Shown here piece after piece: positions 1-64,000 of a stretch of DNA of 64,000 nucleotides. Within the stretch, counting starts at the first letter, position 1. Every line of letters begins with the position of its first letter. Source of the stretch: Patescibacteria group bacterium (GTDB lineage: Bacteria > Patescibacteriota > Patescibacteriia > UBA9934 > GWF2-40-263). The DNA is taken from assembly GCA_041661745.1 (NCBI GenBank), contig JBAZTR010000002.1, positions 132,368 to 196,367 of the forward strand, written 5' to 3'. The position numbers were made by a program, and so were the translations under genes. The notes under the pieces were generated by a model. That model had not been told where the DNA came from. It saw only the letters and a program-made list of their open reading frames with translations, and did no database searches.

Positions 1-261
1 TTCATATTCCATTGGCGGCGGGTAACAAAATCTGTACGTACTATTTCCGTCTGGGTTACATGCCTTATTCGACGCCTTATCATTAGAGTCGGCGAATCGA
101 CCGTCCGGACCGTCTTTTCTGTCAGCATCATTCGTACAAATTTCCTCAGTCCAGCAACGCGGATCTGTCGTGGGATCAACAACAGCCTCGGCCGCCATAA
201 TCGGACCAGCCGGAAAGAGTAAAAACAAACTGATTAAAATTAACCAAACTTTCATAAAAAA

Positions 262-999
262 TTATTCAGTCATTTTTTCCATAACGCCGCGCAACAAATC
301 AGCCGGAACCGCCCCTTCGATCATTTGGTCACCTAAAAACATTGTTGGCGTGCCATAAACACCGGCCTGCAAGCCTTCAGCCAAATCGGCTTCAACCAAA
401 CTGGCTTTAACTCCGGAATTAAGACAAGAAATGAATTTCCCCATTTCTAAATCTAAGGCGCGGGCGTATTCGACAATGGCTGTTTGAGATAAATCGGATT
501 GATTTTGGTACAACTTATCAAACATTTCCCAAAACTTCCCTTGATCTTGAGCACATCCAGCGGCTTCGGCGGCCAAAATTGCTTCAGGATGAAGATCAGC
601 CAAAGGGAAATCTTTATAAACAAAATAAACTTTGTCACTAAACTGAGTGGTCAACGAACGCAGAGTAAACGCCAACTGTTGAGAATATGGACAGGCAAAA
701 TCACCAAACATGACAATTTTTAGAGCCGCCCCAGGATTACCAAAGGCCGGCTCTTCGGCTAAAGAAAAATTTGCAATTTTGTTGGAAGTTGACGCGGCAG
801 CCGCCGTTAACTCACTAACGGTCATGTCCCTGGCCTGCTCAATCCGATTTTCGGCGATTTGACCCGATTTAATCAAATCAAAATAGTAAAAGATACGCCA
901 AACAAATAAAGCCACGCCCAGTAAAACCACAAAAGTGACTATGGCCGGCCACCAATGGCGGTGTGGCGATAAACTTTTTTCCCCCTTAATTATTGGCAT
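262..999 (-). CDS. DsbA-like thiol:disulfide oxidoreductase (thioredoxin fold) with N-terminal membrane anchor
   Basis: 245-aa ORF. CxxC-type active site in FGDFACPYSQQ. Hydrophobic N-terminus (WWPAIVTFVVLLGVALFVW). Confidence 0.7.
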   Translation of the reverse strand: MPIIKGEKSLSPHRHWWPAIVTFVVLLGVALFVWRIFYYFDLIKSGQIAENRIEQARDMTVSELTAAAASTSNKIANFSLAEEPAFGNPGAALKIVMFGDFACPYSQQLAFTLRSLTTQFSDKVYFVYKDFPLADLHPEAILAAEAAGCAQDQGKFWEMFDKLYQNQSDLSQTAIVEYARALDLEMGKFISCLNSGVKASLVEADLAEGLQAGVYGTPTMFLGDQMIEGAVPADLLRGVMEKMTE

Positions 1000-1135
1000 A
1001 GAAATGAAAAAATTCCTTGATAAAAGTATAACAGAATCTTAGGATTAACAAAAGAAAAAAATATCGTCAATTGACATAAGCGGCCATCTCTGGTATCTTT
1101 AAACTTGTTGTTTTGCTAGTTATCCCTCTGTAATT

Positions 1136-1354
1136 ATGATCGAGAACATCTTAAATATCTCCCAAGCCGTATTAGCCGTAATTCTTGTTGTTTGTATTCT
1201 TCTGCAAGCCCGCGGCACTGGTTTGGGCGCAGCCTTTGGTGGCGACAGCAATGTTTATCGTACCAAACGCGGCATTGAAAAACGACTTTTCCAAGCCACT
1301 ATTGTCGTGGCAATTCTCTTCTTTGGTGTCTCTTTGGCCAACGTGGTTTTCTAA
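1136..1354 (+). CDS. secG: Preprotein translocase subunit SecG
   Basis: 72-aa, two-TM protein with the SecG-type LLQ..G.G.G..FGG motif (ILLQARGTGLGAAFGG). Confidence 0.7.
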   Translation: MIENILNISQAVLAVILVVCILLQARGTGLGAAFGGDSNVYRTKRGIEKRLFQATIVVAILFFGVSLANVVF

Positions 1355-1373
1355 AACAAGAGACAAATTTTTT

Positions 1374-3239
1374 GTGCCATTAGGCATACTCTTAAAATCC
1401 GGTTTTAAAAATCTATTCAGACGCTTAAAGGGCGCTTGGTCTGATTTACGTTCCCCAAAAAACCAAACCGGCAATTTGACCAAAAAACAAATCCTGCAAC
1501 TCTCAACCAACCATCGTTTTCCAACCTTGGCTCAATGGAAACATTTGCCTTCAGTCCTTTCTGAGACGGAAAAGAAAACCCTGCAAGTTGTTTTGGCTGT
1601 GGGAGCAGTCTCTTTCATTACCTTGGGTAGTTGGTGGTTGGTTACTCATCGGGCCGAGGTTCCGATGGTTGGTGGTTCGTATACCGAGGGTTTGGTTGGC
1701 TCCCCACAATTTATCAATCCCCTTTATTCCTCAACCAGTGATGTTGATTCTGATTTGGTCAGCTTAATCTATTCCGGACTTTTTAAATGGACTCAGGCCG
1801 ACGGCCTGCAACCCGATCTGGCCGAATCCTTTACGGTTTCCGAAGACCAGAAAACTTATACTATTAAATTGCGCGGCAACGCCGTCTGGCATAACGGCGA
1901 CCCGGTTCGTTCCAGTGACGTCTTATTCACTATTCAAAGCATTCAGGATCCGGCTTATCACAGTCCTTTGGCTATAAGTTTTCGCGGCGTAACCGTTTCA
2001 GAAGTTGATGAGTTGACTGTTCAGTTTGTTTTAAGTGAACCGTTTGCCCCGTTTCTTTCTTCCTTAATTGTCGGTATTTTACCATCGGCTATTTGGGCGG
2101 AATTGCCAGCCAAAAATGTTCCTTTAACCTCATTCAATCTTTCCCCTATTGGTAGCGGCCCGTACAAATTCGAAAAATATGCCGTGGAAAAAAGTGGTGA
2201 AATAAAATCATATTCACTAGTTCGTAACCCGGCCTACTACGGTGAGCCAGCTAAAATCGAACATTTAATTTTTAAATTTTATAACGATGCCACCAGCGCG
2301 GTGGCCGCTTTGCAAAACCAAAATGTCGAAGGGGTCGGTTTTGTGCCTAGTTACTTAGTTGAGGAAATAGCTGAAGACAAATCAGTTAATCTGTTTTACC
2401 CCAGCATGCCACAGGCCGTAACCCTCTTCTTTAATTCCGACACACAACCGCTTCTTGACGACGAAGACATTAGGCAAGCTTTGTCTTTAATTATCGACAA
2501 AGATCAAATCATTAACGAGGCCCTGGGCGGCAAAGGAACAAAGATCAATTCACCAATCCTGCCCGGCACCCTCGGTTACGACGAAACAATTGGCCAAACG
2601 GCCATTGATTCGGCCCAGGCCCTTGCTTTATTGGATAAGACCGATTATACTCAAACCTCTTCGGAAGGCTATCGAGCCAAAACCGTCAAAAAAACCGAAA
2701 ACGGAACAACTGTCGAAGCCCTCGAAGAGTTGACTTTAACTTTAACCGTTATTAATCAACCGACCTTTATTAAGGTGGCCGATCTGATTACGGCTCAGGC
2801 TAAAAGTGTTGGTATTAAAATCCAAACCGAAACCGTTGAACCAACCTCGCTTTATAATGAAGTTATCAAACCGCGAGCTTATCAAATTCTTTTAACAGCC
2901 ACACAATACGGTTTGGATTCTGATCCATATCCGTTCTGGCATAGTTCGCAAATTAAAGATCCCGGTCTAAACCTTTCACTTTACAGCAACCGAACGGTTG
3001 ATGAATTGTTAGAAAAAGCTCGGGCTACCAATAATTCTGAAGAACGGGCCACAGCTTATAAAGATTTTCAAACACAAATCGTTAAAGATTTACCAGCTAT
3101 TTTCTTGTATCAACCAGCCTACACCTACGCCGTCGGTTCGAAAATAAAAAATGTTTCTCTTCAAAAAATTCAGTCACCGGCCGATCGTTTCCAAGACATT
3201 ACCGGTTGGTATATCAAAACAAAAAATGTCATCAAATAA
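1374..3239 (+). CDS. ABC transporter substrate-binding protein, family 5 (oligopeptide/nickel type), membrane anchored
   Basis: Long ORF 1185..3239. Its 5' part overlaps secG, so the start is placed at GTG 1374 just after the secG stop. There is an N-terminal TM segment and then an SBP_bac_5-like length and composition. Confidence 0.6.
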   Translation: MPLGILLKSGFKNLFRRLKGAWSDLRSPKNQTGNLTKKQILQLSTNHRFPTLAQWKHLPSVLSETEKKTLQVVLAVGAVSFITLGSWWLVTHRAEVPMVGGSYTEGLVGSPQFINPLYSSTSDVDSDLVSLIYSGLFKWTQADGLQPDLAESFTVSEDQKTYTIKLRGNAVWHNGDPVRSSDVLFTIQSIQDPAYHSPLAISFRGVTVSEVDELTVQFVLSEPFAPFLSSLIVGILPSAIWAELPAKNVPLTSFNLSPIGSGPYKFEKYAVEKSGEIKSYSLVRNPAYYGEPAKIEHLIFKFYNDATSAVAALQNQNVEGVGFVPSYLVEEIAEDKSVNLFYPSMPQAVTLFFNSDTQPLLDDEDIRQALSLIIDKDQIINEALGGKGTKINSPILPGTLGYDETIGQTAIDSAQALALLDKTDYTQTSSEGYRAKTVKKTENGTTVEALEELTLTLTVINQPTFIKVADLITAQAKSVGIKIQTETVEPTSLYNEVIKPRAYQILLTATQYGLDSDPYPFWHSSQIKDPGLNLSLYSNRTVDELLEKARATNNSEERATAYKDFQTQIVKDLPAIFLYQPAYTYAVGSKIKNVSLQKIQSPADRFQDITGWYIKTKNVIK

Positions 3240-3240
3240 T

Positions 3241-3327
3241 GGGCGAGTGGCGGAATTGGTATACGCGTAGGTCTCAGAAGCCTATGTCTGCAAAGACTTG
3301 AGAGTTCGAGTCTCTCCTCGCCCACCA
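3241..3327 (+). tRNA. tRNA-Leu (anticodon CAG), long variable arm, encoded CCA
   Basis: Cloverleaf GGGCGAG..CTCGCCCACCA. Anticodon loop CTCAGAA. Long extra arm TGTCTGCAAAGACTTGA. Confidence 0.8.
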
Positions 3328-3419
3328 AGCTTAGCTTGGCCCACCATTGAGAGTTTCCCGCCTTTGGCGGGACCCCGCCGAGGCCACCGAAGGCGGGGCG
3401 AGTCTCTCCTCGCCCACCA
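3328..3419 (+). repeat. tRNA-associated GC-rich double-hairpin element followed by a 20-nt duplicate of the tRNA-Leu 3' end
   Basis: TCCCGCCTTTGGCGGGACCCCGCC..GGCGGGGC at 3356-3398. Exact copy of GAGTCTCTCCTCGCCCACCA (tRNA 3308-3327) at 3400-3419. Confidence 0.75.
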
Positions 3420-3550
3420 AGTAGTTTTCCTTCTTATTTGTCTTCCCCTAAAAGCTTTGGGAGAAAACAAATAACGAGGAGAAATCCCCGTCTCTTCCCT
3501 TAATTAAATAATCGTTTTGCTGTTTTTACGTATTAAAAACAAAAATATTT

Positions 3551-5419
3551 ATGGTAGAAAAAATTCAACCTAAACAAGCCCATCGTGGCGGCCAACGTCG
3601 CCATCACCGGGCCGGTTTTCAAAAAACCAAACCGCTCGCCGTTAAAACACCAGAGGTCCCAAAGCCATTGGATAGTTTTAATCGCTTTCGCGGAAAAATT
3701 TTCCGTCGTCAAGACGCCAAACCGCTTCCTTCTAATCAACCGTCGTCACCCGGTGACACCCTGCGGGTGGTTATTATCGGCGGCTGCGAAGAAGTTGGCC
3801 GCAACATGACTGTATTCGAATACGGTAACGATATTGTCATCCTCGACATGGGTATTCAATTCCCCGAGGAGGACATGCCCGGCATTGATTACATTATTCC
3901 GAATATTAGTTACCTGCGCGGCAAAGAAAAAAATATTCGCGCCGTAATTTTTAGCCACGGCCACTTGGACCACATTGGCGCGGCCCCAATTCTTTTAGAA
4001 AAATTGGGTTATCCGCCAATTGTTGGTCGCAGCCTGACCTTGGCCATGATCAAAAAACGCTTGGAAGACCACGAACCAGGCTCAGCCAAAAAATTAAAAA
4101 CCATTCTAATTAAAAATATTAGCGATCGTTTTACTTTTGGTAAATTCAAAGTTGGTTTCTTTGATATCGAGCATTCCATTATGGACGCCGTTGGCGTTAT
4201 TTTGGGCACCCCGGCCGGCAACGTTCTTCACCCCGGTGACTGGACCATGGGTAAGGATGTGGAAAAGAATCAAGTTATTTCTTATCGTCACTTAACCAAA
4301 ATCCCCAGCCCGCGCATTTTAATGCTCGAAAGTTTGGGAGCCATTGATTTTCGAACCGAAACCGTCTCTGACAAAGAAATGTACGAAAATCTACAACTGT
4401 TAATTGATAAGGCCCCGGGCCGAGTGATTATCGGAACTTTCTCTTCGCAGATTAAACGCATTGGTAAACTAATCGAGTACGCCGAAAAAATCGGCAAAAA
4501 AGTTGCTCTCGATGGTTTTAGTATGAAGATGAACGTGGAAATCGCTCAGTCACTTGGTTACATTAAAGTTGCCCGAAACACCCTTATTCCCATCAATGAG
4601 GTTAATAGCCACCCTGATGAAAAAATCGTGATTATTTGTACCGGCGCCCAAGGCGAAGGCAACGCCGTGTTGTCGCGCATCATCAGTGATAACCATCGCT
4701 TCGTTAAAATTAAAAAGAAGGACACTGTCATCTTCTCTTCCTCGGTTATTCCTGGTAACGAACGCACTGTGCAGCGTCTAAAAGACAATCTGTATCGCAA
4801 ATGTGACAACGTTATTCACACCAGTATCATGGATGTGCACGTCAGCGGTCACTCCAACGCCGAAAACATCAAAGAAATGATTCGCCAAACTAAACCCGAC
4901 TTCTTTATTCCGGTTTATGGCAACCACTTCTTCTTAAAGGAGGCCGCCAAACGGGCCGTGGAAATCGGTTTCCCCAAAGAACGAATTATTGTGCCGGACA
5001 ACGGCTCGGTTATTGAATTCAAAAACCGCCAAGCCAAAATATCCGACCAAAAAGTTGATACCAGTTATATCTTTGTCGACGGTTTGGGCATCGGCGATGT
5101 CTCGCAAATCGTTTTGCGTGACCGCCAGGTTTTGTCCGAAGACGGTATGATTGTCGTCATCGTCCAAATCGATCGCAAAACCGGTAAACTGGTCGGCTCG
5201 CCCGACATTATCAGTCGCGGCTTTATCTTCATGAAAGAACATAAAGATTTAATCGAAGCGACTCGTCAAAAAGTCCGCGACATTGCCGCTGATAAGGATC
5301 CAAAAACCGAAGCCGACTCGGATGACATCAAAAACAACATCCGAAACGGCTTAGGCCAGTTCTTGTTCCAAAAAACCGAACGCCGGCCAATGATTCTGCC
5401 GGTTGTAATCGAAGTTTAA
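3551..5419 (+). CDS. rnj: Ribonuclease J (metallo-beta-lactamase / beta-CASP RNase) with basic N-terminal extension
   Basis: HGHLDHIG zinc motif, beta-CASP layout, 622 aa. Confidence 0.85.
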   Translation: MVEKIQPKQAHRGGQRRHHRAGFQKTKPLAVKTPEVPKPLDSFNRFRGKIFRRQDAKPLPSNQPSSPGDTLRVVIIGGCEEVGRNMTVFEYGNDIVILDMGIQFPEEDMPGIDYIIPNISYLRGKEKNIRAVIFSHGHLDHIGAAPILLEKLGYPPIVGRSLTLAMIKKRLEDHEPGSAKKLKTILIKNISDRFTFGKFKVGFFDIEHSIMDAVGVILGTPAGNVLHPGDWTMGKDVEKNQVISYRHLTKIPSPRILMLESLGAIDFRTETVSDKEMYENLQLLIDKAPGRVIIGTFSSQIKRIGKLIEYAEKIGKKVALDGFSMKMNVEIAQSLGYIKVARNTLIPINEVNSHPDEKIVIICTGAQGEGNAVLSRIISDNHRFVKIKKKDTVIFSSSVIPGNERTVQRLKDNLYRKCDNVIHTSIMDVHVSGHSNAENIKEMIRQTKPDFFIPVYGNHFFLKEAAKRAVEIGFPKERIIVPDNGSVIEFKNRQAKISDQKVDTSYIFVDGLGIGDVSQIVLRDRQVLSEDGMIVVIVQIDRKTGKLVGSPDIISRGFIFMKEHKDLIEATRQKVRDIAADKDPKTEADSDDIKNNIRNGLGQFLFQKTERRPMILPVVIEV

Positions 5420-5423
5420 TAGA

Positions 5424-5452
5424 AACCCCTGGGGTAAACCCGGGGGTTTTGA
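5424..5452 (+). terminator. Rho-independent terminator after rnj
   Basis: AAACCCCTGGGGTAAACCCGGGGGTTTT: GC hairpin followed by a T-run. Confidence 0.55.
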
Positions 5453-5469
5453 TTTTTCCCCAACGGCCC

Positions 5470-5498
5470 TTGACAACAAAATGGCTATATACTACTAT
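5470..5498 (+). promoter_or_regulatory. sigma70-like promoter (TTGACA, 17-nt spacer, TACTAT)
   Basis: TTGACA at 5470-5475, 17-nt spacer, TACTAT at 5493-5498, about 15 nt before the ATG at 5513. Confidence 0.5.
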
Positions 5499-5512
5499 AC
5501 TAGTATAACAAT

Positions 5513-5794
5513 ATGGAAAAAAAATCTGCTTGGCGTCGGGAATTAGAAAAGACTCTAAGTCTGGCGGCCCGCGACCCAAAAACTCTCAACCTTTTCTTAG
5601 ACGATTTACTCTCCCCCGAGGAATTACTGGCCTTGCCAGTGCGTTGGCAAGTTATCAAACGTCTCAATCAAGGCCTGCCTCAACACCAAATCGCCAAAAA
5701 ACTGGGAATTGGCGTAGCCACCGTAACGCGCGGGGCTAAAATGTTAAAAAATCAACAGGGTGGTTTTCGAAAAATTCTCAATACCCTCAAATAA
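5513..5794 (+). CDS. TrpR-like YerC/YecD family DNA-binding protein
   Basis: 93 aa. LSPEELLALPVRWQVIKRL..IAKKLGIGVATVTRGA matches the Trp-repressor-like HTH family. Confidence 0.6.
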   Translation: MEKKSAWRRELEKTLSLAARDPKTLNLFLDDLLSPEELLALPVRWQVIKRLNQGLPQHQIAKKLGIGVATVTRGAKMLKNQQGGFRKILNTLK

Positions 5795-5996
5795 TTTATT
5801 ATGTCGTTTCGCATAAAAGACAACCTAATTTGGTGGCGAACTTGTCAAAGGTAAGGCAAGATTCGTTTTGATTTTTCGAATATTTAACGAAACATCCCGG
5901 ATCTGGCCGGGATGTTTTTTTATTCGAAAGGGGTCAACGAATTGTTCGTTTGTCCTGACGGACAAAAAACCGTCACTTCACCTCAAGAGGTCTGTC

Positions 5997-6620
5997 ATGC
6001 TCGCGACTCCCTTCGCTCCTTCTGCCGTTTCTGCCAACGGATTCAAAATCGTTGTCAGAATCCCCGACCCGGAACAGGCAACCTTGGCCGCTTCGGAAGG
6101 CTTCGGCAAACCAATCGACCCGGCTCTAGAAAAAGACGTGACCGAACATCTGGCCGCCTGCCATTTCGGTCTGTCTTTCTTTAGCTCCGAGGACGAATTC
6201 GCCGGCTTTGCTCTCTACCGAAGACTCGGCAATATTCTCTGCGGTGGTGGCATGGTTCTGCGAACAGCTTTCCAAGCTCATGGGCTTGGACAAATTGCCA
6301 TCCAAACCGCGCGGGTCGTAAGCCAAACCGAATACCTGGCCTTCCGAACTCAATCGTTGCGTATGTGGACGGCTGGGAAAAAGGCTGTCTCGATCTGGCG
6401 ACCAAATCCCTCAGGCACGGACGATCCGGCGTTGGCTGAAGCAATCGAAAGAGCGGCGATCTTTCTTAAGGTCAATCAGACCGTGACCTCAGGATTCTAC
6501 GGCGGCCCGCTTTACGGGAAAAAGCCGCTCTACACCAAAGACGCGGCGCGTCAGGCCTGGTGGGACTCCATTTGCTCTTTCGAACGTGGCGACGCTATTC
6601 TTTGCGTCGGACGCTTTTAA
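5997..6620 (+). CDS. GNAT-family N-acetyltransferase (GC-rich gene)
   Basis: ORF 5868..6620 with probable start at the MLATPFAP Met. Acetyl-CoA motif-A-like VLRTAFQAHGLGQIA. Local GC is clearly higher than the flanks. Confidence 0.4.
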   Translation: MLATPFAPSAVSANGFKIVVRIPDPEQATLAASEGFGKPIDPALEKDVTEHLAACHFGLSFFSSEDEFAGFALYRRLGNILCGGGMVLRTAFQAHGLGQIAIQTARVVSQTEYLAFRTQSLRMWTAGKKAVSIWRPNPSGTDDPALAEAIERAAIFLKVNQTVTSGFYGGPLYGKKPLYTKDAARQAWWDSICSFERGDAILCVGRF

Positions 6621-6621
6621 C

Positions 6622-6660
6622 TTCAATGGCCGGCGGTGCTAAACCGCCGCCGGCCGAACC
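6622..6660 (+). terminator. GC-rich hairpin terminator after the GNAT gene
   Basis: GGCCGGCGGTGCTAAACCGCCGCCGGCC hairpin followed by TTTTTTT. Confidence 0.55.
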
Positions 6661-6667
6661 TTTTTTT

Positions 6668-7399
6668 ATGAAAATCATCATTAACCGAAAAATAACAAAA
6701 CCTTTTGTTTCCGTGGTGTGTTGTTTGCATGGCAATGAAAAATTCGGCTTGCGAATTTTTAACGCCCTCAAAAAACAGATCAATCGCTATCCCGGTCTGC
6801 AACTTATTGTTGCGAACGAAGAAGCAATAAAAATTAATAAACGCTTTGTCGATCAAGACCTAAATCGCTCGTTTCCTGGACGACCACAGGGAAACCACGA
6901 GACAAAATTGGCTTACAAAATTCTTAAAAAAGTTTTTCAAAGCGATTATGTTTTGGATATTCACACCACGGTTTCCGCGGCTGGTTTTTTAACGCCGATT
7001 TTTGCCAAACAAAATAAAAACACTCAGAGAATAATCAACTTACTGCCCGAAGAAAAAATAGTCATGGTTCGACAACCGCTGGCTAATCTTTCTCTTATCG
7101 GTAATGTCAAAAACGGGGTTTCTTTAGAATTTGGTAAAAAAGAAGCTAAGGGAAAACCAGCAGTTAAAACAGTTATGGAATTAATTGAAAATTTATATGC
7201 CGGACAAACAAACCGACCGCGACAACGACAGATTTTTTGTGTAAATGGAGTAATTCCAAAAGAAACAAAACTTCCAACCAAAGCTAAAAATTTTCAGTTA
7301 GTTAAAAAATATAAATTTTATCCAGTTTTGTTAAAAGACGCTTCTTATATTGGTAATCAGGGTTTAAAGGCTAATAAAAAAATCCAAAAGTTGATATAA
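6668..7399 (+). CDS. AstE/AspA-family zinc deacylase (succinylglutamate desuccinylase / aspartoacylase-like)
   Basis: VVCCLHGNEKFG (HGNE zinc-binding motif) near the N-terminus. Start at the MKIIINRK Met. Confidence 0.5.
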   Translation: MKIIINRKITKPFVSVVCCLHGNEKFGLRIFNALKKQINRYPGLQLIVANEEAIKINKRFVDQDLNRSFPGRPQGNHETKLAYKILKKVFQSDYVLDIHTTVSAAGFLTPIFAKQNKNTQRIINLLPEEKIVMVRQPLANLSLIGNVKNGVSLEFGKKEAKGKPAVKTVMELIENLYAGQTNRPRQRQIFCVNGVIPKETKLPTKAKNFQLVKKYKFYPVLLKDASYIGNQGLKANKKIQKLI

Positions 7400-7429
7400 A
7401 ATACAAAAAACTGCTAAACTGATTACGTT

Positions 7430-8422
7430 ATGTCTAAATTTCTAACTGCCATCCAGCCGAGCGGCCTTCTGCACCTCGGTAACTATATCGGGGCCATTGA
7501 ACCGGCCGTGGAATCGCAACGCGGCAACGAGCTGCGAATGTTTGTTGTTGATTACCACGCCATCACTGTGCCGCAAAAGCCGGAGGAACTGCGTAAAAAT
7601 ATTCTCCTTGCCACCGCCACTTATCTGGCCTGCGGTATTGATCCAAAAAAGACCATACTCTTTCAGCAATCGCGCGTGCCCCAACACGCCGAGCTGGCTT
7701 GGATTTTAAACTGCACGGCACGCATGGGCGAGCTGGAACGCATGACTCAATACAAAGACAAGGCCCGAACCCGCGGCGAAACCACCACCGTCGGTCTTTT
7801 CGACTACCCGGTGCTCATGGCCGCTGATATTCTTCTTTACGACACGGCCATTGTTCCGGTTGGCGAAGATCAAAAGCAACATGTGGAGCTGGCTCGCGAT
7901 TTAGCCATTCGTTTTAATCGCGATTTCGGCGAAACTTTTGTTGTTCCGCAGCCGAAAATCCGCGAAGTTGGGGCGCGTATTATGGGCCTTGATGATCCGA
8001 CCAAAAAAATGTCGAAATCGGCTTCCAATCCAAAAAATTACATCTCGCTAATGGACGACACTGAGACTGTCCGAAAAAAAATCATGAGCGCAGCCACCGA
8101 TTCCGAGGGACTTGTTGCTTTTGACGAAAAACGTCCGGGAATAGCCAACCTTATGACGATCTATACAGCTGTAGCCAAAAAAGACAATGAAAACATGGAA
8201 CGGCTCGAGGCTGAATACGACGGTAAAGGCTACGGCGAATTCAAAAAAGATTTGGCCGAAAAAATAAATGAATTCCTCGTGCCACTGCAGGCCAAAATTA
8301 GAACTAATCTGAAAAACGAAAAGGCCTTAATCAAAATTTTGGAAGCCGGCTCAAAACGCGCGGCCAAAGAAGCCGAGAAAAAAATGGAGTTGGTGCGGAA
8401 AAGGATTGGAATAAAATTATAA
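7430..8422 (+). CDS. trpS: Tryptophanyl-tRNA synthetase
   Basis: HIGH-type motif HLGNYIGA and KMSKS motif (KKMSKSASN). 330 aa. Confidence 0.9.
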   Translation: MSKFLTAIQPSGLLHLGNYIGAIEPAVESQRGNELRMFVVDYHAITVPQKPEELRKNILLATATYLACGIDPKKTILFQQSRVPQHAELAWILNCTARMGELERMTQYKDKARTRGETTTVGLFDYPVLMAADILLYDTAIVPVGEDQKQHVELARDLAIRFNRDFGETFVVPQPKIREVGARIMGLDDPTKKMSKSASNPKNYISLMDDTETVRKKIMSAATDSEGLVAFDEKRPGIANLMTIYTAVAKKDNENMERLEAEYDGKGYGEFKKDLAEKINEFLVPLQAKIRTNLKNEKALIKILEAGSKRAAKEAEKKMELVRKRIGIKL

Positions 8423-8436
8423 AAAAGATATACAAA

Positions 8437-8462
8437 AAATCGTCCTTGCGGACGTTTTTTTG
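8437..8462 (+). terminator. Rho-independent terminator after trpS
   Basis: CGTCCTTGCGGACG hairpin followed by TTTTTTT. Confidence 0.6.
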
Positions 8463-8463
8463 A

Positions 8464-8872
8464 CACAGAACCATCTGTAAGCCGAATTTTGTCTGCCCGA
8501 TCTTACGACCGAGGAGGCAATCATTTATCTAGATTAGACATTGCTGCCTAATTCATCAGCGAGCTACCAGTAAAACTTGCTCTTGTACCAGAAGGGGTTT
8601 TCCACGCGTCCATGTTGCCATGGAGCGAAAGGCGTTCGACGCCTTACTTTTCACCTTTCATCCCGCCAGAGGCGGGACTAGTATTGTCTCTGTGGCACTA
8701 ATCCCTAAGCTTTTGAACTTGAACAACAGAGATCTCTCAAGGTCGTCCAGATTCATTATGCTTGGTCGCCGTTAGCGACTTTCCTTTTCATCAGCCGTTG
8801 CCGACTGAAGGGTATTCGGACTTTCCTCAACTCACCTTTCGGCAAATCGCGATTGCCCGATGGTCTGTGCCC
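8464..8872 (-). ncRNA. rnpB: RNase P RNA (bacterial type) candidate
   Basis: About 410-nt ORF-free gap. The minus strand has GAGGAAAGTCCGAAT (P4 5' strand) near the 5' end and ACAGATGGTTCTGTG / CGGCTTA near the 3' end. The P1 strands pair (GCACAGACCATC with GATGGTTCTGTG). There is a GGTGAAAAGTAAGGCG-like element. Confidence 0.55.
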
Positions 8873-8944
8873 GAAGAAGATATCATAAAAAGGCGTTATT
8901 GTCAATGAAGCAAAAAAAGATTAAAATGGAGCTACTTCATTTTT

Positions 8945-10366
8945 ATGAAAAAAAGCGAACTTTTTCTTACCTTCCTTTTACTGCCTTTGGATATTTCAGC
9001 AATTGTTGCCGGCGGTCTAACAGCCTATGCCCTGCGCTTTCACCCGGCTTTAGCCGAAATAAAGCCGGTCATCTTTCAGCTACCGCTTGATCGCTACGCC
9101 GGTATTCTGGCCTTGGCCGTGGTGTTATGGATTGTTGTTTTTGCTTTCGCTGGACTATACAACACCCACCCCCGTCCTTTAAAAAAAGAATTGGTCCGCC
9201 TTTTTATTGCTTCGGCAGCCAGCATGGCGGTAATTTTTTCTGTCTTGTTTTTCTCACGTTCTTTTTTTGAATCGCGTTTTATTGTCATGGCTGGCTGGGC
9301 TTTAGCCCTAGCCTTTACGGGGTTGGAACGCGTGGCCATACGCCTGTTGCAACGAGCTCTATTAGTCTGGGGTATTGGCATACACCGTGTGGTTGTAATA
9401 GGTAAAAACAAAACTGCCGAAGCCTTAATTAAAGAATTTAAACACAAGGGCCGCCTGGGTTTTAGAGTTATAGCTCACCTTGCCAAATACGACGAATCGA
9501 CCCAAAAAGTTTTAGCTGATTTAGTAAAAAAGGATGCTGTTGATGAAATTCTTTTAACCGATCAAAATGTTTCGCGCGAAGATACCCTCGAGCTTTTGGC
9601 TTTCACTGATGCTGAACATATTTCTTTCAAATACACGGCTGATTTGTTTGCCGCGGCCATTGGTCGTACTGACATTGGCACTTACGCCGGCATTCCGGTC
9701 GTGGAAATTCGCAAAACTCCGCTTGATGGTTGGGGGGCAATTTACAAAAGATTTTTTGATATCGCTGTTTCTCTAACTTTAATTGTCATTACCTTACCTA
9801 TTCAAATCATCACGGTTATCGCCCTTTTTATTGAACAGCCCGGACGAGTTCTTTTCTCGCGTTTGCCTGATGGTAAAAAAACCGTTCGCGTCGGACAACA
9901 TGGAAAAAACTTTCACTATTTTAAATTTCGTTCAATGATCAAGGATGCTCACAAATACCGCTTTGATCCTGACTTTATAAAAAAATACGGCAACGAACGT
10001 GAGGGCACGCCGCTCTTTAAACTTAAAGATGATCCGCGCATCACTCCCGTTGGCCGTTTTATTCGCAAATTCAGTATTGACGAATTACCGGAATTTTATT
10101 TGGTCTTTTTTGGCCGTATGTCGCTTATTGGTCCACGACCACACCTGCCGGAAGAGGTGGCCGAATACAAACCACATCATCGTCGCGTTTTAACCATTAA
10201 ACCGGGCATTACTGGCTTAGCCCAAATCAGCGGTCGGGCTGACCTTGATTTTGAGGACGAAGTGCGGTTAGATACTTACTACATCGAACATTGGAGCCCT
10301 TGGCTCGATTTAACGATTTTACTCAGAACACCCTTTGTTGTCCTATTTGGACACGAAGGGGGGTAG
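8945..10366 (+). CDS. Polyprenyl-phosphate sugar phosphotransferase (WbaP / bacterial sugar transferase family)
   Basis: N-terminal TM helices plus a C-terminal bacterial-sugar-transferase domain (SIDELPEF..LIGPRP). Confidence 0.8.
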   Translation: MKKSELFLTFLLLPLDISAIVAGGLTAYALRFHPALAEIKPVIFQLPLDRYAGILALAVVLWIVVFAFAGLYNTHPRPLKKELVRLFIASAASMAVIFSVLFFSRSFFESRFIVMAGWALALAFTGLERVAIRLLQRALLVWGIGIHRVVVIGKNKTAEALIKEFKHKGRLGFRVIAHLAKYDESTQKVLADLVKKDAVDEILLTDQNVSREDTLELLAFTDAEHISFKYTADLFAAAIGRTDIGTYAGIPVVEIRKTPLDGWGAIYKRFFDIAVSLTLIVITLPIQIITVIALFIEQPGRVLFSRLPDGKKTVRVGQHGKNFHYFKFRSMIKDAHKYRFDPDFIKKYGNEREGTPLFKLKDDPRITPVGRFIRKFSIDELPEFYLVFFGRMSLIGPRPHLPEEVAEYKPHHRRVLTIKPGITGLAQISGRADLDFEDEVRLDTYYIEHWSPWLDLTILLRTPFVVLFGHEGG

Positions 10367-10367
10367 T

Positions 10368-11453
10368 ATGAAATTAGCTTTAGTTCACGATCACCTTATC
10401 CAAGACGGAGGAGCGGAAAAGGTGCTAAGGGTCATGCAAGACATTTGGCCCAAGGCACCCACTTACGCTCTCTTTTATGATAAAAACAATTTCCCTGACT
10501 TTCAGGAAAAGGAAATTAGGACTTCGTTTTTACAAAAACTCCCCCTGGCTTTAAAAAAATATCAGTGGTATATCGGCCTTATGCCGGCCGCAACCGAAGG
10601 TCACAATCTTTCGGAATTTGATGTTGTGGTTTCCAGTTCCAGTGCTTTCAGCAAAGGCGTCATTACCCGTCCCGACGCCAAACATATTTGTTATTGTCAC
10701 ACCCCGACGCGCTATCTTTGGAGCGACACCCACAGCTATGTGGCCGAATTGCGCGCCCCAAAAATTCTAAAGATGTTTTTACCACCAGTTCTCTCTCGTC
10801 TCCGTTCGTGGGATCAAATAGCCGCTCAACGTGTCGATCTTTTTGTCGCTAATTCTAAAACCGTTCAGGAAAGAATCAAAAAATATTATGGTCGCGATTC
10901 CGTGGTAATCCATCCACCAGTGGAGACGGAAAAATTTTCCATAAGTCATGAACCAAAAAAATATTTTCTGGTCGGTGGTCGCCTGGTGCCATACAAGCGT
11001 TACGATTTAATCGTCGAAGCCTTTAATCGCACCGGACTGCCCCTTAAAATTTTCGGAACAGGCCCAATGGAAGCTGATTTAAAAAAACAAGCCAAAGGAA
11101 ATATTGAATTTCTTGGTCGAATTTCTGACGAAGAACGTGCCAAGTTATATTCGGGCTGTCTGGCTTTCTTACATCCACAAGAAGAGGACTTTGGCATTAC
11201 CGCGGTTGAGGCCATGGCCGCCGGCCGACCGGTTATCGCCTTAAAAAAAGGCGGAGCCACGGAAACCGTGGTCGAAGGTGTAACTGGCGAATTTTTCGAA
11301 GAACAAATTTGGGAGGAATTGGCTGATCGTGTTCTTCGTTTTGATGAGACAAAATATAATCCAGAAGTCATTAAAGCCCATGCGGAAAAATTCGGGGTGG
11401 AACAGTTTAAACAACAAATGAGACATTTGGTGGAACGAATGGCTGGTGTATGA
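10368..11453 (+). CDS. Glycosyltransferase family 4
   Basis: EEDFGITAVEAMAAGRPVIA motif (GT4 E-x7-E region). Start at ATG 10368. Confidence 0.8.
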   Translation: MKLALVHDHLIQDGGAEKVLRVMQDIWPKAPTYALFYDKNNFPDFQEKEIRTSFLQKLPLALKKYQWYIGLMPAATEGHNLSEFDVVVSSSSAFSKGVITRPDAKHICYCHTPTRYLWSDTHSYVAELRAPKILKMFLPPVLSRLRSWDQIAAQRVDLFVANSKTVQERIKKYYGRDSVVIHPPVETEKFSISHEPKKYFLVGGRLVPYKRYDLIVEAFNRTGLPLKIFGTGPMEADLKKQAKGNIEFLGRISDEERAKLYSGCLAFLHPQEEDFGITAVEAMAAGRPVIALKKGGATETVVEGVTGEFFEEQIWEELADRVLRFDETKYNPEVIKAHAEKFGVEQFKQQMRHLVERMAGV

Positions 11454-12592
11454 AAATCGTCATCGACATTAGACATCTGACCAAACCAGAACCCAGTGGG
11501 GTCGGACAATACACAACAGAGCTGCTTAAAGCTCTTTTTGCTTTAGATAAGGAAAACGAATATTTTCTTTTTTCCAGCGGTTCTAATCGCGCCAAAGCCA
11601 ATCTGCCAGTTTTCGATTATCCGAATGTTAAATCAATTCATCTAAATCTCCCCAACCGCCTTCTTAATCTTTCGCTGCTAACAACCGGCCGACCAAAATT
11701 CGATGAAATAATTACCAATAAAATCGGTGCGGGTGAAAAACTTCTTTTCTTTTTTCCTAACCTGAATATTATTTCTCTTTCTCCCGGGACGTCGTATGTC
11801 CTGACTCTGCATGATCTGTCGTTTGAATTTTTCCCCGAGCTGTACAATCCAAAAGCCCGCTTGTGGCATCGTCTCACTCGCGCTCGAGCCCTGGCCCAAA
11901 ACGCAAAAGCGATAATTGTTCCTTCGAAGTCAGCCGCTCATGATGTTAACTTTGTTTTCGGCGTACCAAAAGAAAAAATCTTTGTCGTGCCGCACGGTGT
12001 TGATCCTCGTTTTTCGCAAAAAATTGAAGCGCAAGATTCTGGGGTTCGTTCGCGCTACCATTTACCAAAAAAATTCGCCCTGTTTGTCGGCACACTTGAA
12101 CCTCGCAAAAATATCGCTCTAATGATAGAAGCGGTTGCGGCCTACCGCAAAGAAACTAAGGACGATCTTCGTTTGGTTCTGGTTGGCAAACCGACAAAAT
12201 ACAGCCAACGCTTAATAACTCGTAAACATAAAGAATTTATCCATGAGCTCGGTTACGCCCGCAGCCAAGACCTCCCCGCTCTTTTCCGTCTAGCCGATGT
12301 TACTTTGTTTCCCTCGCTCTACGAAGGTTTTGGTTTACCAATTGTCGAATCAATGGCCTGTGGTACGCCAGTTATTGCCGGAAAAACCTCGTCTATGCCC
12401 GAGGTTGGCGGCCGAGCGGCTCTTTATATTGATCCGCACAAAACCAACGATTTAACCGCAGCCCTACGTGAATTGTTGAGTTCACCAGAATTACAAAGAC
12501 AAAAAATTGCTCAAGGACTGGAAAGATCAGGGGATTTTAATTGGCAAAAGGCGGCGGCCGCCACCCTTGCTGTTTTTAACTCTCTTTCGTAA
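11450..12592 (+). CDS. Glycosyltransferase family 4
   Basis: YEGFGLPIVESMACGTPVIAG motif. Overlaps the previous gene by 4 nt, which suggests an operon. Confidence 0.8.
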   Translation: MKIVIDIRHLTKPEPSGVGQYTTELLKALFALDKENEYFLFSSGSNRAKANLPVFDYPNVKSIHLNLPNRLLNLSLLTTGRPKFDEIITNKIGAGEKLLFFFPNLNIISLSPGTSYVLTLHDLSFEFFPELYNPKARLWHRLTRARALAQNAKAIIVPSKSAAHDVNFVFGVPKEKIFVVPHGVDPRFSQKIEAQDSGVRSRYHLPKKFALFVGTLEPRKNIALMIEAVAAYRKETKDDLRLVLVGKPTKYSQRLITRKHKEFIHELGYARSQDLPALFRLADVTLFPSLYEGFGLPIVESMACGTPVIAGKTSSMPEVGGRAALYIDPHKTNDLTAALRELLSSPELQRQKIAQGLERSGDFNWQKAAAATLAVFNSLS

Positions 12593-12679
12593 TTTTAGAT
12601 GCTTGATACAGACCCTTATCTCTGAAAAATCGGAAACAAAGGCCTTTACCAAATCGGACCAGCTTCAAGAAGGTGACAA

Positions 12680-13342
12680 ATGGAGGAAAACAAAAAGAAC
12701 GGTCTCGGGGACCTAAAAAAAGCCTCACGATCGTGGCTAAAGAACACGCTCCTGTTGTCGCTAATTATTGGCTCTGTGGCGACCCTCCTGGCTACTCTGG
12801 TCTTCAAAGAACCAACATGGAAGGACAATCTTCTGGTAGTCTCAAGTTTCATGATAACCAGTCTCACGACCTTCACCACAATAATGAGTATTAAACTCCT
12901 AAGGTTTGACTGGCACCCGGTCTTTCTCACCCGACAACTCGCCTTAAAAAATGAAGCTATCGAAAAGCTGACTGGGGAACGTGATCGGTTGGCCTTTGCC
13001 GCTGACCACTTAATCGCGGCTCTGGTCCAAGAGGTTCTACTGCCTCTCTGGAGACACCGCGATGAACAATCGGTGTATGATCCAATTGCACAACAGATCG
13101 GGGTGCTCGTCCTCAGACTTGCTGAAAGAATACCTGATCATGTTATGTCCAGTGGAAACTTCATTGGGCTCTTTGAGAACGAGGCAGGCCTGGTCAGGAG
13201 TATCTTCGACACAGCGACCAACCTTGGAGTAGTCGACTCGGCCAGCCCGTTAATCAAAGAACTCAGATTCTGGCTCAACATTGCCGCGGCCGAAGAACCA
13301 AGACAACCACCGCCAGACGACGATCTTCTCTCCGACCACTGA
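12680..13342 (+). CDS. Hypothetical membrane protein
   Basis: 220-aa ORF with two N-terminal hydrophobic segments. No recognisable motif. Confidence 0.4.
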   Translation: MEENKKNGLGDLKKASRSWLKNTLLLSLIIGSVATLLATLVFKEPTWKDNLLVVSSFMITSLTTFTTIMSIKLLRFDWHPVFLTRQLALKNEAIEKLTGERDRLAFAADHLIAALVQEVLLPLWRHRDEQSVYDPIAQQIGVLVLRLAERIPDHVMSSGNFIGLFENEAGLVRSIFDTATNLGVVDSASPLIKELRFWLNIAAAEEPRQPPPDDDLLSDH

Positions 13343-13375
13343 AAGGTGGCCGGATTTTTTATCTATTGGTATTAA

Positions 13376-13482
13376 AGGGTTTTGAAGGGTTGGGAAGAGT
13401 TAGGAAGGGTTATTGAGATATATTTCTCTCATAAAAAAGTCCATCCCCCTTCTCAACCCTTCAAGACACTTCCAAACCCAAC
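13376..13482. repeat. Inverted arrays of degenerate GAAGGGTT octamers around an AT-rich core
   Basis: Left arm GGGTTTTGAAGGGTTGGGAAGAGTTAGGAAGGGTT. Right arm CCCTTCTCAACCCTTCAAGACACTTCCAAACCCAACC. Confidence 0.6.
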
Positions 13483-13535
13483 CAATGTTGATAACTTCTG
13501 AACAGCTAGCCAAAAATTTGATATAATAAAGTCGC

Positions 13536-14645
13536 ATGAAAATCGGAATTGACGCAAGAATGTATGGGCCAAAGGTGGGGGGCGGTGGTCTTGGGCGCTA
13601 TGTTGAACAACTAGTGACCAAATTGCAAGAAATTGACCAAGAAAACCGCTATATTTTGTTTCTAAAGAAGGAAAATTTTCACCTCTGCCCCATTACTAAT
13701 CCTAACTTTGAAAAACGCCTGGCCGATGTCCCGTGGTATTCCTTTGCCGAACAGTGGGTTCTACCAAGAATAATTGACCGCGAAAGGCTTGATTTGGTTC
13801 ATTTCCCTCACTGGAACATTCCTCTGCTCATTAAAACCCCATTTGTCGTAACTATTCATGATTTGATTCTTTTGGATGATCTCTCCTCAGCCAAAGCCAC
13901 AACTTTGGGACCGGTTCTTTACGCCATTAAACGTTTTGCCTACCGCACCACTTTAATAAATGTCGTTTCAATGAGCGAAAAAATTATCGCCGTTTCCGAG
14001 GCCACCAAACTTTCTATTTTGAAACATTTTCCCAAGGCTAATCAAAAAAAGATCGAAGTGGTTTACGAAGGAGTAATCACTCTTCAGTCTCCCCAGTCTC
14101 TTCAGTCCCCTCAGTCCCTCCTTTATGTCGGTAATTCCTATCCACACAAAAACCTGAAAACCTTACTCGACGCTTTCAAAACATTTTCTGAAAAAAATCC
14201 CGAAGCAAAGCTGATCATGGCCGGGCACAAAGATTTATTCTCCGAAGCGATTGAAAAATACGCACGAGAAAAACAAATAACCAAGGTTGAGTTCTTCCGA
14301 GATATCGATGATACAAAATTAGCTGAACTTTACGCTGAGGCTAAGCTCTATATCTTTCCTTCGCGTCTGGAGGGCTTTGGTCTGCCGGCTCTGGAAGCTA
14401 TGAGTATGAAAGTACCGGTCATTGCTGCCCGAGCTGGCTCGCTGCCTGAAGTGTTGGGCGAGGCCGCGGAATATTTTGACCCGGATAACACCACTGAACT
14501 GGTCGACTTAATGGAAAAACTTTGGCATGACGAAAATCATCGCAACGAACTGATTGCTAAAGGCCTTGAACAAATCAAAAAATACTCTTGGAAAAAAATG
14601 GCGGAGGAGATCAAAAAAATTTATCAAAAGGGACTAGGTGACTGA
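13536..14645 (+). CDS. Glycosyltransferase family 4 with internal SPQSLQ repeat
   Basis: FPSRLEGFGLPALEAMSMKVPVIAA motif. In-frame repeat SPQSLQSPQSL encoded by CTCAGTC-type octamers at 14082-14122. Confidence 0.8.
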   Translation: MKIGIDARMYGPKVGGGGLGRYVEQLVTKLQEIDQENRYILFLKKENFHLCPITNPNFEKRLADVPWYSFAEQWVLPRIIDRERLDLVHFPHWNIPLLIKTPFVVTIHDLILLDDLSSAKATTLGPVLYAIKRFAYRTTLINVVSMSEKIIAVSEATKLSILKHFPKANQKKIEVVYEGVITLQSPQSLQSPQSLLYVGNSYPHKNLKTLLDAFKTFSEKNPEAKLIMAGHKDLFSEAIEKYAREKQITKVEFFRDIDDTKLAELYAEAKLYIFPSRLEGFGLPALEAMSMKVPVIAARAGSLPEVLGEAAEYFDPDNTTELVDLMEKLWHDENHRNELIAKGLEQIKKYSWKKMAEEIKKIYQKGLGD

Positions 14646-14728
14646 AGAGACTGAGATACTGAGTTATGGAAAATCCATAAACTCAGTCCCTCAGTGCCGC
14701 CAGTATCACAGTCCCCCAAACCAAACCA
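14641..14728. repeat. Inverted arrays of degenerate ACTGAG heptamers around a small palindromic core
   Basis: ACTGAAGAGACTGAGATACTGAG .. ATGGAAAATCCAT .. CTCAGTCCCTCAGTGCCGCCAGTATCACAGTCCCCC. Confidence 0.6.
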
Positions 14729-14746
14729 CTCCTGCTTGTCGGAGTT

Positions 14747-17494
14747 ATGGAGGTCAAACGCAAAATAAAAAATAAGAAGAAGCTCGCGGCTAAAAAGCCG
14801 GCGGTTTTGCGTTATCGCGCCCCAAAAACCACCAAGATGTTCGACGAAGGCGTGCCAGCTAATCTTCTTAATTTCTCCGGCTTAAAATTAAATAAACCAA
14901 CAATAAAATTTACCGAGCGAACCGACCTGTCGCCGTTTATTGTCTCTTTTGTTTCAGAAAAACCGGCTATTGAGGAATTGCCGTTGGCCCAATTAAATTT
15001 TGCCGTTCCTGAATACGAATTTCGTCCAATTAAAACAGCTGCAGACGAGTCTTTATTGCACGAAGACTTGCTCGAACAATTTTTAGAAGAGGAACGCACG
15101 CCGTTCCGCTCAAAAAAAATCATACCAGCCGCCGCGCCCGTTTGGCCATCGTTTGAATCAATTAAACAGGCACTGCGAAACTTCACCGGTCGTGAAGAAA
15201 TCATTGAACCGGTCGTCGCCCGATTTGATTTAGATGTTCTTCAACCAGTTTATTCAAAACCAGCCATGATTGTTGAAGAAAAAATTGAGGAAAAACAAAA
15301 CGAATACATTGCTCAGTTCGACTTGCCGGAAATGGAAGAAAACGAAACCGCGGAATCAGAAATTTTAACTTGGGACGATGTTGTTCGTTCCACCATCAAA
15401 GAAGGACCACAGGTTTTTGAGGAAACCGAGGAAGAAATTGAAGCTGAAGAAAAACCAGTCAGTTGGCTTGAATGGTGGAGCACGGTTAAGGTCCCTGTTC
15501 ATTTCGGTTCCCTCGAAATGTCGGCTGGCTGGCATCGCGCCCTAGTGGCTTTTGTCTTGTTATCTTTCGTGTTTGTTCTACCGCTCCACGCCATGGAAAC
15601 AATTCACGACTTACAGAGTGTTAAAAATAATTTATCATCAGCCGGCGTTTCCGCGGTTACTAAACTAAACGAAGCCGTCTTACAGATTACGGCCAATTCC
15701 GCTTCAGCCGCTACTTCATTTGAAGCGGCCAAAAAAGATTTCAGTGCGGCTCGCTCAAATATTGAAAGTCTAAACACCACCGCCGAATTACTTCTTTCTG
15801 TTCTGCCTTCAACCCACAAAGTTTACACTTCCGGCGTCAATTTAATTTCAGCCGGTGAAGAAATCTCCTCGGCTGGTGAAAAAATAAGTCAGGGTCTTTC
15901 CGCCATGCAGACTGATGGGCTGGATACAACCGGCAAGCTAGCAATTTTAACCAAAACTTTCGAAGCGGTTCTGCCAGCGTTGGAACGCGCTGAAAAAAAT
16001 CTTAAAAAAGTTGATCCAACTGTTCTGCCAGCTGAATATCAAGACCGTTTTTCTGAATTACAAACCCTTCTCCCCAGTTTCCTTGCTTCGGCTAAAAACG
16101 TCACGGAATTTTCCGATGTTTTGGCCACCCTACTCGGCGCCGAAGGAAAAAAACGTTATCTACTTCTCTTTCAAAACAACACCGAGATAAGACCAACTGG
16201 TGGTTTTATCGGCAGTTTTGCTATTCTTGATGTTTCGCACGGTGAAATCACCAACTTAGAAGTACCAGAAGGCGGCAGCTACGATTTACAGGGCTCGCTT
16301 AAAGAAAATATCGTTGCCCCGTTACCGTTACAATTAATTTCCGCACGTTGGGAATTTCAGGACAGCAACTGGTTCCCTGATTTCCCCACCTCGGCGCGCC
16401 AAGCCCTAGAATTTTACGAGGATGCCGGTTGGCCGACGGTTGATGGCGTTGTGGCTGTAAACGCAACTTTTGTTTCATCCCTTTTGTCATTACTCGGACC
16501 AGTCGAAATGAGTGAATACGACCGAACCATTGATTCGGAAAACTTTTTGTTTGAAACACAAAAAATGGTTGAGACTGATTACGTTAATTATCAAGATGAA
16601 ACCAGCGAGCGCGAGGAGGCCGCCCCCAAAGCTTTCATTGGTGACCTGGCCGAAGCCCTACTTAGCCGAGTTGGTGATCTCGACACGGCCTTTTTGTTAC
16701 AAGCGCTTGATGCGATTCAAAGCGGTTTGACTCAAAAAGATATTCAACTTTATTTCCCCGACGAAGCAATTCAAAAAGTCGCACAAAAACTGGATTGGAC
16801 CGGCGAAATAAAACAAACCGATCGCGATTACCTAATGATCACCGACACTAACTTGGGCGGCGGAAAAACCGATTTGATTATCAGCGAAAAAGTTGATCTT
16901 AAGGTTTCCGTTCAACCCGATGGTCGCATTATCAACACGCTTACCATTAATCGAAAACACAACGGTATTAACGGAGCCATGTTTACCGGCGTCAATAATG
17001 TAAATTTCATGCGGGTATACGTACCAAAGGGCAGTCGACTTATTTCATCCAATGGTTTTTCCATTCCCGATGTTTCATTGTTTGAAAAACCTGGAGCTGA
17101 CTGGGAACGCGATGTTGATGTTCTATTTGGTGAAGAAAATACTGAAGTCGATCCGATTAGCGGCACCATGGTTAGCGAGGAAGCCGGTAAAACGGTTTTT
17201 GGTAACTGGACACAAACCCGACCAGGCGAAGCTTCAATAATAACTTTTGTCTACGAGTTGCCGTTTGATTTATCCCAACCAACCGGACTTGTTCAAATGG
17301 TAAAAGATAAGGTTGGTTTATCTAGCGGGCTTACTTATTCTCTTTTAACCCAAAAACAATCGGGTTTTCTTGATCGTCAGACCTCCGTTACGGTTGATGC
17401 CCCGAATTTAAAAACGGTCTGGTCATCGGAAGCTACCAATCAAAACACTTTCAGCAACGAAACCGATTCCTTCATAAGTTTTGTCTTTGAGTAA
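14747..17494 (+). CDS. DUF4012-domain protein (large secreted/membrane protein of glycan clusters)
   Basis: 915 aa with a TM segment. NTEIRPTGGFIGSFAILD and WEFQDSNWFPDFP motifs are typical of DUF4012. Confidence 0.55.
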   Translation: MEVKRKIKNKKKLAAKKPAVLRYRAPKTTKMFDEGVPANLLNFSGLKLNKPTIKFTERTDLSPFIVSFVSEKPAIEELPLAQLNFAVPEYEFRPIKTAADESLLHEDLLEQFLEEERTPFRSKKIIPAAAPVWPSFESIKQALRNFTGREEIIEPVVARFDLDVLQPVYSKPAMIVEEKIEEKQNEYIAQFDLPEMEENETAESEILTWDDVVRSTIKEGPQVFEETEEEIEAEEKPVSWLEWWSTVKVPVHFGSLEMSAGWHRALVAFVLLSFVFVLPLHAMETIHDLQSVKNNLSSAGVSAVTKLNEAVLQITANSASAATSFEAAKKDFSAARSNIESLNTTAELLLSVLPSTHKVYTSGVNLISAGEEISSAGEKISQGLSAMQTDGLDTTGKLAILTKTFEAVLPALERAEKNLKKVDPTVLPAEYQDRFSELQTLLPSFLASAKNVTEFSDVLATLLGAEGKKRYLLLFQNNTEIRPTGGFIGSFAILDVSHGEITNLEVPEGGSYDLQGSLKENIVAPLPLQLISARWEFQDSNWFPDFPTSARQALEFYEDAGWPTVDGVVAVNATFVSSLLSLLGPVEMSEYDRTIDSENFLFETQKMVETDYVNYQDETSEREEAAPKAFIGDLAEALLSRVGDLDTAFLLQALDAIQSGLTQKDIQLYFPDEAIQKVAQKLDWTGEIKQTDRDYLMITDTNLGGGKTDLIISEKVDLKVSVQPDGRIINTLTINRKHNGINGAMFTGVNNVNFMRVYVPKGSRLISSNGFSIPDVSLFEKPGADWERDVDVLFGEENTEVDPISGTMVSEEAGKTVFGNWTQTRPGEASIITFVYELPFDLSQPTGLVQMVKDKVGLSSGLTYSLLTQKQSGFLDRQTSVTVDAPNLKTVWSSEATNQNTFSNETDSFISFVFE

Positions 17495-17495
17495 T

Positions 17496-19346
17496 ATGTC
17501 AGTTCTCTCCCGTCGAAAGCGACCTTACAATCGTGTTTCTAAAAGTCTAGAAAAAAGCCTGAAAGATATCTACAGTCATGACGGTGATTTAAACATGACT
17601 AAGATTGATCGTCACAAACGGTCCCGCTTGACCGCTTTTTTAATTCGCCTGGTCGGCGTTCTTTTTCTTTTGGCTTTAATTTCTTGGGGTGGTTTTCTAT
17701 GGTGGCAATCTAATCCAACTTCAACCAGCCAACCGCTCAGGGCGGAAATTGAAACACCACAAACCATTACTTCAGGGGCAACTTCGTGTTTCAAGGTGCG
17801 TTACGAAAACGCCGGCCGTGTGCCGATTGCCGCTTTGTCTGTTTCAATTAATCTCCCCGAGACTTTCACCTTAAAGGAAGCTAAACCGGAAGCAACTGGA
17901 GAAAATTATCAATGGACCTTATCGCCCCTCGGCGTTGGTTCGGACGGTTCGGTCGACCTTTGTGGTATCTTCCGTTCTGTCACCCCCGGTTCGGAAAAAA
18001 TCCAAGCTGTCTTTACTTATCGGGCAGCTAATTTCAGTTCTGATTTTCAAGATATCGCCGGCACAACCGTGACTATTGAAAAATCTATTCTAGCCCTTGA
18101 AGTAACCGGGGCAACCGAAACCGTAGTCGGCGATCAAACCATTTATACGGCTAAAATAAAAAATAACGATACCGAAACAACAGAAAATCTTCGACTGCGC
18201 GCCGTCTTGCCAGAATCGTTTACCATTACTTCCGCCGATCCGGCCGTCTCCGAAATTGGCTCGGCTTACTGGGACTTCACCACTCTGCAACCGGGCGAAG
18301 AAAAAACCATCACCTTTACCGGCTCGTTCACCAGCTCGGCTTCGGGGATTTTGCCGATTACTATGGAGGCCGGTTTCTTAAACGCCAAAAAAGATTTTAT
18401 CGAGCAAGCGGAGAGCAAGACTGAGACAAAAGTCATGGGCGGCGACCTGGCCTTTAACCTTATCGTCAATGGCTCAGACAAGGAACAGACCGTTGATTTA
18501 AGCAGTCGGTTACGTTTATCACTTTCCTATACCAATCGCGGTGGGGAAACTATGGAAGATGTTTCTTTTGCCCTGACTATCGAAAGTGGTGGAAAAACCA
18601 TTCCGATTGATTTTCAAAATTCCGATCTTGTCGGAGGAAGTAAAACCGGCAATACCATTACTTGGAACAAAACAAACACGGCTGGGTTGGCTCTTCTTTC
18701 TCCAAGCGCTTCCGGAACGGTTGACCCGGTTCTAATTGCTGTCAGTTCGCTTGATCCAAACACCACTGCCGACTCCATTACTCTCCTTGTTAAGGCCTTA
18801 GTCGGAAAAGTTAATGGTACGGTCACGACCAGAACAATTTCTTCCACACCATTAACAATAAAATTTAATTCTGATGCCAAACTTTTAACCGAAGCACGTT
18901 ACTTTGATCGCGATGGTAACTCGCTTGGCTCGGGCCCCTTACCGCCAACCGTTGATGAGGTTACAACCTATCGAATTTTCTGGACAATCGAAAATAAATT
19001 GCACGATTTAAATAATCTTTCCACCACCATGAACCTGCCAGCCAACGTGGCCTGGACTAACAATGTCCAAGCCGACAGTGGTTCAATCACTTTCAACGAA
19101 ACAACCAGACAAGTAACTTGGACGGTTAGTTCTCTCGCTAAAAGTGCCGCCTCGACTTCAACTTGGTTCGACTTGGCTATCACTCCTTCGGTCAGTGACA
19201 TTGGTTCATTCATCAACCTGACTAATCCAGCCGCTTTCGAGGCCACCGATGCCTCGACTGGTGATACTGTTCACGACTCGACTGATACATTAACCACCGC
19301 CCTGCCCTTCGACGAGTTAGCTGAAGGTAAAGGAGTGGTGGAATAA
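17496..19346 (+). CDS. Hypothetical cell-surface protein with N-terminal TM anchor and repeated beta-sandwich (DUF11/CARDB-like) segments
   Basis: ATG at 17496 right after the upstream stop. TM helix, then Thr/Ser-rich repetitive segments. Confidence 0.5.
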   Translation: MSVLSRRKRPYNRVSKSLEKSLKDIYSHDGDLNMTKIDRHKRSRLTAFLIRLVGVLFLLALISWGGFLWWQSNPTSTSQPLRAEIETPQTITSGATSCFKVRYENAGRVPIAALSVSINLPETFTLKEAKPEATGENYQWTLSPLGVGSDGSVDLCGIFRSVTPGSEKIQAVFTYRAANFSSDFQDIAGTTVTIEKSILALEVTGATETVVGDQTIYTAKIKNNDTETTENLRLRAVLPESFTITSADPAVSEIGSAYWDFTTLQPGEEKTITFTGSFTSSASGILPITMEAGFLNAKKDFIEQAESKTETKVMGGDLAFNLIVNGSDKEQTVDLSSRLRLSLSYTNRGGETMEDVSFALTIESGGKTIPIDFQNSDLVGGSKTGNTITWNKTNTAGLALLSPSASGTVDPVLIAVSSLDPNTTADSITLLVKALVGKVNGTVTTRTISSTPLTIKFNSDAKLLTEARYFDRDGNSLGSGPLPPTVDEVTTYRIFWTIENKLHDLNNLSTTMNLPANVAWTNNVQADSGSITFNETTRQVTWTVSSLAKSAASTSTWFDLAITPSVSDIGSFINLTNPAAFEATDASTGDTVHDSTDTLTTALPFDELAEGKGVVE

Positions 19347-19361
19347 ACGAACAAAAACTAA

Positions 19362-19395
19362 AAGACACTCGGTTCAAACCAAGTGTCTTTTATTT
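19362..19395 (+). terminator. Rho-independent terminator
   Basis: AAGACACTCGGTTCAAACCAAGTGTCTTTTATTT. Confidence 0.6.
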
Positions 19396-19456
19396 AAAAC
19401 ACCAAAAATAAAACCCGCATGGAACCAGATGTTTTCAGCGGGTAGGGAGAGCGTGA

Positions 19457-19732
19457 TCATTCCTTGTAGGCATTCACTGCCTTGATGATCAGCTCGGCGT
19501 CGGCAGGCATCAGATGCTCAGCGACCGGATCGCCGAAGCGATCCAACACGGCGTGGGTGCCGTGCCCGAAACCTCGGTCGCAGTACCCGAGCCGCCAAGG
19601 ACGCGGCCGTGGTGTGAAGTAACCCTTGGCTTCCAGAGAGGCCATCGCCTTTTCCGGAGGCACACTACCTTCAGCCCTTAGGGCTTCAAGCAGCGGCGGC
19701 CTTCGTTCGTTCAAATACGATTCCGGGGGCAT
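19457..19732 (-). CDS. Hypothetical small protein (GC-rich, probably acquired)
   Basis: 91-aa ORF with much higher GC than its surroundings. Sits next to a tRNA with att-like repeats. Confidence 0.4.
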   Translation of the reverse strand: MPPESYLNERRPPLLEALRAEGSVPPEKAMASLEAKGYFTPRPRPWRLGYCDRGFGHGTHAVLDRFGDPVAEHLMPADAELIIKAVNAYKE

Positions 19733-19965
19733 TTACCTTCCTCCTGTGACGATTATCGAATCGTTACTTTGGTCGAGCACAATATCATAATAAAACTTAA
19801 AGGTCAATACTAAACCAAAAACCGCCCGGTTTAATCCGAGCGGTTTTTTATTTTTAAGATTGGTGCGTCGAGCTGTGCTCGACTCGCACCATCGAGCTTA
19901 TCTGACTTCTATGCCAGGCAAAAGCTAAGCTTTTGCCATTGTAACAGAAATCGAGCTAAGCTCGA

Positions 19966-20042
19966 TGGTGCGCCCAAGACGATTCGAACGTCTGACTTCT
20001 TCCTTCGGAGGGAAGCGCTCTATCCAGCTGAGCTATGGGCGC
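19966..20042 (-). tRNA. tRNA-Arg (anticodon CCG), encoded CCA
   Basis: Reverse complement reads GCGCCCATAGCTCAGCTGGATAGAGCGCTTCCCTCCGAAGGAAG..TTCGAATCGTCTTGGGCGCACCA. Anticodon loop CTCCGAA. Confidence 0.8.
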
Positions 20043-20264
20043 ATATTATTTTGTTGCGCCTAGCGAAGCTGGCAATTTTTCCAGCTGCCCCGCCGACGGT
20101 GGCCTTTGGCGGGGTCCCGCCAAAACGAAGTGACGGCGGGAAGCTATGGGCGCATATTATTTTGTTGCGCCTAGCGAAGCTGGCAATTTTTCCAGCTGCC
20201 CCGCCGGCGGTGGCCTTTGGCGGGGTCCCGCCAAAACGAAGTGACGGCGGGAAGCTATGGGCGC
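20043..20264 (-). repeat. Two tandem 111-bp units, each made of a tRNA-associated GC-hairpin element plus a 12-nt copy of the tRNA-Arg 5' end
   Basis: AGCTATGGGCGC (reverse complement of the tRNA 5' end GCGCCCATAGCT) recurs at 20031, 20142 and 20253. The units differ by a single A/G. Confidence 0.85.
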
Positions 20265-20406
20265 ATATTGTTTTGCCCTCTTCTGTAAGCTCATACTGTT
20301 GAGCTACGAAGTCCACCGAAGCTCCGAAGCCTATAGATGAAGGCGAGGAGCGAAGGTGGGTGGGCGCATTAAACGAGAGCTTAAACCTCTTTTTTCAACA
20401 AGTCAA

Positions 20407-21102
20407 CTACTTCTCTAGCCTCTTCAAAATAAAAAAACCGTGTCTTACCTTATCTGGTTTTATTTCATGAACTTGTTTTGTTTCAAAACCATGCGCTTTA
20501 AAAAAAGCTTCCCACTCTGGAATACTTTTATAGCCATGCGGTCCGTTCCTTAATTCCAAATTAATCTTCTTATCAATACTAGTAGTTATTTGGCGCTCGG
20601 CTTCACTTTCAACAATATCTTCAGCAATAAAAATTCTACCATCTTTATTTAAGACTCTGTCTATTTCAGAAAAAACGTCTTCCAAATCTTCACCTTCGAC
20701 ATGGTGCAAAACGAAAAACAAAGTCACGGCGTCTTGTGATCCGTCCTCAATCTCCCGCAAATCGCCACCATGTATACTTTCATGCAAATAAGAAGCGTTA
20801 TGGCCTAACCTTTCTAATCTTGCTTTAACTGGTGGCGCCCAATGGTCGTGCGGGTCAACGCCGGTCACAGTTGTCTCTGGCAGCTGGGAATCGATCTGAT
20901 CCATTTCATGACCCTTTCCCGCGCCTAAACACAAAATTGATAAACCACGGCCTTTCTTTTCTCGTAAGGGACGAAGCTCTCCGACCAAACCAACTTCCTT
21001 TAACATCCACTGAGCCCGTTCGGTAAGGGTCTTGTCAACCTGCCCACGAGAAAACTCTCTGATAATCGTCGGCCACAAATCATGTCTTCTTGACTCGTTC
21101 AT
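20407..21102 (-). CDS. Class I SAM-dependent methyltransferase
   Basis: Motif I ILCLGAGKGHE. Acidic motif II. Confidence 0.6.
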   Translation of the reverse strand: MNESRRHDLWPTIIREFSRGQVDKTLTERAQWMLKEVGLVGELRPLREKKGRGLSILCLGAGKGHEMDQIDSQLPETTVTGVDPHDHWAPPVKARLERLGHNASYLHESIHGGDLREIEDGSQDAVTLFFVLHHVEGEDLEDVFSEIDRVLNKDGRIFIAEDIVESEAERQITTSIDKKINLELRNGPHGYKSIPEWEAFFKAHGFETKQVHEIKPDKVRHGFFILKRLEK

Positions 21103-21110
21103 ATCTTTTA

Positions 21111-22043
21111 TTATTTTATCGTCTCTAATCTTTTTTCGTCTCTAATTTCTCTAATCGACAATCCTAAAAAAACAATCAACAAAACAGCGGTGTTAAGCGG
21201 GGCCACCCAGAACGGAAACTCCTTACCAAAACTTTCTAAAACCATTATTCCACCAAGCATACCAATGGAATACATGGCCCCATTTTTTAAATATGCAAAC
21301 TTGTTTATAAAATTAAGACCGTGAACGGTGAACTCTCGGACAACTAGGGCACCAATACCGTTACCAATCAAAATGAGCGGCACGGACATGGTAAAGGCAA
21401 AGGCGCCAATCACCCCATCAATGGAAAAAGAGGCATCGAGGACTTCCAAATAAATTAATTTGCTCCAAGCGCTCATGTTGCCCTTCTTCTCCAATTTTTT
21501 TTCCATTTCTTCGGCGTTCTTTCTGAAACCATCGGTCAAAAAGAAAGCTGTAGCTCCGATCGAAGCGGCCAAAGCCAAAAAGGGATTCACAACAATGGAA
21601 AAATAAATCACCGCGGTGATGAAAAGCGAGGAAATGGCATAAAACCACACCCCTTGGCGATGGATAAATCCCTCGACTAAAAACGCGTACTTTTTTTCTT
21701 CCAAAAATAGCCAAGCTAAAAAGACAAAGAAAAGATAAACCCCACCACCGAGAAGCAATAACGGTTTAGAATGTTCTAAAGCTCTTTCCATTAATTCTGG
21801 ATTGGAAAAAACTAAACTAAAAACTTCACTCAGCGGTTGACCGGCGTTGGCTAACCAAACGATCACGAACGGCAAGACCCCGCGCATGACAAAGACCGCT
21901 AAAAGCAAACCCCAAATCAAAAAAAACTTACGAAACTTTTCCGGAACGGTTTTTAAGACATTGGCGTTAACAATGGCGTTATCAATCGAGCTGATAATTT
22001 CAAAAAGAACCAAACCAAAAATTATAATTAACGTTTGAACCAT
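21111..22043 (-). CDS. TerC/DUF475-like integral membrane protein
   Basis: Polytopic. N-terminal EIISSIDNAIVNA resembles the TerC-family signature. Confidence 0.45.
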   Translation of the reverse strand: MVQTLIIIFGLVLFEIISSIDNAIVNANVLKTVPEKFRKFFLIWGLLLAVFVMRGVLPFVIVWLANAGQPLSEVFSLVFSNPELMERALEHSKPLLLLGGGVYLFFVFLAWLFLEEKKYAFLVEGFIHRQGVWFYAISSLFITAVIYFSIVVNPFLALAASIGATAFFLTDGFRKNAEEMEKKLEKKGNMSAWSKLIYLEVLDASFSIDGVIGAFAFTMSVPLILIGNGIGALVVREFTVHGLNFINKFAYLKNGAMYSIGMLGGIMVLESFGKEFPFWVAPLNTAVLLIVFLGLSIREIRDEKRLETIK

Positions 22044-22046
22044 AAA

Positions 22047-23003
22047 CTAACGAACTAACCGCGCCAGGCGGCGAGTAACTTTATAAAATAAGTAACCGAA
22101 GGGTTTAATTATGTAATCAAAGGTGCCTGGATATTTTACCACTTCACCGCCAAAACCTTTTTTGAAGCGAGTAATCCCGGCCCAAGGATCCTTGGGATCA
22201 TCACTCGAGGCAATGCCCCACCAATCGTAAAACTTTAAACCTTTTTCTTTTGCCTCTTTCATTAACTCCCAGTGTAATAAAAACGGCGCCATCAAATTCC
22301 GGTCTTGGTTTGATGAGGCCCCGTGGAGGTAGGTTCTGGTTTCGTTAAAATCAACCATGATGTTTGCGGCAATTGCTTTACCTTCAAAAAATACGGCGAC
22401 CAAAAAGACCTGCAGGCTGTCGTCGGATAAATTCAACAAATTCTGATAATGCATTTTTGGATGAATCCGGAACCCGTCGCGTTTAGCCGTTTCTTGAAAC
22501 AACGACCAAACCGAATCGAGGGCACCAGACTTCAAAAATTTAACCTCTAAATTTTTGCGCTGAGCCAGGCCGATGTTGTATCTAGTTTTTGGATGCATGG
22601 CCCCCAAAAGTTCTTGTACGCTTGGCTGAAGAGAAGTAATCAAGGTGGTAGCCGGGGTAATGGAAATAGTTTTTCTAATTCGGGGTGACTCAATTTTGTC
22701 TGATGGCTCGAAACGAATAAATAAAGAATGCTTATCGGCCAGAGTTTCTAAAATTTTTAAAATATTTTTCTTATCTGTGGCCATTGGTCCGCAAATGCCG
22801 GAAATATACGACTGTCCTAATGGTAAAAAGATTCGGCCAACGCTGGCCAAGCCGACCAGCTCATTATTTTCAATAAATTCATAACGCTGACCGCTGGCCA
22901 ACTCACTCCACTCCCAAGCATACAAAAAAGCTCCGGAGCGTGGCCCGTACTTTTTTACAAAACTGTTCCATTTTTCTTTTTCCGTAGCTTCCCTCTTTTC
23001 CAT
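22047..23003 (-). CDS. FemAB-family peptidyltransferase (peptidoglycan interpeptide bridge formation)
   Basis: 318 aa. C-terminal RFKKGFGGEVVKYPGTFD is typical of the FemAB family. Confidence 0.5.
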   Translation of the reverse strand: MEKREATEKEKWNSFVKKYGPRSGAFLYAWEWSELASGQRYEFIENNELVGLASVGRIFLPLGQSYISGICGPMATDKKNILKILETLADKHSLFIRFEPSDKIESPRIRKTISITPATTLITSLQPSVQELLGAMHPKTRYNIGLAQRKNLEVKFLKSGALDSVWSLFQETAKRDGFRIHPKMHYQNLLNLSDDSLQVFLVAVFFEGKAIAANIMVDFNETRTYLHGASSNQDRNLMAPFLLHWELMKEAKEKGLKFYDWWGIASSDDPKDPWAGITRFKKGFGGEVVKYPGTFDYIIKPFGYLFYKVTRRLARLVR

Positions 23004-23007
23004 ATTG

Positions 23008-23118
23008 CCCTCTCCTCTTATCCTCCCCCGTCGTGGCGACGAGGGAGGAAGATTAGAATTTTTTAAAAATTAGTTCTCCCTCTCTCGCTGCCACAGCGGG
23101 GGAGGGCTGGGGTGGGGG
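23008..23118. repeat. Pair of pyrimidine/purine perfect-stem palindromes (CCTCCCCCGTCG..CGACGAGGGAGG and CTCCCTCTCTCGCTG..CAGCGGGGGAGGG)
   Basis: Read directly in the 23004-23120 intergenic region. Confidence 0.6.
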
Positions 23119-23119
23119 A

Positions 23120-23668
23120 TTATCGCGACAAAATTTTTAAAGCCGCTCTAATACGATCTTCAGTCGTCGAGCCTTCCAATCCAGATAAAACATCTTCCGC
23201 TTGGCGGCGAGCGTAACCAAGCCCAACCAAACCTTCAACGGCGTCGGCGTCAAAACCAACCGGCCGTCCGGTATCTTCAACCAATACTCCCTTCATTTCA
23301 AGAATAATCTTTTGAGCTGTCTTTTTACCAACCCCGGGGATGTCCGTCAAAAAAGCAATGTCGCCTTTCATTATTTTCTCCTTAACATTTTCGACTGTAT
23401 TGGCAAAAACGATTTTTTGTCCCACCTTTGGTCCAACTCCGGAAACACTTGTCAGCTTCCAAAACAAATTTAGCGCCTCCATCGACAAAAAACCAAACAG
23501 CTCGTGTTGATCTTCTCGCTGAACCTCGTGAGTATAGAGCAAAACCTCGCCGGAAAGTTCGTGGGCCCGATCTTCGGGTAAGTTAACCTTATAACCAACT
23601 CCGCCGACTTCGAGAATGACGAAACCGATTCCGTGATATTCAATTTTGCCACGTAAAGAAGTAATCAT
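23120..23668 (-). CDS. ruvA: Holliday junction DNA helicase RuvA
   Basis: MITSLRGKIEYHGIGFVILEVGGVGYKVNLPED N-terminus. HhH and C-terminal domains present. Confidence 0.85.
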   Translation of the reverse strand: MITSLRGKIEYHGIGFVILEVGGVGYKVNLPEDRAHELSGEVLLYTHEVQREDQHELFGFLSMEALNLFWKLTSVSGVGPKVGQKIVFANTVENVKEKIMKGDIAFLTDIPGVGKKTAQKIILEMKGVLVEDTGRPVGFDADAVEGLVGLGYARRQAEDVLSGLEGSTTEDRIRAALKILSR

Positions 23669-24597
23669 AATGATCTAAACGTCGTCACTCGATTTAGTAT
23701 TTTGCTTTTAACCTCGGCCGACATCTCCGGTGCTTCAGCTTCACCTTTGGCAAAGGCGTGAATCGACGCCAACAACCTACCAAATTCCGGCCCGGGTTTC
23801 ATATTTAAAAGTTTCATTAAATCATCACCGGCCAGACCAGCTTCATGCCAACGTATCTGTTCGGCCCTTTTCTTTTTTTCTGTCTGGCGAAGAAGTCTGG
23901 CCGCCCCGCGCTCGGGGGCGTGATGGCGCTCAGCTGACAAAAAATTGAAACAAACTTTAGACAAGCGTTCGGCATCAGTGGTCATGAGCAAAATAAGTGC
24001 CGACAAAAGCAGATCAAGAAAGTCATCAGCATCACGCCCGTATTTTTGGCAGTACTTTTCTAAATACTCATAAGTCGGCTTGGCCGGACCATGCGAAAAA
24101 TCCTCGATAACTTTTTCGTGCAAAATAATTAGATGAAAAACATCCTCAGTATCCTCCGGTGAAAGCCGAAAATTCTTTGCCAATTCTTGAAACCCGGCTA
24201 AGTATTCTTTATTAACGATTCTGTGAGCATAGGCTTGCTCGACCTCAAGTTTTCCTAATTTATGGGCCAGGATAAAAACCTCGAGTGAAGCCGCTTTTTC
24301 TTTTATGGTTTCTTCGGCCTCGTCAATTTCGCCAAAAAACATTTTGTCGCGCCTTAATTCCTCGATCTCTGACAGATGGATCTTATCGTTAACTATGGCA
24401 TACAAAAAACTCAAAGGTAGCCCAAGCCCATTTATTGATATAGACGAAAAAAGCCGAGCCATAATTTTATCAGCTTGGGCTTTTTCTAAAACCTCGCTCA
24501 CTTGTCTACCAATCTCCTGGTCAGCCAAAACCATCTCCGTGGCCTCGGCCAAAAACTTAGTTTCTTTAGGCTGGTGAGTAGTCCAATCACGCCACAT
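23665..24597 (-). CDS. Hypothetical protein with CCA-adding-enzyme-like C-terminal segment but no nucleotidyltransferase head
   Basis: C-terminal LAGDDLMKLLNMKPGPEFGRLLASIH resembles the tail motif of class II tRNA nucleotidyltransferases. No GG..D.D head motif. Confidence 0.4.
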   Translation of the reverse strand: MWRDWTTHQPKETKFLAEATEMVLADQEIGRQVSEVLEKAQADKIMARLFSSISINGLGLPLSFLYAIVNDKIHLSEIEELRRDKMFFGEIDEAEETIKEKAASLEVFILAHKLGKLEVEQAYAHRIVNKEYLAGFQELAKNFRLSPEDTEDVFHLIILHEKVIEDFSHGPAKPTYEYLEKYCQKYGRDADDFLDLLLSALILLMTTDAERLSKVCFNFLSAERHHAPERGAARLLRQTEKKKRAEQIRWHEAGLAGDDLMKLLNMKPGPEFGRLLASIHAFAKGEAEAPEMSAEVKSKILNRVTTFRSL

Positions 24598-24751
24598 ATT
24601 TCGTCATAATTTTATCTAAAAAACGGTCTTCTGTCTATTAAATACTCCTGAAAGCCCCGAGATCAATCGAGGGGTTGACTTTTTTCGGCCAATCTCGTAC
24701 ACTTTTGGCACCGTCCAAGCTCTAAAGACGAAACCTGAAAAGTAATAAACT

Positions 24752-25087
24752 ATGTTATCAATCCGTTTTTCTAAAGTCGGCAAGCGCAATCGCCCGGAAT
24801 TCCGCCTGATTGTTGTCGACAAACACAAAGATCCGTGGGGCAAAGCTGTCGAAATTCTCGGCTCCCGCAACCCGCGTACCAAGGCCAATGTCTTTAATCT
24901 TGATCGCATCAAGTATTGGCTCAGCCAAGGTGCCCAACCGTCGGCCACAGTTCACAACCTTTTGGTTGATTTGAAACTGGTCGAAGGCAAAAAGCAGTCG
25001 GTTACTAATATTTCAAACAACCGTACCGCCAAAATGGCCAAAGAAGCCGGCGAGAAAAAGAAAAAAGAAGAAACTCCGGCCGCCTAA
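24752..25087 (+). CDS. rpsP: 30S ribosomal protein S16
   Basis: MLSIRFSKVGKRNRPEFRLIVVD N-terminus. Confidence 0.85.
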   Translation: MLSIRFSKVGKRNRPEFRLIVVDKHKDPWGKAVEILGSRNPRTKANVFNLDRIKYWLSQGAQPSATVHNLLVDLKLVEGKKQSVTNISNNRTAKMAKEAGEKKKKEETPAA

Positions 25088-25126
25088 AAACAACATTTTA
25101 AAAGAGACCGCAACGCGGTCTCTTTT

Positions 25127-25795
25127 TTAAACTTTCTTTTGCTGTTTCCTTCGCCACTCAGCAATCTTTTTATGATCACCGGAAAGCAAAACCTCCGGCA
25201 CCTTCCACTTTTTATAAACTTCCGGTTTGGTGTATTGCGGATATTCAAGTAGCCCTTCTTCGGTATGTGATTCCTCGGCCAGCGACTCTTTTGCTCCAAG
25301 AACGCCGGGAACATTGCGGGCAATGGCATCGGCCATAATCATAGCCGGAAGCTCCCCGCCAGTTAAGACATACGGACCAACAGAGAATGATTCATCAACC
25401 AAATTTTCTTCCACCCGGGCATCGATTCCTTCATATCGCCCACAGAGAAAAATAATTCGATCGTATTTCGCCAAACGAATGGCATCTTTTTGAGTGAAGG
25501 GTTTCCCTGAGGCCGAAGTCAAAATAACCCGAGTCTTAGAGCCCCTCAACGCCTTAATGTCCTTTAGTGCCCTATCAAAAGCCTCCACTTTCATAACCAT
25601 ACCTGGCCCCCCACCATACGGCGTGTCATCAACCCGATGATGCTTATCTAGAGCCCAATCGCGTAAATTGTGTGATTCTATCTTAATTAGACCGCTTTTC
25701 TGGGCCCGCCCCAAAATTGACTCATTGGTATACAAGGTGATCATTTCGGGAAAAATAGTGAGAAAATCGTATTTGTGAATTTTGGCTTTGGACAT
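25127..25795 (-). CDS. trmD: tRNA (guanine37-N1)-methyltransferase TrmD
   Basis: FLTIFPEM..GGGPGMVMK SPOUT motifs. Confidence 0.9.
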   Translation of the reverse strand: MSKAKIHKYDFLTIFPEMITLYTNESILGRAQKSGLIKIESHNLRDWALDKHHRVDDTPYGGGPGMVMKVEAFDRALKDIKALRGSKTRVILTSASGKPFTQKDAIRLAKYDRIIFLCGRYEGIDARVEENLVDESFSVGPYVLTGGELPAMIMADAIARNVPGVLGAKESLAEESHTEEGLLEYPQYTKPEVYKKWKVPEVLLSGDHKKIAEWRRKQQKKV

Positions 25796-25876
25796 ATTGT
25801 CTACATCCTACCGATTTTTTGTCTAAAAATCAAAACCCCACCGTAAAAACGATGGGGCTTTGTTTTGACTTTGGTT

Positions 25877-26200
25877 TTAAATACCGAGGTCGTCAACCGA
25901 GGCGCTGTCCGTAGCCGGGGCTTCCGCGTTGTGAAAACGACGGGAACCTTCCGGTTCGTAAATCTTCAAATTGACGCGGGCATTGTTCTTGGCCCCGACA
26001 ATCTTTAGAAGAATGCGGATGGCGCGAGCGGTTTGACCCTGGCGACCGATGACGTAGCCCATATCCTCAGGATTGATGTGGAGGGTGATGAGCACGCCGC
26101 GCTCGTCGACAATTCGGTCAGTCTTCACGTCATCCGGATGGTTGACGATCTGCTTAACCAGACTCTCGACAAACAGTTGGTCTTGTTCCATGTCTGCCAT
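25877..26200 (-). CDS. KH-domain RNA-binding protein (KhpA-like)
   Basis: Start at MADMEQ. VIGRQGQTARAIRILL is a KH GXXG motif. The longer ORF to 26392 is likely an over-extension. Confidence 0.6.
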   Translation of the reverse strand: MADMEQDQLFVESLVKQIVNHPDDVKTDRIVDERGVLITLHINPEDMGYVIGRQGQTARAIRILLKIVGAKNNARVNLKIYEPEGSRRFHNAEAPATDSASVDDLGI

Positions 26201-26410
26201 AACTGCTTTTGCATTAATTTCTGTTAGATTCGGCCTGTTCGACCTGTCCGTAAAGATACGGAGCAACAAGCTATTACTAACCAAAACAAGAGTATCATAA
26301 AGAAGTCGAGGCGTCAATGTGTGTAAGTAATTAAAATGGCTTAAATGAGCAAAATAATTAACACTTTTTAACAGTCCACAGCTTCCCCACACCTAAACAC
26401 CCCAAATCTC

Positions 26411-26439
26411 TTGACAGCCTAAATGAATACAAGTAAAAT
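26411..26439 (+). promoter_or_regulatory. rRNA promoter (TTGACA, 17-nt spacer, TAAAAT)
   Basis: Consensus -35 and near-consensus -10, about 260 nt upstream of the 16S 5' end. Confidence 0.55.
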
Positions 26440-26694
26440 ACTGCCGTTCGCTACAATTCAATTTTTCAAGAAAAAAGGCTCATTCATCCAGTCTTTGGAG
26501 AATGGGTTTTAAAACTCCAGCGAACAACGATCATTCACAATTGAAGACCTGCAACAAACAAGCAAAAAGAATCAATTGTCAATTATACGATTGTAACGTC
26601 TATCAATGACAAATATTTAACTCCAAACAATAACGGAGCTAGTCATTTCTCAGAGTTCCTCCGAAGCCCGTAAGGGCAAAGGGGAATTTCTTCT

Positions 26695-28187
<1,493 letters not shown>

Positions 28188-28406
28188 AAAGGAATCCGAG
28201 GCTTAGGCCTCTATCCTATTAGGTCGACCAGTTAACCGAGTTCGCTCGGCTTAACAGGCAAGGATCAGTCTCGCAAGAGAATGATTTACAGACGTTACAA
28301 TCGTATAGAAGACAATTGCTTGAAGACACCTGAAATATGGTGTTTTTTGTTTATTTTTCCTCTTGACCTTATTGGGTTAATTTTCTATAATATCACTCGT
28401 CAATAC

Positions 28407-28488
28407 GGGCGTGTAGCTTCCCCCTTCGCCTTCGGGCTTCGGAGGACAGGCAGCTGGTCCAGCTTCGCTACACGTTCAAAAATAACCC
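28407..28488 (+). repeat. 12-nt duplicate of the tRNA-Ile 5' end (GGGCGTGTAGCT) followed by a 70-nt tRNA-associated element (TCCCCCTTCGCC..CAGCTGGTCCAGCTTCGCTAC..)
   Basis: Exact repeat of tRNA nucleotides 1-12 lies immediately upstream of the element, and the element abuts the intact tRNA. Confidence 0.8.
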
Positions 28489-28565
28489 GGGCGTGTAGCT
28501 CAGCTGGTTAGAGCGCAACACTGATAATGTTGAGGTCACAGGTTCGAGTCCTGTCACGCCCACCA
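28489..28565 (+). tRNA. tRNA-Ile (anticodon GAT), encoded CCA
   Basis: GGGCGTGTAGCTCAGCTGGTTAGAGCGCAACACTGATAATGTTGAGG..CACGCCCACCA. Confidence 0.85.
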
Positions 28566-28567
28566 GA

Positions 28568-28642
28568 GCCGAGGTAGCTCAGTGGTAGAGCAGAGGACTG
28601 AAAATCCTCGTGTCGCGAGTCCGATTCTCGCCCTCGGCACCA
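28568..28642 (+). tRNA. tRNA-Phe (anticodon GAA), encoded CCA
   Basis: GCCGAGGTAGCTCAGTGGTAGAGCAGAGGACTGAAAATCCTC..CCTCGGCACCA. Sits 2 nt after tRNA-Ile. Confidence 0.8.
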
Positions 28643-28797
28643 CACCACGTCGCTGCATTTTAAATGGAGCTATGTGGTGTGTCCCTCCGAAGTCCTGCCT
28701 GTGGCGGGACGAAGGGGGACATCAAAACATCCAGACTCGTTCTGGGTTTTTTGTTTTATCCATGTTATACTCTTTCCGACAGAAATCTTATAAATAT

Positions 28798-29535
28798 ATG
28801 CGCAAAATATTCACTCTTTTCTTTGCCGTCGCCTTAATTAGTTTTATTGGCCTGCCGGCAGCCAAAGCCGAGGAGGATACTGCCTTAAACGAACCAGTGT
28901 TAATCTCAGAGCAAATCGAAGCTTGTAATGGCAATCAAGGCTTAGTAGTAAAACGTTTAAATAATGACGGCGTCAATGCTATACCAACAGTTTTCGTTTT
29001 AGGTTGCTATGACACCATCCATATTTTTCCTAATGAGCAAACCTACAAAACATGGTGGACTGATTTTGAAGACATCTCTTACGTTGATGGCGCCTATATT
29101 GCTGACAAAAAACTGGAAGGCAATGTGACGATTAGACCAGGAACCTACTTGGTTAAACAACCTTCGAGTCCCAAAGTTTACGCTGTTGAACCCGGTGGTG
29201 TTCTCCGTTGGATCCCCGACGAAACCACGGCCGAGGCTCTTTATGGAAAAAAATGGAATACAATAATCCTAGACCTATCTGACGAACTCTTTTCTGACTA
29301 CACTATCGGTGCAACTCTAACGACCACAGCATATCCTAACGGCGTCTTGGGTTATTTGCCGGAAGGTCGAGTGGTTTACTTGTCGGGAACCTCTTATTAC
29401 AATCTTCCTGGTAGTGTAATGGACCCTCTTCGATTAGAAAGTAAATTTTTAGTTCCTCTCTCGGCCGGAGTTATGGCTACCTATACCGATGGCGGTGACC
29501 TGGCCTACGACCAAGCAATTGCTTTTCCTTTTTAA
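28798..29535 (+). CDS. Hypothetical secreted protein (signal peptide)
   Basis: Start at MRKIFTLFFAVALISFIGLPAAKA. The upstream part of ORF 28582..29535 overlaps tRNA-Phe and is not coding. Confidence 0.6.
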   Translation: MRKIFTLFFAVALISFIGLPAAKAEEDTALNEPVLISEQIEACNGNQGLVVKRLNNDGVNAIPTVFVLGCYDTIHIFPNEQTYKTWWTDFEDISYVDGAYIADKKLEGNVTIRPGTYLVKQPSSPKVYAVEPGGVLRWIPDETTAEALYGKKWNTIILDLSDELFSDYTIGATLTTTAYPNGVLGYLPEGRVVYLSGTSYYNLPGSVMDPLRLESKFLVPLSAGVMATYTDGGDLAYDQAIAFPF

Positions 29536-29554
29536 AAAAATAATAGAAAAATCT

Positions 29555-29770
29555 ATGGACGATACCATGTTTATCTTAATTTTTGGATTAATGGGTCTCT
29601 TTATTCCGTTATTAGGTCTGGCCAGTTTAGCTTTTTGGGTCTGGATGTTGGTCGATTGTCTTCAACGTAAACTTGCTGAGAACGACAAAATTCTTTGGAT
29701 GTTAGTCATAATCTTCGGCAATATCATTGGAGCACTTATTTATTTCTTCATGATAAAGAACAAAAAATAA
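29555..29770 (+). CDS. Small membrane protein, PLD-nuclease N-terminal domain-like
   Basis: Two TM helices. LWMLVIIFGNIIGALIYFF is PLDc_N-like. Confidence 0.45.
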   Translation: MDDTMFILIFGLMGLFIPLLGLASLAFWVWMLVDCLQRKLAENDKILWMLVIIFGNIIGALIYFFMIKNKK

Positions 29771-29868
29771 CAATAATAAAGCAACAAACAGCCTTGTTTA
29801 CCAGGGCTGTTTTAATATCTTTAAACAGTTGCCAAAAGATAAAGAAACTGTTATAGTTTCCCCCGTAT

Positions 29869-29947
29869 CGGGCCGTAGCTTCCCGCCTTTGGCGGGACCC
29901 CGCCAGAGGCGGGGCAGTAGTTTTTCTTCGCTACGGCTGATAAATGT
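29869..29947 (+). repeat. 12-nt duplicate of the tRNA-Pro 5' end (CGGGCCGTAGCT) plus a 67-nt GC double-hairpin element
   Basis: TCCCGCCTTTGGCGGGACCCCGCCAGAGGCGGGGCAG..CTTCGCTACGGCTGATAAATGT directly precedes the intact tRNA. Confidence 0.85.
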
Positions 29948-30024
<77 letters not shown>

Positions 30025-30029
30025 TTTCT

Positions 30030-30881
30030 ATGAAAAAGGCATTAATAATTTCTGTTTTAATTTTTGTTCCGTTTTTCTGTTCAGCTGCCGACATTCGTCC
30101 GGGCACTGATGATTATTTAATTGCCAACGGATGGACCGAGGAACAACTGACGACAACAATGGCCACCGAGGGTCGTGAAACTTTTGCCGCAACTACCGGA
30201 GAAGCCAAGGTTGAAGATCCGTCTGGCGATGTCTTAAGTCGCACTGGCACTCATCCTTTAATCAATAATGCTTGGGGCGATATCACCGCGGTTGAAATTA
30301 AAAAGGATGAAACTCGTCAATGTTGGTCAGCCGATTTCACCATGGCCGCAGATATTCCGGCCACGTCTTCTGTTCAGGCTAATTTCTTGATCTACATGGA
30401 TGGCGACAATGACGTTACTAACAACGCACCGGAAGGGGTTCGAGCCAACACTGACAAAGAGTTCTCTATAAAAAATTCTGAGGATGGTTGGTCTGCCGAT
30501 TATCGTTGGTACAACAGTGCCTACAACGCCTTAACTTGGGCTATTAACAAAGACACAACTTCGACTTTCGCTTTCAACGGAAACAAATTGAATGTCTGTA
30601 TTCCCTTCGCCGAAGTTGGTGCGGATATTACACCGATCTGGCGGGCCGCGGTCGCGATTTATGATGGCACCAACACACAAGTTGATGTTGCTCAAAACAC
30701 CGGCTTTCCACCAATCAAGGGCGAGACTGATAACACTGTCAATCAAACATCTGTAAATTATTTAAAAAATCTATTAAGTTGGCAAACACTGGAATTTTTT
30801 GGCGGACTTGTAGTTTTGGCTGGCTTGGTTAAGTTAGTAGTTTGGTTGATTAAAAGAAAGAAAAAAGCGGGTGTCGTATAA
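30030..30881 (+). CDS. Hypothetical secreted protein with C-terminal membrane anchor
   Basis: Signal peptide at the N-terminus. C-terminal hydrophobic segment followed by KRKKK. The 3' end overlaps tRNA-Gly by about 15 nt. Confidence 0.5.
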   Translation: MKKALIISVLIFVPFFCSAADIRPGTDDYLIANGWTEEQLTTTMATEGRETFAATTGEAKVEDPSGDVLSRTGTHPLINNAWGDITAVEIKKDETRQCWSADFTMAADIPATSSVQANFLIYMDGDNDVTNNAPEGVRANTDKEFSIKNSEDGWSADYRWYNSAYNALTWAINKDTTSTFAFNGNKLNVCIPFAEVGADITPIWRAAVAIYDGTNTQVDVAQNTGFPPIKGETDNTVNQTSVNYLKNLLSWQTLEFFGGLVVLAGLVKLVVWLIKRKKKAGVV

Positions 30882-30940
30882 TGGTAATACCTCAGCTTTC
30901 CAAGCTGATGCCAGGGGTTCGATTCCCCTCACCCGCTCCA
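30867..30940 (+). tRNA. tRNA-Gly (anticodon TCC), encoded CCA
   Basis: GCGGGTGTCGTATAATGGTAATACCTCAGCTTTCCAAGCTGATGCCAGGGGTTCGATTCCCCTCACCCGCTCCA. Confidence 0.8.
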
Positions 30941-31041
30941 AATATTGTCACCACGATTTTAATCTCTAATAATTCAGTGGTCGGGGTGAATCAAAATAAA
31001 AGCCATTAAAAAAGACAGGGTGTGATCCTGTCTTTTTTATA

Positions 31042-31266
31042 CTAACCTCGAGGAGGAAAGAGGTCGGGTTTACCATAGGTGTTTCGTCCACGGATTTTAC
31101 CATTCAAACCATGGATTATTACATCTCCACCTTGATTATCGGCAATTTCTTTTGCTATAGAAAAAGCCTGAAGTTGAGTATCTAGGTGCAAGGTGTCGCG
31201 CGAATTACCCTCGCCTAGTATAGCCCAACTCCCATCTGACCTATGAACAATGTGTTGATTGGCCAT
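31042..31266 (-). CDS. DUF2188-like small protein
   Basis: 74 aa. VHRSDGSWAILGEG..AFSIAKEIADNQGGDVIIHGLNGKIRGRNTYG matches the DUF2188 pattern. Confidence 0.45.
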   Translation of the reverse strand: MANQHIVHRSDGSWAILGEGNSRDTLHLDTQLQAFSIAKEIADNQGGDVIIHGLNGKIRGRNTYGKPDLFPPRG

Positions 31267-31473
31267 ATAATTTATGTGCCTTCGCTCTAGATTCCGGCCG
31301 GTGTTAATTAGCTAATTTCTAGAGAATTAGGAATTGACTTTTCACGGGGCAGTCTAACACAAGACGTGCCTTTTGTCAATAAAATGATTAACCTATTGTG
31401 TTAATAACTTTCTTGACACACCAATTTTTATGATTTATAATAATATCGTTATGCAAGGTCAATAACGCAACAT

Positions 31474-31791
31474 ATGGAGCTGTCTTTTAAAAACGAGAGG
31501 TTGAAAAAGCTTTGCGAAAATCATAAAAAAATGTTCATAAAATATGGCTGCGACCAGGCGGAGAAAATAATACAAAGGATAAACGAGCTACAAGCCGCGG
31601 AAACCTTATATGACATTTCCAAACTGCCGCAAACCAACTTGCACCCATTGGCCGAAGATCTCAATGGCTTTTTTGCTGTTAATCTAATTAATCCTTATCG
31701 ATTATTATTTTCACCGGTCAACGGTGTTAGTAGCGACCTAAAAACAATTACGAAAATTAAAATTTTCGAACTAAAAATCAACTATCACTAA
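31474..31791 (+). CDS. higB: HigB-like toxin (RelE/ParE superfamily, 'plasmid maintenance system killer')
   Basis: 105 aa. KKLCENHKK..AEKIIQRINELQAAETLYDISKLPQTNLHPL matches the HigB family pattern. Confidence 0.6.
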   Translation: MELSFKNERLKKLCENHKKMFIKYGCDQAEKIIQRINELQAAETLYDISKLPQTNLHPLAEDLNGFFAVNLINPYRLLFSPVNGVSSDLKTITKIKIFELKINYH

Positions 31792-31794
31792 AAT

Positions 31795-32886
31795 ATGGCT
31801 GAAACTAATTTTCAACCAGATAAGGCTATACACCCCGGTAAAACGCTGCAAGAAACGTTGGACGTTTTAGGTATGAGCCAAATTGATTTAGCACAACGAA
31901 CCGAATTAACAACGAAAACTATTAACGAAATAATTCAGGGTAAAAATCCTATAACTTCCGAAACAGCGATGAAACTCGCCAATGTCTTCGGTATGGATCC
32001 TAATTTTTGGAGTAACTTACAAAAAAATTATGACGCCCAAATAGCAAAACTGCGAGAAGACGAACATCTGAAGGAAGAATCCGAATATTTAATAAAGTTC
32101 AAATGTTATAAGAAGTTGGAGGAACTGGGCTTTGTACCTAAAGTATCCGGAAAAAAAGAAAAAGTGAAGAATCTTTTAAACTTTTTCGGCATCAGCTCTC
32201 TCGATTTAGTATGTAATGTTCAACAAGTCGCCTTTAGGAAACACGAACAAAAAAAACTAGAAGAAGAATCTCTGGCGGCGTGGTTAAGGTGTGGGGAATT
32301 AGAAGCTTCAAAAATAGACACTGCTCCCTTTGACGAAAAAAAAATACAAAACAGTCTTCAAAAATTGAGAGGATTAACTCTGGAAAAGGCGGAAGCTTTT
32401 GAAAGCAAACTAATAAATGAATGTGCTTCCTTCGGAGTCGCTGTGGTCTTTATACCATACTTCAAAAATACCTATGTTTGTGGCGCTACACGATGGATCA
32501 ATCCTGAAAAAGCAATGATTCAGCTGAGTCTAAAAGGTGGACATAGTGACATTTTCTGGTTTACCTTTTTTCATGAATTGGGTCACTTATTAAAGCATGG
32601 GAAAAAAGGACGGTTTATTGAATTCGAAAAAAATAAAATCGCAAACATAGAGGAAGAACAGGCTAATAAATTTGCGTCTGATGTTTTGATTCCTCCCGTT
32701 GAGTACGCTCGATTCAAGGAGACACGAATATTTAATGACGACACAATTAAAAAATTTGCTCAGAAAATTAATGTCTCGGCAGGAATAATCGCCGGCCGCC
32801 TAGCACATGATTATGGATCTGGAAAAGCATATCGAAATTTTGAACATCTAAGGAGTAAAATTAAGTTCCGTGATAAATCCACATAA
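31795..32886 (+). CDS. HigA-like XRE-family HTH antitoxin fused to an ImmA/IrrE-type zinc metallopeptidase domain
   Basis: N-terminal HTH (LDVLGMSQIDLAQRTELTTKTINEIIQGKN). C-terminal HEXXH (FFHELGHLL). Starts 4 nt after higB. Confidence 0.6.
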   Translation: MAETNFQPDKAIHPGKTLQETLDVLGMSQIDLAQRTELTTKTINEIIQGKNPITSETAMKLANVFGMDPNFWSNLQKNYDAQIAKLREDEHLKEESEYLIKFKCYKKLEELGFVPKVSGKKEKVKNLLNFFGISSLDLVCNVQQVAFRKHEQKKLEEESLAAWLRCGELEASKIDTAPFDEKKIQNSLQKLRGLTLEKAEAFESKLINECASFGVAVVFIPYFKNTYVCGATRWINPEKAMIQLSLKGGHSDIFWFTFFHELGHLLKHGKKGRFIEFEKNKIANIEEEQANKFASDVLIPPVEYARFKETRIFNDDTIKKFAQKINVSAGIIAGRLAHDYGSGKAYRNFEHLRSKIKFRDKST

Positions 32887-32951
32887 AACAAAACTCTGAA
32901 GTCAGAAGTAGCAAAATTAAAACCGCCCCACCAATTGGGACGGTTTTTTGG

Positions 32952-33440
32952 TTATCGAATATTTCTACTTATTAATCCGGTTGAGGCCGTAAGGGCAATG
33001 GCCAAGGCGTCGGCGGCGTCATCTGGTTTAGGCACACACGACAGGTTAAAAAGGCGCGTGACCATTTTTTGCATGGCTTTTTTGTCGGCCGCCCCATTGC
33101 CAGTGACGGCTGATTTAACCTGGTTTGGGGTGAATTCGACTGTTGGGAGTTTACAGCGAGCCGCTGTCAGAGTCACCACTCCGCGGGCTTCAGCCACCTT
33201 CATGGCGGTTTTTTGGTTAACCGTGGTGTAAAGTTTTTCCATTGAAAGCAGATCCGGTTTATGCTCTTTCAAAAGACAAAGCAAGTCTTTTTCAAGCTGT
33301 AACAGCCGACTCCCAAATTCGTCTTTTTTGTCTGTGGTAATAACACCAAAATCAATGGCCCGAACGCGACAGCCGTCGACAACAATAATAGCAAAACCAA
33401 GACGATCAAAGCCTGGATCAATACCAATGATCTTAGACAT
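32952..33440 (-). CDS. ruvC: Holliday junction resolvase RuvC
   Basis: MSKIIGIDPGFDRLGFAII N-terminus (catalytic Asp). C-terminal DAADALAIAL. Confidence 0.85.
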   Translation of the reverse strand: MSKIIGIDPGFDRLGFAIIVVDGCRVRAIDFGVITTDKKDEFGSRLLQLEKDLLCLLKEHKPDLLSMEKLYTTVNQKTAMKVAEARGVVTLTAARCKLPTVEFTPNQVKSAVTGNGAADKKAMQKMVTRLFNLSCVPKPDDAADALAIALTASTGLISRNIR

Positions 33441-33441
33441 A

Positions 33442-34167
33442 TTAAGCTTCGTTGGTAAAAACCGCATCGACGTCGTCGTTTTCTTCCACTGTTTCAATAA
33501 ATTCTTCGATTTGTTTTTGAACGGCCGGGTCGTCAACCTTGGTTGTAGTCTTGGCTAAAAATTCTATACCCACACCGTCCGGTTTAAGTTTAAGAGCTTC
33601 GGCAGCATCAACGACTTTTTTTAAATCTTTTACATCACAAATAACTTGCAGACCTTCTCCAGAAGAAATAATATCTTCAGCCCCGGCCTCGATCATGGCC
33701 ATTTCAAAAGTTTCACGATCACCAACAGCACTCGAGTCAACAAAACTGACTACCCCCTTCTTATCAAACATCCACATGACACTGCCTTGGCCGCCAACTG
33801 AACCGCCGTTTTTGCTGACAATATTTTTAATCTCACCGACCGTACGATTACGATTATCAGTTGTACAACGAATAAGCAGGGCCACGCCGCCCGGAGCAAA
33901 GCCCTCGTAAATAACCTCGTCGATACTGGCCCCCTCCCCACCACCGGCCCCACGAGCCACGGCCCGCTCAATATTATCCTTGGGCATGTTTACAGCCTTA
34001 GCCGCATCAATAGCCATGCGCAACTTAAAATTAAAAGACGGGTCAGTTCCCCCTTCTTTGACGGAAACTGTAATATTTTTTGCCACCTTAGAAAAAGTAT
34101 TTGCCCGAATAGCATCGGCTTTACCTTTTACGTCTTGAATGTTATGAGAGTGAGAGTGTCCGGACAT
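33442..34167 (-). CDS. YebC/PmpR-family transcriptional regulator
   Basis: MSGHSHSHNIQDVKGKADA N-terminus typical of YebC. Confidence 0.85.
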   Translation of the reverse strand: MSGHSHSHNIQDVKGKADAIRANTFSKVAKNITVSVKEGGTDPSFNFKLRMAIDAAKAVNMPKDNIERAVARGAGGGEGASIDEVIYEGFAPGGVALLIRCTTDNRNRTVGEIKNIVSKNGGSVGGQGSVMWMFDKKGVVSFVDSSAVGDRETFEMAMIEAGAEDIISSGEGLQVICDVKDLKKVVDAAEALKLKPDGVGIEFLAKTTTKVDDPAVQKQIEEFIETVEENDDVDAVFTNEA

Positions 34168-34227
34168 ATTGAAGGGGTTAATTAAAAACCGCCATAATTT
34201 TAGCAATCTGGGCGGTTTCTGTCGAGG

Positions 34228-34686
34228 TTATTTTTCCATTTGGAAATACTTGGACAAAATGGCATGGTAAATGGTTTTACGTCCGACCATGCCAATCAAT
34301 TTTCCATTCTCGACAACCGGAACCTGATGAATGCCGCTGGCCGACATAAGCGCCCCGACTTTAAGGACCGGGGTTTCCGGATCAGCCACCAATGTTCGAG
34401 AAGACATAATCTCGGACACGGTACGCTCGGTTGCCGCCCGGGCTTCTTCTTCCATTAATTCGAAATCTTGATAAGCGTGCGGCGCTTCCATCCAATCTTT
34501 GTAAAGAGGAAAGAGCGCACGAAATAAATCTTTTTCAGAAAGTACACCAACAACCGTACCGTTCGCGTCAACCACAGGCACGGCTGGTAATTGTTTTTCA
34601 ATCAAAAGCATTGCGGCTTTTGACCATGACGTCTCGGGTGAACAAGTGTGCACCTCAGACGGCGTAAAGATATCTTTGATCTTCAT
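34228..34686 (-). CDS. CBS domain-pair protein
   Basis: Two CBS-like repeats (VVDANGTVVGVLSEKDL / VENGKLIGMVGRKTI). Confidence 0.7.
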   Translation of the reverse strand: MKIKDIFTPSEVHTCSPETSWSKAAMLLIEKQLPAVPVVDANGTVVGVLSEKDLFRALFPLYKDWMEAPHAYQDFELMEEEARAATERTVSEIMSSRTLVADPETPVLKVGALMSASGIHQVPVVENGKLIGMVGRKTIYHAILSKYFQMEK

Positions 34687-34779
34687 ATACTTCTACTAAA
34701 CCACGGGCGTGAAAGGGACGCAAGGGGTGGAAGGGTTTGAAGGGGACAAAGGGAATTTCTTTATTAAATATTTTATATT

Positions 34780-34810
34780 AAAACAACGACCTTGCTGGCC
34801 GTTGTTTTAA
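34780..34810 (-). terminator. Terminator hairpin after rpoC
   Basis: AACAACGACCTTGCTGGCCGTTGTT hairpin flanked by A/T runs. Confidence 0.5.
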
Positions 34811-34818
34811 TTAAATGA

Positions 34819-37800
34819 TTAACCGTTTTTTTCTAGGTCGGCTTCGGTCTGACTGACGTTGACCTCGCCTTCGTCATCCTCTTCACATGCGTGATGACCA
34901 AAGCCAGTGCCGGCTGGGATCAAACGACCGATGATAACGTTTTCTTTAAGACCTCGAAGTGTATCAACCTTACCGGTAACCGAAGCGTTAATAAGAACCC
35001 GAGCGGTTTCCTGGAAAGACGCGGCCGAAAGCCACGACTCGGTTGAGAGAGAAACTTTGGTAATACCGAGGAAGATTTGATCGGCCGAGGCTTCACGTTT
35101 ACCCAAGGCTTTGACACGATCGTTTTCATCAAGGAAACAATTCTTTTCTGTGATCTCGCCAGGCAACAATTCAGTATCGCTCGAATCAACAATACGCACG
35201 CGGCTAAACATTTGTTTAATGATAAGCTCGATGTGTTTGTTGTTCAGTTTCTGACCTTGGCTCGCATAAACAAACTGAATTTCTTTTGAAAGATAACGTT
35301 GCACGGCGTCTTGACCCTTGTGTTTGAAAAGAATCTGCAAATCAAGACCACCATCAGTTAACGGGTCGCCGGCCTGAATTTCATCACCGTCCTTAACAAT
35401 TAACGAGTAACCTGGCGGGATAATATATTCACGTGCTTTTTGGCTTTCCGCGACAAACTTGATGATGCCCTTGGCAATGGCTGAGATGGTACAACTCTTT
35501 TCGGCCAAAATCTTGGAACCGTCGGACTTTTCGGCCAAAACATCACCTGGCATAACCTTATCACCAACTTTAACCTTGGCTTCAGAACTCTTACCAATAA
35601 CCATGGCTTCGTCTTCGACACTACTATACATGATACGGACAATCTTTTGACCGGAACGAGTGTCGACAATTTGTTTACCTGTACCAACTTGAACAATTTC
35701 ACGTTCCACTGTTTCGATTTGCGCTTTACCGGAAACTTCGGACATAACTGCCTTGAGTTTCGGGTTACGCGCTTCGAATAATTCTTCCACGCGCGGCAAA
35801 CCTTGAGTAATGTCTTTGCCAGCCACACCTCCAGTATGGAAAGTACGCATGGTGAGCTGAGTACCAGGTTCACCGATGGATTGAGCGGCCATGATACCGA
35901 CCGAGGTGCCAAGTTTAACCAGCTTGTTAAAGGCCAGGTCGTAACCATAACACTGCTGACACACACCGCGGCGCGACTTGCAGGTCATAACCGAACGCAC
36001 ATGAGCCTCTTCCAATTCCTTGCCAGACTTTTCTACTTCACGAATATGATCTTCGGTAATCAAATCACCGGCTTTAACCAAAGCCTTTTTGCTACCTGGT
36101 AATTTAATGTCAGACAAAGCTGTACGACCAAGAACACGAATTAAAAGTGGTTCGCCAATTTCATCAGACTCGGCTTTGGTAAGTAACACACCGTCACGAT
36201 CACCGCAGTCAATTTCACGAACCACCACGTCTTGAGCCACATCAACCAGACGACGGGTAAGGTAACCAGCGTTGGCTGTACGAAGAGCCGTATCAGACAA
36301 ACCTTTACGCACACCGTGGCTGGAAATAAAGAACTCCAAGACATCAAAACCTTCTTTAAACGAACGTTTAACTGGCAGCTCGATAATTTCACCGGCCGGG
36401 TTAGCCACCAAGCCTTTCATACCAACCATCTGAGTAAACTGACCCCACGAACCACGAGCTCCAGATTCAATCATGGTATAAACCGGACCATTGTGAACCA
36501 GGGATTTCTTGGCTAGGTCGGAAACACGATCTTTAATTTCGTTCCAAATTTTTACAACAGAGTTGTGGCGTTCAGCTTGCGTTAACAAACCTTGAGCGAA
36601 AAAGTTGTCGACTTCACGAATACGCGTATCACCTTCGTCAAGCAATTCTTTTTTGGCTGAAAGATCCGGCAAGTCGGCCATACCCCACGAGTAACTTAAA
36701 AGGGTGGCGTTGCGGAAACATAAATCTTTAATAGCATCGAGGGTACCGGCCGTTTTTTCTTGGCCCTCGAGTTCAACTGAAGTACGAATAATGTTAGCCA
36801 ATTCTTTGCGACCGAACGGTTGGTTCATGAAAGGAATAACCGCCGGAATGACACTGTTAACAATAACGCGACCAATGGTTGTGACAGTAATCTGACTTTC
36901 ATCCTTCATGCCTTCCTTTAAGCTGCCGCGCAAACGAATCCATTCACGCAAACCGATCTTCTTTGTTTCGTAAGCGTAACGAGCATCGGACACGCTGGCA
37001 AAAGCCTTCATGTCTTTTTCTTCTGGCTTATCGGCAGTCATAGACATGCAATAAGCTGTCCAGGCCAAATCACGACCAGGCGTGGCCACTGGGCCGCCGT
37101 GGGCTGGTTTCAACAAGTTCTTGGTAGCCATCATCAAATCACGAGCTTCGTTCTTGGCTTCCTCGGTCAACGGAACGTGAACAGCCATCTGGTCGCCGTC
37201 GAAGTCAGCGTTAAAAGCGTCGCAAACTAGCGGGTGAATTTGAATTGCTTTACCTTCAATCAAAATCGGTTGGAAGGCTTGGATACCGAGACGGTGCAAG
37301 GTTGGGGCGCGGTTTAACATGACATAAGCGTCTTTGGTAATTTCTTCCAAAATGTCCCAAGTCTCAGGATGATCGCCTTCAATAAAACGGTTAGCTGAAC
37401 GAATGTTGTGAACAAACTCGCGTTCAATTAACTTGGCAATAACAAACGGTTTAAAAAGTTCCATGGCCATGGTCTTTGGCAAACCGCATTGATTCATGCG
37501 GAGGTGTGGACCAACAACAATAACCGAACGACCAGAATAGTCGATACGTTTACCAAGCAAGTTTTGACGGAAACGACCCTGTTTACCCTTCAAGAAATCA
37601 GCCAAAGATTTTAACTGACGCTTTTTGCCGGTGGCGGCCAAAACCGTTTTGGAATGTCGGGCGTTGTTATCAATAAGCGAGTCAACGGCTTCTTGCAGCA
37701 TGCGCTTTTCGTTTCGAGCAATAACTTCCGGAGCGTTCAATTCGCGTAAACGATTAAGACGGTTGTTACGGTTGATAACGCGACGGTACAAATCGTTTAA

Positions 37801-38793
37801 GTCGGAAGTGGCGAAACGGCCGCCATCAAGAGCGACCATTGGGCGCAGGTCCGGTGGGATAACCGGAATAACCTGAAGAATCATCCACTCCGGACGAATG
37901 TGATTTTTAGATAAAGCCCGCAAAAGTTTTAAGCGGCGCATGAGACGATCTTTTTTGGCCCCAATAGCTTTCGTCAAACCTTCCTCGATAAGAACAATGG
38001 TTTCTTCCAAGTTAATGCGTTGCAAAAGTCTTTGAATGGCCCCGGCACCGATATCGGCATCAAACAAATGACCATAACGAAGCGACCATTCATGATAGGT
38101 AGCTTCGTTAACCACCTTAAGTGGTTTTAATTCCTTAAGTTCTTTATCAACGGTTAAAAAGTCTTCTTCTAATTCGGCCAGTTTGCGATCACGGATACCG
38201 GCCAAGTGTTCGGCCTCTTTGCTTATTTTCTTTTCATCACCGGCAAAGCGTTGTGCCAAACGATCGACATCACGGCTGTATTCGCCTTCGATCATTTTCT
38301 TCTTACTCTTATACTCCTGCTTAACTTGTTCCAAGGTTTGTTCCTTGGCGGCTTCGTTAACATCGGTAATTAAGTAGCTGGCAAAATAAATAACCTTTTC
38401 AAGCGACTGCACCGACATATCAAGAACTGTCCCGATTTTGCTTGGCAAGCCACGCAAAAACCAAATATGGCTGACTGGCGCGGCCAATTCAATGTGACCC
38501 ATGCGTTCGCGACGAACAATCGAATGAGTAACTTCCACGCCGCATTTGTCGCAGACGATTCCTTTAAAACGAATCTTTTTGTATTTACCGCAATAACACT
38601 CCCAGTCTTTGGAAGGTCCAAAAATTTCTTCGGCAAAAAGTCCGTGCTTTTCCGGTTTCTGAGTACGATAGTTAATGGTTTCCGGCTTGGAAACTTCCCC
38701 ATAGGACCAGTTGCGCATTTCTTCCGGCGAAGCCAGACGAAGACGAATGGCGTCAAAGTCCGTGGTTTTTAAGGTGTCGAGTTTCTGAAACAT
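34819..38793 (-). CDS. rpoC: DNA-directed RNA polymerase subunit beta'
   Basis: 1324 aa. [12 protein letters not shown] catalytic motif. Zinc-ribbon cysteines. Confidence 0.95.
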
Positions 38794-38805
38794 ATTTATA
38801 TAAGA

Positions 38806-41800
38806 TTAGGCTTTTTTGAGAGCACGAGCTTTCTTTTCCTTTTCCTCGGCCAACTCGACAACTTGGCCGTTCTTCATAAGTTCAACACCTAAACACAAGC
38901 CTTTAAGTTCGCGTAAAAGCACGTTGAACGATTCTGGAATATTAACTTTTCTGATGGTCTCGTTTTTAATAATTGATTCGTACGCTTTGGAACGGCCGGG
39001 CACGTCATCTGATTTGATTGTCAAAATTTCTTGCAAGGTATGTGCCGCGCCATAAGCTTCAAGGGCCCAGACTTCCATTTCACCAAAACGCTGACCGCCA
39101 AATTGGGCCTTACCACCAAGCGGCTGCTGAGTAATGAGTGAGTACGGACCAGTGGAACGCTGGTGAATCTTGTCCTCGACCATGTGGTTAAGTTTCAACA
39201 TGTACATGTAACCAACAGTGACCGGATTGGCAAAAGCCTCGCCAGAGCGACCATCGTGCAAAATCAACTGACCGGACTTGGGGAAACCGGCTCTTTCCAA
39301 TTCATCACGAATTTCAATTTCCTTGACTCCGTTCAAAACCGGAGTAGCCACCTTATAACCAAGAGCGTTGGCGGCTAACCCTAAATGTGTTTCCAAAATC
39401 TGACCAAGGTTCATACGAGAAACAACGCCGAGTGGTGTCAAAATAACATCAACCGGGGTGCCATCCTCAAGGAACGGCATGTCTTGAACCGGAACCACTT
39501 TTGAAATAACCCCTTTGTTACCGTGACGACCGGCAACCTTGTCACCAACCTGAATCTTACGAAGATCGGCCACGGCCACCTGAACCGACTTCACCACGCC
39601 CGGCGGAAGTTTGTCGCCAGATTCGCGAGAGAAGACTTTAATGTCAACCACCTTGCCGTGTTCACCGTGTTCCAAATACATGGAAGAGTCACGAACATCA
39701 CGAGCTTTTTCACCAAAAATGGCGCGCAACAATTTTTCTTCAGCGGAAAGTTCGGTCTCGCCTTTCGGAGTGATTTTACCAACCAAAATGTCGCCGGATT
39801 TAACTTCAGCACCAACACGAATAACACCTTCGGCATCAAGATTTTTTAATTTCTCTTCCGAGACATTAGGGATGTCACAAGTTATGACCTCGGAACCTAA
39901 TTTAGTATCTCGAACATCAAGGGTGTAATTTTCAATATGAACTGAGGTAAAACGATCATCGTGCACCATGCGTTCATTAATGATTACGGCGTCCTCGTAG
40001 TTATAACCTTCCCACACCATGAAAGCGACGAGGGCGTTTTGTCCCAAAGCCAACTCACCTTTTTCAACAGCTGAGGAGTCGGCAATCAAATCGCCTTTTT
40101 TAACCTTATCCCCGACATCAATCGAAGGAACTTGGTTAATACAAGTTGAAGCGTTTGAACGCAAGAACTTATTAAGACGTTGAACATGAACATTATCTTT
40201 TTTATCAGTAATTTCAATGCGATTACCATCAACAGCAGTAACCGTGCCTTCAGCATCGGCCAAAACTACGTGACCGGAATCGCGTGCCGCCCGTCTTTCT
40301 GACCCGGTGCCGACAATCGGCGACTGTGGTTTGATGGTTGGCACAGCCTGACGTTGCATGTTCGTACCCATGAGAGCACGAGTAGCGTCGTCGTGTTCCA
40401 AAAACGGCACGAGTGAGGAACCAATAGACACGATTTGTTTGGAAGAGACGTCAACGTAGTCGACTTCTTCGACTGGAACAATTTGTGGCTCGCCAAATTT
40501 ACGAGCACTGACAAAATCGTCGACAATGAAACCTTCGGCATCCATTTTAATGGTGGCCGGAACGGTAACATGCTTGTCTTCCTTAAAAGCGTTGATGTAT
40601 TCAATCTCGTCAGTCACGTGCACGCGAACCTTACCCTTCTTGTCAGTAATTTTTTCGGTTTTGCGATAAGGTGTTTCGATGAAACCGTATTTGTTAACCA
40701 CGGCATAGCTGGCCAGCTGGCCAACCAAACCAATGTTTGGACCTTCTGGGGTTTGAATCGGGCAAATACGACCGTAGTGTGTTGGGTGAACGTCGCGAAC
40801 TTCGAAACCAGCGCGTTCGCGGGAAAGACCGCCCGGACCCATGGCTGATAAACGACGTTTGTGTTCCAATTCGGACAACGGATTCATTTGGTCCATGAAT
40901 TGCGACAACTGTGAGGACATGAAAAATTCACGTACTGCCCCAATGACCGGTCGAGCATTAATAAGACGAGCCGGTGTTAAGAGTTCGACCTCTTGTGTCG
41001 ACATGCGATCTTTAATAATGCGCTCCATGCGCGCCAAACCAACGCGGAAACGGCTTTGGATAAGTTCACCAACCGCGCGGACACGGCGGTTGCCCAAGTG
41101 ATCAACGTCATCAGGATCTTCTTGAGTAATATTTAAACGAATAATTTCGCGGATGATTTGTACCAAATCTTCTTTGTGCAAAATGCGCTTTTCTTCTGGA
41201 GTAATTTCTGTCTCGGAAGCATCCAAACCAAAACGCAGGTTAAACTTAAAGCGACCAACTTTACCCAAATCATAACGATCGAAATTGAAGAACATGGAGT
41301 GGATCAAAGACTTGGCGTTGTCTGGGGTAGCCAGGTCGCCCGGACGAATGCGCTTGTAAACTTCGATCAAACCACCGTTCTCATCTTTAGAAGGATCCTT
41401 AGCCAGAGTCGATTCAATGTAATGGTTCATTGGGTGAGTATCGATGTCCTCGAATAGCTTGATGATTTCTTCATCGGTAAAATAACCGAAAGCGCGGAGC
41501 AAAGCTGTTACCGTAACCTTGCGCTTGCGATCGATTTTAACCCACATGACATTTTTTGGATCAGTCTCAAATTCCAACCAGGCTCCGCGATTAGGAATAA
41601 TCTTGGCGCCGTAATAACGGCGACCGCGTTGTACCTCGGCCGTGAAAAAAGCTCCGGCCGAACGCACCAACTGCGAAACAATAACGCGCTCAATGCCGTT
41701 GATGATAAAGGTGCCGCGCGGGGTCATGACCGGCAAGTCGCCCAAATAAATTTCCTGTTCCTTGCTGGTGTTGTTGCGCTTGTTGGTTAAACGAGCCTTG

Positions 41801-42081
41801 ATGCGCAACGGTGCTTCGAAGGTAATATTTTTATTACGGGAAGTAACCTCGTCAAACTTTGGTTCATCCATGTAATAGTCGTCAAAATGCAATTCCAAAT
41901 CGCGACCAATAAAATCACGAATCGGATTGATTTCATCAAACAGTTCGCGCAAACCTTCTTTCATGAACCAGTCGTAAGAACTTAACTGGATTTCCGTAAG
42001 CTCGGGCAGTTCCATGCTGTCCGGTACGGTCGTAAAAGTGCGACGTTCCTTCTCCTTCGGAGGTGTTAAGCGGTAAATCAT
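38806..42081 (-). CDS. rpoB: DNA-directed RNA polymerase subunit beta
   Basis: 1091 aa. Conserved beta-subunit blocks ([13 protein letters not shown], etc.). Confidence 0.95.
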
Positions 42082-42487
42082 AATTTGGCTTATAGAACAA
42101 AAAATCCGTCCCTAAAATAAAGGAAGGTTAATTATGTTTTTTTATTGTTAGGCAGGACAGTTCCAGCGCGCTCGTCAAGCGGGTCGCGTTAGTAACCGTT
42201 AAATATTGCGCCAGCATGGAAAATATTTTTTCATGCCTCGAATCCCGTCAAACGGGAGAAGAAGCTTTTGCTGGAGGTCCGCCCGGTAGACCTGTCTGCC
42301 TCAAACGGGGCGAATTTTAGCCGAAAAACTTCGGCCAGCTCGACGCAAATATATCAAAGCTGTGGACAAACGTCAAGAGGAAAAAGAGTGAATAAAAAAC
42401 AAGCTGTCAAGACTAGAACTTTTTTAGCTTAATTTAGCTAAAAGACAGTATAAAACCAACTTTTAACCCGGAAGTTATCCCCAAAAT

Positions 42488-42521
42488 CCCCCTTCGTCGA
42501 GCCTAGCTCGACTTCGGAGGG
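42488..42521 (+). repeat. CCCCCTTCGTCGAG..CTCGACTTCGGAGGG hairpin motif (copy 1)
   Basis: Shares CCTTCGTCGAG and TCGACTTCGGA cores with the copy at 44204-44241. Confidence 0.6.
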
Positions 42522-43081
42522 ATTGTTCAAACATTCATGGAACAAACACAAATGCTCCACCAAAAGCCACAAAGCAACAGCGATGACTTGAGCGAAGAAA
42601 CACTAAGCCAATATTGTTTGAACGCGAGGAGAGAGATTTGCATTCAAGACATTGATCTAGCGGCATCACGTGCTTTGCGGCTTCCGATGGAGCATCCGAG
42701 GGTATTATTAAATCATTTTTTTATTATTTCGACAAGGTAACTAAAACGCCCCAAAACGGAAGACAAGAACCATGAGTGGCCGGGCTTACGCTAGGCATCG
42801 TGGGTAGAAGTCGAAGGCGGTCAGAAGAAAGCCGAGGCCTTGTTCTGATCGAATCGAGTTCAAATTATCTTATTCGGCAACAAAACCGAACAAAATGTGG
42901 CTCCTCTTGTCCTCCGTTTTAGGGCGGAATCAATCATTTTTGACCGAAAAATATACCACAAAATCACGACTTTGTCAATGTTCGCGTCTTCTAATTGATA
43001 AAACAAAACCTCTCGCAAACTTCTAATCCCTAAAGATTAAATATCTGCGAGAGGCTTCCGAACGCGCTGGGCACGCTCGGA

Positions 43082-43339
43082 TTAGACGTCGATCGCCTTG
43101 GTGCGGTCGACTTCGAGCTGGTCGGGCTTCTTGCGGCGGCGGATCTCGATGATCGCCCGCCAGCCGATGAACCCGAGCGTCAGCTCGTCCATGAGAGGAA
43201 TGGTGTCCGGAGTGAGAATGCCGATCCCGAGGATCAGCAGAATCGCCCACAGAATCCAGCTTGGAAGTCTGCGAAGGATCTTCTTGTCCGCCCAGTCGAG
43301 GACGGAATGATGAAGGAACTTGGCCGGAAGCATAAGCAT
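43082..43339 (-). CDS. DUF1232 (YkvA)-like small membrane protein, GC-rich
   Basis: 85 aa. LTPDTIPLMDELTLGFIGW resembles the DUF1232 D.IPD.IP..G..DD motif. High GC. Confidence 0.45.
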   Translation of the reverse strand: MLMLPAKFLHHSVLDWADKKILRRLPSWILWAILLILGIGILTPDTIPLMDELTLGFIGWRAIIEIRRRKKPDQLEVDRTKAIDV

Positions 43340-43497
43340 CGATTTTTCCTCCAGGCTTAATAGCCTGTTTACTCGTTGTTAAGTCCAAAAAACTAAACTA
43401 TCGGATATAAAATATACCATAAAAAAGCCCTTTTGTCAATGGTCAATAAAAAACCACACAGCCGTAAAGCTGTGCGGGGAGAGGGGGTTGTCGGGTA

Positions 43498-43980
43498 CTA
43501 CGCCACGCGGCGGAGGAGGCGCCCGTTTTCGAACCAGCCGCCGGGGATGTTGCACCAGTCCTTGATCCACCGGCCACCGATCCACCGAACACAAGCGCAT
43601 CTTGAAGAATCGCTAGGGTCCAGCCAGTTCAGGAAGGCGATGAATACCTTACGTAAAGCAGCGGGAATCTCGTCCTGATGATCCAGGAAATGTTGGCCTT
43701 CTCCTTCACCCTGAGCGGCACACATCTCCTTAGACCTCTCGAGCAACCTACGGCTATCGATAGACTTCTCACTATCGGAGAGGTAGGAGAGAACCTCGTA
43801 GGTTCGTCTGCCGATAACCATAGTGGTCGGTAGGGGCTGACCATCTTCCACCAGCTTCTGGAGACCTTCCAGAAGTCTCGCCGGATCGTGGGGATACTCC
43901 GCCTGCCCGAGCTGACGCTCGATCTCACTAAGGCGCCGAAGCGCCGTTCGAAGCTGATCGCCAGTGAGGATATACCTCAT
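43498..43980 (-). CDS. Hypothetical protein, GC-rich
   Basis: Start at MRYILTGDQL. No recognisable motif. GC is far above the genome background. Confidence 0.4.
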   Translation of the reverse strand: MRYILTGDQLRTALRRLSEIERQLGQAEYPHDPARLLEGLQKLVEDGQPLPTTMVIGRRTYEVLSYLSDSEKSIDSRRLLERSKEMCAAQGEGEGQHFLDHQDEIPAALRKVFIAFLNWLDPSDSSRCACVRWIGGRWIKDWCNIPGGWFENGRLLRRVA

Positions 43981-44203
43981 GACAATCTCCTTGTGATAGT
44001 GGCTCACGCCCGCCAGTGCGACATACACCAACAGACATTCGCCGTCCGAAACCGGTTGTGTCCCGATCTTCTCTCAAGTTTCTTATTAAAAAATCTAAAA
44101 GAAAACCAGGACATTTTGGTTCCCGACTATACTTTAAAATAGGCAAAATGTCAATGTTTGTACCTAACCGATTAAAAATGCTAAAATAGATGAGCTTTCA
44201 CTT

Positions 44204-44241
44204 TGTCCGCCTTCGTCGAGACTTAAATTCGACTTCGGACG
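44204..44241 (+). repeat. CCGCCTTCGTCGAG..TCGACTTCGGACGG hairpin motif (copy 2)
   Basis: Same orientation as copy 1. Together they bracket the 43.05-44.04 kb GC-rich island. Confidence 0.6.
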
Positions 44242-44325
44242 GATGTCGCTATAAGGCGGATAATCCCACCATAGCCCCGCGAATGCGGGGCGAAGGGGGA
44301 TGATGCCTGTGGGGCTCCATTTTTT

Positions 44326-46692
44326 ATGTCCAGAAGAAGAAAACATCGTTATCAAACTGATTCGCCAAGATTTGAACTGCCGCCGCTGAATCCGGAAACC
44401 AAGCGCGGCATTATCGTAGTCTTTTTATTTGCCGCCGCGGCTCTACTTCTTCTTTCGTTCTTCCAAATAGCTGGAACAGCTGGAATAACTTTGGACACTT
44501 TAATGGCCAAAGGTTTTGGCGTTGATCGTTTTTTGGTTCCTTTTCTTTTTGTGGTCATTGGCTTTTCCCTTCTCTTCCCGGAACGCAGCAAAATGGGACC
44601 ATGGAATTATTTGGGAACACTTTTTTTCTTTCTATCATTAAACGGTTTAATTAATTTGATTTGGAACCAAAAACAACTAGCTACTCCGGAGCGTTTAATG
44701 GCGACTGGTGGTTTGGTTGGACAAGCCCTTGGTTCCACGCTTGAAAAAGCTACAAGTTTTTGGGCAGCCTTACTTATCTTAGCTGCCTTACTACTAATCT
44801 CTGTCATTCTGACTCTTAACACCTCTCTGCGTTCAATTGTCGGCTTTCATCGCCACCTAACTGGTTGGTTTGGTGAGATGTTGCACCGCCGCCGCACCGA
44901 AGCTTTGGAGCGCGAATTAAATTCTGGAATCACCGTGTCTGAAGAGGACGAAGGGGTTGAGGGGGACGAAGAGGACGAGGGGATTGAAACCGAAGAAGTT
45001 GATGAAGACGAAGCCAAAAAGAATTTCCGCACAACTAATCTGGTGCCAGCTGAAGCGGAAAAGGTTTTAACCACTCGCCAACATCGTCAGATAAATCTTC
45101 CAATTGATCTTTTGGAATACCGTTCGATGAAAGTAAATTCCGGGGACACTGATCGCAACAAGGAAATTATTCGTCGGACTTTTGAACAATTTCATATTCC
45201 AGTGGAGATGGGGGAAATTGCTGTTGGCCCAACCATTGCTCAATACACTTTACGTCCGCATGAAGGCGTTAAACTTTCTAAAATTGTCGCCCTTAATAAC
45301 GACTTGGCTTTGGCTTTGGCCGCTCACCCAATTCGTATCGAAGCACCAATCCCAGGTAAGTCATTGGTTGGCGTTGAGGTTCCAAACCAATCAATCGCCA
45401 CTGTCTCCTTGCGTGACTTGCTTGAATCAAAAGCTTTTAAAAATCGCCCCAGCAACTTAAGTGTGGCCGTTGGTAAAGATGTTACCGGTAAAGTTTGGGT
45501 CGCCCCTCTGGAAAAAATGCCGCACATGTTGATTGCCGGAGCCACCGGTTCCGGTAAAAGCGTTTGTATCAACACGATTATTGTTTCTTTGCTTTACACC
45601 AATGGTCCTGATGATCTTAAACTCATCATGGTTGATCCAAAGCGTGTTGAACTCACGGCTTACGAAGGAATTCCTCATCTTCTGGTACCACCTATCACCA
45701 AAGTCGACGACACTGTTAATGCTTTGAAATGGACTGTCCGTGAAATGGATCGCCGTCTTGATTTACTTTCCAAATTTGGCGCCCGTGATATTAATTCCTA
45801 CAACCAACGGGTGGAAGAAAAAATGCCACGCATTGTCGTGTTGATTGATGAGTTGGCTGACCTTATGGCCTCGAGCGGTCACGAGATTGAAGGAACAATT
45901 GTCCGCATTGCTCAGATGGCTCGTGCTGTTGGTATTCACTTAGTCTTGGCCACTCAGCGACCGAGCGTTGATGTTATTACCGGACTTATCAAAGCCAACT
46001 TTCCAACCCGCGCTGCTTTTGCCGTAGCCTCGCAAACTGATTCGCGCACCATTCTTGATTGTGCCGGTGCAGAAAAACTTCTGGGTCGCGGCGACATGCT
46101 TTACAGCTCAGCTGAATTATCCAAACCGGTTCGCTTGCAAGGCGCTTATGTTTCGGAAGCCGAAGTTAATCGTATTGTTGAACACTTAAAACAAGAGTCC
46201 ACACCTGATTACAACTACTCGGTTTTAGAAAAAGAAAAAATGGGTTCTATTTTCGATGGCGCGGCCGATGTTGGTGACTCTGATCCAGTCTTGGTCGAGG
46301 CGGCCCAGATTGTTATTCAAGCCGGCCGAGCTTCCACTTCCCTTTTGCAACGTCGTCTAAAAATCGGCTATGGCCGAGCGGCCCGTATCCTGGATGTCTT
46401 GGAAGAAAATGGCGTTATCGGCCCACCTGATGGTTCCAAGCCTCGAGAGATCTTGGTGGAATCATGGCCGCCGAATAGTAATTTACGAGATCCGGAATTT
46501 GCTGAACGAAAAGAGTTCTTAAAAATCGAAGAACTACCAGTGCCTCCGGATGCCGTTGATCTTGAAATAGAAGAGGTTGAAGAAGAGGCCGTGATAAAGG
46601 AAGAGGACATTAATAATTATGTTCCTTCGCCGGATCAAAATTTTCTCGATGCTCAAGAGGGTGAATATTTAGATGAAAAAGAAGAAAAGTAG
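44326..46692 (+). CDS. ftsK: DNA translocase FtsK/SpoIIIE
   Basis: N-terminal TM helices. Walker A GATGSGKS, Walker B VVLIDELADL. C-terminal gamma (winged-helix) domain. Confidence 0.9.
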   Translation: MSRRRKHRYQTDSPRFELPPLNPETKRGIIVVFLFAAAALLLLSFFQIAGTAGITLDTLMAKGFGVDRFLVPFLFVVIGFSLLFPERSKMGPWNYLGTLFFFLSLNGLINLIWNQKQLATPERLMATGGLVGQALGSTLEKATSFWAALLILAALLLISVILTLNTSLRSIVGFHRHLTGWFGEMLHRRRTEALERELNSGITVSEEDEGVEGDEEDEGIETEEVDEDEAKKNFRTTNLVPAEAEKVLTTRQHRQINLPIDLLEYRSMKVNSGDTDRNKEIIRRTFEQFHIPVEMGEIAVGPTIAQYTLRPHEGVKLSKIVALNNDLALALAAHPIRIEAPIPGKSLVGVEVPNQSIATVSLRDLLESKAFKNRPSNLSVAVGKDVTGKVWVAPLEKMPHMLIAGATGSGKSVCINTIIVSLLYTNGPDDLKLIMVDPKRVELTAYEGIPHLLVPPITKVDDTVNALKWTVREMDRRLDLLSKFGARDINSYNQRVEEKMPRIVVLIDELADLMASSGHEIEGTIVRIAQMARAVGIHLVLATQRPSVDVITGLIKANFPTRAAFAVASQTDSRTILDCAGAEKLLGRGDMLYSSAELSKPVRLQGAYVSEAEVNRIVEHLKQESTPDYNYSVLEKEKMGSIFDGAADVGDSDPVLVEAAQIVIQAGRASTSLLQRRLKIGYGRAARILDVLEENGVIGPPDGSKPREILVESWPPNSNLRDPEFAERKEFLKIEELPVPPDAVDLEIEEVEEEAVIKEEDINNYVPSPDQNFLDAQEGEYLDEKEEK

Positions 46693-46702
46693 TTGAAAAG
46701 TT

Positions 46703-47371
46703 ATGTCCTTCTTTGTCCGAAATTTGAAACAGGAGGAAGGCCTTGGCGAAAAAATTCGCGCCTTGCGCAAACACAAAAACATCACTTTAAACGAAGTGGT
46801 GAGTATTACCAAAATCCAAAAAAAACATCTTGAGGCTTTCGAGTCCGGCCGATACGATCAATTGCCTGAACCAATTTACGCCAAAAATTTTCTGCGAAAA
46901 TATATTCAGGCTCTAGGCGGTGACCCTAATTATTTTGTCACCCGTTTTGAGGAAGAGACAAAAAAATGTGATCTACTCACCCCACACCGTCTGCCAGTTC
47001 AACGCACTCGAGCCGCGGCTTTGTTTGCCTCGCATCGTTTGTGGAAACTTTTAGTTGGTTTATGTTTTGTTGGAGCGATTATTTTCTACCTGGGCTGGCA
47101 AGTTAATGCTTTAATGGCCCTGCCGGAAATAACTGTTTTCGAACCATTGGACGGCATCGAGGTTACCAAGGCAACCATTACTGTCAAAGGAAAAGTTGAT
47201 CGTGAGGCAGAAATATTTGTAAACAACGATGCCGTTGTCTCAGACATTGACGGAAATTTCAGCACAGAAGTAACGCTTGAGCGAGGTTTAAACATAATCA
47301 CGATCGAGGCGAATACCAGACATTCCAAAAAAGCCGCGGTTTATCGAAAGGTTGTGTTAAAACAAGAATAA
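46703..47371 (+). CDS. RodZ-like XRE-HTH membrane protein
   Basis: N-terminal HTH (LGEKIRALRKHKNITLNEVVSITKI), TM segment, and C-terminal beta-rich domain. Confidence 0.55.
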   Translation: MSFFVRNLKQEEGLGEKIRALRKHKNITLNEVVSITKIQKKHLEAFESGRYDQLPEPIYAKNFLRKYIQALGGDPNYFVTRFEEETKKCDLLTPHRLPVQRTRAAALFASHRLWKLLVGLCFVGAIIFYLGWQVNALMALPEITVFEPLDGIEVTKATITVKGKVDREAEIFVNNDAVVSDIDGNFSTEVTLERGLNIITIEANTRHSKKAAVYRKVVLKQE

Positions 47372-47476
47372 ATATTTATCCACATCGCCCTGAAAATTGG
47401 GCGATTTTGTTTATTGCCTTTTCTTCCTTTCACCTTTAAGATGGAAGGGCTACTGAGAAAACGGGTGGGTATTTTT

Positions 47477-47545
47477 GAGGGCGTTAAGGCCTTAAGGCCG
47501 GGCTCCCTCATTTCCTCAACGCCTAAACGCCTTAGCGCCCCCCCC
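47477..47545. repeat. GC-rich palindromic intergenic repeat, family GGGCG(T/C)TAAGG / CCTTA(A/G)CGCCC (copy R1)
   Basis: GAGGGCGTTAAGGCCTTAAGGCCGGGC..CAACGCCTAAACGCCTTAGCGCCCC. Confidence 0.7.
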
Positions 47546-47582
47546 CACAATTTAACCCCCTCTATCCACCCCAACAAAAAAT

Positions 47583-48629
47583 ATGCCTAAACATGTTATC
47601 GAAGAGCCGACGGGTAAATCCCAGGCGGCCACTGAAGCCATTGCCCAAATTCGCCAACGTTTTGGTGAAGGTTCCATTATGAAACTCGGCGAAGCCAAAA
47701 CCATGAAGGTCGATGCTGTAACCACCGGTTGTTTGTCGCTCGACATCGCTCTTGGCGTTGGCGGGGTGCCGCGCGGGCGCATTATCGAAATCTTTGGACC
47801 GGAATCGTCCGGTAAAACCACTTTGGCCCAACACATTGTGGCCGAAGTGCAAAAAGCCGGCGGCGTGGCCGCCTTCGTTGATGCCGAACACGCCCTGGAT
47901 CCTGATTATGCCCAAAAAATCGGCGTCAATATCAACGACCTGCTAATTTCACAGCCTGATAACGGCGAACAAGCTTTAGAAATTGTCGAAACCTTGGTTC
48001 GCTCAAACGGCGTTGATGTTGTGGTAGTTGACTCGGTCGCTGCTCTCACGCCAAAAGCCGAAATCGAAGGCGACATGGGTGACCAGCACATGGGTTTGCA
48101 GGCTCGTCTCATGAGCCAGGCCTTGCGTAAACTCGCGGCCATTGTCGGCAAAACCCACACCATTGTTATTTTCATCAACCAAATCAGAATGAAGATTGGC
48201 GTCTTTTTCGGCAATCCGGAAACCACCACTGGCGGCAATGCTTTAAAATTCTATTCCTCCATGCGCATCGAAATTCGTCGTTCAGCGCAAATCAAACAAG
48301 GCGAAAGAATTATTGGCAACCGCACCCGCGTTAAGGTGGTTAAAAATAAAATGGCTCCGCCTTTCCGCACTTGTGAGTTCGACATTCTTTATAACGAAGG
48401 TATTTCCATTGCCGGTGACATCCTTGATGTTGGTGTGCCGAGCGGGGTTGTTAAAAAGAGCGGCAACTCATACATGTTTAACGAAGAGAAGTTGGGTGTC
48501 GGTCGCGAAGTTGTTAAACAATATCTGCGCGAACATCCCGAAACCATGGCGGCCATTCGCAAAGTGATTACTGACAAAATGGAAGCCGGCGAATTGGAGA
48601 TGGAGGCGTCCGAAGGCGAAGGGGAATAA
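47583..48629 (+). CDS. recA: Recombinase RecA
   Basis: GPESSGKTT Walker A. Conserved L1/L2 regions. 348 aa. Confidence 0.95.
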
Positions 48630-48640
48630 AGTCATAAACA

Positions 48641-48672
48641 AAAAACCAACCGGACAAACGGTTGGTTTTTAA
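48641..48672 (+). terminator. Rho-independent terminator (AAAAACCAACCGGACAAACGGTTGGTTTTTA)
   Basis: Perfect 9-bp stem plus T-run. An identical copy lies at 49319-49350. Confidence 0.7.
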
Positions 48673-48728
48673 TTCCTTTACGGTTAACCTTCAAAATTGT
48701 ATATTAAGACTGGCTTAAAACAACCAAT

Positions 48729-49316
48729 ATGGAAGAAAATCTAAAACCAATCGCCAATTTCTTATTTGAAACCGGCATGCTACAAAAAACACCACGTAGC
48801 GGTTTTTTCTTTTTAGGTAGTGGCAACCAGTCAGTGGCCGAACATATTAACCGCGTTTCATATGCCGGTTTCACTTTAGCTAAAATGAATGGCCAAGCTG
48901 ATCTAAATAAAATTCTCCAGATGTGCATGTTCCACGATCTTTCCGAGGCCCGAGTTTCCGACCTGAATTATGTTCACCAAAAATACAATGAGCGTTTGGA
49001 AACCAAAGCTGTGGAAGATTTAGCTAATACTCTACCTTTTGGTGATGACATGAAGAAGATAATCGATGAATACGAAGCTAGAGAAACCATCGAAGCCAAA
49101 TTAACAAAAGACGCTGACAACATTGAACTTCTGTTATCACTAAAAGAACAATCAGACATTGGTAACGACCGTGCTGATACTTGGATCCAACCATTACTTG
49201 GTCGTCTACTAACAGAAGAAGGAAAACAACTGGCTCAAGTAATTCTTAATACCGATTCTGATCAATGGTGGTACGGAAACAAAGATGACAAGTGGTGGAT
49301 TAATAGAGATAAGTAA
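48729..49316 (+). CDS. HD-domain phosphohydrolase (YfbR-like 5'-deoxynucleotidase)
   Basis: H..HD..E motifs (EHINRVSYAG, MFHDLSEARVSD). Confidence 0.65.
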   Translation: MEENLKPIANFLFETGMLQKTPRSGFFFLGSGNQSVAEHINRVSYAGFTLAKMNGQADLNKILQMCMFHDLSEARVSDLNYVHQKYNERLETKAVEDLANTLPFGDDMKKIIDEYEARETIEAKLTKDADNIELLLSLKEQSDIGNDRADTWIQPLLGRLLTEEGKQLAQVILNTDSDQWWYGNKDDKWWINRDK

Positions 49317-49318
49317 TC

Positions 49319-49350
49319 AAAAAACCAACCGGACAAACGGTTGGTTTTTA
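49319..49350 (+). terminator. Rho-independent terminator, exact duplicate of the recA terminator
   Basis: AAAAACCAACCGGACAAACGGTTGGTTTTTA. Confidence 0.7.
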
Positions 49351-49400
49351 AATTTTCCAAAGCCTCTCAAGCCTTTCCCGCCTTTCCAGCATCTCAAGCG

Positions 49401-49967
49401 TTAGTTATTCACCCTTTCCGAATATTCCCCATTATCCGTGCTGACCAAAACTTCTTCGTTTTCTTTTAAAAAGATCGGCACGCGAATTTTCATTCCATTA
49501 TCAAGGGTCGCTTCTTTAGTAACATTGCCTGAGGCGGTATCACCTTTAACAGCCGGTTCGGTGGAAACAACTTTGTACTGAATTTTCATTGGCAGGTTAA
49601 TGGTGAGTGGGGTTTCGCCGTGCATAATGATCATCACTTCCAAACCTTCTTTCAGAAACTTGGCGTCATCACCGACATCATCAACCCCGAGCTGTACTTG
49701 CTCGTAAGTCTGATTATCCATGAAGGTGTAGAAAGTTCCGTCGCCGTATAAGTACTGCATTTTTTTGTATTGTACTTCCTCAAATTCCAGTGATTCGGCT
49801 GACTTGAAATTTTGTTCGACGATTTTTCCGGTTTTGATGTTTTTGGCGCGGGTGCGCACAAAAGAACTACCTTTGCCCGGCGAAACGCGTTGGAAATAGA
49901 CGACTACCCACAACTCGCCGTTTAGCCGAAGCACGGTGCCTTTTTTGATATCATTTGGTGATGACAT
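49401..49967 (-). CDS. efp: Elongation factor P
   Basis: IKKGTVLRLNGELWVV..SPGKGSSFVRTRAKN with the conserved KPG-loop region. Confidence 0.9.
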   Translation of the reverse strand: MSSPNDIKKGTVLRLNGELWVVVYFQRVSPGKGSSFVRTRAKNIKTGKIVEQNFKSAESLEFEEVQYKKMQYLYGDGTFYTFMDNQTYEQVQLGVDDVGDDAKFLKEGLEVMIIMHGETPLTINLPMKIQYKVVSTEPAVKGDTASGNVTKEATLDNGMKIRVPIFLKENEEVLVSTDNGEYSERVNN

Positions 49968-49970
49968 AAT

Positions 49971-50210
49971 TTATCTTTGAATGAACGGAAGAAGGGCCAT
50001 GATACGAGCACGCTTGATGGCGTCGGCCAAGACCCGTTGGTGTTTGGCGCAAACGCCGCTGCGATGACGCGGCACGATTTTAGCGAAGGACGAAGTAAAG
50101 CGTCGCAAAAACTGCGAGTCTTTATAATCGATTTCGATTTTTTTATTAACGCAAAACGGACAATGGCGTTGTTTGGCGTTATTATTTTTCTTATTGTTAT
50201 TATCTTTCAT
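49971..50210 (-). CDS. rpsR: 30S ribosomal protein S18
   Basis: CPFC..IDYKD..LRRF..GKI.PRR.TG.CAK.QR.L motif. Confidence 0.85.
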   Translation of the reverse strand: MKDNNNKKNNNAKQRHCPFCVNKKIEIDYKDSQFLRRFTSSFAKIVPRHRSGVCAKHQRVLADAIKRARIMALLPFIQR

Positions 50211-50223
50211 AAATTGTCATTCT

Positions 50224-50658
50224 TTAAAAAGGAATATCTTCAACCTTGATTTCCGTGGTCGGATCGATTGACGGATCATCTGGCAATGAAGTCGCGGCCG
50301 GAGCAAAGCTGCCGCCACCGGCACTGCCGGCGCGATCAAGAATAATGGCATTCTCGGCCACCACTTCGGTGCGATAACGCTTAACACCATCCTGACCCTC
50401 CCAGTCACGGGTTTGCAAACGACCTTCAATATAAACTTTTTTACCTTTGGCTAAATACTGTCCAAGAATTTCCGCGAGCTTGCCCCAAGCCACGATGTTA
50501 TGGAATTCTGCTTTATCCTGTTTAACTCCATTGGCATCGGTCCAGTTGCGATTGGTGGCCACACCAAAAGTGCAGACACTTTGGCCAGACGGCAATTGTT
50601 TAACTTCCGGATCCCTGGTGACGTTACCAAGAATCGTCGCGCGATTGAGTGAAAACAT
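50224..50658 (-). CDS. ssb: Single-stranded DNA-binding protein
   Basis: OB-fold N-terminus (NRATILGNVTRDPEV). C-terminal acidic tip DDIPF. Confidence 0.9.
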   Translation of the reverse strand: MFSLNRATILGNVTRDPEVKQLPSGQSVCTFGVATNRNWTDANGVKQDKAEFHNIVAWGKLAEILGQYLAKGKKVYIEGRLQTRDWEGQDGVKRYRTEVVAENAIILDRAGSAGGGSFAPAATSLPDDPSIDPTTEIKVEDIPF

Positions 50659-50669
50659 ATGTTCGATGA

Positions 50670-51176
50670 TTAAATATTTTCGGAAGTGTTAACATCCAAA
50701 ATTTCATCAAGTTTTTTATCCAAGTCTTCCATGGACAATGGTTTTTCGTCACGCAATACTGGTTCGGTTTCCGTTACTTCGGCTGGTTTAACCGGCGCAG
50801 CTTCGGCCGCGCGATGTGGGCGACGGATTTCCTCTTCCTCTTCCGACAACGGGGCCACATAGGATTCGAGCAGGAACGAACGTTCCGGCACGCCCTTAGG
50901 AAGTTGCACCAACATGTGACGCAAAACCTCCGTGGCTAAACGGAGTTGATTTTCGATTTCGGCGACCACCGAAGTTTCGGCTTCGAGGTAGGCCAAAATA
51001 TATGAACCATGGCGCGTTTGCTTGATAGGATAGGCCAAGCGAATGCGACCAAGATTTTCCTCCTTAACGACTTTGGCTCCGGCCTTTTCGATTAGACCGC
51101 GAACCGTTCCTTGGATCCCCTCAATTTCCGCGTCAGTGAAGCGGGTGGGGATGATGTAAAGTAATTCGTACATCAT
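50670..51176 (-). CDS. rpsF: 30S ribosomal protein S6 with acidic C-terminal extension
   Basis: MYELLYII..RHGSY S6 pattern. Operon order rpsF-ssb-rpsR. Confidence 0.85.
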   Translation of the reverse strand: MMYELLYIIPTRFTDAEIEGIQGTVRGLIEKAGAKVVKEENLGRIRLAYPIKQTRHGSYILAYLEAETSVVAEIENQLRLATEVLRHMLVQLPKGVPERSFLLESYVAPLSEEEEEIRRPHRAAEAAPVKPAEVTETEPVLRDEKPLSMEDLDKKLDEILDVNTSENI

Positions 51177-51416
51177 AGAGTGTCGCCCCGCACCGTACGG
51201 TGCAGGGACTCTGGTTAAATAACGCCCCAGAGTATGGACGACTTAAATTGTAAGTGCCCAGACTTTAATATATTTGGCGGTTTTGGTCAAGACTTATGGC
51301 TTGAGATGCCTTAGGGGCCGGCGAGGCTGGAAAGGCCTCTGTTATCCACTTCTGCCTAATAAGGCTTGTGATAAACTGACTGCGGTTCATTCGTTTTTCA
51401 CGGAAGGAGGCGGGCT

Positions 51417-52070
51417 GTGATTTCTCACTTTTTCGACTCGTGGTCCCGTCAACTGGCCATCAAGCTCGATGCCTGGCTCATTGCCAAAGGATACGTTCCT
51501 GAACGCCAGCAGGTGAGAGATGAAAACGAGCACAATGGCCGGATCATCGTCATCACCGGCGAAATGTTCTCGGGCAAGACCGAAGAGCTGATTCGTCTGG
51601 TCAGGCGCAATGTTTTTGCCAAGGTTTCCTTCGCCACCTTCAAGCCGCGGCGCGACACGCGAGAAAGTGGCCTAGTAAAATGTCGCAACGGTCACCACTT
51701 GGAAGCAATCGAGGTGGGGGATTCCAAGGAAATCCTCCGACACATCGTGGCCCATCCGGAGATCAGAGTCGTCGGCGTCGACGAAGCCCAGTTCTTCGAC
51801 GAAGGAATCGTCGAGGTTCTGCGGACTCTGGCCGACATACGCCACATCACGGTCATCGTGGCCGGCCTGGACATGGATTTCGAAGGCAAACCGTTCGGAC
51901 CAGTGCCCGGCCTCATGGCCATCGCTTCCGAAGTCCGTAAAGTCCACGCCGTCTGTGTCGAGTGTGGTCGTACTGCCGCCTACAGTCGCCGCAAGGTGCC
52001 CGACACCGCGCAGATCGTGGTCGGCTACGATGGCTACGAGGCCGTCTGCCGCGCCCATCGTTCTTTCTAG
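51417..52070 (+). CDS. tdk: Thymidine kinase (GC-rich, GTG start, N-terminal extension)
   Basis: P-loop GEMFSGKTEELIRL. C-terminal zinc ribbon CVECGRTAAYSRR..C..H. GC is much higher than the neighbours. Confidence 0.7.
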   Translation: MISHFFDSWSRQLAIKLDAWLIAKGYVPERQQVRDENEHNGRIIVITGEMFSGKTEELIRLVRRNVFAKVSFATFKPRRDTRESGLVKCRNGHHLEAIEVGDSKEILRHIVAHPEIRVVGVDEAQFFDEGIVEVLRTLADIRHITVIVAGLDMDFEGKPFGPVPGLMAIASEVRKVHAVCVECGRTAAYSRRKVPDTAQIVVGYDGYEAVCRAHRSF

Positions 52071-52121
52071 GTTCCTAGTTCTCTGTCCCGCACCCACTCA
52101 GGGTCGCGGGTTTTTAATAAA

Positions 52122-52511
52122 TTGACAAAGTTACCATGTTCTAGCATCCTTAAAATAGTCACCAACCACCCGATCGGAGAAAAAATGTTCATTCCCGTCA
52201 CAGATCTTCCACCAGAAGCTTACAAGCTCGCCTATATCTTTGTCATTTTTAGTGCGATAGGTTTCTGGTCACACCTCCTGCTCTTTCATGGCAGAAAACG
52301 GAAGCTTATCCAACATCTATTCTTCATGATGTTTATACTTGGCGTGATTACTGGGCTTGAGGTATTAAGCCGTACAAACTATATAACCGGCTTAGACGGT
52401 GCAATATCTTTTACTGCCTCCGTTTGCCTGATTTCTGGTTGGTTTACCAGTGTAATGTACGACCTTGTTGAAAAAAAATGGTGGGAACCACAAAATCCGA
52501 CCAAGAACTAG
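52122..52511 (+). CDS. Hypothetical membrane protein
   Basis: Several hydrophobic segments. The true start is possibly at MFIPV (52185). Confidence 0.35.
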   Translation: MTKLPCSSILKIVTNHPIGEKMFIPVTDLPPEAYKLAYIFVIFSAIGFWSHLLLFHGRKRKLIQHLFFMMFILGVITGLEVLSRTNYITGLDGAISFTASVCLISGWFTSVMYDLVEKKWWEPQNPTKN

Positions 52512-52611
52512 TTTCGGTCGGTCAAACTCCCCGAGCCCGACATGCGACTCGGATTTTTATTTTGCGACACATTGTGATATTATCGGGGGGATAAATATGA
52601 TTAATCGGCGT

Positions 52612-52669
52612 CAGGGCGCTAAGGCGTTTAGGCCTTAGGGGCATAACCTTAAAGCCCTTTAACGCCCGG
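52612..52669. repeat. GC-rich palindromic intergenic repeat (copy R2), abutting the methyltransferase start codon
   Basis: CAGGGCGCTAAGGCGTTTAGGCCTTAGGGG..CCTTAAAGCCCTTTAACGCCCGG. Shares the 20-mer GGGCGCTAAGGCGTTTAGGC with the reverse complement of R1. Confidence 0.7.
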
Positions 52670-53995
52670 ATGCCGACCATCCAAACCAATCCCCAAAATA
52701 TGACATTTTTTGTACTCGGTTCTCACCCGGCCCTTTCGGTCGCAGAAATTGCGAACGTGCTTGGTGTGGAAATAAACCACTCACAATATTCAAAAGAAAT
52801 TTTATTGCTCGATGAAATCGGCACTTCACCCGAAGCCCTGCAAGGTCGTTTGGGTGGTACGATTAAAATCGGCGACATTGTCGGCGAAGTGAACCCCCCT
52901 TCGCCGGGCTTCGGCGGGGCAAGAAAAATTGATAAGGAAGAGGTCGCTGATCTTTTTGTTTCGCTTCTCGCCCACCCCTCACCCCTGCCCCTCTCCCTGA
53001 GGGAGAGGGGGGAGGAGGAGAGGGGTAACCGTGTTGTTTTCGGCATCAGCACCTATTCACTCGATGCCCACCGCGATCTTTCGACTGAAGTCAAACAAAT
53101 TGGCATGACCATAAAAACCAAGTTAAAAGAAGAAGGCCGAACCGCTCGTTTTGTTTCGACCAAAACTGCCGCCCTGCCAAGCGCGGCGGTGACCGGCGAA
53201 AAGCTTCTGGAAAACGGAGCTGAATTTGTAATCATTGTCTCTAAAGAAAAAATATACCTTGGTCAAACCCGCATTGTGCAGGATTTTCAAAGCTGGTCAG
53301 CCCGTGACTACGGTCGACCGCGTCGCGATGCCAAGTCCGGCATGTTGCCGCCAAAACTCGCGCGCATGATGATTAATTTGTCCGGCGCCAAAACCTCGGC
53401 TGCTTTGCTCGATCCGTTTTGTGGCTCGGGCACAGTGCTTATGGAAGCGGCGCTAATGGAATTTACCAATCTTATCGGCAGTGATATTTCCGAAAAAGCC
53501 ATTAAGGACACAACAATAAATTTAGATTGGTTAAATCAAAACGAAGAAGTTGATACTTCCGGAATTCGTCTTTTTAATAAACCAATCGAAACCCTGGCCG
53601 GAGACTTAAAAGAAAAAGTTGAGGTGATTGTCGGTGAAACCTATCTCGGTCCACCGCTCTCGGGTCGCGAAACACCGTTTCGACAAAAACAAATCATGGA
53701 CGAGCTGCTTGAACGCACCGCTTCCGGCCTGGCCGCCTTACTTCAACTTCTTAAAAAAGGTGGAACCGTGGTTTTGGCTCTCCCGGCTTTCTGTGCCCGC
53801 CATAGCCCGGCGACGGCGGGTCAGAATGGAAAAAATATTCAATATCTACCAACCAAAAAACTGGCCGAGGCCGTTGGTTTACAAATTGTTCCCTTCACCG
53901 GCGAACCAAACGAGGTTTCGCCTAATGGTGGGCTACTGTATGTTCGTGAAAATCAAAAAGTGGGAAGAGAAATTGTGAAAATGGTTCTTAAATAA
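52670..53995 (+). CDS. THUMP-type class I SAM-dependent RNA methyltransferase (RlmL/Trm11-like) with an in-frame palindromic insertion
   Basis: Motif I LLDPFCGSGTVLMEAA preceded by MLPPKLARMMINLSG. Low-complexity insert HPSPLPLSLRERGEEERGNR encoded by the palindrome at 52988-53010. Confidence 0.55.
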   Translation: MPTIQTNPQNMTFFVLGSHPALSVAEIANVLGVEINHSQYSKEILLLDEIGTSPEALQGRLGGTIKIGDIVGEVNPPSPGFGGARKIDKEEVADLFVSLLAHPSPLPLSLRERGEEERGNRVVFGISTYSLDAHRDLSTEVKQIGMTIKTKLKEEGRTARFVSTKTAALPSAAVTGEKLLENGAEFVIIVSKEKIYLGQTRIVQDFQSWSARDYGRPRRDAKSGMLPPKLARMMINLSGAKTSAALLDPFCGSGTVLMEAALMEFTNLIGSDISEKAIKDTTINLDWLNQNEEVDTSGIRLFNKPIETLAGDLKEKVEVIVGETYLGPPLSGRETPFRQKQIMDELLERTASGLAALLQLLKKGGTVVLALPAFCARHSPATAGQNGKNIQYLPTKKLAEAVGLQIVPFTGEPNEVSPNGGLLYVRENQKVGREIVKMVLK

Positions 53996-54023
53996 ATACC
54001 AAAGGGATTCTTGAATTTAGACG

Positions 54024-54112
54024 GCACTCGGGCCTTAAGGGGCGTTAAGGTTTTGTCTGGGCTTGGATAAAAATTCCATGCCCTAGTGCCCTAAAACGCC
54101 TTAACGCCCGAC
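54024..54112. repeat. GC-rich palindromic intergenic repeat (copy R3)
   Basis: CGGGCCTTAAGGGGCGTTAAGG..GCCCTAAAACGCCTTAACGCCCG. The arms are exact reverse complements (GGGCGTTAAGG / CCTTAACGCCC). Confidence 0.7.
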
Positions 54113-54180
54113 CGTGTCCGTCATAGCTCGCCTCGAGCGACGGCGGAATGCCACCTAGCCACCGCGATTCCAAAAACACT

Positions 54181-55101
54181 ATGCCAACTCAAATCGATAA
54201 ACTCTTAACTGACTTCCTTGAATATCTCGAAGTCGAACGCGGTCGCTCGGCCCGGACGATTAGAAATTACGATTTTTATTTGCGCCGGTTTATTAAATGG
54301 GCACGCCACCCTTCGCCGGCCGGCATTACCGATGATTTGATTCGCAAATTTCGCCTGTGGCTTAATCGTGCTGTGCCCGGACGACTTGATTCCACCATAA
54401 AAAAGAACACACAAAATTATCACCTTATTGCCTTGCGAGCTTTTCTTAAATACTTGGCTCGTCGCGATATAAAATCCATGTCCCCGGAAAAAATCGAGTT
54501 GGCTAAAGCCCCCTCGCGCATTGTTGCTTTTTTAGAAGCCGATGAATTGGATCGTGTTTTACAAATTCCCCTAGCCGCCGGCGAAGATTTAATCGGCTTG
54601 CGCGACAAAGCCATTTTGGAAATGCTTTTTTCGACCGGCCTACGCGTGTCCGAATTGGCTAATTTAAAAATCGATCAGGTAAATTTGAAACGCGACGAAT
54701 TCACTGTCCGCGGCAAAGGCGACAAACCGCGCGTTGTTTTTTTATCCGACTCGGCCAAAGAGTGGTTAAAAAAATATTTAAACAAACGCCACGATACTTC
54801 GCCTTACATGTTCATTTGCCACGACCGTGCCAAACGCGGCCGTGAGGATTCCGGTCCAATTACTCCGCGTTCAATCGAACGGATGGTTGAGTATTGTGCC
54901 AAAGCCGCCGGGGTCACCAAACGCATTACCCCGCACACCTTGCGCCACACTTTTGCCACTGACCTTTTAATGAACGGTGCCGATATTCGTTCAGTTCAAT
55001 CGCTCCTCGGCCACGCTTCCATCACCACCACCCAGGTGTATACTCATATTACGAATAAACAGCTAAAAGAAGTGCATAAAAAATTTCACGATAAGAAATA
55101 A
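54181..55101 (+). CDS. Tyrosine site-specific recombinase XerC/XerD
   Basis: HTLRHTFATDLLMNGADIRSVQSLLGHASITTTQVYTH catalytic box (R, H-x-x-R, Y). Confidence 0.85.
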   Translation: MPTQIDKLLTDFLEYLEVERGRSARTIRNYDFYLRRFIKWARHPSPAGITDDLIRKFRLWLNRAVPGRLDSTIKKNTQNYHLIALRAFLKYLARRDIKSMSPEKIELAKAPSRIVAFLEADELDRVLQIPLAAGEDLIGLRDKAILEMLFSTGLRVSELANLKIDQVNLKRDEFTVRGKGDKPRVVFLSDSAKEWLKKYLNKRHDTSPYMFICHDRAKRGREDSGPITPRSIERMVEYCAKAAGVTKRITPHTLRHTFATDLLMNGADIRSVQSLLGHASITTTQVYTHITNKQLKEVHKKFHDKK

Positions 55102-55104
55102 AAT

Positions 55105-57465
55105 ATGCGTACCATAGAAAAATCAGAAGCACCTCCGGTCAAAGACACTCGGGAACCGAAAAATTCAAGCGAAATTATTAATGAAATTTTTCAGTACCTG
55201 GAAGAAAGAGAATTGATTGAGAGAAAACCGGATGGTGTACTTATCGTAGATAGCCAACTTTTATCCCGGTACGATGTCAGAGACGCTTTATTTCGAAAAC
55301 TCAACGGCCGGTTAGGTAAAACAAGGGCCGAGCAAATAGGCAACTTATTTCTAGAAGAAAAAGTTGTTATAAATTATTCAGAAGATGAAGTCGTCCCAAT
55401 CGGCAGCCAGAAACCAGAGCCACTTTTTTATTCACCTAAATCAAAAGAGGACGCCTTTGATTTAGAAAAAATCAAAGGCGCTAATTTTCATTTTGGCCTC
55501 TGGGAAGATTACAAGGGCTTTGTCGACAAAAACGGAAACACTGTCGAACAGCCGGGGGCAACAGATGGTTTATCTTTAATTGAGGCTTCGCTAGCCTGTC
55601 TTATTTTTCATCCTAAATTTGGTAATGGCCACCGCAACGAAAAGGGACAACTGGTTGTTCGGAGACCTAATGGACAAGAAACGGTTTTTTCGTCCAATTG
55701 GCTGAAGGAATGGCCCGGCATGCATACCAGAGTCAATGAAAAAAACAGTCGACCGTTGTTTGAATATTTTTTTACCAACAGTCAAACCATGGCCGCCAAC
55801 CTGCTAGAACAAGGTTTGCTTAATCGAGCTGATTTTGCCCGAACCAAAGAAGTAAGGACTTCGGAAACACGAGTTAGTAGTAATGGTATGGTTTCGATTG
55901 ATTCGGTCAAACACTACTTGGGTCGGCAGTATGCCGGAACCAGAGTTGAACCGCTTGGTGAAATATTAGCAGTGATTAGAGCCGACGAATCGGGAAACGA
56001 AACCTTAGTCGCCACAAGTCGACAGCTTAAAAAAGGTGATGTTGGCCTGGTCCAAAGAAAAACGGCCACCGGAACCTTTCTCGAAGCTCCGGTTGATCTA
56101 TGCCAACCAATACCTTTCGACCCAAAAAAACCGCACACCCTAGACGATTCCGCGGATATAGAAAAAAAAATTGAACAAGCCAAAGTCCTTAATGGCTTGC
56201 AAATGAAATTGGATTTTGATAATCACTTAAATCGCTCCGGATCCGAAGCCAGACTCAGCCTTCTTCCGTCTTTTTTGCAAAAGAAAATCCAAAAAAATAT
56301 TGCCAATCTGCCAACAATTTTTTCGCCTGGTTTAAAACTAAGTGAAGAAGACGGTCAGGACGGTTTAGAAATTTTTGCCATGACTATCGACCAACCGATT
56401 TTATTTTTACAAACTTTTTATTCACTTAAGGATTTGTCTGAAAGTGAACGTCTCAAGGCCCAGGAAACAATAAAAGAACTTTGCCACTTAAGACTGGCTG
56501 TACAGCATCTTTCTAGGAACCTCGGCAAAAAAGATTCAGAAAAAATTGGTGAAATGGTTAATGAAAGTTTAGTTAAAAGAGAAGAAGGCGGATTGGAAAA
56601 ACTCCGAACAGCTGTGGTTTCTGAACTGGCCACGGTTTTGGGAGCTGAATCATTACGGGTTGAACTACAAAATGCCGCGGAAACCGGCGAGGCTTATTTA
56701 AAATCAGTTTTTGAAGATCTATTGCGAGTCATGAGTCCGGAAACACCTAATAATGTCAAAACCAGTCTTAGAAAGTTATATAAAGAAATTAAATTTGAAC
56801 AATACAAACTCAACGAGTTATCGCAACAAAGAGATGAAAACTTTTTGAGGAAAAACTTGCAACTGGGTAGTCGTGTCGCCGACTTAGGTGCCGGCACCGG
56901 ACGCCTTTCCCAGCCATTGTCCGAAGCGGGAATTAAGGTAACTGCCGTTGACAATGTTCAACGCCACGTAGATTTAATGCGCCGAAAATTTCCAAAAGTT
57001 GAAGTTGTAAATGCTGATTGGACCAGAACCGGATTGCCAAATGAAAGTCAGGAAACCGTTTTCTCTTTGGGCCGTTCGATTCTTCACGAATTTACTTTGG
57101 CTAGACAAAATGCTTTGTTTCGCGAGGCCAACCGCATTCTTCAAGATGGTGGAAAATTTATTATCGATATTCCCGATCGCACCAAAGGCAACTACGCCCA
57201 TTTGGTTGAAAGCTACCGAGCCGCCATGGCCGAAAGAAACATTCCGGTTCGAGAGGGTTTAATTTACGACAGCCCCGATGGTCAAAACTTTTTTACAAGA
57301 TACGCTTATTCCCTGGAAGACATTAGGCACTTGGCCGAAGACAACGGTTTCCAAATTGAGACAACTGAAACCGCCCAGGTTGAAACAGGAGAAGGTGACG
57401 AAAACATTTATATTGTTATGAAGAAGGTTGGGCAACCAAAGGAGCAACTTCCTCTGGCGGCATAA
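55105..57465 (+). CDS. Large hypothetical protein with C-terminal class I SAM-dependent methyltransferase domain
   Basis: 786 aa. C-terminal VADLGAGTGRLSQPL motif I and IIDIPD motif. The N-terminal 550 aa are uncharacterised. Confidence 0.6.
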   Translation: MRTIEKSEAPPVKDTREPKNSSEIINEIFQYLEERELIERKPDGVLIVDSQLLSRYDVRDALFRKLNGRLGKTRAEQIGNLFLEEKVVINYSEDEVVPIGSQKPEPLFYSPKSKEDAFDLEKIKGANFHFGLWEDYKGFVDKNGNTVEQPGATDGLSLIEASLACLIFHPKFGNGHRNEKGQLVVRRPNGQETVFSSNWLKEWPGMHTRVNEKNSRPLFEYFFTNSQTMAANLLEQGLLNRADFARTKEVRTSETRVSSNGMVSIDSVKHYLGRQYAGTRVEPLGEILAVIRADESGNETLVATSRQLKKGDVGLVQRKTATGTFLEAPVDLCQPIPFDPKKPHTLDDSADIEKKIEQAKVLNGLQMKLDFDNHLNRSGSEARLSLLPSFLQKKIQKNIANLPTIFSPGLKLSEEDGQDGLEIFAMTIDQPILFLQTFYSLKDLSESERLKAQETIKELCHLRLAVQHLSRNLGKKDSEKIGEMVNESLVKREEGGLEKLRTAVVSELATVLGAESLRVELQNAAETGEAYLKSVFEDLLRVMSPETPNNVKTSLRKLYKEIKFEQYKLNELSQQRDENFLRKNLQLGSRVADLGAGTGRLSQPLSEAGIKVTAVDNVQRHVDLMRRKFPKVEVVNADWTRTGLPNESQETVFSLGRSILHEFTLARQNALFREANRILQDGGKFIIDIPDRTKGNYAHLVESYRAAMAERNIPVREGLIYDSPDGQNFFTRYAYSLEDIRHLAEDNGFQIETTETAQVETGEGDENIYIVMKKVGQPKEQLPLAA

Positions 57466-58228
57466 CTATTCCCTTTGAAGATAAAATAAACTTTATTGCC
57501 GAACGCAAAGTTGCGGCCAAAGAAGAGCTTTCAATAATCGTTCCGATAAGCTCTTCTTTTTTGTAACTGATAAAAGCCACCTTGTCACCAAAAACATCAA
57601 TCTCACCATGAAAATCATAAAGGTCGTGATCGACCGTGGCCACGGAACGCATTTGTTCTTTACTACTTTTAACGTAACTTTCAATATTCTTTTCACCAGA
57701 AGCCACAACATAAGCGTAAATACCCTTTTCAGCCCTGGCCGAACCGTAAGTTTTGGAAAGCCAACGGAAAATCTCCGGAGCCGGGTCATCGGGCCCAACC
57801 AGAGCAAAAATTGTCTTTTTGTCTTCCAGTGTTTCCCGATAGATTTCTTTCAGACTATCAATTCCTTCGAACATTCTAACTGTCGGACGCTTGGTAACCA
57901 GGTTGTATTGAGACTTAAGGGTTGGTAACGCTGCCGATAACTGGTTTAAAAGGTCATGACTGGCGGCCACCTTGGCCTGGGCAAGCCTACGCAAAGTCTC
58001 GGGATCAGCCGCTTTAAACACGGTTTTGGCCCCGGACTCCTCAAAAATTAGCCCCTTTTTCTTTAAAGAAGCCATTACATTATATAGGTTGCCACGGCCT
58101 AAACCCGAAGGAACCAGTAAATCCTGGGCCGGTTTTGGCCCTAATTCCAATAAAAGCTCATAAACCAGGGCCTCGGAATCATTTATTCCCAGTTGGGAAA
58201 GGATTGGGTAATGGACTTCGTGAATCAT
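57416..58228 (-). CDS. TrmB-like HTH transcriptional regulator
   Basis: Start at MIHEVHYPILSQLGINDSEALVYELLLELGP (winged helix of the TrmB family). The upstream extension to 58372 runs into a repeat and is unlikely to be coding. Confidence 0.55.
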   Translation of the reverse strand: MIHEVHYPILSQLGINDSEALVYELLLELGPKPAQDLLVPSGLGRGNLYNVMASLKKKGLIFEESGAKTVFKAADPETLRRLAQAKVAASHDLLNQLSAALPTLKSQYNLVTKRPTVRMFEGIDSLKEIYRETLEDKKTIFALVGPDDPAPEIFRWLSKTYGSARAEKGIYAYVVASGEKNIESYVKSSKEQMRSVATVDHDLYDFHGEIDVFGDKVAFISYKKEELIGTIIESSSLAATLRSAIKFILSSKGIVMPPEEVAPLVAQPSS

Positions 58229-58230
58229 AG

Positions 58231-58325
58231 AAAAGGGAGGGAAAGGGTTGGAAAGAGAGTGGAAGAGAGGGAAAGTTTTTCTTACTTTCCTTCCCTTTAA
58301 TCCCCTTTCCTTCTCTTTCATTCTT
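58231..58325. repeat. Inverted arrays of degenerate GGAAAG hexamers (purine arm / pyrimidine arm)
   Basis: GGGAGGGAAAGGGTTGGAAAGAGAGTGGAAGAGAGGGAAAG .. TTTCCTTCCCTTTAATCCCCTTTCCTTCTCTTTC. Confidence 0.6.
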
Positions 58326-58430
58326 TTACAAATACAGTATAACATCAAAATGCCATATTGTAAATGACACAAAGTGGATAACTATCTTGGCTTAAATTGG
58401 CCTAAATATGTAATATCTGCCACTAAAGTC

Positions 58431-58459
58431 TTGACAAGTTTCCTCTTTTATGATACTAT
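58431..58459 (+). promoter_or_regulatory. sigma70-like promoter (TTGACA, 17-nt spacer, TACTAT) in a gene-free region
   Basis: Consensus -35 with good spacing. No ORF follows. Confidence 0.5.
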
Positions 58460-58465
58460 AGTGTC

Positions 58466-58668
58466 ATCAAGATGAGGTACAGGGAAGCGAAGACCAGTAC
58501 TTCACCAGATCTTTAAAAAATAACGAGCGAGAGAGCCCTAGTCCAGGGTTAAATGGACATCTACTGAACAAGTAGTCTCCCCTATCCTTATATAGGGGGG
58601 CGAAAGAACAGTGGAAAAGACAGGTTTGTGTATCTTTCTCAAATAAGAACATAAACCTGTCTTTTTCT
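58466..58668 (+). ncRNA. Candidate small RNA of about 200 nt (unknown family), bounded by a promoter and an intrinsic terminator
   Basis: Promoter at 58431-58459. Internal hairpins (CCCCTATCCTTATATAGGGGG). Terminator AGACAGGTTT..AAACCTGTCTTTTT at 58618-58668. No ORF longer than 14 codons. Confidence 0.4.
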
Positions 58669-58974
58669 TTAAGACTCTGTCCTGGCCAGACTTGCCAGGA
58701 ATTAACTTGGATGAAAAGGAGATAAACACGCTATCGGTTGAGTCCAACTCAATGGATTCCCGAGGAGATACGGCGAGAGAGATTATCACCCTTTCAACTA
58801 AGCCAAACTTCTTAACGAGTGCGCAGTGGCCTAATTCCCTACGGGTTGAGTTGGACCACCTGCAGTCTTTAAGAAGACTATGAGGTTCTGCAAGAGGTGT
58901 TGGAACCATCTTCTGCCGGATGAACTTTCACAATTGAATATTCATCAAAAAAACTGACCGATACTTCGGGGGCA

Positions 58975-59017
58975 ATTCGTAATTCGTATATTCGTACGAA
59001 TTCGTAATTTCGTCCCC
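58975..59017 (+). repeat. Array of five TTCGTA hexamers with an embedded palindrome ATTCGTACGAAT
   Basis: AATTCGTAATTCGTATATTCGTACGAATTCGTAATTTCGT. Confidence 0.6.
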
Positions 59018-59215
59018 TCTCTGGAACAAGCCGATTTCGGATACTCGACCTTTAACCAGCCATGCTTGGATTAAAGATCATCGAGCCCGAGACTCAGGAC
59101 GTTCTGGAAGATTCGGTCTTCTTAACGAGGAGGGTTCTTCTTCCTCGGTTCGAATAAGTTCTTAACCCCTCTCCCCAACCCTCCCCCAAGGTGGGAGGGA
59201 GATCTAACTTGAGAA

Positions 59216-59396
59216 CTTTGAGAAAAATATGATTTACCAAATTACCTACATCGCTTCGGCGATCGGAACACTTGGGTTCATGCTCGGATTGAGCTAACCC
59301 AAAAAGCACGAGAGAAAAATCTCACGCGTGCTTCATGATTTATAACCTCACCCCACCCTCTCCTTAGTAAGGAGAGGGAGTTACAGATCACGAAGC
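59216..59396 (+). repeat. 180-bp leader repeat, copy A: mini-ORF + hairpins
   Basis: About 90% identical to 60578-60760. Contains the 22-aa ORF at 59229-59297, an imperfect hairpin AGCACGAGAG..CTCACGCGTGCT, and a perfect hairpin CCCTCTCCTTAGTAAGGAGAGGG. Confidence 0.85.
59229..59297 (+). CDS. 22-aa hydrophobic mini-ORF (MIYQITYIASAIGTLGFMLGLS), leader peptide or type-I-toxin-like
   Basis: Conserved in both copies of the leader repeat (paralog MIYYFVYVASAIGTLGVLLGLS). The differences are largely conservative hydrophobic substitutions. Confidence 0.4.
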   Translation: MIYQITYIASAIGTLGFMLGLS

Positions 59397-59466
59397 ATTC
59401 GAGGAGATCCACCTTCGCCGAGCTTCGGCGGACAAGGAGTCCACGATTGCGAATCCTGTCCATGTT

Positions 59467-59498
59467 GGACGGGTCCGGCAGGCATGCCGTCCTTTTTT
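59467..59498 (+). terminator. Intrinsic terminator / attenuator immediately upstream of the ribosome-binding site and ATG of the first GC-rich gene
   Basis: GGACGGGTCCGGCAGGCATGCCGTCC hairpin, then TTTTTT, then GGAGGAAAACATG. Confidence 0.55.
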
Positions 59499-59508
59499 GG
59501 AGGAAAAC

Positions 59509-60372
59509 ATGCGCTTCGTCATCAGCAGCAATCCCGTCGTCCTCGCCGCCGCCCTGCAGGACAAGCCGTCCGCAACGGTCGAGGCCGAGTACGGCAACGC
59601 CGTGGTCGAGGGCTCTGTCCTCACCATGGCGCACCACGGCCCCCGCGCCGGCCAGCCCGCGCCCTGTGCCTACGAGAACGGCTGCGCCGACGGGGTCGAG
59701 GTGGTGGGCCTGTCCCACTTCGATCTCGACACCCTCGGCGGGTGCGCGGCCATCCTCGGCCGCAAGGTCGAGGCCCCGACCTTCTGGCAGCTCGCCGAGT
59801 TCATCGACCTCAACGGGGCTCACAAGCTCAACGAGGGGATCGAGAAGACCGGCGCGACGCCCGACGACGTGGCCAAGCTCTTCGCCTTCTGGGCGTGGTC
59901 GCGCAACTTCCGCGTCTTCCCGAACCGCGACGGCAGCGTCAGCGACGTCACCGACAAGGTCATCGAGGGCTGCAACGTCCTCGACAAGATCATGAACGGC
60001 GATGCCGACCTGATGAAGGCCGGAACGGTCTACAAGGACGCGGAAGGGAAACTCAACGCCGACTCGTTCGTGGAGGCGAAGGACGGCGTGGTGGTGCGGG
60101 TCTCGTCCCAGTTCACCAACCACCTGTACAACACCCCCGACGGGAAGGCCCACGCCGCGGTCGTGGCCTACACCACGACGACCGGCGCAGTCACGGTCAG
60201 CTTCGCGGACTCCCCCAAGGGCAAGAACGCCCGCCAGATCGTGCAGGAGCTCTGGGGTGAGCTCGCCGGTGGCCACGCCGGAATCGCCGGCAGCCCCCGC
60301 GACCGTCGCATGTCCCTCATCGACCTCACCGCGGCGGTCGAGGCCCTCCGCGCCGCGCTCGCCGGCAAGTAG
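59509..60372 (+). CDS. Hypothetical protein (about 68% GC, foreign composition)
   Basis: ORF 59497..60372 with ATG at 59509 behind a GGAGG ribosome-binding site. Strong GC3 bias. No motif recognised. Confidence 0.55.
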   Translation: MRFVISSNPVVLAAALQDKPSATVEAEYGNAVVEGSVLTMAHHGPRAGQPAPCAYENGCADGVEVVGLSHFDLDTLGGCAAILGRKVEAPTFWQLAEFIDLNGAHKLNEGIEKTGATPDDVAKLFAFWAWSRNFRVFPNRDGSVSDVTDKVIEGCNVLDKIMNGDADLMKAGTVYKDAEGKLNADSFVEAKDGVVVRVSSQFTNHLYNTPDGKAHAAVVAYTTTTGAVTVSFADSPKGKNARQIVQELWGELAGGHAGIAGSPRDRRMSLIDLTAAVEALRAALAGK

Positions 60373-60577
60373 TCACATAGGTTTCTTTCCCAATTTCTTC
60401 TCCTTAGGGCGAAAAAAGTAAATTGGCCATGTGTGCTTTCGAACTCGAGCACGCGTGGAACCGTAGAGTTCAAAAGGAAAGTCGTCTCCCTTTAAGTAGA
60501 CGGCAAAAACAATGCACTCGATTGGCGGATTCACTCCCCGCCTCTTCGACTAAACTCTTGAATTTTCTTTCGAGGGC

Positions 60578-64000: not shown

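Follow-up and report, generated by a model that had tools for sequence, protein, structure and literature searches.

The window (the whole stretch of 64,000 nucleotides analysed here) carries an intact tRNA-Leu gene that starts 1 nt past the stop codon of an SBP_bac_5 gene (1185-3239; Pfam assignment). The next gene encodes RNase J (3551-5419). Between the tRNA gene and the RNase J gene we found a second, partial tRNA-Leu sequence that is interrupted by a GC-rich double hairpin, here called EL. The features of the locus are these:

3241-3327, + strand: intact tRNA-Leu(CAG) gene, CCA encoded (ARAGORN; Rfam RF00005, 56.8 bits)
3282-3470, - strand: spurious ORF of 62 aa through the tRNA 3' end, EL and the fragment; no Pfam family
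3325-3339, no strand: perfect palindrome CCAAGCT-T-AGCTTGG, taking in the tRNA CCA (from the sequence)
3338-3346, + strand: GGCCCACCA, possibly an extra degenerate copy of the tRNA 3' end (tCGCCCACCA); a weak assignment, read from the sequence
3347-3355, + strand: TTGAGAGTT, upstream stretch of the dead tRNA-Leu fragment, equal to tRNA nt 58-66 (5' strand of the T stem, then T54 and T55); assigned by homology extension, with 30/30 identity after excision of EL
3356-3398, + strand: EL, between T55 and C56 of the fragment's T loop
3356-3372, + strand: EL hairpin 1, T-CCCGCC-TTT-GGCGGG-A
3373-3398, + strand: EL hairpin 2, C-CCCGCC-GAGGCCACCGAA-GGCGGG-G
3395-3419, + strand: potential acceptor minihelix GGGCGAG-TCTCTC-CTCGCCC-ACCA, formed by the last four G of EL and the fragment (RNA minimum-energy fold)
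3399-3421, + strand: 3' part of the dead fragment, CGAGTCTCTCCTCGCCCACCA plus AG, tRNA nt 67-87 and 2 nt of trailer; contains the second copy of the 20-mer described below
3425-3483, no strand: AT-rich inverted repeat lying past the fragment and before the RNase J gene; arms of 28 nt, 79% complementary

A previous inspection of the DNA (the sequence-only reading) had noted that the last 20 nt of tRNA-Leu recur exactly a short distance downstream. This duplication was confirmed: the 20-mer GAGTCTCTCCTCGCCCACCA has exactly two occurrences, at 3308-3327 and 3400-3419, against a chance expectation of 0.01. The direct repeat is 2 nt longer than noted (AG at 3328-3329 and 3420-3421), and it continues beyond the hairpin. 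TTGAGAGTT, directly 5' of the double hairpin, is identical to the 9 nt that precede the 21-mer in tRNA-Leu. Removal of the 43-nt EL joined 3347-3355 to 3399-3419 and yielded TTGAGAGTTCGAGTCTCTCCTCGCCCACCA, which matches the 3' end of tRNA-Leu at 30 of 30 positions. Because of this identity, the copy is read as a partial tRNA-Leu with a split T loop. A non-functional tRNA-Leu piece of 30 nt (T arm, 3' strand of the acceptor stem and CCA) starts 19 nt downstream of the intact gene, and the second 20-mer forms its tail. Neither ARAGORN nor Rfam detected a second tRNA in 3200-3560, the cloverleaf of the copy being incomplete, and virtual excision of EL at this copy gave no complete tRNA by ARAGORN.

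The spacer sequence AGCTTAGCTTGGCCCACC was confirmed at 3328-3345. The core of the palindrome, AGCTTAGCT, has three matches in all (0.27 expected), two of which lie downstream of tRNA-Arg. A search of 3100-3650 found no terminator-like site on the + strand, and a terminator role for the locus is unsupported. The ORF on the minus strand had been dismissed as an artefact, and rightly so: similar spurious ORFs that read through EL hairpins came out of ORF clustering as the largest 'protein family' among the related loci.

It had also been proposed that the copy forms an acceptor-stem minihelix. The minihelix is indeed present in the minimum-energy fold of the RNA, but this fold is unexceptional (z -2.15), and when the sequence is folded as single-stranded DNA, the T stem encloses both hairpins in the minimum-energy structure instead. 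The minihelix requires tRNA nt 1-8 to match the hairpin/T-loop junction over 8 nt (GGGCGAGT). This identity is perfect at the window tRNA-Leu only; it is 6/7 in locus L048 and absent in L084, and in the orthologous locus L043 the acceptor strand of the minihelix is lost.

Both orthologous SBP - tRNA-Leu - RNase J loci, with RNase J about 82% identical, proved to be arranged differently from the window. In L017 the tRNA-Leu is plain, and an EL directly precedes RNase J. In L043, EL splits a tRNA-Leu that precedes a different tRNA-Leu, which is intact, and a further EL lies close to RNase J; the window has no copy at that place. The arrangement thus turns over among relatives. The locus itself was reproduced exactly by an independent ENA assembly (L001), and a Logan contig (L002) covers it from 10 nt upstream of the hairpin onward.

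Partial duplicates of a tRNA gene lie beside the intact gene at four places in the window, namely at tRNA-Leu, -Arg, -Pro and -Ile. The last three comprise the following units:

20043-20264, - strand: two tandem 111-nt units upstream of tRNA-Arg(CCG)
28407-28488, + strand: unit upstream of tRNA-Ile, of like architecture, with a different (TTCG-rich) hairpin module instead of EL
29869-29947, + strand: unit upstream of tRNA-Pro, made up of tRNA nt 1-12 (29869-29880), EL (29881-29914), CAGT, the reverse complement of nt 4-11 (29930-29937) and an A-rich spacer

The double hairpin of tRNA-Leu had been said to recur at tRNA-Pro and tRNA-Arg, and we found the same. The 24-nt core TCCCGCCTTTGGCGGGACCCCGCC is identical at 3356-3379 and at 29881-29904, upstream of tRNA-Pro; two variant copies of EL lie upstream of tRNA-Arg on the minus strand (20088-20141 and 20199-20252). 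In each tRNA-Arg unit, tRNA nt 1-12 and nt 13-19 stand on either side of EL, followed by a loop, nt 19-1 in reverse complement and a spacer rich in A. These units adopt a four-way-junction fold (z -4.9), and the unit upstream of tRNA-Pro gave z -6.4. After the tRNA-Arg pair, a third, degenerate unit with a different hairpin extends to about 20366. An ENA contig ends within the tRNA-Arg array.

EL is a dispersed, protein-less repeat of two adjacent CCCGCC/GGCGGG hairpins with variable loops. Our pooled set held 188 copies with the exact core, four from the window and the rest from 177 public loci (66 genome stretches and 111 metagenome stretches); all come from metagenome assemblies, whose contigs break in these repeats. 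The hosts were Patescibacteria, Omnitrophota and a few other MAGs; several MAGs in the set have many copies each. Among the 188 copies, 137 sequences are distinct, and the loops measure 3-16 nt. A 14-nt core, almost invariant, is common to different phyla; the stems were set by the search pattern, so that their conservation is partly by design. EL starts with T at the hairpin foot, next to variable 5' flanks, and its ends are inverted (TCCCGCC...GGCGGGG). The two loops of a 54-nt class are inverted versions of each other, and loop modules occur in both orientations. Hairpin 2 has compensatory variants: CCCGTC/GACGGG in L040 and the extensions ATGC/GCAT, ATGCC/GGCAT and CCCGC/GCGGG in Omnitrophota. 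These covariation claims come from direct reading of the loop extensions and of L033 and L040; a fuzzy-regex search for variants was discarded, its hits being mostly mis-registered canonical copies.

We compared EL with known sequences in several ways. No match turned up among 2.9 million viral contigs. Rfam searches of the Leu and Arg regions, at gathering and permissive thresholds (up to E = 10), gave tRNAs and chance matches only, e.g., of miRNA type. All-against-all BLASTP over 1.16 Mb of flanks revealed no recurrent protein family of at least 100 aa beside EL, a cut-off that hid the ORFs of ≈ 85 aa described below. A search of the full-text literature for such bacterial elements returned mitochondrial analogues only.

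EL is strongly associated with tRNA genes: 57 of the 188 copies (30%) lie within 150 nt of an intact tRNA, a zone expected to hold about 4% of bases, while about two thirds are away from any tRNA. Among the tRNA-associated copies, 47 are on the same strand as the tRNA and 10 on the opposite strand. Insertion is precise and leaves no target duplication, with no duplicated bases in the tRNA alignments across the junction and fragments that are 97-100% identical to the adjacent tRNA. Four positions recur, in many tRNA species, in both orientations and in different phyla: after nt 12 (about 25 copies), in the D loop (7-9), at 35/36 (about 10) and in the T loop (about 10). The fragments have a strict polarity, in that upstream ones start at tRNA nt 1 (+/-1) and downstream ones end at the 3' end (+0-3). 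EL flanks also pair with each other more than shuffled pairs do (-5.4 versus -4.15 +/- 0.29 kcal/mol). Virtual excision followed by ARAGORN produced a complete tRNA for three of the 188 copies, none of them gained in the first 68 loci. In L015, a complete tRNA-Thr(CGT) emerged upon removal of two ELs, and no intact copy was present within 2.6 kb. EL thus sits in a complete tRNA-Thr(CGT) gene in L015 and, for one copy, in L046, which is compatible with removal at the RNA level. This isoacceptor is probably dispensable, given wobble decoding.

Next to the tRNA gene, 24 of the 178 loci have a small ORF of ≈ 85 aa that encodes a GIY-YIG domain; in many of these loci it separates the fragment from the tRNA. 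A home-made HMM detected 31 such ORF segments in the 24 loci, and four example ORFs matched PF01541 with E values of about 1e-15 to 1e-17. Nearly all lie 0-100 nt from the tRNA and 0-300 nt from EL; where the spacer measured 250-280 nt, it contained a GIY-YIG ORF in all eight cases checked. Fragment and ORF occur together in L013, L040, L084, L105, L144 and others. In L144, tRNA-Tyr comes first, then the GIY-YIG ORF and last a 3' fragment whose T loop holds EL, a layout that mirrors the Leu arrangement of the window. The window itself has no GIY-YIG ORF at E < 1e-3. GIY-YIG genes selected independently of EL (L068, L146 and L049) lie between tRNAs without a fragment, and therefore GIY-YIG insertion alone does not produce fragments. 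GIY-YIG clades tend toward a common tRNA neighbour, a pattern in which target specificity and conserved gene order are inseparable here. We found no literature account of COG2827-type GIY-YIG genes beside tRNAs.

The tRNA-Leu locus is no integrase attachment site, and we think it somewhat more probable than not that it is the scar of a mobile element. The explanation to which we give slightly better than even credence is that EL belongs to a family of mobile hairpins that insert in redundant tRNA copies, and that one such insertion split the dead tRNA-Leu fragment. EL would be a non-autonomous element that moves at the DNA level and inserts precisely, without target duplication, at the tips of hairpin-forming sequences, mostly at T|C; in tRNA genes its preferred sites would be after nt 12, in the D loop, at 35/36 and in the T loop. 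The copies would be confined to redundant tRNA pieces because insertion in a working tRNA gene would be lethal, so that only EL copies in redundant partial tRNAs survive. The partial copies, in turn, may arise from tRNA-targeted insertion or repair that remakes an intact gene beside a leftover piece. In several relatives a small, free-standing GIY-YIG gene splits the piece from the gene, as in homing-endonuclease cassettes, and the units of the window could be versions without the ORF. The anatomy of the locus, the repeat family, its choice of positions and its turnover among relatives are demonstrated; how insertion proceeds chemically, which enzyme acts and how GIY-YIG genes relate to the duplication are our inferences. 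Against this explanation count the lack of any GIY-YIG ORF in the window, the GIY-YIG genes that lie between tRNAs without a fragment, the many EL copies away from tRNAs and the complete tRNA-Thr(CGT) genes with EL; moreover, no enzyme for EL was identified among families of at least 100 aa in the 1.16 Mb of flanks, and no model accounts for the position of EL 8-20 nt from the truncated end of the fragment. Nor does any model explain the units with EL after nt 12, in which an inverted copy of tRNA nt 2-19 leaves two unpaired bases opposite the insertion point.

Hairpin-driven replication errors alone offer a possible, though rather doubtful, alternative. GC-rich hairpins would stall the fork, template switching or fold-back would produce the partial tRNA copies, and EL would spread by copy-choice, with no nuclease involved. 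Such a process fits the tRNA ends that occur as direct, inverted and again direct copies on either side of tRNA-Arg and 5' of tRNA-Ile and tRNA-Pro, as well as the tandem amplification of identical 111-nt units, the loop modules in both orientations and a window without a GIY-YIG ORF. Tandem duplication, however, predicts homology into the leader or trailer, whereas the observed homology goes no further than tRNA nt 1 or the 3' end; simple tandem duplication was rejected as the origin on this ground. Moreover, the second copy has no EL, and EL was therefore not co-duplicated. The use of the same four tRNA positions in different phyla also indicates site choice, not random slippage. We regard it as unlikely that the locus encodes a functional RNA, in which the trailer (the T stem with the two hairpins, or the ACCA minihelix) and the cloverleaf-like units at tRNA-Arg, -Pro and -Ile are co-transcribed with the tRNA and serve as processing signals, as protection or as decoys for tRNA-end enzymes. 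Stable folds (z -2.2, -4.9 and -6.4), a like architecture at several tRNAs in several lineages, the bias of EL toward the tRNA strand and the compensatory variants of hairpin 2 in L040 and Omnitrophota would suit such an RNA. It is harder to reconcile with an arrangement that is unconserved at the orthologous tRNA-Leu locus, with a minihelix that is perfect in the window alone, with the freedom of loop orientation and with the lack of a terminator-like site on the + strand downstream. EL also occurs in AT-rich spacers, in other repeats and on the opposite strand, and one EL-type hairpin lies inside an ORF of the window.

Still less probable is an element that acts at the RNA level, either intron-like or ligated into tRNA transcripts, with fragments that are reverse-transcribed tRNA pieces. 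Fragment boundaries that coincide with tRNA ends (nt 1 and CCA), A-rich spacers, precise insertion without target duplication and the tRNA-Thr(CGT) of L015, for which no nearby intact copy was seen, would all be expected of it. Yet 185 of the 188 copies reconstitute no tRNA, and the complete interrupted genes that we did see are of the one, probably dispensable, isoacceptor. Ten tRNA-associated copies are antisense and nevertheless occupy the same positions, one of which, 12/13, falls within a stem when the tRNA is folded. The fragment in L055 carries a genomic trailer (GCTTT), not an added CCA, and the flanking ORFs included no reverse transcriptase near EL copies. An assembly artefact, in which two strain variants with and without EL were joined in tandem, is very improbable: metagenome assemblies do break in these repeats, and L002 begins 10 nt before EL, but the same architecture was obtained in many assemblies, with different assemblers and samples, L001 matches the locus exactly, and the spacers are unlike both flanks. 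To the relic of an integrase-mobilised element, the attL/attR-like pair that the sequence-only reading had proposed for the tRNA-Leu 3' end, we assign the least credence of all. A direct repeat of the tRNA 3' end with CCA is what such a pair would leave, and a tyrosine recombinase gene lies within the window. This gene (54148-55101) is the only one of its kind in the window; it is XerC/D-like and about 50 kb away. The repeats are separated by 72 gene-less nt, beyond the hairpin the copy continues for 9 nt into the T stem, duplications of 5' ends at other tRNAs come with the same hairpin, and the relatives are arranged otherwise. A second, degraded tRNA gene had been named as the case that would speak against an att pair, and a second, degraded tRNA-Leu piece with an insert is what lies there.

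Our preferred reading, that of a mobile hairpin family, invites comparison with known systems. EL resembles the REP/REPIN sequences mobilised by RAYTs (IS200/IS605-like HUH transposases), which are short, non-coding, GC-rich palindromes present in many copies and often as doublets; both are strand-specific, hairpin-based and without target duplication. EL differs in that it has no GTAG-type 5' motif, has two abutting hairpins with T-A and C-G as their fixed closing pairs, strongly prefers defined tRNA positions and is found across phyla. No RAYT gene was found in the window or, among families of at least 100 aa, in ≈ 1.2 Mb of EL flanks. A MITE was also considered and rejected: inverted ends are present, a fixed-length target-site duplication is absent. 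Rickettsia palindromic elements (RPEs) are likewise palindromic repeats of a small genome that can sit inside genes; they measure 100-150 bp, typically lie in frame in protein genes and have no tRNA-position specificity. Archaeal tRNA introns share with EL several fixed tRNA positions, including the D arm, the anticodon loop and the T loop. In contrast, the 'exons' around EL reconstitute no tRNA in 185 of 188 cases, no bulge-helix-bulge is evident and the hosts are bacterial. We rejected EL as a tRNA intron, given a complete tRNA in 3/188 (L015 being the convincing one), none at the window copies and no Rfam structure; at 34-60 nt it is also too short for a group I core.

Homing endonucleases provide a parallel to the partial duplicates. 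Allomyces atp6 reportedly has a GIY-YIG ORF at its 3' end, the former 3' end persisting as a pseudogene; SegB, from the tRNA cluster of phage T4, is said to be another example of partial duplication by a free-standing homing endonuclease. The 24 related loci have the same components in both polarities, i.e., an intact gene, a small GIY-YIG ORF and a leftover fragment. They differ from homing cassettes in being aimed at tRNA genes, in having a nuclease of ≈ 85 aa that is no more than the catalytic domain and lacks a DNA-binding one, and in leaving fragments that almost always bear EL. Integrase att sites have in common with our locus the direct repeat of the tRNA 3' end with CCA. Unlike att sites, the locus has no island and no adjacent integrase, its repeat is part of a longer, interrupted tRNA piece, and sibling units duplicate 5' ends.

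Mitochondrial double-hairpin elements (DHEs) of Allomyces and Schizosaccharomyces, repetitive hairpin elements of sponges and GC clusters of yeast are GC-rich hairpins whose mechanism is unknown (PMC10085805; PMC2800124). By description, EL is like the DHEs: a pair of neighbouring GC-rich hairpins, some 40-60 nt long, in a genome with more AT, without an ORF, located in spacers and RNA genes at positions that vary between relatives. DHEs are organellar, have not been reported to be tRNA-position-specific and lie in variable parts of functional rRNA genes, whereas EL is bacterial and lies in dead gene fragments.

A more speculative reading, which we hold to be rather unlikely as a whole, would join EL and the domain-only GIY-YIG protein of ≈ 85 aa in a single mobile system, so far undescribed, directed at the tRNA genes of Patescibacteria, Omnitrophota and neighbouring lineages. 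Cuts by the nuclease would fall at loop positions defined by structure (12/13, D loop, 35/36 and T loop), repair would restore an intact tRNA and leave a piece beside it, and EL would fill or mask the cut site in this piece and so confer immunity to re-cutting; the ORF-less units of the window would be the decayed end state. In a bolder variant, complete tRNA genes that bear EL (e.g., that of L015) may be expressed, with the hairpins removed from the RNA.

These results remove a false lead, since the tRNA-Leu of the window has neither an integrative island nor an att site. They also bring out a family that seems undescribed, with a core shared across phyla, four tRNA coordinates, strict fragment polarity and a minimal GIY-YIG neighbour. 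If its mobility is confirmed, EL would be a bacterial counterpart of the mitochondrial DHEs, whose mechanism has been open for decades, and would offer a candidate enzyme together with natural insertions by the hundred for study. In practice, EL breaks metagenome assemblies, creates spurious ORFs and can make the tRNA counts of small-genome MAGs unreliable. A CCGCC hairpin in the RNase P RNA of the window (8663-8675) was considered as a further insertion and rejected, as it belongs to the family consensus. The EL-type hairpin in an ORF of the window lies, together with other GC-rich hairpins, within 52670-53995.

The last 20 nt of tRNA-Leu, GAGTCTCTCCTCGCCCACCA, occur exactly twice in the window, at 3308-3327 and 3400-3419 (0.01 occurrences expected), as the sequence-only reading had reported. 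An independently made ENA assembly (L001) contains the locus sequence as well, and a Logan contig (L002) contains part of it. The two copies flank a GC-rich double hairpin with CCCGCC/GGCGGG stems, here called EL, in the following arrangement.

3241-3327, + strand: tRNA-Leu(CAG)
3347-3355: TTGAGAGTT, directly 5' of the hairpin; the bases that precede CGAGTCTC... in tRNA-Leu

Excision of 3356-3398 yields TTGAGAGTTCGAGTCTCTCCTCGCCCACCA, which is identical to tRNA-Leu nt 58-87 at 30/30 positions; the match runs 2 trailer bases further. The 3' copy is a partial tRNA-Leu (T arm, acceptor 3' strand and CCA), and its T loop is split between T55 and C56 by the 43-nt EL. The repeated 20-mer is part of a dead tRNA-Leu fragment that is split by a double hairpin from a widespread family. 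As ssDNA, the lowest-energy fold of fragment and EL is a T stem bearing both EL hairpins. The lowest-energy RNA fold uses instead the acceptor-stem minihelix that had been proposed from the sequence (z -2.15). This minihelix arises because the final G residues of EL and the T-loop CGAGT happen to spell GGGCGAGT, that is, tRNA-Leu nt 1-8. At related public loci with EL in the T loop, it is imperfect (6/7 in L048) or absent (no match in L084; no acceptor strand in the orthologous L043).

That the same double hairpin occurs at tRNA-Pro and tRNA-Arg also proved accurate. The 24-nt core TCCCGCCTTTGGCGGGACCCCGCC at 3356 recurs unchanged at 29881, upstream of tRNA-Pro, and two variant copies precede tRNA-Arg on the minus strand. 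The units upstream of tRNA-Pro, tRNA-Ile and tRNA-Arg follow one common plan, listed here from part 1 to part 6.

Part 1: tRNA nt 1-12
Part 2: EL, or a TTCG-rich hairpin instead in the Ile unit and the third Arg unit
Part 3: tRNA nt 13 to ~19
Part 4: loop
Part 5: reverse complement of tRNA nt 19 to ~2, with two unpaired bases (TC) facing the insertion point
Part 6: A-rich spacer, then the intact tRNA

The Arg unit (111 nt, in tandem) folds into a four-way junction with a z of -4.9, and the Pro unit fold has a z of -6.4. ENA contigs of the same genome break within the 111-nt tandem units (~20129) and in a hairpin-rich stretch (~52606-53124). The window assembly is thus more contiguous, and repeat copy numbers there are assembly-dependent. 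The TTCG-rich hairpins form a second, TTCG/CTTCGG-rich family (e.g. TCCCCCTTCGCC...GGCTTCGGAGGA) located directly 3' of the CCA of many tRNAs (window 28643-28730; tRNA trailers in L023, L049, L068 and L146). They replace EL at 12/13 in the window Ile unit, the third Arg unit and the first L023 unit, and further copies lie at window 52895, 59409 and 61568.

The pattern TCCCGCC N3-16 GGCGGGACCCCGCC N3-16 GGCGGGG retrieved 66 stretches from 185,579 species-representative genomes, 111 metagenome-contig stretches and none from 2.9 million viral contigs. The genome hosts are labelled Patescibacteria (Uhrbacteria and Saccharibacteria among them), Omnitrophota, 'uncultured Gammaproteobacteria' (some MAGs) and Planctomycetia (a single MAG); several MAGs contribute roughly eight or more stretches each. 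Together with the window, the set holds 188 copies (137 distinct sequences, 34-60 nt) with freely variable loop lengths and stems whose invariance is partly by design, since they are fixed in the search pattern. The hairpin structure is nevertheless supported by compensatory stem variants (CCCGTC/GACGGG in L040 and L033) and by covarying extensions of the Omnitrophota hairpin 2 (ATGC-GAA-GCAT, ATGCC-GAA-GGCAT, CCCGC-GAA-GCGGG). In a 54-nt class, the hairpin 2 loop is the reverse complement of hairpin 1 modules found elsewhere (e.g. GTCGCTTCGCTTT, AAAGCGAAGCGAC). The order of the closing pairs T-A and C-G is constant; loop modules occur in either orientation. No Rfam family matches EL.

An intact tRNA lies within 150 nt of 57/188 copies (30%, versus ~4% expected from sequence space); 47 of these are on the tRNA strand and 10 on the opposite one. 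Alignment of the flanks to the neighbouring tRNA showed that insertion is precise, without duplicated bases, and falls at four hot spots.

After tRNA nt 12 (TAGCT|CAG...): ~25 cases
D loop (GGTTA|GAGC): 7-9 cases
Between anticodon positions 35 and 36: ~10 cases
T loop, 55/56 or 56/57: ~10 cases

The hot spots span many tRNA species and are used at identical positions by antisense copies. This shows that EL insertion into tRNA sequences is position-specific. Pairing between the two flanks of a given EL is stronger than between mismatched flanks, which indicates that EL tends to top a stem. Interrupted copies match the tRNA beside them at 97-100% identity, yet are incomplete. Virtual excision restores a full tRNA in 3/188 cases, convincingly only in L015, a tRNA-Thr(CGT) with two ELs. 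This isoacceptor is probably dispensable by wobble decoding. Complete tRNA-Thr(CGT) genes with one or two double hairpins, in the D loop and T loop, were seen at L015 6760-6960 (CAYZPO010000047) and L046 3620-3760; their cloverleaf is intact once the hairpins are removed, and L015 has no intact copy of this gene within 2.6 kb.

Fragment polarity is strict. Upstream of the intact gene, fragments begin with tRNA nt 1 (+/-1) and break off 8-20 nt past EL; downstream (window tRNA-Leu, L048, L084, L055, L087 and L105), they run to the tRNA 3' end (+0 to 3) and are truncated on the 5' side. Simple tandem duplication was considered as their origin and rejected: it would bring leader or trailer sequence, whereas the fragments stop at the tRNA ends.

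In L084, a small ORF separates the tRNA from its EL-bearing fragment. Eight spacer ORFs of this kind were combined into a profile, which found 31 ORF segments in 24/178 loci, and four examples match Pfam GIY-YIG (PF01541; E ~1e-15 to 1e-17). These four are proteins of ~80-85 aa that consist of the catalytic domain alone; the 100-aa cut-off used in clustering ORFs near EL had hidden such genes. Nearly all of the segments are encoded on the same strand, at 0-100 nt from the nearest tRNA and 0-300 nt from EL, and all eight fragment-tRNA spacers of 250-280 nt that were checked hold one. L144 (tRNA-Tyr, GIY-YIG ORF, tRNA-Tyr 3' fragment whose T loop contains EL) is the window Leu layout plus an ORF in the spacer. 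L105 has two distinct GIY-YIG genes, each directly adjoining the 5' end of a tRNA-Tyr, a pattern that would be the expected remnant of successive homing-cassette invasions. The profile found no GIY-YIG ORF in the window, and in L068, L146 and L049 such genes, not selected through EL, lie between tRNAs without a fragment. Both observations argue against a simple causal link between GIY-YIG genes and fragments.

Two MAGs (L017 and L043) share the gene order SBP_bac_5 gene, tRNA-Leu, RNase J (~82% identity in RNase J). L017 has a plain tRNA-Leu without a fragment, and an EL in AT-rich DNA directly upstream of RNase J. An RNase J-proximal EL is also present in L043 and absent from the window. In L043, another EL occupies the same T-loop site within an upstream tRNA-Leu copy that lacks the acceptor 3' strand; the intact tRNA-Leu that follows differs in sequence type (90% identity, compensatory differences). 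EL content and fragment layout thus turn over among close relatives, as expected of mobile or unstable DNA and not of a conserved functional RNA, and the tRNA-Leu arrangement is lineage-specific. Relative to L017, L043 also has 1.2 kb inserted between tRNA-Leu and RNase J (5150-6355), with hairpin repeats and a ~285-aa ORF; it is flanked by directly repeated copies of the tRNA trailer (5401-5447 and 6366-6412).

The sequence-only reading had taken the repeated 3' end for an integrase attL/attR-like pair. This is contradicted both by the copy itself, a degraded tRNA-Leu piece and so the case which that reading had named as refuting it, and by the orthologs, one without a fragment and one arranged differently. 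A functional trailer or leader RNA fits poorly with the ortholog turnover and with the presence of EL in unrelated contexts. The antisense copies contradict an origin of EL at the RNA level, for instance as an intron; so do the 'exons', which are incomplete in 185/188 cases, and the L055 fragment, which bears the genomic trailer instead of an added CCA. The arrangement is unlikely to be an assembly artefact, as many independent assemblies show it.

We infer instead that EL is probably a non-autonomous DNA element inserting at hairpin tips, plausibly in single-stranded DNA. This would fit the preference for one strand at tRNA genes, which are highly transcribed, and the fact that copies in either orientation use the same sites. 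EL would survive only within redundant tRNA pieces, themselves the putative product of DNA breakage and repair directed at tRNA genes; the best candidates behind such events are the GIY-YIG genes. In concept, EL is closest to bacterial REP/REPIN elements, to the double-hairpin elements of mitochondria (PMC10085805, PMC2800124) and to partial gene duplications associated with homing endonucleases. Unlike typical REP/REPINs, EL lacks a GTAG motif, and no RAYT was found in the ~1.2 Mb of EL flanks covered; unlike MITEs, it inserts without target duplication.

Other features of the window were noted. Downstream of tRNA-Arg (19860-19972, minus strand) lies an inverted copy of its 3' end and trailer (19885-19903 versus 19954-19972, 95% complementary), then another CGCACCA, and also a tRNA-Arg body copy, GAAGTCAGA: a direct-inverted-direct pattern without EL. 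The motif AGCTTAGCT centres three perfect palindromes, all in tRNA trailers (3328-3336, 19923-19931 and 19954-19962; 3 matches versus 0.27 expected). An ORF for a UPF0020-type methyltransferase (52670-53995) contains GC-rich hairpins at 52895-52925, 52965-53035 and 53797-53821, including a single EL-type hairpin, CCCGCCATAGCCCGGCGACGGCGGG. They may be in-frame palindromic insertions, such as the Rickettsia palindromic elements make in genes, or mark a mis-joined ORF; the ENA gene caller divides the region differently, with a DUF559 ORF on the minus strand. The 16S rRNA gene is followed by tRNA-Ile and tRNA-Phe (26689-28642) and by no 23S rRNA in the next 35 kb, which means that the rRNA genes are unlinked. 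Within 59223-64000, GC content climbs from ~45% to 60-63%, several long ORFs overlap on both strands, and a 179-nt repeat occurs at 59223-59401 and 60588-60766 (88% identity). At 31795-33536, a HigB-like toxin adjoins an HTH and peptidase M78 protein, likely a toxin-antitoxin or ImmA/IrrE-type pair.

What the first reader, a model, noticed from the sequence alone, without database searches (positions are those of the whole stretch)
19966..20264. tRNA-Arg followed by two tandem 111-bp units, each ending in a copy of the first 12 nt of the tRNA
AGCTATGGGCGC (the tRNA 5' end, minus strand) occurs three times with an exact 111-bp period at 20031, 20142 and 20253. Each unit holds a GC double hairpin (GGCGGGGTCCCGCCAAA, the reverse complement of the tRNA-Pro/Leu element core) and a CAGCTGG..CCAGCTTCGCTAG tail. 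The units differ by one nucleotide. Either the element inserted twice in succession at its own regenerated target, or the element plus its target-site duplication was amplified. Both fit an active, recently mobile element. The supplied ORFs 20020..20316 and 20051..20302 are just translations of this repeat.
Basis: seen in the sequence. Interest (0 to 1): 0.8.

Follow-up and report, generated by a model that had tools for sequence, protein, structure and literature searches.

The report
Mobile GC hairpin in tRNA-Arg leader
Just upstream of a tRNA-Arg gene in an uncultured Patescibacteria (Uhrbacteria-like) genome lie two tandem 111-bp copies of a broken-off start of that same tRNA. Each copy is split by a 54-base GC-rich double hairpin from an apparently undescribed family of tiny insertion elements, which also sits in other tRNA genes, in terminator loops and in frame inside protein genes of several uncultured phyla.

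Summary
In detail: tRNA-Arg(CCG) at 19966-20042 (minus strand) is followed by a 111-bp x 2.2 tandem repeat. The 12-mer occurs three times and the two units differ by 1 nt.

The 12-mer is not a target-site duplication. Each unit reads: tRNA nt 1-12, then a 54-nt double hairpin 'E' (T-CCCGCC-N13-GGCGGG-A-C-CCCGCC-N13-GGCGGG-G), then tRNA nt 13-19, then an imperfect inverted copy of nt 1-19, then 13 nt of leader. E therefore splits a partial copy of the tRNA exactly at 12|13, with no duplication.

The same layout occurs at tRNA-Pro and tRNA-Ile, and in mirror image at tRNA-Leu. A third, older unit lies further upstream of tRNA-Arg.

E is a multi-copy family (58 copies in 53 loci) in Patescibacteria, Omnitrophota and other metagenome-assembled genomes. 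About a quarter of copies lie in or beside tRNA or tmRNA genes, nearly always in sense orientation. Others sit in hairpin loops or in frame in protein genes.

A relative has the same tRNA-Arg without units. An independent assembly contains a one-unit path.

Best reading: a small palindromic insertion element occupies a regenerated tRNA 5' end, and the unit then underwent a recent, probably polymorphic, tandem duplication. The mobilising enzyme and the regeneration step remain unknown.

The parts
19966..20042 (-). Intact tRNA-Arg(CCG), the functional gene.
   Evidence: ARAGORN; Rfam RF00005, 67.1 bits.
20043..20153 (-). Proximal 111-bp unit. In the sense direction it reads: pseudo tRNA nt 1-12 (20142-20153), E (20088-20141), tRNA nt 13-19 stub (20081-20087), loop aaaaattg (20073-20080), imperfect inverted copy of nt 1-19 CCAGCTTCGCTAGGCGC (20056-20072), leader aacaaaataatat (20043-20055).
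   Evidence: Sequence read directly; TRF. As RNA it folds into a 4-way junction, -53.4 kcal/mol, z = -4.9.
20154..20264 (-). Distal 111-bp unit with the same parts (pseudo nt 1-12 at 20253-20264; E at 20199-20252). It differs from the proximal unit by 1 nt in the second E loop (GCC versus GTC).
20088..20141 (-). E element, proximal copy: 54-nt double GC hairpin TCCCGCC-N13-GGCGGGA / CCCCGCC-N13-GGCGGGG.
   Evidence: Pattern matches. Boundaries fixed by comparison with the intact tRNA (AGCT|CAGCTGG).
20199..20252 (-). E element, distal copy.
20265..20275 (-). Leader remnant caaaacaatat, which extends the direct repeat to 23 nt (1 mismatch).
   Evidence: (family D13).
20288..20367 (-). Older, degenerate unit 0: GCGCCCA (tRNA nt 1-7, 20361-20367), a 54-nt 'F'-type hairpin insert (20307-20360), TAGCTCA (nt 8-14, 20300-20306), then acagta and the inverted TGAGCT (20288-20293).
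   Evidence: Sequence. The F insert folds as a hairpin, z = -3.4. F-family copies elsewhere in the window.
20378..20406 (-). Weak candidate promoter TTGACT-17-TAAGCT, directly after the stop codon of the methyltransferase ORF and upstream of all three units.
   Evidence: Read from the sequence; it falls below the threshold of the scan. Inference only.
19862..19965 (-). 3' trailer: palindromes centred on AGCTTAGCT, a direct copy of tRNA nt 43-52 (19901-19910), and a 16-nt inverted copy of the tRNA 3' end plus trailer (19885-19900).
   Evidence: DNA fold of 19850-19990: z = -8.8.
29869..29947 (+). Sister locus at tRNA-Pro: pseudo nt 1-12 (29869-29880), short E of 34 nt (29881-29914), CAGT stub, inverted GCTACGGCTG (29930-29939), spacer, then tRNA-Pro at 29948. 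A promoter-like site TTGCCA-17-TATAGT lies at 29829-29857, upstream of the unit.
28407..28488 (+). Sister locus at tRNA-Ile: pseudo nt 1-12 (28407-28418), 32-nt F-type hairpin in the same 12|13 slot (28419-28450), stub (28451-28458), inverted copy (28459-28474), spacer. A promoter-like site TTGACC-17-TATAAT lies at 28363-28391.
3328..3419 (+). Mirror-image sister locus downstream of tRNA-Leu: palindrome built on the CCA end, GAGAGTT stub (3349-3355), E of 43 nt (3356-3398) in the T loop of a 3' fragment, then CGAGTCTCTCCTCGCCCACCA (3399-3419).

Best explanation
E is a small, non-autonomous, GC-rich double-hairpin insertion element. It is a palindromic selfish-DNA module in the broad sense of REP, RPE and mitochondrial double-hairpin elements. 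It inserts without target duplication, preferentially into single-stranded loops of hairpin-forming sequences: the tRNA D arm, anticodon arm and T loop, terminator loops, and in frame in coding DNA.

At tRNA-Arg it sits at position 12|13 of a promoter-proximal fragment of the gene. Downstream of it the 5' end of the tRNA has been regenerated, giving a direct-inverted-direct arrangement of the first 19 nt, so an intact tRNA remains.

The split fragment, E and the fold-back now form part of the transcribed 5' leader. That leader would be removed when RNase P cuts at the true 5' end.

The second 111-bp unit arose later. It came from unequal recombination or replication slippage between the 23-nt direct repeats that flank a single unit, and its copy number probably still varies in the population. 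An older event of the same kind, with an F-type hairpin at 7|8, left unit 0 further upstream.

Shown: the anatomy, the family and its distribution, the exact insertion boundaries, and the unit-free state in a relative. Suggested but not shown: the one-unit path. Inferred: mobility, transcription and processing of the leader, how the tRNA end is regenerated (most likely template switching at the hairpin during replication or repair), and which enzyme moves E.
For: Anatomy.

Family: 58 copies in 53 loci plus the window, in Patescibacteria/Uhrbacteria, Omnitrophota, 'Gammaproteobacteria' MAGs, Saccharibacteria and Planctomycetia.

Exact boundaries and no duplication: shown by alignment to the intact tRNAs at 12|13, 21|22, 30|31, the anticodon loop and the T loop.

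Flank statistics: position -1 is T in 55 of 56 copies and position +1 is C or G in 49 of 56. Short flanking stems of 5 bp or more occur 9 times against 1.6 expected.

Orientation: sense relative to the tRNA in 17 of 19 unbiased cases. Flanking genes are co-oriented with E 76 to 33.

Coding insertions: in-frame copies in ManC-like and RlmN-like genes with Pfam domains on both sides, and hairpin modules in frame in window ORF 52670-53995.

Recurrence: the same tRNA is hit at different sites in relatives. Pro is hit in the D arm here but in the T loop in L036. Leu carries a 3' fragment here but an upstream full copy in L034. This indicates repeated independent events.

Unit-free state: the syntenic relative L068 has the same tRNA-Arg type with a promoter, a 15-nt leader and no units.

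Promoters: promoter-like sites lie upstream of the units at Ile, Pro and Lys.

Tandem step: the units are 99% identical including the local filler. Two-unit arrays also occur at tRNA-Lys in L017, L040 and L060. Independent assembly ERZ27249449 has a contig that joins the GCC-variant unit directly to the tRNA.
Against: No transposase, recombinase or other partner gene was found near any copy, and no copy occurs in viral contigs. Mobility is therefore inferred from distribution, not observed.

No filled/empty pair of otherwise identical alleles was obtained. L068 has no units, but its tRNA is inverted relative to its neighbours.

The coupling between insertion and regeneration of the tRNA is unexplained. 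Simple insertions without duplication exist (L033, L008, L048).

In L034, L022 and L059 the split copy and the intact copy are different alleles. That looks like gene replacement rather than self-regeneration.

E is nearly invariant among the tRNA-Lys loci while the flanks diverge, which could also mean a function. The stems are invariant partly by construction, because the search pattern required them.

The copy number in the window cannot be checked without reads. The one-unit path could be a de Bruijn graph artefact.
Confidence: 0.6

Rival explanations
1. A roughly 99-nt element, with the 12-nt tRNA start as its target-site duplication or regenerated target, inserted twice in succession upstream of the tRNA.
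For: There are three exact 12-mers at a 111-bp period. The same core lies beside other tRNAs. Nested older and younger units (unit 0, then units 1 and 2) do suggest repeated hits on a regenerated tRNA 5' end.
Against: The non-hairpin part of the unit is tRNA-Arg-specific: nt 13-19 followed by an inverted copy of nt 1-19. At Pro, Ile and Lys it is replaced by the corresponding local tRNA sequence, so it cannot have arrived from elsewhere. The repeat also includes 11 nt of leader. E itself has exact boundaries and no duplication. Two independent insertions would not reproduce the identical local filler with only 1 mismatch.
Confidence: 0.07
2. A functional structured leader. The cloverleaf-like unit is a cis-acting RNA, for example a processing, stability, attenuation or protein-binding element for pre-tRNA. 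E is its conserved protein- or RNA-binding module, and the duplication merely changes dosage.
For: The units lie between promoter-like sites and the tRNA. The unit folds into a stable 4-way junction, z = -4.9. E is almost invariant across six tRNA-Lys loci while the flanks diverge. E is biased towards sense orientation. Four of the six tRNAs in the window carry a unit. The E hairpin followed by a T-rich run before tRNA-Pro scores as terminator-like.
Against: The same module sits in 3' tRNA fragments, inside complete but disabled tRNA copies, in frame in proteins and in unrelated intergenic hairpins. E and F exchange in the same slot: tRNA-Ile has F in the window and E in L066, and the first tRNA-Lys unit carries F. 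The pseudo-fragments accumulate changes that the inverted copy does not compensate (L063, L064, L066). The relative L068 expresses the same tRNA type with a plain 15-nt leader. There is no Rfam match.
Confidence: 0.15
3. Assembly artefact. The true locus has one unit, or some other number, and the second copy comes from misassembly of a short tandem repeat.
For: Two independent short-read assemblies break their contigs exactly at this repeat. One contig shows a one-unit path.
Against: The two units differ by a SNP, and the other assembly also carries it in the same order: L056 has a partial unit, then the GTC unit, then the tRNA. The 245-bp array is short relative to paired reads. Comparable two-unit arrays were assembled independently at tRNA-Lys in three other genomes.
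Confidence: 0.1
4. Site-specific integration of a small circle. A roughly 111-nt circular molecule (X-E-Y) is integrated by a recombinase at the tRNA 5' region, as integrative elements regenerate tRNA ends, and multimers give the tandem array.
For: X-E-Y-X or X-Y-E-X layouts, with one repeat copy abutting E, are common. They include composite units that recur at several loci in one Omnitrophota genome. A circularised E would have a junction, GGCGGGG·TCCCGCC, that is the exact reverse complement of its centre. An XerD-like recombinase ORF lies in the window at 54148-55101.
Against: The unit carries local tRNA sequence. No integrase lies next to any copy. 111 bp is too short for a double-stranded circle. 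Insertion sites within tRNAs vary (12|13, 21|22, 30|31, 55|56, 56|57).
Confidence: 0.06
5. Intron-like intervening sequence. E is removed from tRNA transcripts, so E-bearing copies are functional genes.
For: L010 holds a complete tRNA-Thr(CGU) whose only defects are two E insertions, one in the D loop and one in the T loop, with no intact copy beside it. [quoted passage not shown]
Against: In this window the E-bearing pieces are truncated fragments (19 nt or 28 nt) and cannot yield a tRNA. E has no group I or group II fold and no Rfam match. L059's E-bearing tRNA-Val copy has a broken acceptor stem.
Confidence: 0.03

Closest known systems
Rickettsia palindromic elements (RPE) and other coding palindromes
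   Same: Short palindromic, hairpin-forming, non-autonomous repeats with no known transposase. They are found in intergenic DNA, in RNA genes, and in frame inside protein-coding genes whose products stay intact. Here, the long E is exactly 54 nt (18 codons), and it is embedded in ManC-like and RlmN-like genes and in window ORF 52670-53995.
   Different: From my own knowledge, RPEs are about 100-150 bp, AT-rich and confined to Rickettsia. E is 34-55 nt and extremely GC-rich. It consists of two abutting 7-bp-stem hairpins, occurs in several phyla, and has a strong association with tRNA genes. No sequence relationship was tested.
REP / BIME / REPIN elements mobilised by RAYT (IS200/IS605-like HUH) transposases, and IS200/IS605-derived palindrome-associated elements
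   Same: Small GC-rich extragenic hairpins in many copies. There is no target-site duplication. Orientation is strand-biased. The two hairpins point the same way, as do the left-end and right-end hairpins of IS200/IS605. Insertion into single-stranded DNA would explain the preference for loops.
   Different: E has no GTAG or CGTC tag (PMC3733652 describes those tags). Its ends lie at the feet of the hairpins rather than 10-20 nt away. There is no conserved tetranucleotide target, only a weak T-N|C/G-A preference. No RAYT or TnpA gene was found near any copy. REPs are not reported inside tRNA genes or coding frames.
Mitochondrial double-hairpin elements and GC clusters (Allomyces and other fungi, yeast)
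   Same: Tiny (about 30-80 nt) GC-rich double hairpins scattered in an AT-richer genome, near tRNA genes and in variable regions. Mobility is inferred from polymorphism, and the enzyme is unknown (papers listed; details from my own knowledge).
   Different: Those are organellar and unrelated in sequence. They are not reported to be associated with regenerated partial tRNA copies or with in-frame coding insertions of a fixed 54-nt length.
Integrative elements that target tRNA genes and regenerate the tRNA end (att duplications)
   Same: The result is an intact tRNA plus a displaced partial copy of the same tRNA as a direct repeat. The T loop and anticodon loop are favoured sublocations (my own knowledge: Williams 2002).
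   Different: Here the 'island' is 72-99 nt with no integrase. The displaced piece is often the 5' end together with the promoter. The filler is an inverted copy of the tRNA itself.
Group I introns in Patescibacteria tRNA genes
   Same: They interrupt tRNA genes in the same phylum and hide them from tRNA finders (10.1101/2025.07.03.662931). L010's tRNA-Thr is likewise missed by ARAGORN.
   Different: Those introns are ribozymes of hundreds of nt at 35/36 and are shown to splice. E is 34-55 nt, has no ribozyme fold, and in this window lies in truncated fragments.

Membership tests
MITE (miniature inverted-repeat transposable element) | Target-site duplication flanking the element | tested here: not met
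   Alignment of the split fragments to intact tRNAs gives exact junctions with nothing duplicated: AGCT|[E]|CAG, GTT|[E]|CGAG, TTA|[E]|GAG.
MITE (miniature inverted-repeat transposable element) | Terminal inverted repeats matching those of a parent IS that encodes a transposase | tested here: inconclusive
   The ends TCCCGCC...GGCGGGG are inverted repeats, but only as part of a full palindrome. No parent IS was found in the window or in 66 loci.
REP / REPIN (RAYT-mobilised) | Conserved GTAG or CGTC tetranucleotide at one end of the palindrome | tested here: not met
   The 5' end is T-CCCGCC in 55 of 56 copies, and no GTAG or CGTC is present. Tag definition taken from PMC3733652.
REP / REPIN (RAYT-mobilised) | A RAYT (HUH Y1) gene in the genome, typically flanked by REPs | not testable with these tools
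   Only 64 kb of this genome and windows of 8 kb or less around other copies were available. None of the ORFs scanned was a transposase.
IS200/IS605-derived palindrome-associated element | Insertion 3' of a fixed tetra- or pentanucleotide, with no duplication and with strand specificity | tested here: inconclusive
   No duplication: met. Strand bias: met (17 of 19 sense to tRNAs; 76 to 33 relative to flanking genes). A fixed target is not seen: T at -3 in 46 of 56 copies, and +1 is C or G.
Rickettsia palindromic element-like coding palindrome | In-frame insertion into protein-coding genes that keep their domains | tested here: met
   In L019 the NTP_transferase domain spans the insert. In L039 the radical SAM domain continues after it. 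The shared peptide is LPPSLGFGGTPPKASVGG. In the window, ORF 52670-53995 carries PPSPGFGGAR.
Rickettsia palindromic element-like coding palindrome | Sequence homology to RPE families | not tested
Size and composition differ.
tRNA-integrating genomic island (att duplication) | Integrase gene and cargo lying between direct repeats of a tRNA end | tested here: not met
   Only 72-99 nt lie between the repeats, with no ORF.
Group I intron in tRNA | Group I ribozyme fold and an uninterrupted tRNA after removal | tested here: not met
   No Rfam intron match at the gathering threshold or at E-value <= 5. The fragments in the window are truncated.
Simple tandem duplication (for the second 111-bp unit) | Head-to-tail copies identical in all parts, bounded by a pre-existing direct repeat, with variable copy number | tested here: met
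   99% identity over 111 bp. A 23-nt bounding repeat. A one-unit path in ERZ27249449. One-unit and two-unit states at tRNA-Lys.

The most novel reading that the evidence does not exclude
E and F are members of an undescribed class of structure-targeting mobile hairpins. They invade the arms of tRNA genes, probably as single-stranded DNA at loops. Their insertion is mechanistically coupled to a fold-back, templated regeneration of the interrupted gene end. Successive events would then stack fossil 'split tRNA starts' into the transcribed leader: unit 0, then unit 1, then unit 2. In this reading tRNA genes of Patescibacteria and neighbouring phyla are in continuous turnover driven by these elements, and some E-bearing full-length tRNAs (L010) may even be rescued at the RNA level.
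Probability: 0.2. Interest if true: 0.85.

Novelty: new variant of a known kind. Interest (0 to 1): 0.62.

Why it matters
If the reading holds, it adds a new and very small type of selfish DNA to bacteria that are thought to have streamlined genomes.

It would explain why tRNA loci in Candidate Phyla Radiation (CPR, i.e. Patescibacteria) genomes are littered with partial tRNA copies and break short-read assemblies.

It warns annotators in two ways. tRNA finders miss genes that carry these hairpins. Gene callers translate the hairpins, either as spurious ORFs or as real 18-residue inserts in enzymes.

It also offers a natural system for studying how an essential single-copy gene survives insertion by being regenerated next to the insert. 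The exact 54-nt module, with no duplication and a preference for hairpin loops, points to a single-strand or structure-specific insertion machinery that has not been identified.

Tried and rejected
1. Rfam, at gathering thresholds and at E-value <= 5: no family matches the units.

2. The RNase P RNA hairpin CCCGCCUCUGGCGGG at 8662-8676 looked like a fourth copy. It aligns to a consensus helix of the bacterial RNase P class A model, so it is native and was rejected as an element copy.

3. A protein search with the shared inserted peptide gave no hit (one search failed on length). In-frame copies with that composite are therefore rare or absent in the big protein collection.

4. Viral contigs: no E copy, so no evidence for a phage vector.

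5. The search for a partner enzyme found nothing. An all-against-all comparison of ORFs within 1.5 kb of E across loci found only the translated repeat itself and housekeeping genes (Hsp20, ABC ATPase). ORFs in the GC-rich 57-64 kb part of the window gave only MoxR and TrmB matches.

6. The 'filler DNA at a duplication junction' model was rejected, because E lies inside one copy of the duplicated segment and not at the junction.

7. Flip-flop inversion was rejected as the explanation for exchangeable loop sequences. The asymmetric positions (5' T, central AC, 3' G) do not invert together with the loops.

8. TRF on all loci: only the window shows a clean tandem array with a period of 40 nt or more that contains E. 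The two-unit tRNA-Lys arrays are too diverged for TRF.

9. Seven literature searches found no description of this element or of the split-tRNA leader architecture.
Full report
**1. The observation**

ARAGORN and Rfam place tRNA-Arg(CCG) at 19966-20042 on the minus strand. Tandem Repeats Finder reports a 111-bp period, 2.2 copies and 98% matches at 20031-20275. AGCTATGGGCGC occurs exactly three times, 111 bp apart, against 0.16 expected. The two full units differ at one base. The GC core recurs beside tRNA-Leu and tRNA-Pro: 7 matches against 0.25 expected. The hairpin pattern gives 10 matches against 0.07 expected.

**2. Anatomy on the tRNA sense strand**

Each unit reads as follows:
- GCGCCCATAGCT, which is tRNA nt 1-12.
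- T-CCCGCC-N13-GGCGGG-A-C-CCCGCC-N13-GGCGGG-G, a 54-nt double hairpin that I call E.
- CAGCTGG, which is tRNA nt 13-19.
- aaaaattg, a loop.
- CCAGCTTCGCTAGGCGC, an imperfect inverted copy of nt 1-19.
- aacaaaataatat, the leader.

After the two units comes the real tRNA. The sequences on either side of E join to give tRNA nt 1-19 exactly. So E interrupts a partial copy of the tRNA between nt 12 and 13, and nothing is duplicated at its ends. As RNA, a unit folds into a four-way junction (a closing stem, the two E hairpins and a third hairpin) at -53.4 kcal/mol, z = -4.9.

**3. The same architecture elsewhere in the window**

- tRNA-Pro: CGGGCCGTAGCT | short E (34 nt) | CAGT.. ..GCTACGGCTG, then a spacer and the tRNA.
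- tRNA-Ile: GGGCGTGTAGCT | a different 32-nt hairpin that I call F | CAGCTGGT CCAGCTtcGCTACACG, then a spacer and the tRNA.
- tRNA-Leu is the mirror image. The intact tRNA comes first, then a palindrome built on its CCA end, then GAGAGTT | E | CGAGTCTCTCCTCGCCCACCA. That last piece is a 3' fragment with E in the T loop.
- Upstream of the two Arg units lies an older unit 0: GCGCCCA | 54-nt F-type hairpin | TAGCTCA acagta TGAGCT.

Four of the six tRNAs in the window therefore carry such units.

Promoter-like sites lie upstream of the units, not between unit and tRNA. These are TTGACC-17-TATAAT for Ile (11 of 12 consensus positions) and TTGCCA-17-TATAGT for Pro. For Arg there is only a weak TTGACT-17-TAAGCT, read by eye. 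I infer that the units are transcribed as 5' leader.

**4. E is a dispersed family**

One scan of species-representative genomes, using the two-hairpin pattern, returned 53 loci. With the window this makes 58 copies. The hosts are Patescibacteria/Uhrbacteria, Omnitrophota, several 'Gammaproteobacteria' MAGs, Saccharibacteria and Planctomycetia, plus two GC-rich genomes that are probably chance matches. The stems are invariant by construction of the pattern. The following features are not.

- Position -1 is T in 55 of 56 copies, and +1 is C or G in 49 of 56.
- 31 of 56 copies are exactly 54 nt.
- Short complementary flanks of 5 bp or more are enriched, 9 against 1.6 expected. E therefore tends to sit in the loop of a pre-existing hairpin, as in the terminator of L033 (GACCCtt[E]cGGGGTCTTTTTT).
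- About a quarter of the copies lie in or beside tRNA or tmRNA genes, although such regions make up only a few percent of a genome.
- 17 of 19 tRNA-associated copies are in sense orientation. Flanking genes are co-oriented with E 76 to 33.

A metagenome scan for the junction AGCT|E|CAG gave nine more loci:
- Four tRNA-Lys loci, with one or two units.
- tRNA-Arg(ACG), found twice.
- tRNA-Ile carrying E where the window has F.
- A Thr-like fragment.
- A full-length but decayed tRNA-Val paralogue carrying E, next to an intact tRNA-Val.

L010 holds a complete tRNA-Thr(CGU) interrupted by two E copies, one in the D loop and one in the T loop. There is no intact copy beside it, and ARAGORN misses it.

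**5. E behaves like selfish coding-tolerant DNA**

In one Uhrbacteria genome and a relative, a composite containing E is inserted in frame into unrelated genes. The only similarity between these genes is the peptide LHHSPLREGFEGQTTTLPPSLGFGGTPPKASVGGASLHH. In the ManC-like protein the NTP_transferase domain spans the insert. In the RlmN-like protein the radical SAM domain continues after it. In this window, ORF 52670-53995 carries related hairpin modules in frame (PPSPGFGGAR and ARHSPATAGQ). At least ten F-type hairpins occur in the window.

**6. The units are gains, and the events recur**

Three neighbourhoods of the adjacent methyltransferase gene were compared.
- In the syntenic relative L068 (neighbouring methyltransferase 68% identical) the same tRNA-Arg type has a TTGACC-17-TACAAT promoter, a 15-nt leader and no unit. 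The tRNA is inverted relative to its neighbours.
- In L067 (76% identical) an unrelated tRNA-Arg(CCG) allele occupies the site, again without units.
- In L069 (50% identical) there is no tRNA at the site.

tRNA-Pro is hit in the D arm here but in the T loop in L036. tRNA-Leu has a 3' fragment here, an upstream near-full copy of a different allele in L034, and no unit in L012.

These patterns fit repeated independent events better than an inherited functional leader. The pseudo-fragments at tRNA-Lys and tRNA-Ile also accumulate substitutions that the inverted copy does not compensate.

**7. The tandem step**

The two Arg units share every locally derived part and differ by one base. A 23-nt direct repeat, made of 11 nt of leader plus tRNA nt 1-12, bounds a single unit. 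That repeat is the natural substrate for unequal recombination or slippage.

In the independent assembly ERZ27249449, one contig ends with the distal flank, then the GCC-variant unit, then the start of the tRNA. This is a one-unit path. Another contig begins with a partial unit, then the GTC-variant unit, then the tRNA. The variant base and the tRNA junction are only 77 nt apart. The one-unit junction is therefore most simply a real allele, although a graph artefact cannot be excluded without reads.

Two-unit arrays also exist at tRNA-Lys in three other genomes. There the first unit carries F, or F plus the second E hairpin, instead of E.

**8. Mechanism: what is shown and what is inferred**

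Shown:
- The exact, duplication-free boundaries of E.
- Its family character, loop preference, sense bias and tolerance in coding frames.
- The direct (with E), inverted (without E), direct (without E) layout at Arg, Pro, Ile and Lys.
- The unit-free state in a relative.

Suggested but not shown: the one-unit path in the second assembly.

Inferred:
- E is mobile, probably as a structure-specific or single-strand-specific insertion. The two same-direction hairpins, the absence of a duplication and the strand bias most resemble HUH-type (IS200/IS605 or RAYT) systems, but no such gene was found.
- In essential tRNAs, only events in which the interrupted end is regenerated survive.
- The direct-inverted-direct pattern is the signature expected from fold-back template switching at a strong hairpin during replication or repair.
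- The units are removed from the pre-tRNA by RNase P.

Unexplained:
- The regeneration step itself.
- The constant TC/TT, instead of the complementary GA, opposite the insertion point in every inverted copy.
- The cases where the intact neighbour is a different allele (L034, L022, L059).
- The exchangeability of hairpin modules and loops between copies.

**9. Comparison with known systems**

The closest analogues are Rickettsia palindromic elements, REP/REPIN elements with their RAYT partners, IS200/IS605-derived palindromic mini-elements, mitochondrial double-hairpin elements and GC clusters, and integrative elements that regenerate tRNA ends.

E fails the defining tests for a MITE (no target duplication), for REP (no GTAG or CGTC tag), for a tRNA-integrating island (no integrase or cargo) and for a group I intron (no ribozyme fold). 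It meets the 'in-frame coding palindrome' feature of RPEs.

Seven literature searches found no description of this element or of split-tRNA leaders in CPR bacteria. The nearest report concerns group I introns at 35/36 in Patescibacteria tRNAs.

**10. Verdict**

The feature is real. The finding is best filed as a new variant of small palindromic insertion elements, caught in an unusual relationship with tRNA genes, followed by a recent local tandem duplication. Interest is moderate to high. The anatomy and distribution are solid, while mobility, the enzyme and the regeneration mechanism remain inferences.

Noticed in passing
window 20288-20367 (-): A third, older unit lies upstream of the two tandem units. 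It consists of tRNA-Arg nt 1-7, a 54-nt F-type hairpin, nt 8-14, and a short inverted copy. The length of 54 nt equals that of the long E form.
   Followed up: partly
window 28363-28488 (+): tRNA-Ile has the same split-start architecture, but with a 32-nt F-type hairpin in the 12|13 slot. A near-consensus promoter, TTGACC-17-TATAAT, lies upstream of the unit. Metagenome locus L066 has E in the same slot of tRNA-Ile.
   Followed up: yes
window 19862-19965 (-), 3328-3342 (+): The tRNA 3' trailers are palindromes built on the tRNA's own CCA end and centred on AGCTTAGCT. Downstream of tRNA-Arg there is also a 16-nt inverted copy of the tRNA 3' end and a direct copy of nt 43-52 (fold z = -8.8). L012 and L068 have similar palindromes that include the CCA end.
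   Followed up: partly
window 52670-53995 (+): A 441-aa methyltransferase-like ORF carries GC hairpin modules in frame: PPSPGFGGAR at about 52895 and ARHSPATAGQ at about 53796. It also contains a low-complexity stretch, HPSPLPLSLRERGEEERG.
   Followed up: partly
window 54138-55101: An XerD-like tyrosine recombinase ORF (54148-55101) is immediately preceded by an F/H1-like hairpin. No link to E mobility was established.
   Followed up: no
window 26689-28642: The 16S rRNA gene is followed by tRNA-Ile and tRNA-Phe, and no 23S gene appears in the remaining 36 kb, so the rRNA genes are unlinked. The 16S-tRNA spacer contains the tRNA-Ile unit.
   Followed up: no
window 8461-8868 (-): The RNase P RNA (class A) is 408 nt long, with a 47-nt expansion in one helix. 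A native consensus hairpin, CCCGCCUCUGGCGGG, has the same stem sequence as the E hairpins.
   Followed up: partly
window 29881-29924 (+): The short E before tRNA-Pro, followed by a T-rich run, scores as terminator-like. It lies between the promoter-like site and the tRNA, so it could act as an attenuator or pause site.
   Followed up: no
window 59223-59401 and 60588-60766; 60000-64000: There is a 179-nt direct repeat pair (88% identical). The last 4 kb has 60-63% GC against about 45% elsewhere. ORFs there had no Pfam match except a MoxR-type AAA ATPase. This may be foreign DNA.
   Followed up: partly
L010 6770-6940: A complete tRNA-Thr(CGU) is interrupted by two E copies (D loop 21|22 and T loop 56|57). 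No intact copy lies beside it, and ARAGORN does not detect it.
   Followed up: partly
L019 853-2064, L039 772-2004, L029, L013, L022: A 117-nt composite (direct repeat, F hairpin, E, direct repeat) is inserted in frame into unrelated genes, including ManC-like, RlmN-like and SurA-like genes. The composite has the same terminal direct repeats at every locus.
   Followed up: yes
L004, L024, L038, L042, L044, L052 (Omnitrophota MEGAHIT-group-1.488): E is embedded in a recurring composite of about 150 nt. A 42-nt repeat (CTTCGGCACGCTCGAATATTACGGTGCCTCGCAAAGACGAGG) lies on both sides of E. In L052 the composite starts a second round, making a partial tandem array with a period of about 109 nt.
   Followed up: partly
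L034 4900-5150; L022 1900-2100; L059: The E-split full-length tRNA copy and the intact neighbour are different alleles with compensated stem differences. This suggests tRNA gene replacement rather than self-duplication.
   Followed up: partly
L067 1623-2789; L069 3890-5005: In relatives, the neighbourhood of the orthologous methyltransferase gene holds an IS256-type transposase (L067) or an RVT_1 reverse transcriptase (L069). This locus attracts mobile DNA.
   Followed up: no

What the first reader, a model, noticed from the sequence alone, without database searches (positions are those of the whole stretch)
28407..28565. Same insertion architecture inside the 16S to tRNA-Ile spacer
GGGCGTGTAGCT (tRNA-Ile nt 1-12) is duplicated 70 nt upstream of the intact tRNA. 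The intervening element starts with TCCC, like the others, and ends with CAGCTGGTCCAGCTTCGCTAC plus an AT-rich box, like the tRNA-Arg units. Its internal hairpins differ, though (TCCCCCTTCGCC..GGCTTCGGAGG). This is a third, diverged member with the same termini and the same target position. That points to one insertion mechanism recognising the TAGCTCAG D-arm of several different tRNAs.
Basis: seen in the sequence. Interest (0 to 1): 0.7.

Follow-up and report, generated by a model that had tools for sequence, protein, structure and literature searches.

The report
Widespread insert in tRNA gene leaders
Just upstream of the tRNA-Ile gene lies an 82-base unit made of a copy of the tRNA's first 20 bases, split by a conserved hairpin and followed by its own complement; the same design precedes more than 50 different tRNA genes in very distant bacteria and in archaea and matches no catalogued RNA family, so it is probably an undescribed tRNA-targeting insert or leader RNA.

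Summary
GGGCGTGTAGCT occurs at 28407-28418 and again as nt 1-12 of tRNA-Ile (28489), in two independent assemblies.

The 70 nt in between are not a fixed-sequence element. They hold a hairpin (H1, 28419-28446), CAGG, a copy of tRNA nt 13-20, the reverse complement of tRNA nt 1-20 and an A-rich spacer. Together they fold as a three-way junction.

Two pattern scans of public genomes and metagenomes gave 70 hits. In 69 of them the tRNA-specific first 7 nt are duplicated as well. These make 54 distinct units on about 25 anticodon types, in Patescibacteria, Bacteroidota, Omnitrophota and DPANN archaea. The Ile unit is a canonical member (76 bits with my covariance model). No Rfam family matches, and I found no description in the literature searched.

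Close relatives have or lack the unit. Arrays occur. H1-like hairpins are also dispersed elsewhere in the genome.

My best reading (about 0.45) is a small non-autonomous element. It enters tRNA genes between nt 12 and 13, rebuilds the gene with its own copy of nt 1-12, and is discarded with the leader by RNase P. The main rival (about 0.25) is an RNA switch on tRNA maturation.

Co-transcription with 16S is unlikely, because a terminator and a promoter intervene.

The parts
28322..28347 (+). Terminator-like hairpin followed by a T run, downstream of the 16S gene. It separates the 16S transcript from the tRNA-Ile/Phe unit.
   Evidence: 9-bp stem, tail TGTTTATTTT; 16S ends at 28185
28363..28391 (+). 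Sigma-70-like promoter TTGACC-17-TATAAT, ending 15 nt before the upstream tRNA copy
   Evidence: 11 of 12 matches. The same arrangement is seen in the ortholog L017 and in the unit-less relative L019.
28407..28418 (+). Upstream copy ('decoy') of tRNA-Ile nt 1-12. It forms the 5' strand of helix P1.
   Evidence: P1 pairing
28419..28446 (+). Hairpin H1: UCCCCC-UUC-G[CC UUCG GG]C-UUC-GGAGGA. It has an outer stem, a symmetric 3x3 pyrimidine internal loop and a variable inner stem-loop. This is the conserved, non-tRNA module.
   Evidence: The same motif occurs elsewhere in the window.
28447..28450 (+). CAGG linker (consensus CARG) that follows H1 in most units. Its last G pairs with the C of the UC in the antisense strand.
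   Evidence: column 53-77: G-C in 17 of 19
28451..28458 (+). Copy of tRNA-Ile nt 13-20 (CAGCUGGU). It forms the 5' strand of helix H3.
   Evidence: In the ortholog L017 both this copy and the tRNA read CAGGUG.
28459..28477 (+). Antisense strand CCAGCU-UC-GCUACACGUUC. It is the reverse complement of tRNA nt 14-19 and 1-11, with UC opposite U12 C13. It forms the 3' strands of H3 and P1.
28478..28488 (+). A-rich single-stranded spacer: the proximal pre-tRNA leader, ending at the RNase P site
   Evidence: spacers of 8-25 nt in all units
28489..28565 (+). Intact tRNA-Ile(GAU) with encoded CCA
   Evidence: 77.1 bits
28568..28642 (+). tRNA-Phe(GAA), second gene of the same unit. It has no upstream copy of its own.
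28682..28719 (+). H1-type hairpin in the opposite orientation (CGAAG..CGAAG) in the tRNA-Phe trailer, before the terminator at 28729-28747. It is absent from the orthologous trailer of L017.
29869..29947 (+). Family member before tRNA-Pro(UGG): CGGGCCGUAGCU + H1/H2 double hairpin + CAGUAG.. + UUC GCUACGGCUG + spacer
   Evidence: 29.4 bits
20043..20264 (-). Two tandem 111-nt family members before tRNA-Arg(CCG), of the H1+H2+H3 four-way form
   Evidence: 30.5 and 30.2 bits
20265..20366 (-). Distal, degenerate third unit of the tRNA-Arg array. Its H1 is of the canonical (Ile-like) type. The promoter-like TTGACT..TAAGCT lies just upstream.
3347..3419 (+). Mirror-image (3'-type) unit after tRNA-Leu(CAG): a copy of the last 30 nt of the tRNA with the same H1/H2 module inserted in the T loop (GAGAGUU|..|CGAGU)
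   Evidence: (family D5, 96% to the Pro copy)

Best explanation
The 82 nt at 28407-28488 are one copy of a widespread family of tRNA-linked 5' units.

Anatomy (shown):
- a copy of tRNA nt 1-12
- a conserved hairpin module (H1 + CARG)
- a copy of tRNA nt 13-20
- a short loop
- the reverse complement of tRNA nt ~3-20, with UC opposite U12 C13
- an A-rich spacer
- the intact tRNA
Alone, the unit folds into a three-way junction: P1 - U - H1 - CAG - H3 - P1'.

How it most likely works (inferred). One period, running from H1 to the downstream copy of nt 1-12, is a small non-autonomous DNA element. It enters a tRNA gene between nt 12 and 13 (..TAGCT|C..) in one orientation and without target duplication. 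Because its right end carries nt 1-12 of that tRNA behind a usable leader, the gene is rebuilt. The host's original nt 1-12, with the promoter, stay upstream as the 'decoy'.

In this reading H1 is the protein-binding hairpin next to the joint, as in IS200/IS605 ends or REP sequences. The internal antisense segment acts as a guide that pairs with both sides of the insertion point, and the UC/UC mismatch marks the joint. The target is regenerated by each insertion, so repeated hits build arrays with the newest unit next to the tRNA.

At the RNA level the unit is a passenger. It is transcribed from the tRNA promoter and removed with the leader when RNase P cuts at tRNA +1. The mobilising enzyme was not identified.
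For: Family and specificity:
- 69 of 70 hits to the two scan patterns (14 genome-contig loci, 51 metagenome loci, the window and orthologous loci) also duplicate the tRNA-specific nt 1-7 with 2 or fewer mismatches. That feature was not in the patterns.
- There are 54 distinct units on about 25 anticodon types.
- The junction lies after nt 12 in all pattern hits and in three of the five real non-pattern variants; one has it after nt 17.
- H1 has the same orientation in every unit.
- The copy of nt 13-20 and its complement follow each tRNA's own D-loop: 6.2 vs 4.3 nt and 5.2 vs 3.4 nt for shuffled partners, 0 of 200 shuffles as high.
- The three-way junction is supported: 94.5% of cells paired vs 78% shuffled, and 12 pairs with changes on both sides.

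Gain and loss:
- The Ile unit is present in the window and L017 but absent in L019 and L071.
- The Arg units are absent in L019 and L072.

The decoy looks like the old gene start:
- The promoter sits directly before the distal copy, at about the distance it has from the tRNA in unit-less relatives.
- 19 of 69 decoys carry mismatches. In the 5 informative cases (L020, L024, L049, L053, L056) the antisense strand agrees with the tRNA, not with the mutated decoy.

Arrays:
- 10 of 56 loci have arrays.
- Some are heterogeneous, for example a distal degenerate canonical unit plus two proximal H1/H2 units at the window's tRNA-Arg, and likewise in L015, L027 and L041.

H1 behaves like a dispersed repeat:
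- Copies lie in both orientations away from tRNAs.
- The same H1/H2 module sits in the Pro and Arg leaders and in the T loop of a tRNA-Leu 3' copy.

No RNA-specific signature:
- G-U 14 vs A-C 10 in stems.
- Sense and antisense strands fold equally well.

The unit is a real sequence, found in two assemblies.
Against: - No transposase, HUH nuclease or other recurrent gene lies next to the units. No excised or empty-site pair at the strain level was seen, so mobility itself is not shown.
- Colonising a new tRNA needs three tRNA-specific segments to change together, and I can only propose unverified routes for this.
- Units persist and co-evolve with their tRNA. tRNA nt 16, its copy and its complement all changed between the window and L017. 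The same holds for nt 6 of tRNA-Pro units in the window vs L063. This fits selection on an RNA as well as gene conversion.
- Conserved unpaired nucleotides (the UUC/UWC loop, CARG) and stems of variable sequence and length are typical of functional RNAs.
- The scan patterns fixed TAGCTTCC, TTCGCTA and TAGCTCAG, so the apparent universality of those motifs is partly built in.
Confidence: 0.45

Rival explanations
1. A cis-acting RNA switch on tRNA maturation. The antisense strand can pair either with the upstream copy, which leaves the tRNA free to fold and be cut by RNase P, or with the real 5' end of the tRNA. In the second case the upstream copy pairs with the tRNA's 3' acceptor strand. The conserved H1/junction core would sense a protein or ligand, or simply set the kinetics, and so tune how much mature tRNA is made.
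For: - In 37 of 48 full precursors the minimum-energy fold has the antisense strand on the real tRNA 5' end. Only 6 keep an intact acceptor stem. For the window's Ile precursor the two folds score -69.9 and -59.5 kcal/mol.
- A three-part switch explains why copy, complement and tRNA must stay matched. It also explains the concerted changes seen between orthologs.
- It fits the conserved junction nucleotides with variable stems and the strong covariation.
- The units always lie between promoter and tRNA, in the sense orientation.
- The Pro unit is retained in four related genomes.
Against: - The distribution is sporadic. 19 TAGCTCAG tRNAs in the same loci lack a unit, and close relatives lack the Ile or Arg units.
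- Stems show no excess of G-U over A-C and no strand asymmetry in folding.
- Decoy mutations are not compensated in the antisense strand.
- About a fifth of units have almost no pairing beyond GCUA.
- H1-like hairpins occur in both orientations in other transcripts.
- The energy model ignores tRNA tertiary structure.
Confidence: 0.25
2. The unit is the gene of a small stable RNA that hitch-hikes on the tRNA transcript. This would be a 5' mirror image of the E. coli tRNA-linked repeats. Its 3' end is made by RNase P at tRNA +1. Its 5' end would be made at the transcription start or by RNase P at the tRNA-like copy. The released three-way-junction RNA would act in trans.
For: - E. coli tRNA-linked repeats end in 18-19 nt identical to the 3' end of the neighbouring tRNA or rRNA gene. 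At least three of them are transcribed and processed (PMC8144298).
- The unit is a compact, very stable fold: z = -2.6 for the Ile unit, and -4.9 to -6.5 for the Arg and Pro units.
- Its sequence core is conserved across phyla.
Against: - No target or partner is evident.
- The tRNA-specific parts would be needless for a trans-acting RNA.
- P1 usually leaves nt 1-2 unpaired and has no RCCA-like tail, so it is a poor RNase P substrate.
- The distribution is sporadic.
Confidence: 0.1
3. The literal first reading: a fixed-sequence miniature transposon that duplicates a 12-bp target (tRNA nt 1-12) on insertion.
For: A 12-nt direct repeat flanks the 70 nt. The left end is constant (TCC..) and the position is constant.
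Against: - The right part of the 'element' is tRNA-specific, both sense and antisense, in every unit. The inserted DNA therefore differs for each tRNA.
- The left edge of the repeat coincides with tRNA +1 in all units. A staggered cut would not explain this.
Confidence: 0.03
4. A decayed tandem duplicate of the tRNA gene (a pseudogene) whose middle was replaced.
For: The 5' 20 nt are tRNA-like, and the Arg units have four helices.
Against: - The 3' strand is complementary to nt ~3-11 and 14-20, not to nt 1-7 as an acceptor strand would be.
- There are no anticodon or T arm remnants.
- The same conserved H1 occurs on about 25 different anticodon types.
- ARAGORN and the Rfam tRNA model do not call the units.
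Confidence: 0.03

Closest known systems
tRNA-linked repeats (TLRs) of Escherichia coli (Egan and Landy 1978; Rudd 1999; described in PMC8144298)
   Same: Short repeated units inside tRNA/rRNA transcription units, sometimes in arrays of one to five. Each carries a terminal stretch identical to the end of the adjacent stable-RNA gene. Function is unknown for most. The window's tRNA-Leu and tRNA-Arg trailers and the L021 trailer repeats are of this 3' type.
   Different: TLRs lie downstream and copy the 3' end (18-19 nt). The Ile unit lies upstream and copies the 5' end (12 + 8 nt). It also carries the reverse complement of that copy and a conserved hairpin at a fixed position. It occurs across phyla and in archaea.
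REP / BIME palindromic repeats and their RAYT transposases, including REPs nested in target palindromes (PMC3733652)
   Same: H1 is a 25-50 nt imperfect palindrome with a conserved mismatch loop. It is dispersed in both orientations, mostly between genes, and is sometimes nested inside a larger local palindrome. In tRNA units it is preceded by (G)UAG-CU, which recalls the GTAG tag of REPs that PMC3733652 reports E. coli RAYT recognises and cleaves. The cut after CT is from my own memory of the RAYT work.
   Different: The (G)TAG is the tRNA's own nt 7-10, and other H1 copies lack it. No RAYT gene was seen. REPs do not carry sense and antisense copies of a neighbouring gene's end and do not rebuild a gene.
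IS200/IS605-family elements and their miniature derivatives (single-strand, HUH Y1 transposase; target read by base pairing with a short internal guide)
   Same: Insertion 3' of a short fixed sequence, in one orientation, without target duplication. There is a hairpin next to the joint and an internal sequence complementary to the target.
   Different: Known guides are 4-5 nt, whereas here about 17 nt span both sides of the joint. Known elements do not carry a replacement copy of the disrupted gene end. No transposase was found. This comparison rests on my knowledge of the family, not on a test.
Integrase-driven genomic islands and prophages in tRNA genes
   Same: The inserted DNA carries a copy of the interrupted tRNA segment, so the gene stays intact and a partial copy is left at the far end.
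   Different: Those elements are kilobases long, encode an integrase and replace the 3' part of the tRNA. This unit is 79-111 nt, has no gene and replaces the 5' 12 nt. The only recombinase in the window is a Xer-type enzyme.
Three-part leader switches (attenuators, riboswitch expression platforms)
   Same: Three segments are present, and the middle one can pair with either neighbour.
   Different: Known cases control mRNAs by termination or translation. None is known to compete with the folding of a tRNA, and no ligand or effector is known here.

Membership tests
Any Rfam 15 family | Match to a curated covariance model | tested here: not met
   With permissive E-value scans (E up to 10) of 28330-28770 and 19850-20420, only the tRNAs score. 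Nothing meaningful covers the units. The gathering-threshold scan of the whole window also finds nothing there.
E. coli tRNA-linked repeats (TLR) | Lies immediately downstream of a tRNA or rRNA gene in the same operon | tested here: not met
   The Ile unit lies upstream of the tRNA. Only the window's tRNA-Leu and tRNA-Arg trailers fit.
E. coli tRNA-linked repeats (TLR) | 18-19 nt at the 3' end identical to the 3' end of the neighbouring gene | tested here: not met
   The identity is at the 5' end: 12 nt, plus 8 nt after H1, matching the 5' end of the downstream tRNA. This is a mirror image, not membership.
E. coli tRNA-linked repeats (TLR) | Co-transcribed and processed out of the precursor | not testable with these tools
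   Promoter and terminator positions make co-transcription with tRNA-Ile/Phe likely. No expression data are available.
REP elements / RAYT | Short imperfect palindrome dispersed in many copies and both orientations | tested here: met
   This holds for H1 only. Besides the tRNA-leader units, H1-type hairpins lie at about seven other sites in the 64 kb, in both orientations. Copies away from tRNAs also occur in six other genomes.
REP elements / RAYT | GTAG or CGTC tag at one end of the palindrome | tested here: inconclusive
   In tRNA units H1 follows (N)TAG-CT, but this is tRNA nt 8-12. H1 copies at 42487, 44265 and 59408 have no such tag.
REP elements / RAYT | A RAYT (HUH Y1) gene in the genome | not tested
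   None was found among ten proteins from 51-63 kb or as a recurrent neighbour in 0.5 Mb of loci. The rest of the genome was not available.
IS200/IS605-type miniature elements | Insertion 3' of a fixed short target, single orientation, no target duplication | tested here: inconclusive
   The joint lies after ..UAGCU in all 69 pattern hits and after UAGUU in one variant, in one orientation. 'No duplication' holds only if the downstream nt 1-12 are counted as element DNA, which is my inference.
IS200/IS605-type miniature elements | Mobilised by a TnpA Y1 transposase; single-stranded circle intermediate | not testable with these tools
   No enzyme was identified and no read-level data are available.
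tRNA-integrating islands/prophages | Integrase gene and kilobase-size insert between the tRNA and its partial 3' copy | tested here: not met
   70 nt lie between the copies, there is no ORF, and the duplicated part is the 5' part.
Archaeal bulge-helix-bulge tRNA introns | Two 3-nt bulges separated by a 4-bp helix at the two joints | tested here: not met
   By inspection of L010/L016 and the window unit, the sequences beside both joints (GUAG|CU) cannot pair with each other to give the motif. Most hosts are bacteria.
Riboswitch-like leader switch | Mutually exclusive pairings involving the regulated RNA | tested here: met
   Met in silico only. The antisense strand pairs with the real tRNA 5' end in 37 of 48 precursor minimum-energy folds. 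It pairs with the upstream copy when the leader is folded alone.
Riboswitch-like leader switch | Effector-dependent change of fold and of expression | not testable with these tools

The most novel reading that the evidence does not exclude
The unit is an 80-110-nt guide-bearing homing element found in both Bacteria and Archaea. Its internal antisense segment selects the insertion point between nt 12 and 13 of a chosen tRNA gene by pairing with about 17 nt around it. Its right end replaces the displaced gene start. It would therefore be a reprogrammable, target-restoring insertion system, mobilised in trans by an enzyme that recognises the H1 hairpin.
Probability: 0.25. Interest if true: 0.9.

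Novelty: new variant of a known kind. Interest (0 to 1): 0.8.

Why it matters
tRNA genes are among the most studied loci. Even so, this architecture has no Rfam family, and I found no description of it. It combines a copy of the tRNA's own 5' 20 nt, its complement and a conserved hairpin at a fixed position. It recurs on about 25 anticodon types in Patescibacteria, Bacteroidota, Omnitrophota and DPANN archaea.

If it is a mobile element, it shows a new way of living inside an essential gene without killing it, using a long base-pairing guide. That would interest work on programmable DNA insertion.

If it is an RNA switch, it would be the first leader known to regulate tRNA maturation by competing with the tRNA's own fold.

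In either case it affects annotation. Partial tRNA copies and assembly breaks occur at the arrays; contig L001 ends inside the Arg array. It also gives a concrete, testable precursor for RNase P studies in uncultivated lineages.

Tried and rejected
- Rfam, both at gathering thresholds and at E up to 10: nothing on the units.
- Viral contigs: 0 hits, so this is not a phage tRNA feature.
- Self-cleaving ribozymes (hammerhead, HDV-like, twister family, hatchet, pistol): no Rfam signal, and the junction strands (U / CAG / none) do not match the hammerhead core.
- Archaeal bulge-helix-bulge intron at 12/13: the flanks of the two joints cannot form the 4-bp central helix.
- Box C/D or H/ACA guide: no C/D boxes. 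The pocket-like topology is generic, and most hosts are bacteria.
- Integron attC-like site: the general shape of H1 is similar, but the R-box consensus is absent and the nearby recombinase is Xer-type.
- Tandem-inversion-duplication by template switching: it predicts a palindromic spacer and an inverted copy of H1. Neither is present.
- Snap-back priming at the AGCU palindromes: it predicts a different junction sequence.
- Leader-trailer pairing of the two oppositely oriented H1 copies around tRNA-Ile/Phe: the complementarity exists (10 + 10 bp), but the trailer copy is missing in the ortholog L017, so it is incidental.
- 'Naked' sense/antisense leader hairpins without H1: none among 114 tRNAs.
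- A linked enzyme gene: none recurrent next to units.
- Strand test for RNA-level selection: uninformative to negative.
- Literature: eight full-text searches and four papers opened. No description of this architecture was found.
- Exact look-up of the neighbouring 245-aa protein: not on record.
Full report
**What is in the window**

The window carries a 16S rRNA gene (26689-28185), an RNase P RNA gene and six tRNA genes. tRNA-Ile(GAU) is at 28489-28565, followed 2 nt later by tRNA-Phe.

Its first 12 nt, GGGCGTGTAGCT, recur at 28407-28418. Counting matches with up to one mismatch, 3 are observed against 0.10 expected.

An ENA metagenome contig (L001) is 99.98% identical to the window over 10,961 nt and carries identical Ile and Pro units. 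It ends inside the tRNA-Arg repeat array. A Logan contig (L002) matches 100% over 2,709 nt but ends inside the distal Arg unit.

The organism is a member of the Patescibacteria close to Uhrbacteria. Its TrmD is annotated 'Patescibacteria group bacterium', and the nearest homologs are Uhrbacteria.

**Anatomy of the Ile unit**

| Coordinates | Sequence or feature | Role |
|---|---|---|
| 28407-28418 | tRNA nt 1-12 | upstream copy ('decoy') |
| 28419-28446 | UCCCCC UUC G[CC UUCG GG]C UUC GGAGGA | hairpin H1 |
| 28447-28450 | CAGG | linker |
| 28451-28458 | CAGCUGGU | copy of tRNA nt 13-20 |
| 28459-28477 | CCAGCU-UC-GCUACACGUUC | reverse complement of tRNA nt 14-19 and 1-11, with UC opposite U12 C13 |
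| 28478-28488 | A-rich | spacer |

With H1 and CAGG removed, the unit is simply the first 20 nt of the tRNA followed by their complement.

Folded alone, the unit is a three-way junction: P1 (11 bp), H1 and H3. Its energy is -31.3 kcal/mol, against -23.3 for shuffles.

A terminator-like hairpin (28322-28347) and an 11/12 sigma-70-like promoter (28363-28391) lie between 16S and the unit. The unit is thus the leader of a tRNA-Ile/Phe transcript and is probably not part of the 16S transcript.

**The same design elsewhere in the window**

- tRNA-Pro(UGG) has one unit, at 29869-29947.
- tRNA-Arg(CCG) has two 111-nt units plus a distal degenerate one.
- In each case the 5' strand is that tRNA's own nt 1-12 and the 3' strand is its complement.
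- The Pro and Arg units carry a double hairpin (H1/H2) instead of the Ile-type H1.
- The same H1/H2 module also sits in the T loop of a 30-nt copy of the tRNA-Leu 3' end, downstream of tRNA-Leu (3347-3419).

**It is a large family**

I searched with a pattern for the shared features, TAGCTTCCC..TTCGCTA..TAGCTCAG. It matches the window 3 times against 0.00 expected.

| Collection scanned | Result |
|---|---|
| One genome per species | 14 loci |
| JGI metagenomes (slightly relaxed pattern) | 51 loci |
| Viral contigs | 0 loci |

Of 70 hits, 69 also duplicate the tRNA-specific nt 1-7 with two or fewer mismatches, and 50 are identical. The pattern did not require this. One hit (L022) is a chance match.

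- There are 54 distinct units.
- By a pattern-free test, 56 tRNA loci have an upstream copy, ten of them with arrays. They cover about 25 anticodon types.
- The record titles name Crocinitomicaceae, Flavobacteriales, Saprospiraceae, Omnitrophota, 'uncultured Gammaproteobacteria', and Woesearchaeota and Nanoarchaeota archaea. The archaeal tRNAs have archaeal D-loops, and one appears to be interrupted by an intron.
- The majority consensus is N7-UAGCU | UCC-N-CC UUC G[stem-loop]C UWC GG-N-GGA | CARG | tRNA's own nt 13-20 | loop | complement | UUC GCUA + complement of nt ~3-7 | spacer | tRNA.

The window's Ile unit is therefore the canonical type, not a diverged one.

Variants found without the pattern have UAGUU|UCCC, UAGCU|CCCUCC, or the junction after nt 17.

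**Support for the fold**

- On an alignment of 19 canonical units, the three-way junction pairs 94.5% of cells, against 78.4% in shuffles and 31-44% for slid partners.
- Twelve pairs change on both sides, and the covariation score is 0.394 against 0.102.
- P1 usually pairs nt ~3-11.
- The copy of nt 13-20 and its complement follow each tRNA's own D-loop.
- A covariance model built from this alignment finds 76 hits in 537 kb. Nearly all lie 5-20 nt upstream of a tRNA or one or two periods further up. In the window it finds only Ile (76.4 bits), Arg twice and Pro.
- No Rfam 15 family matches.

**Evolutionary behaviour**

Loci orthologous by TrmD synteny behave as follows:

| tRNA | Unit present | Unit absent |
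|---|---|---|
| Ile | window, L017 | L019, L071 |
| Arg | window | L019, L072 |
| Pro | window, L019; also L024 and L063, whose orthology was not verified | none seen |

- The Pro units have different H1 cassettes: canonical H1, canonical H1 + H2, or simplified H1 + H2.
- Between the window and L017, tRNA nt 16, its copy and its complement all changed together: C/C/G became G/G/C. The same holds for nt 6 of the Pro units. By contrast, nt 17 of the window's tRNA-Pro changed without the copy following.
- 19 of 69 upstream copies carry mismatches. In the five informative cases the antisense strand agrees with the tRNA, not with the mutated copy.
- The promoter lies directly before the distal copy, at about the distance it has from the tRNA in unit-less relatives.
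- Arrays can be heterogeneous, with the most degenerate unit distal.

**H1 is not confined to tRNA leaders**

- H1-type hairpins lie at about seven other places in this window, in both orientations. They have the same outer stem and UUC/UWC loop but different inner stems, and are often followed by CARG.
- One lies in the tRNA-Phe trailer and is missing in the ortholog L017.
- Such hairpins occur away from tRNAs in six other genomes. Some are nested in local palindromes or sit after ..AGCT|.
- This is REP-like behaviour. REPs nested in target palindromes are described in PMC3733652.
- No sense/antisense leader hairpin without H1 was found among 114 tRNAs.
- Stems show no excess of G-U over A-C (14 vs 10), and both strands fold equally well. 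There is therefore no RNA-specific signature.
- No transposase or other gene recurs next to the units.

**RNA consequences (computed, not measured)**

The leader alone folds as the three-way junction. In the full precursor, however, the minimum-energy fold usually puts the antisense strand on the real tRNA 5' end and lets the upstream copy pair with the tRNA's 3' acceptor strand.

This holds for 37 of 48 precursors. For the window's Ile precursor the two folds score -69.9 and -59.5 kcal/mol. The model ignores tRNA tertiary structure and co-transcriptional order. Because cleavage at tRNA +1 is irreversible, maturation can still go to completion.

**Interpretation**

Shown:
- the architecture
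- its specificity for each tRNA
- its fold
- its breadth
- its patchy presence among relatives
- the dispersed H1 module

Inferred, my preferred reading (about 0.45): one period, from H1 to the downstream nt 1-12, is a non-autonomous element.
- It enters tRNA genes between nt 12 and 13 and rebuilds the gene with its own copy of nt 1-12.
- It leaves the old gene start upstream.
- It uses H1 as the enzyme-binding hairpin and the antisense segment as a long guide.
- It is discarded with the leader by RNase P.

This reading accounts for the fixed joint and orientation, the edge of identity at tRNA +1, the decaying upstream copies, the arrays with older units distal, and the patchy distribution. 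It does not yet explain how a new tRNA is colonised, and no enzyme is known.

The main rival (about 0.25) is an RNA switch in which the upstream copy and the real 5' end compete for the antisense strand. It best explains the concerted changes and the conserved unpaired nucleotides.

A leader-derived small RNA, the 5' mirror of the E. coli tRNA-linked repeats (PMC8144298), is a third possibility (about 0.1).

A fixed-sequence transposon with a 12-bp target duplication and a decayed tRNA duplicate are both contradicted by the tRNA-specific antisense strand.

**Novelty**

The nearest known things each share one or two features but fail their defining tests:
- tRNA-linked repeats
- REP/RAYT repeats
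- IS200/IS605-type miniature elements
- tRNA-integrating islands

I rate the unit a new variant of known kinds (tRNA-linked repeat plus REP-like hairpin). There is a real chance that it is something categorically new. My literature and Rfam checks cannot exclude a description in a paper outside the searched library.

Noticed in passing
window 28682-28719 (+): An H1-type hairpin in the opposite orientation sits in the tRNA-Phe trailer, preceded by another hairpin (28643-28680). It is complementary to the leader H1 (10 + 10 bp). The whole ~85-nt stretch is absent from the orthologous trailer in L017.
   Followed up: partly
window 42487-42521 (+), ~44206-44243 (+) and 44265-44300 (-), 54118-54146 (-), 59408-59432 (+): Dispersed H1-type hairpins (UCCNCC UUCG [stem-loop] CUWCG GNGGA, often followed by CARG) lie in intergenic DNA in both orientations. 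Each has a different inner stem. One sits just upstream of a Xer-type recombinase gene (54148-55101).
   Followed up: partly
window 52670-53995 (+), at 52894-52918 and 53796-53820: Two H1-like sequences lie inside the reading frame of a 441-aa methyltransferase-like ORF. This could be an in-frame palindromic insertion, as in Rickettsia palindromic elements, or a mis-joined ORF.
   Followed up: no
window 3347-3419 (+): Downstream of tRNA-Leu(CAG) is a copy of its last 30 nt, with the same H1/H2 double hairpin as the Pro/Arg leaders inserted in the T loop between UU and CG. An extra GGCCCACCA copy lies in between.
   Followed up: partly
window ~19851-19910 (-): The tRNA-Arg trailer holds a partial 3' copy of the tRNA (AGAAGUCAGA .. 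GCACCA) in which the T arm is replaced by an unrelated hairpin. tRNA-Arg therefore has linked repeats on both sides.
   Followed up: no
window 8655-8680 (-), inside RNase P RNA 8461-8868: The tip of helix P12 of the RNase P RNA is UCCCGCC-UCU-GGCGGGA. This is the same 7-bp stem as H1 of the Pro, Arg and Leu units. It may be coincidence, since E. coli P12 (recalled from memory, not checked here) has a similar CCCGC..GCGGGA tip.
   Followed up: no
window 26570-28321: The 16S gene has no 23S gene next to it, so the rRNA genes are unlinked. A 38-nt inverted repeat (26570-26607 / 28284-28321, 84% complementary) brackets the 16S like a processing stem.
   Followed up: no
window 58000-64000: G+C rises from about 45% to 60-63%. 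The region holds a 179-nt repeat (59223-59401 and 60588-60766, 88%) and a MoxR-like ATPase ORF. It may be foreign DNA or a mis-join.
   Followed up: no
L019 3016-3300 (-): In this relative the upstream copy still reads CGGGCCGUAGCU, as in the window's tRNA-Pro. The tRNA-Pro behind it has a different acceptor stem (CGGGGAU..) and T arm, and a copy of its last ~30 nt follows 19 nt downstream. The tRNA seems to have been replaced while the old unit stayed.
   Followed up: partly
L021 10537-10700 (+): Tandem trailer repeats follow a tRNA. Each is GCCUUCGCUCCGAGGCGGAGCU | H1 | CGCG.. and ends in a degenerate copy of the tRNA 3' end. This is a 3'-type array built with the same hairpin after ..AGCU.
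   Followed up: no
L010 1319-1500 and L016 3568-3726: Units in DPANN archaeal contigs have a short H1 (UCCCACGGGGA), a second hairpin and only about 5 bp of P1. A TATA-like box lies about 24 nt before the upstream copy, so transcription may start at its first base. The L010 tRNA appears to be interrupted by an intron and was not called by ARAGORN.
   Followed up: no
L071 6296-6405 (-): In a relative without the Ile unit, the tRNA-Ile/tRNA-Phe spacer holds two H1-like hairpins, one in each orientation.
   Followed up: no
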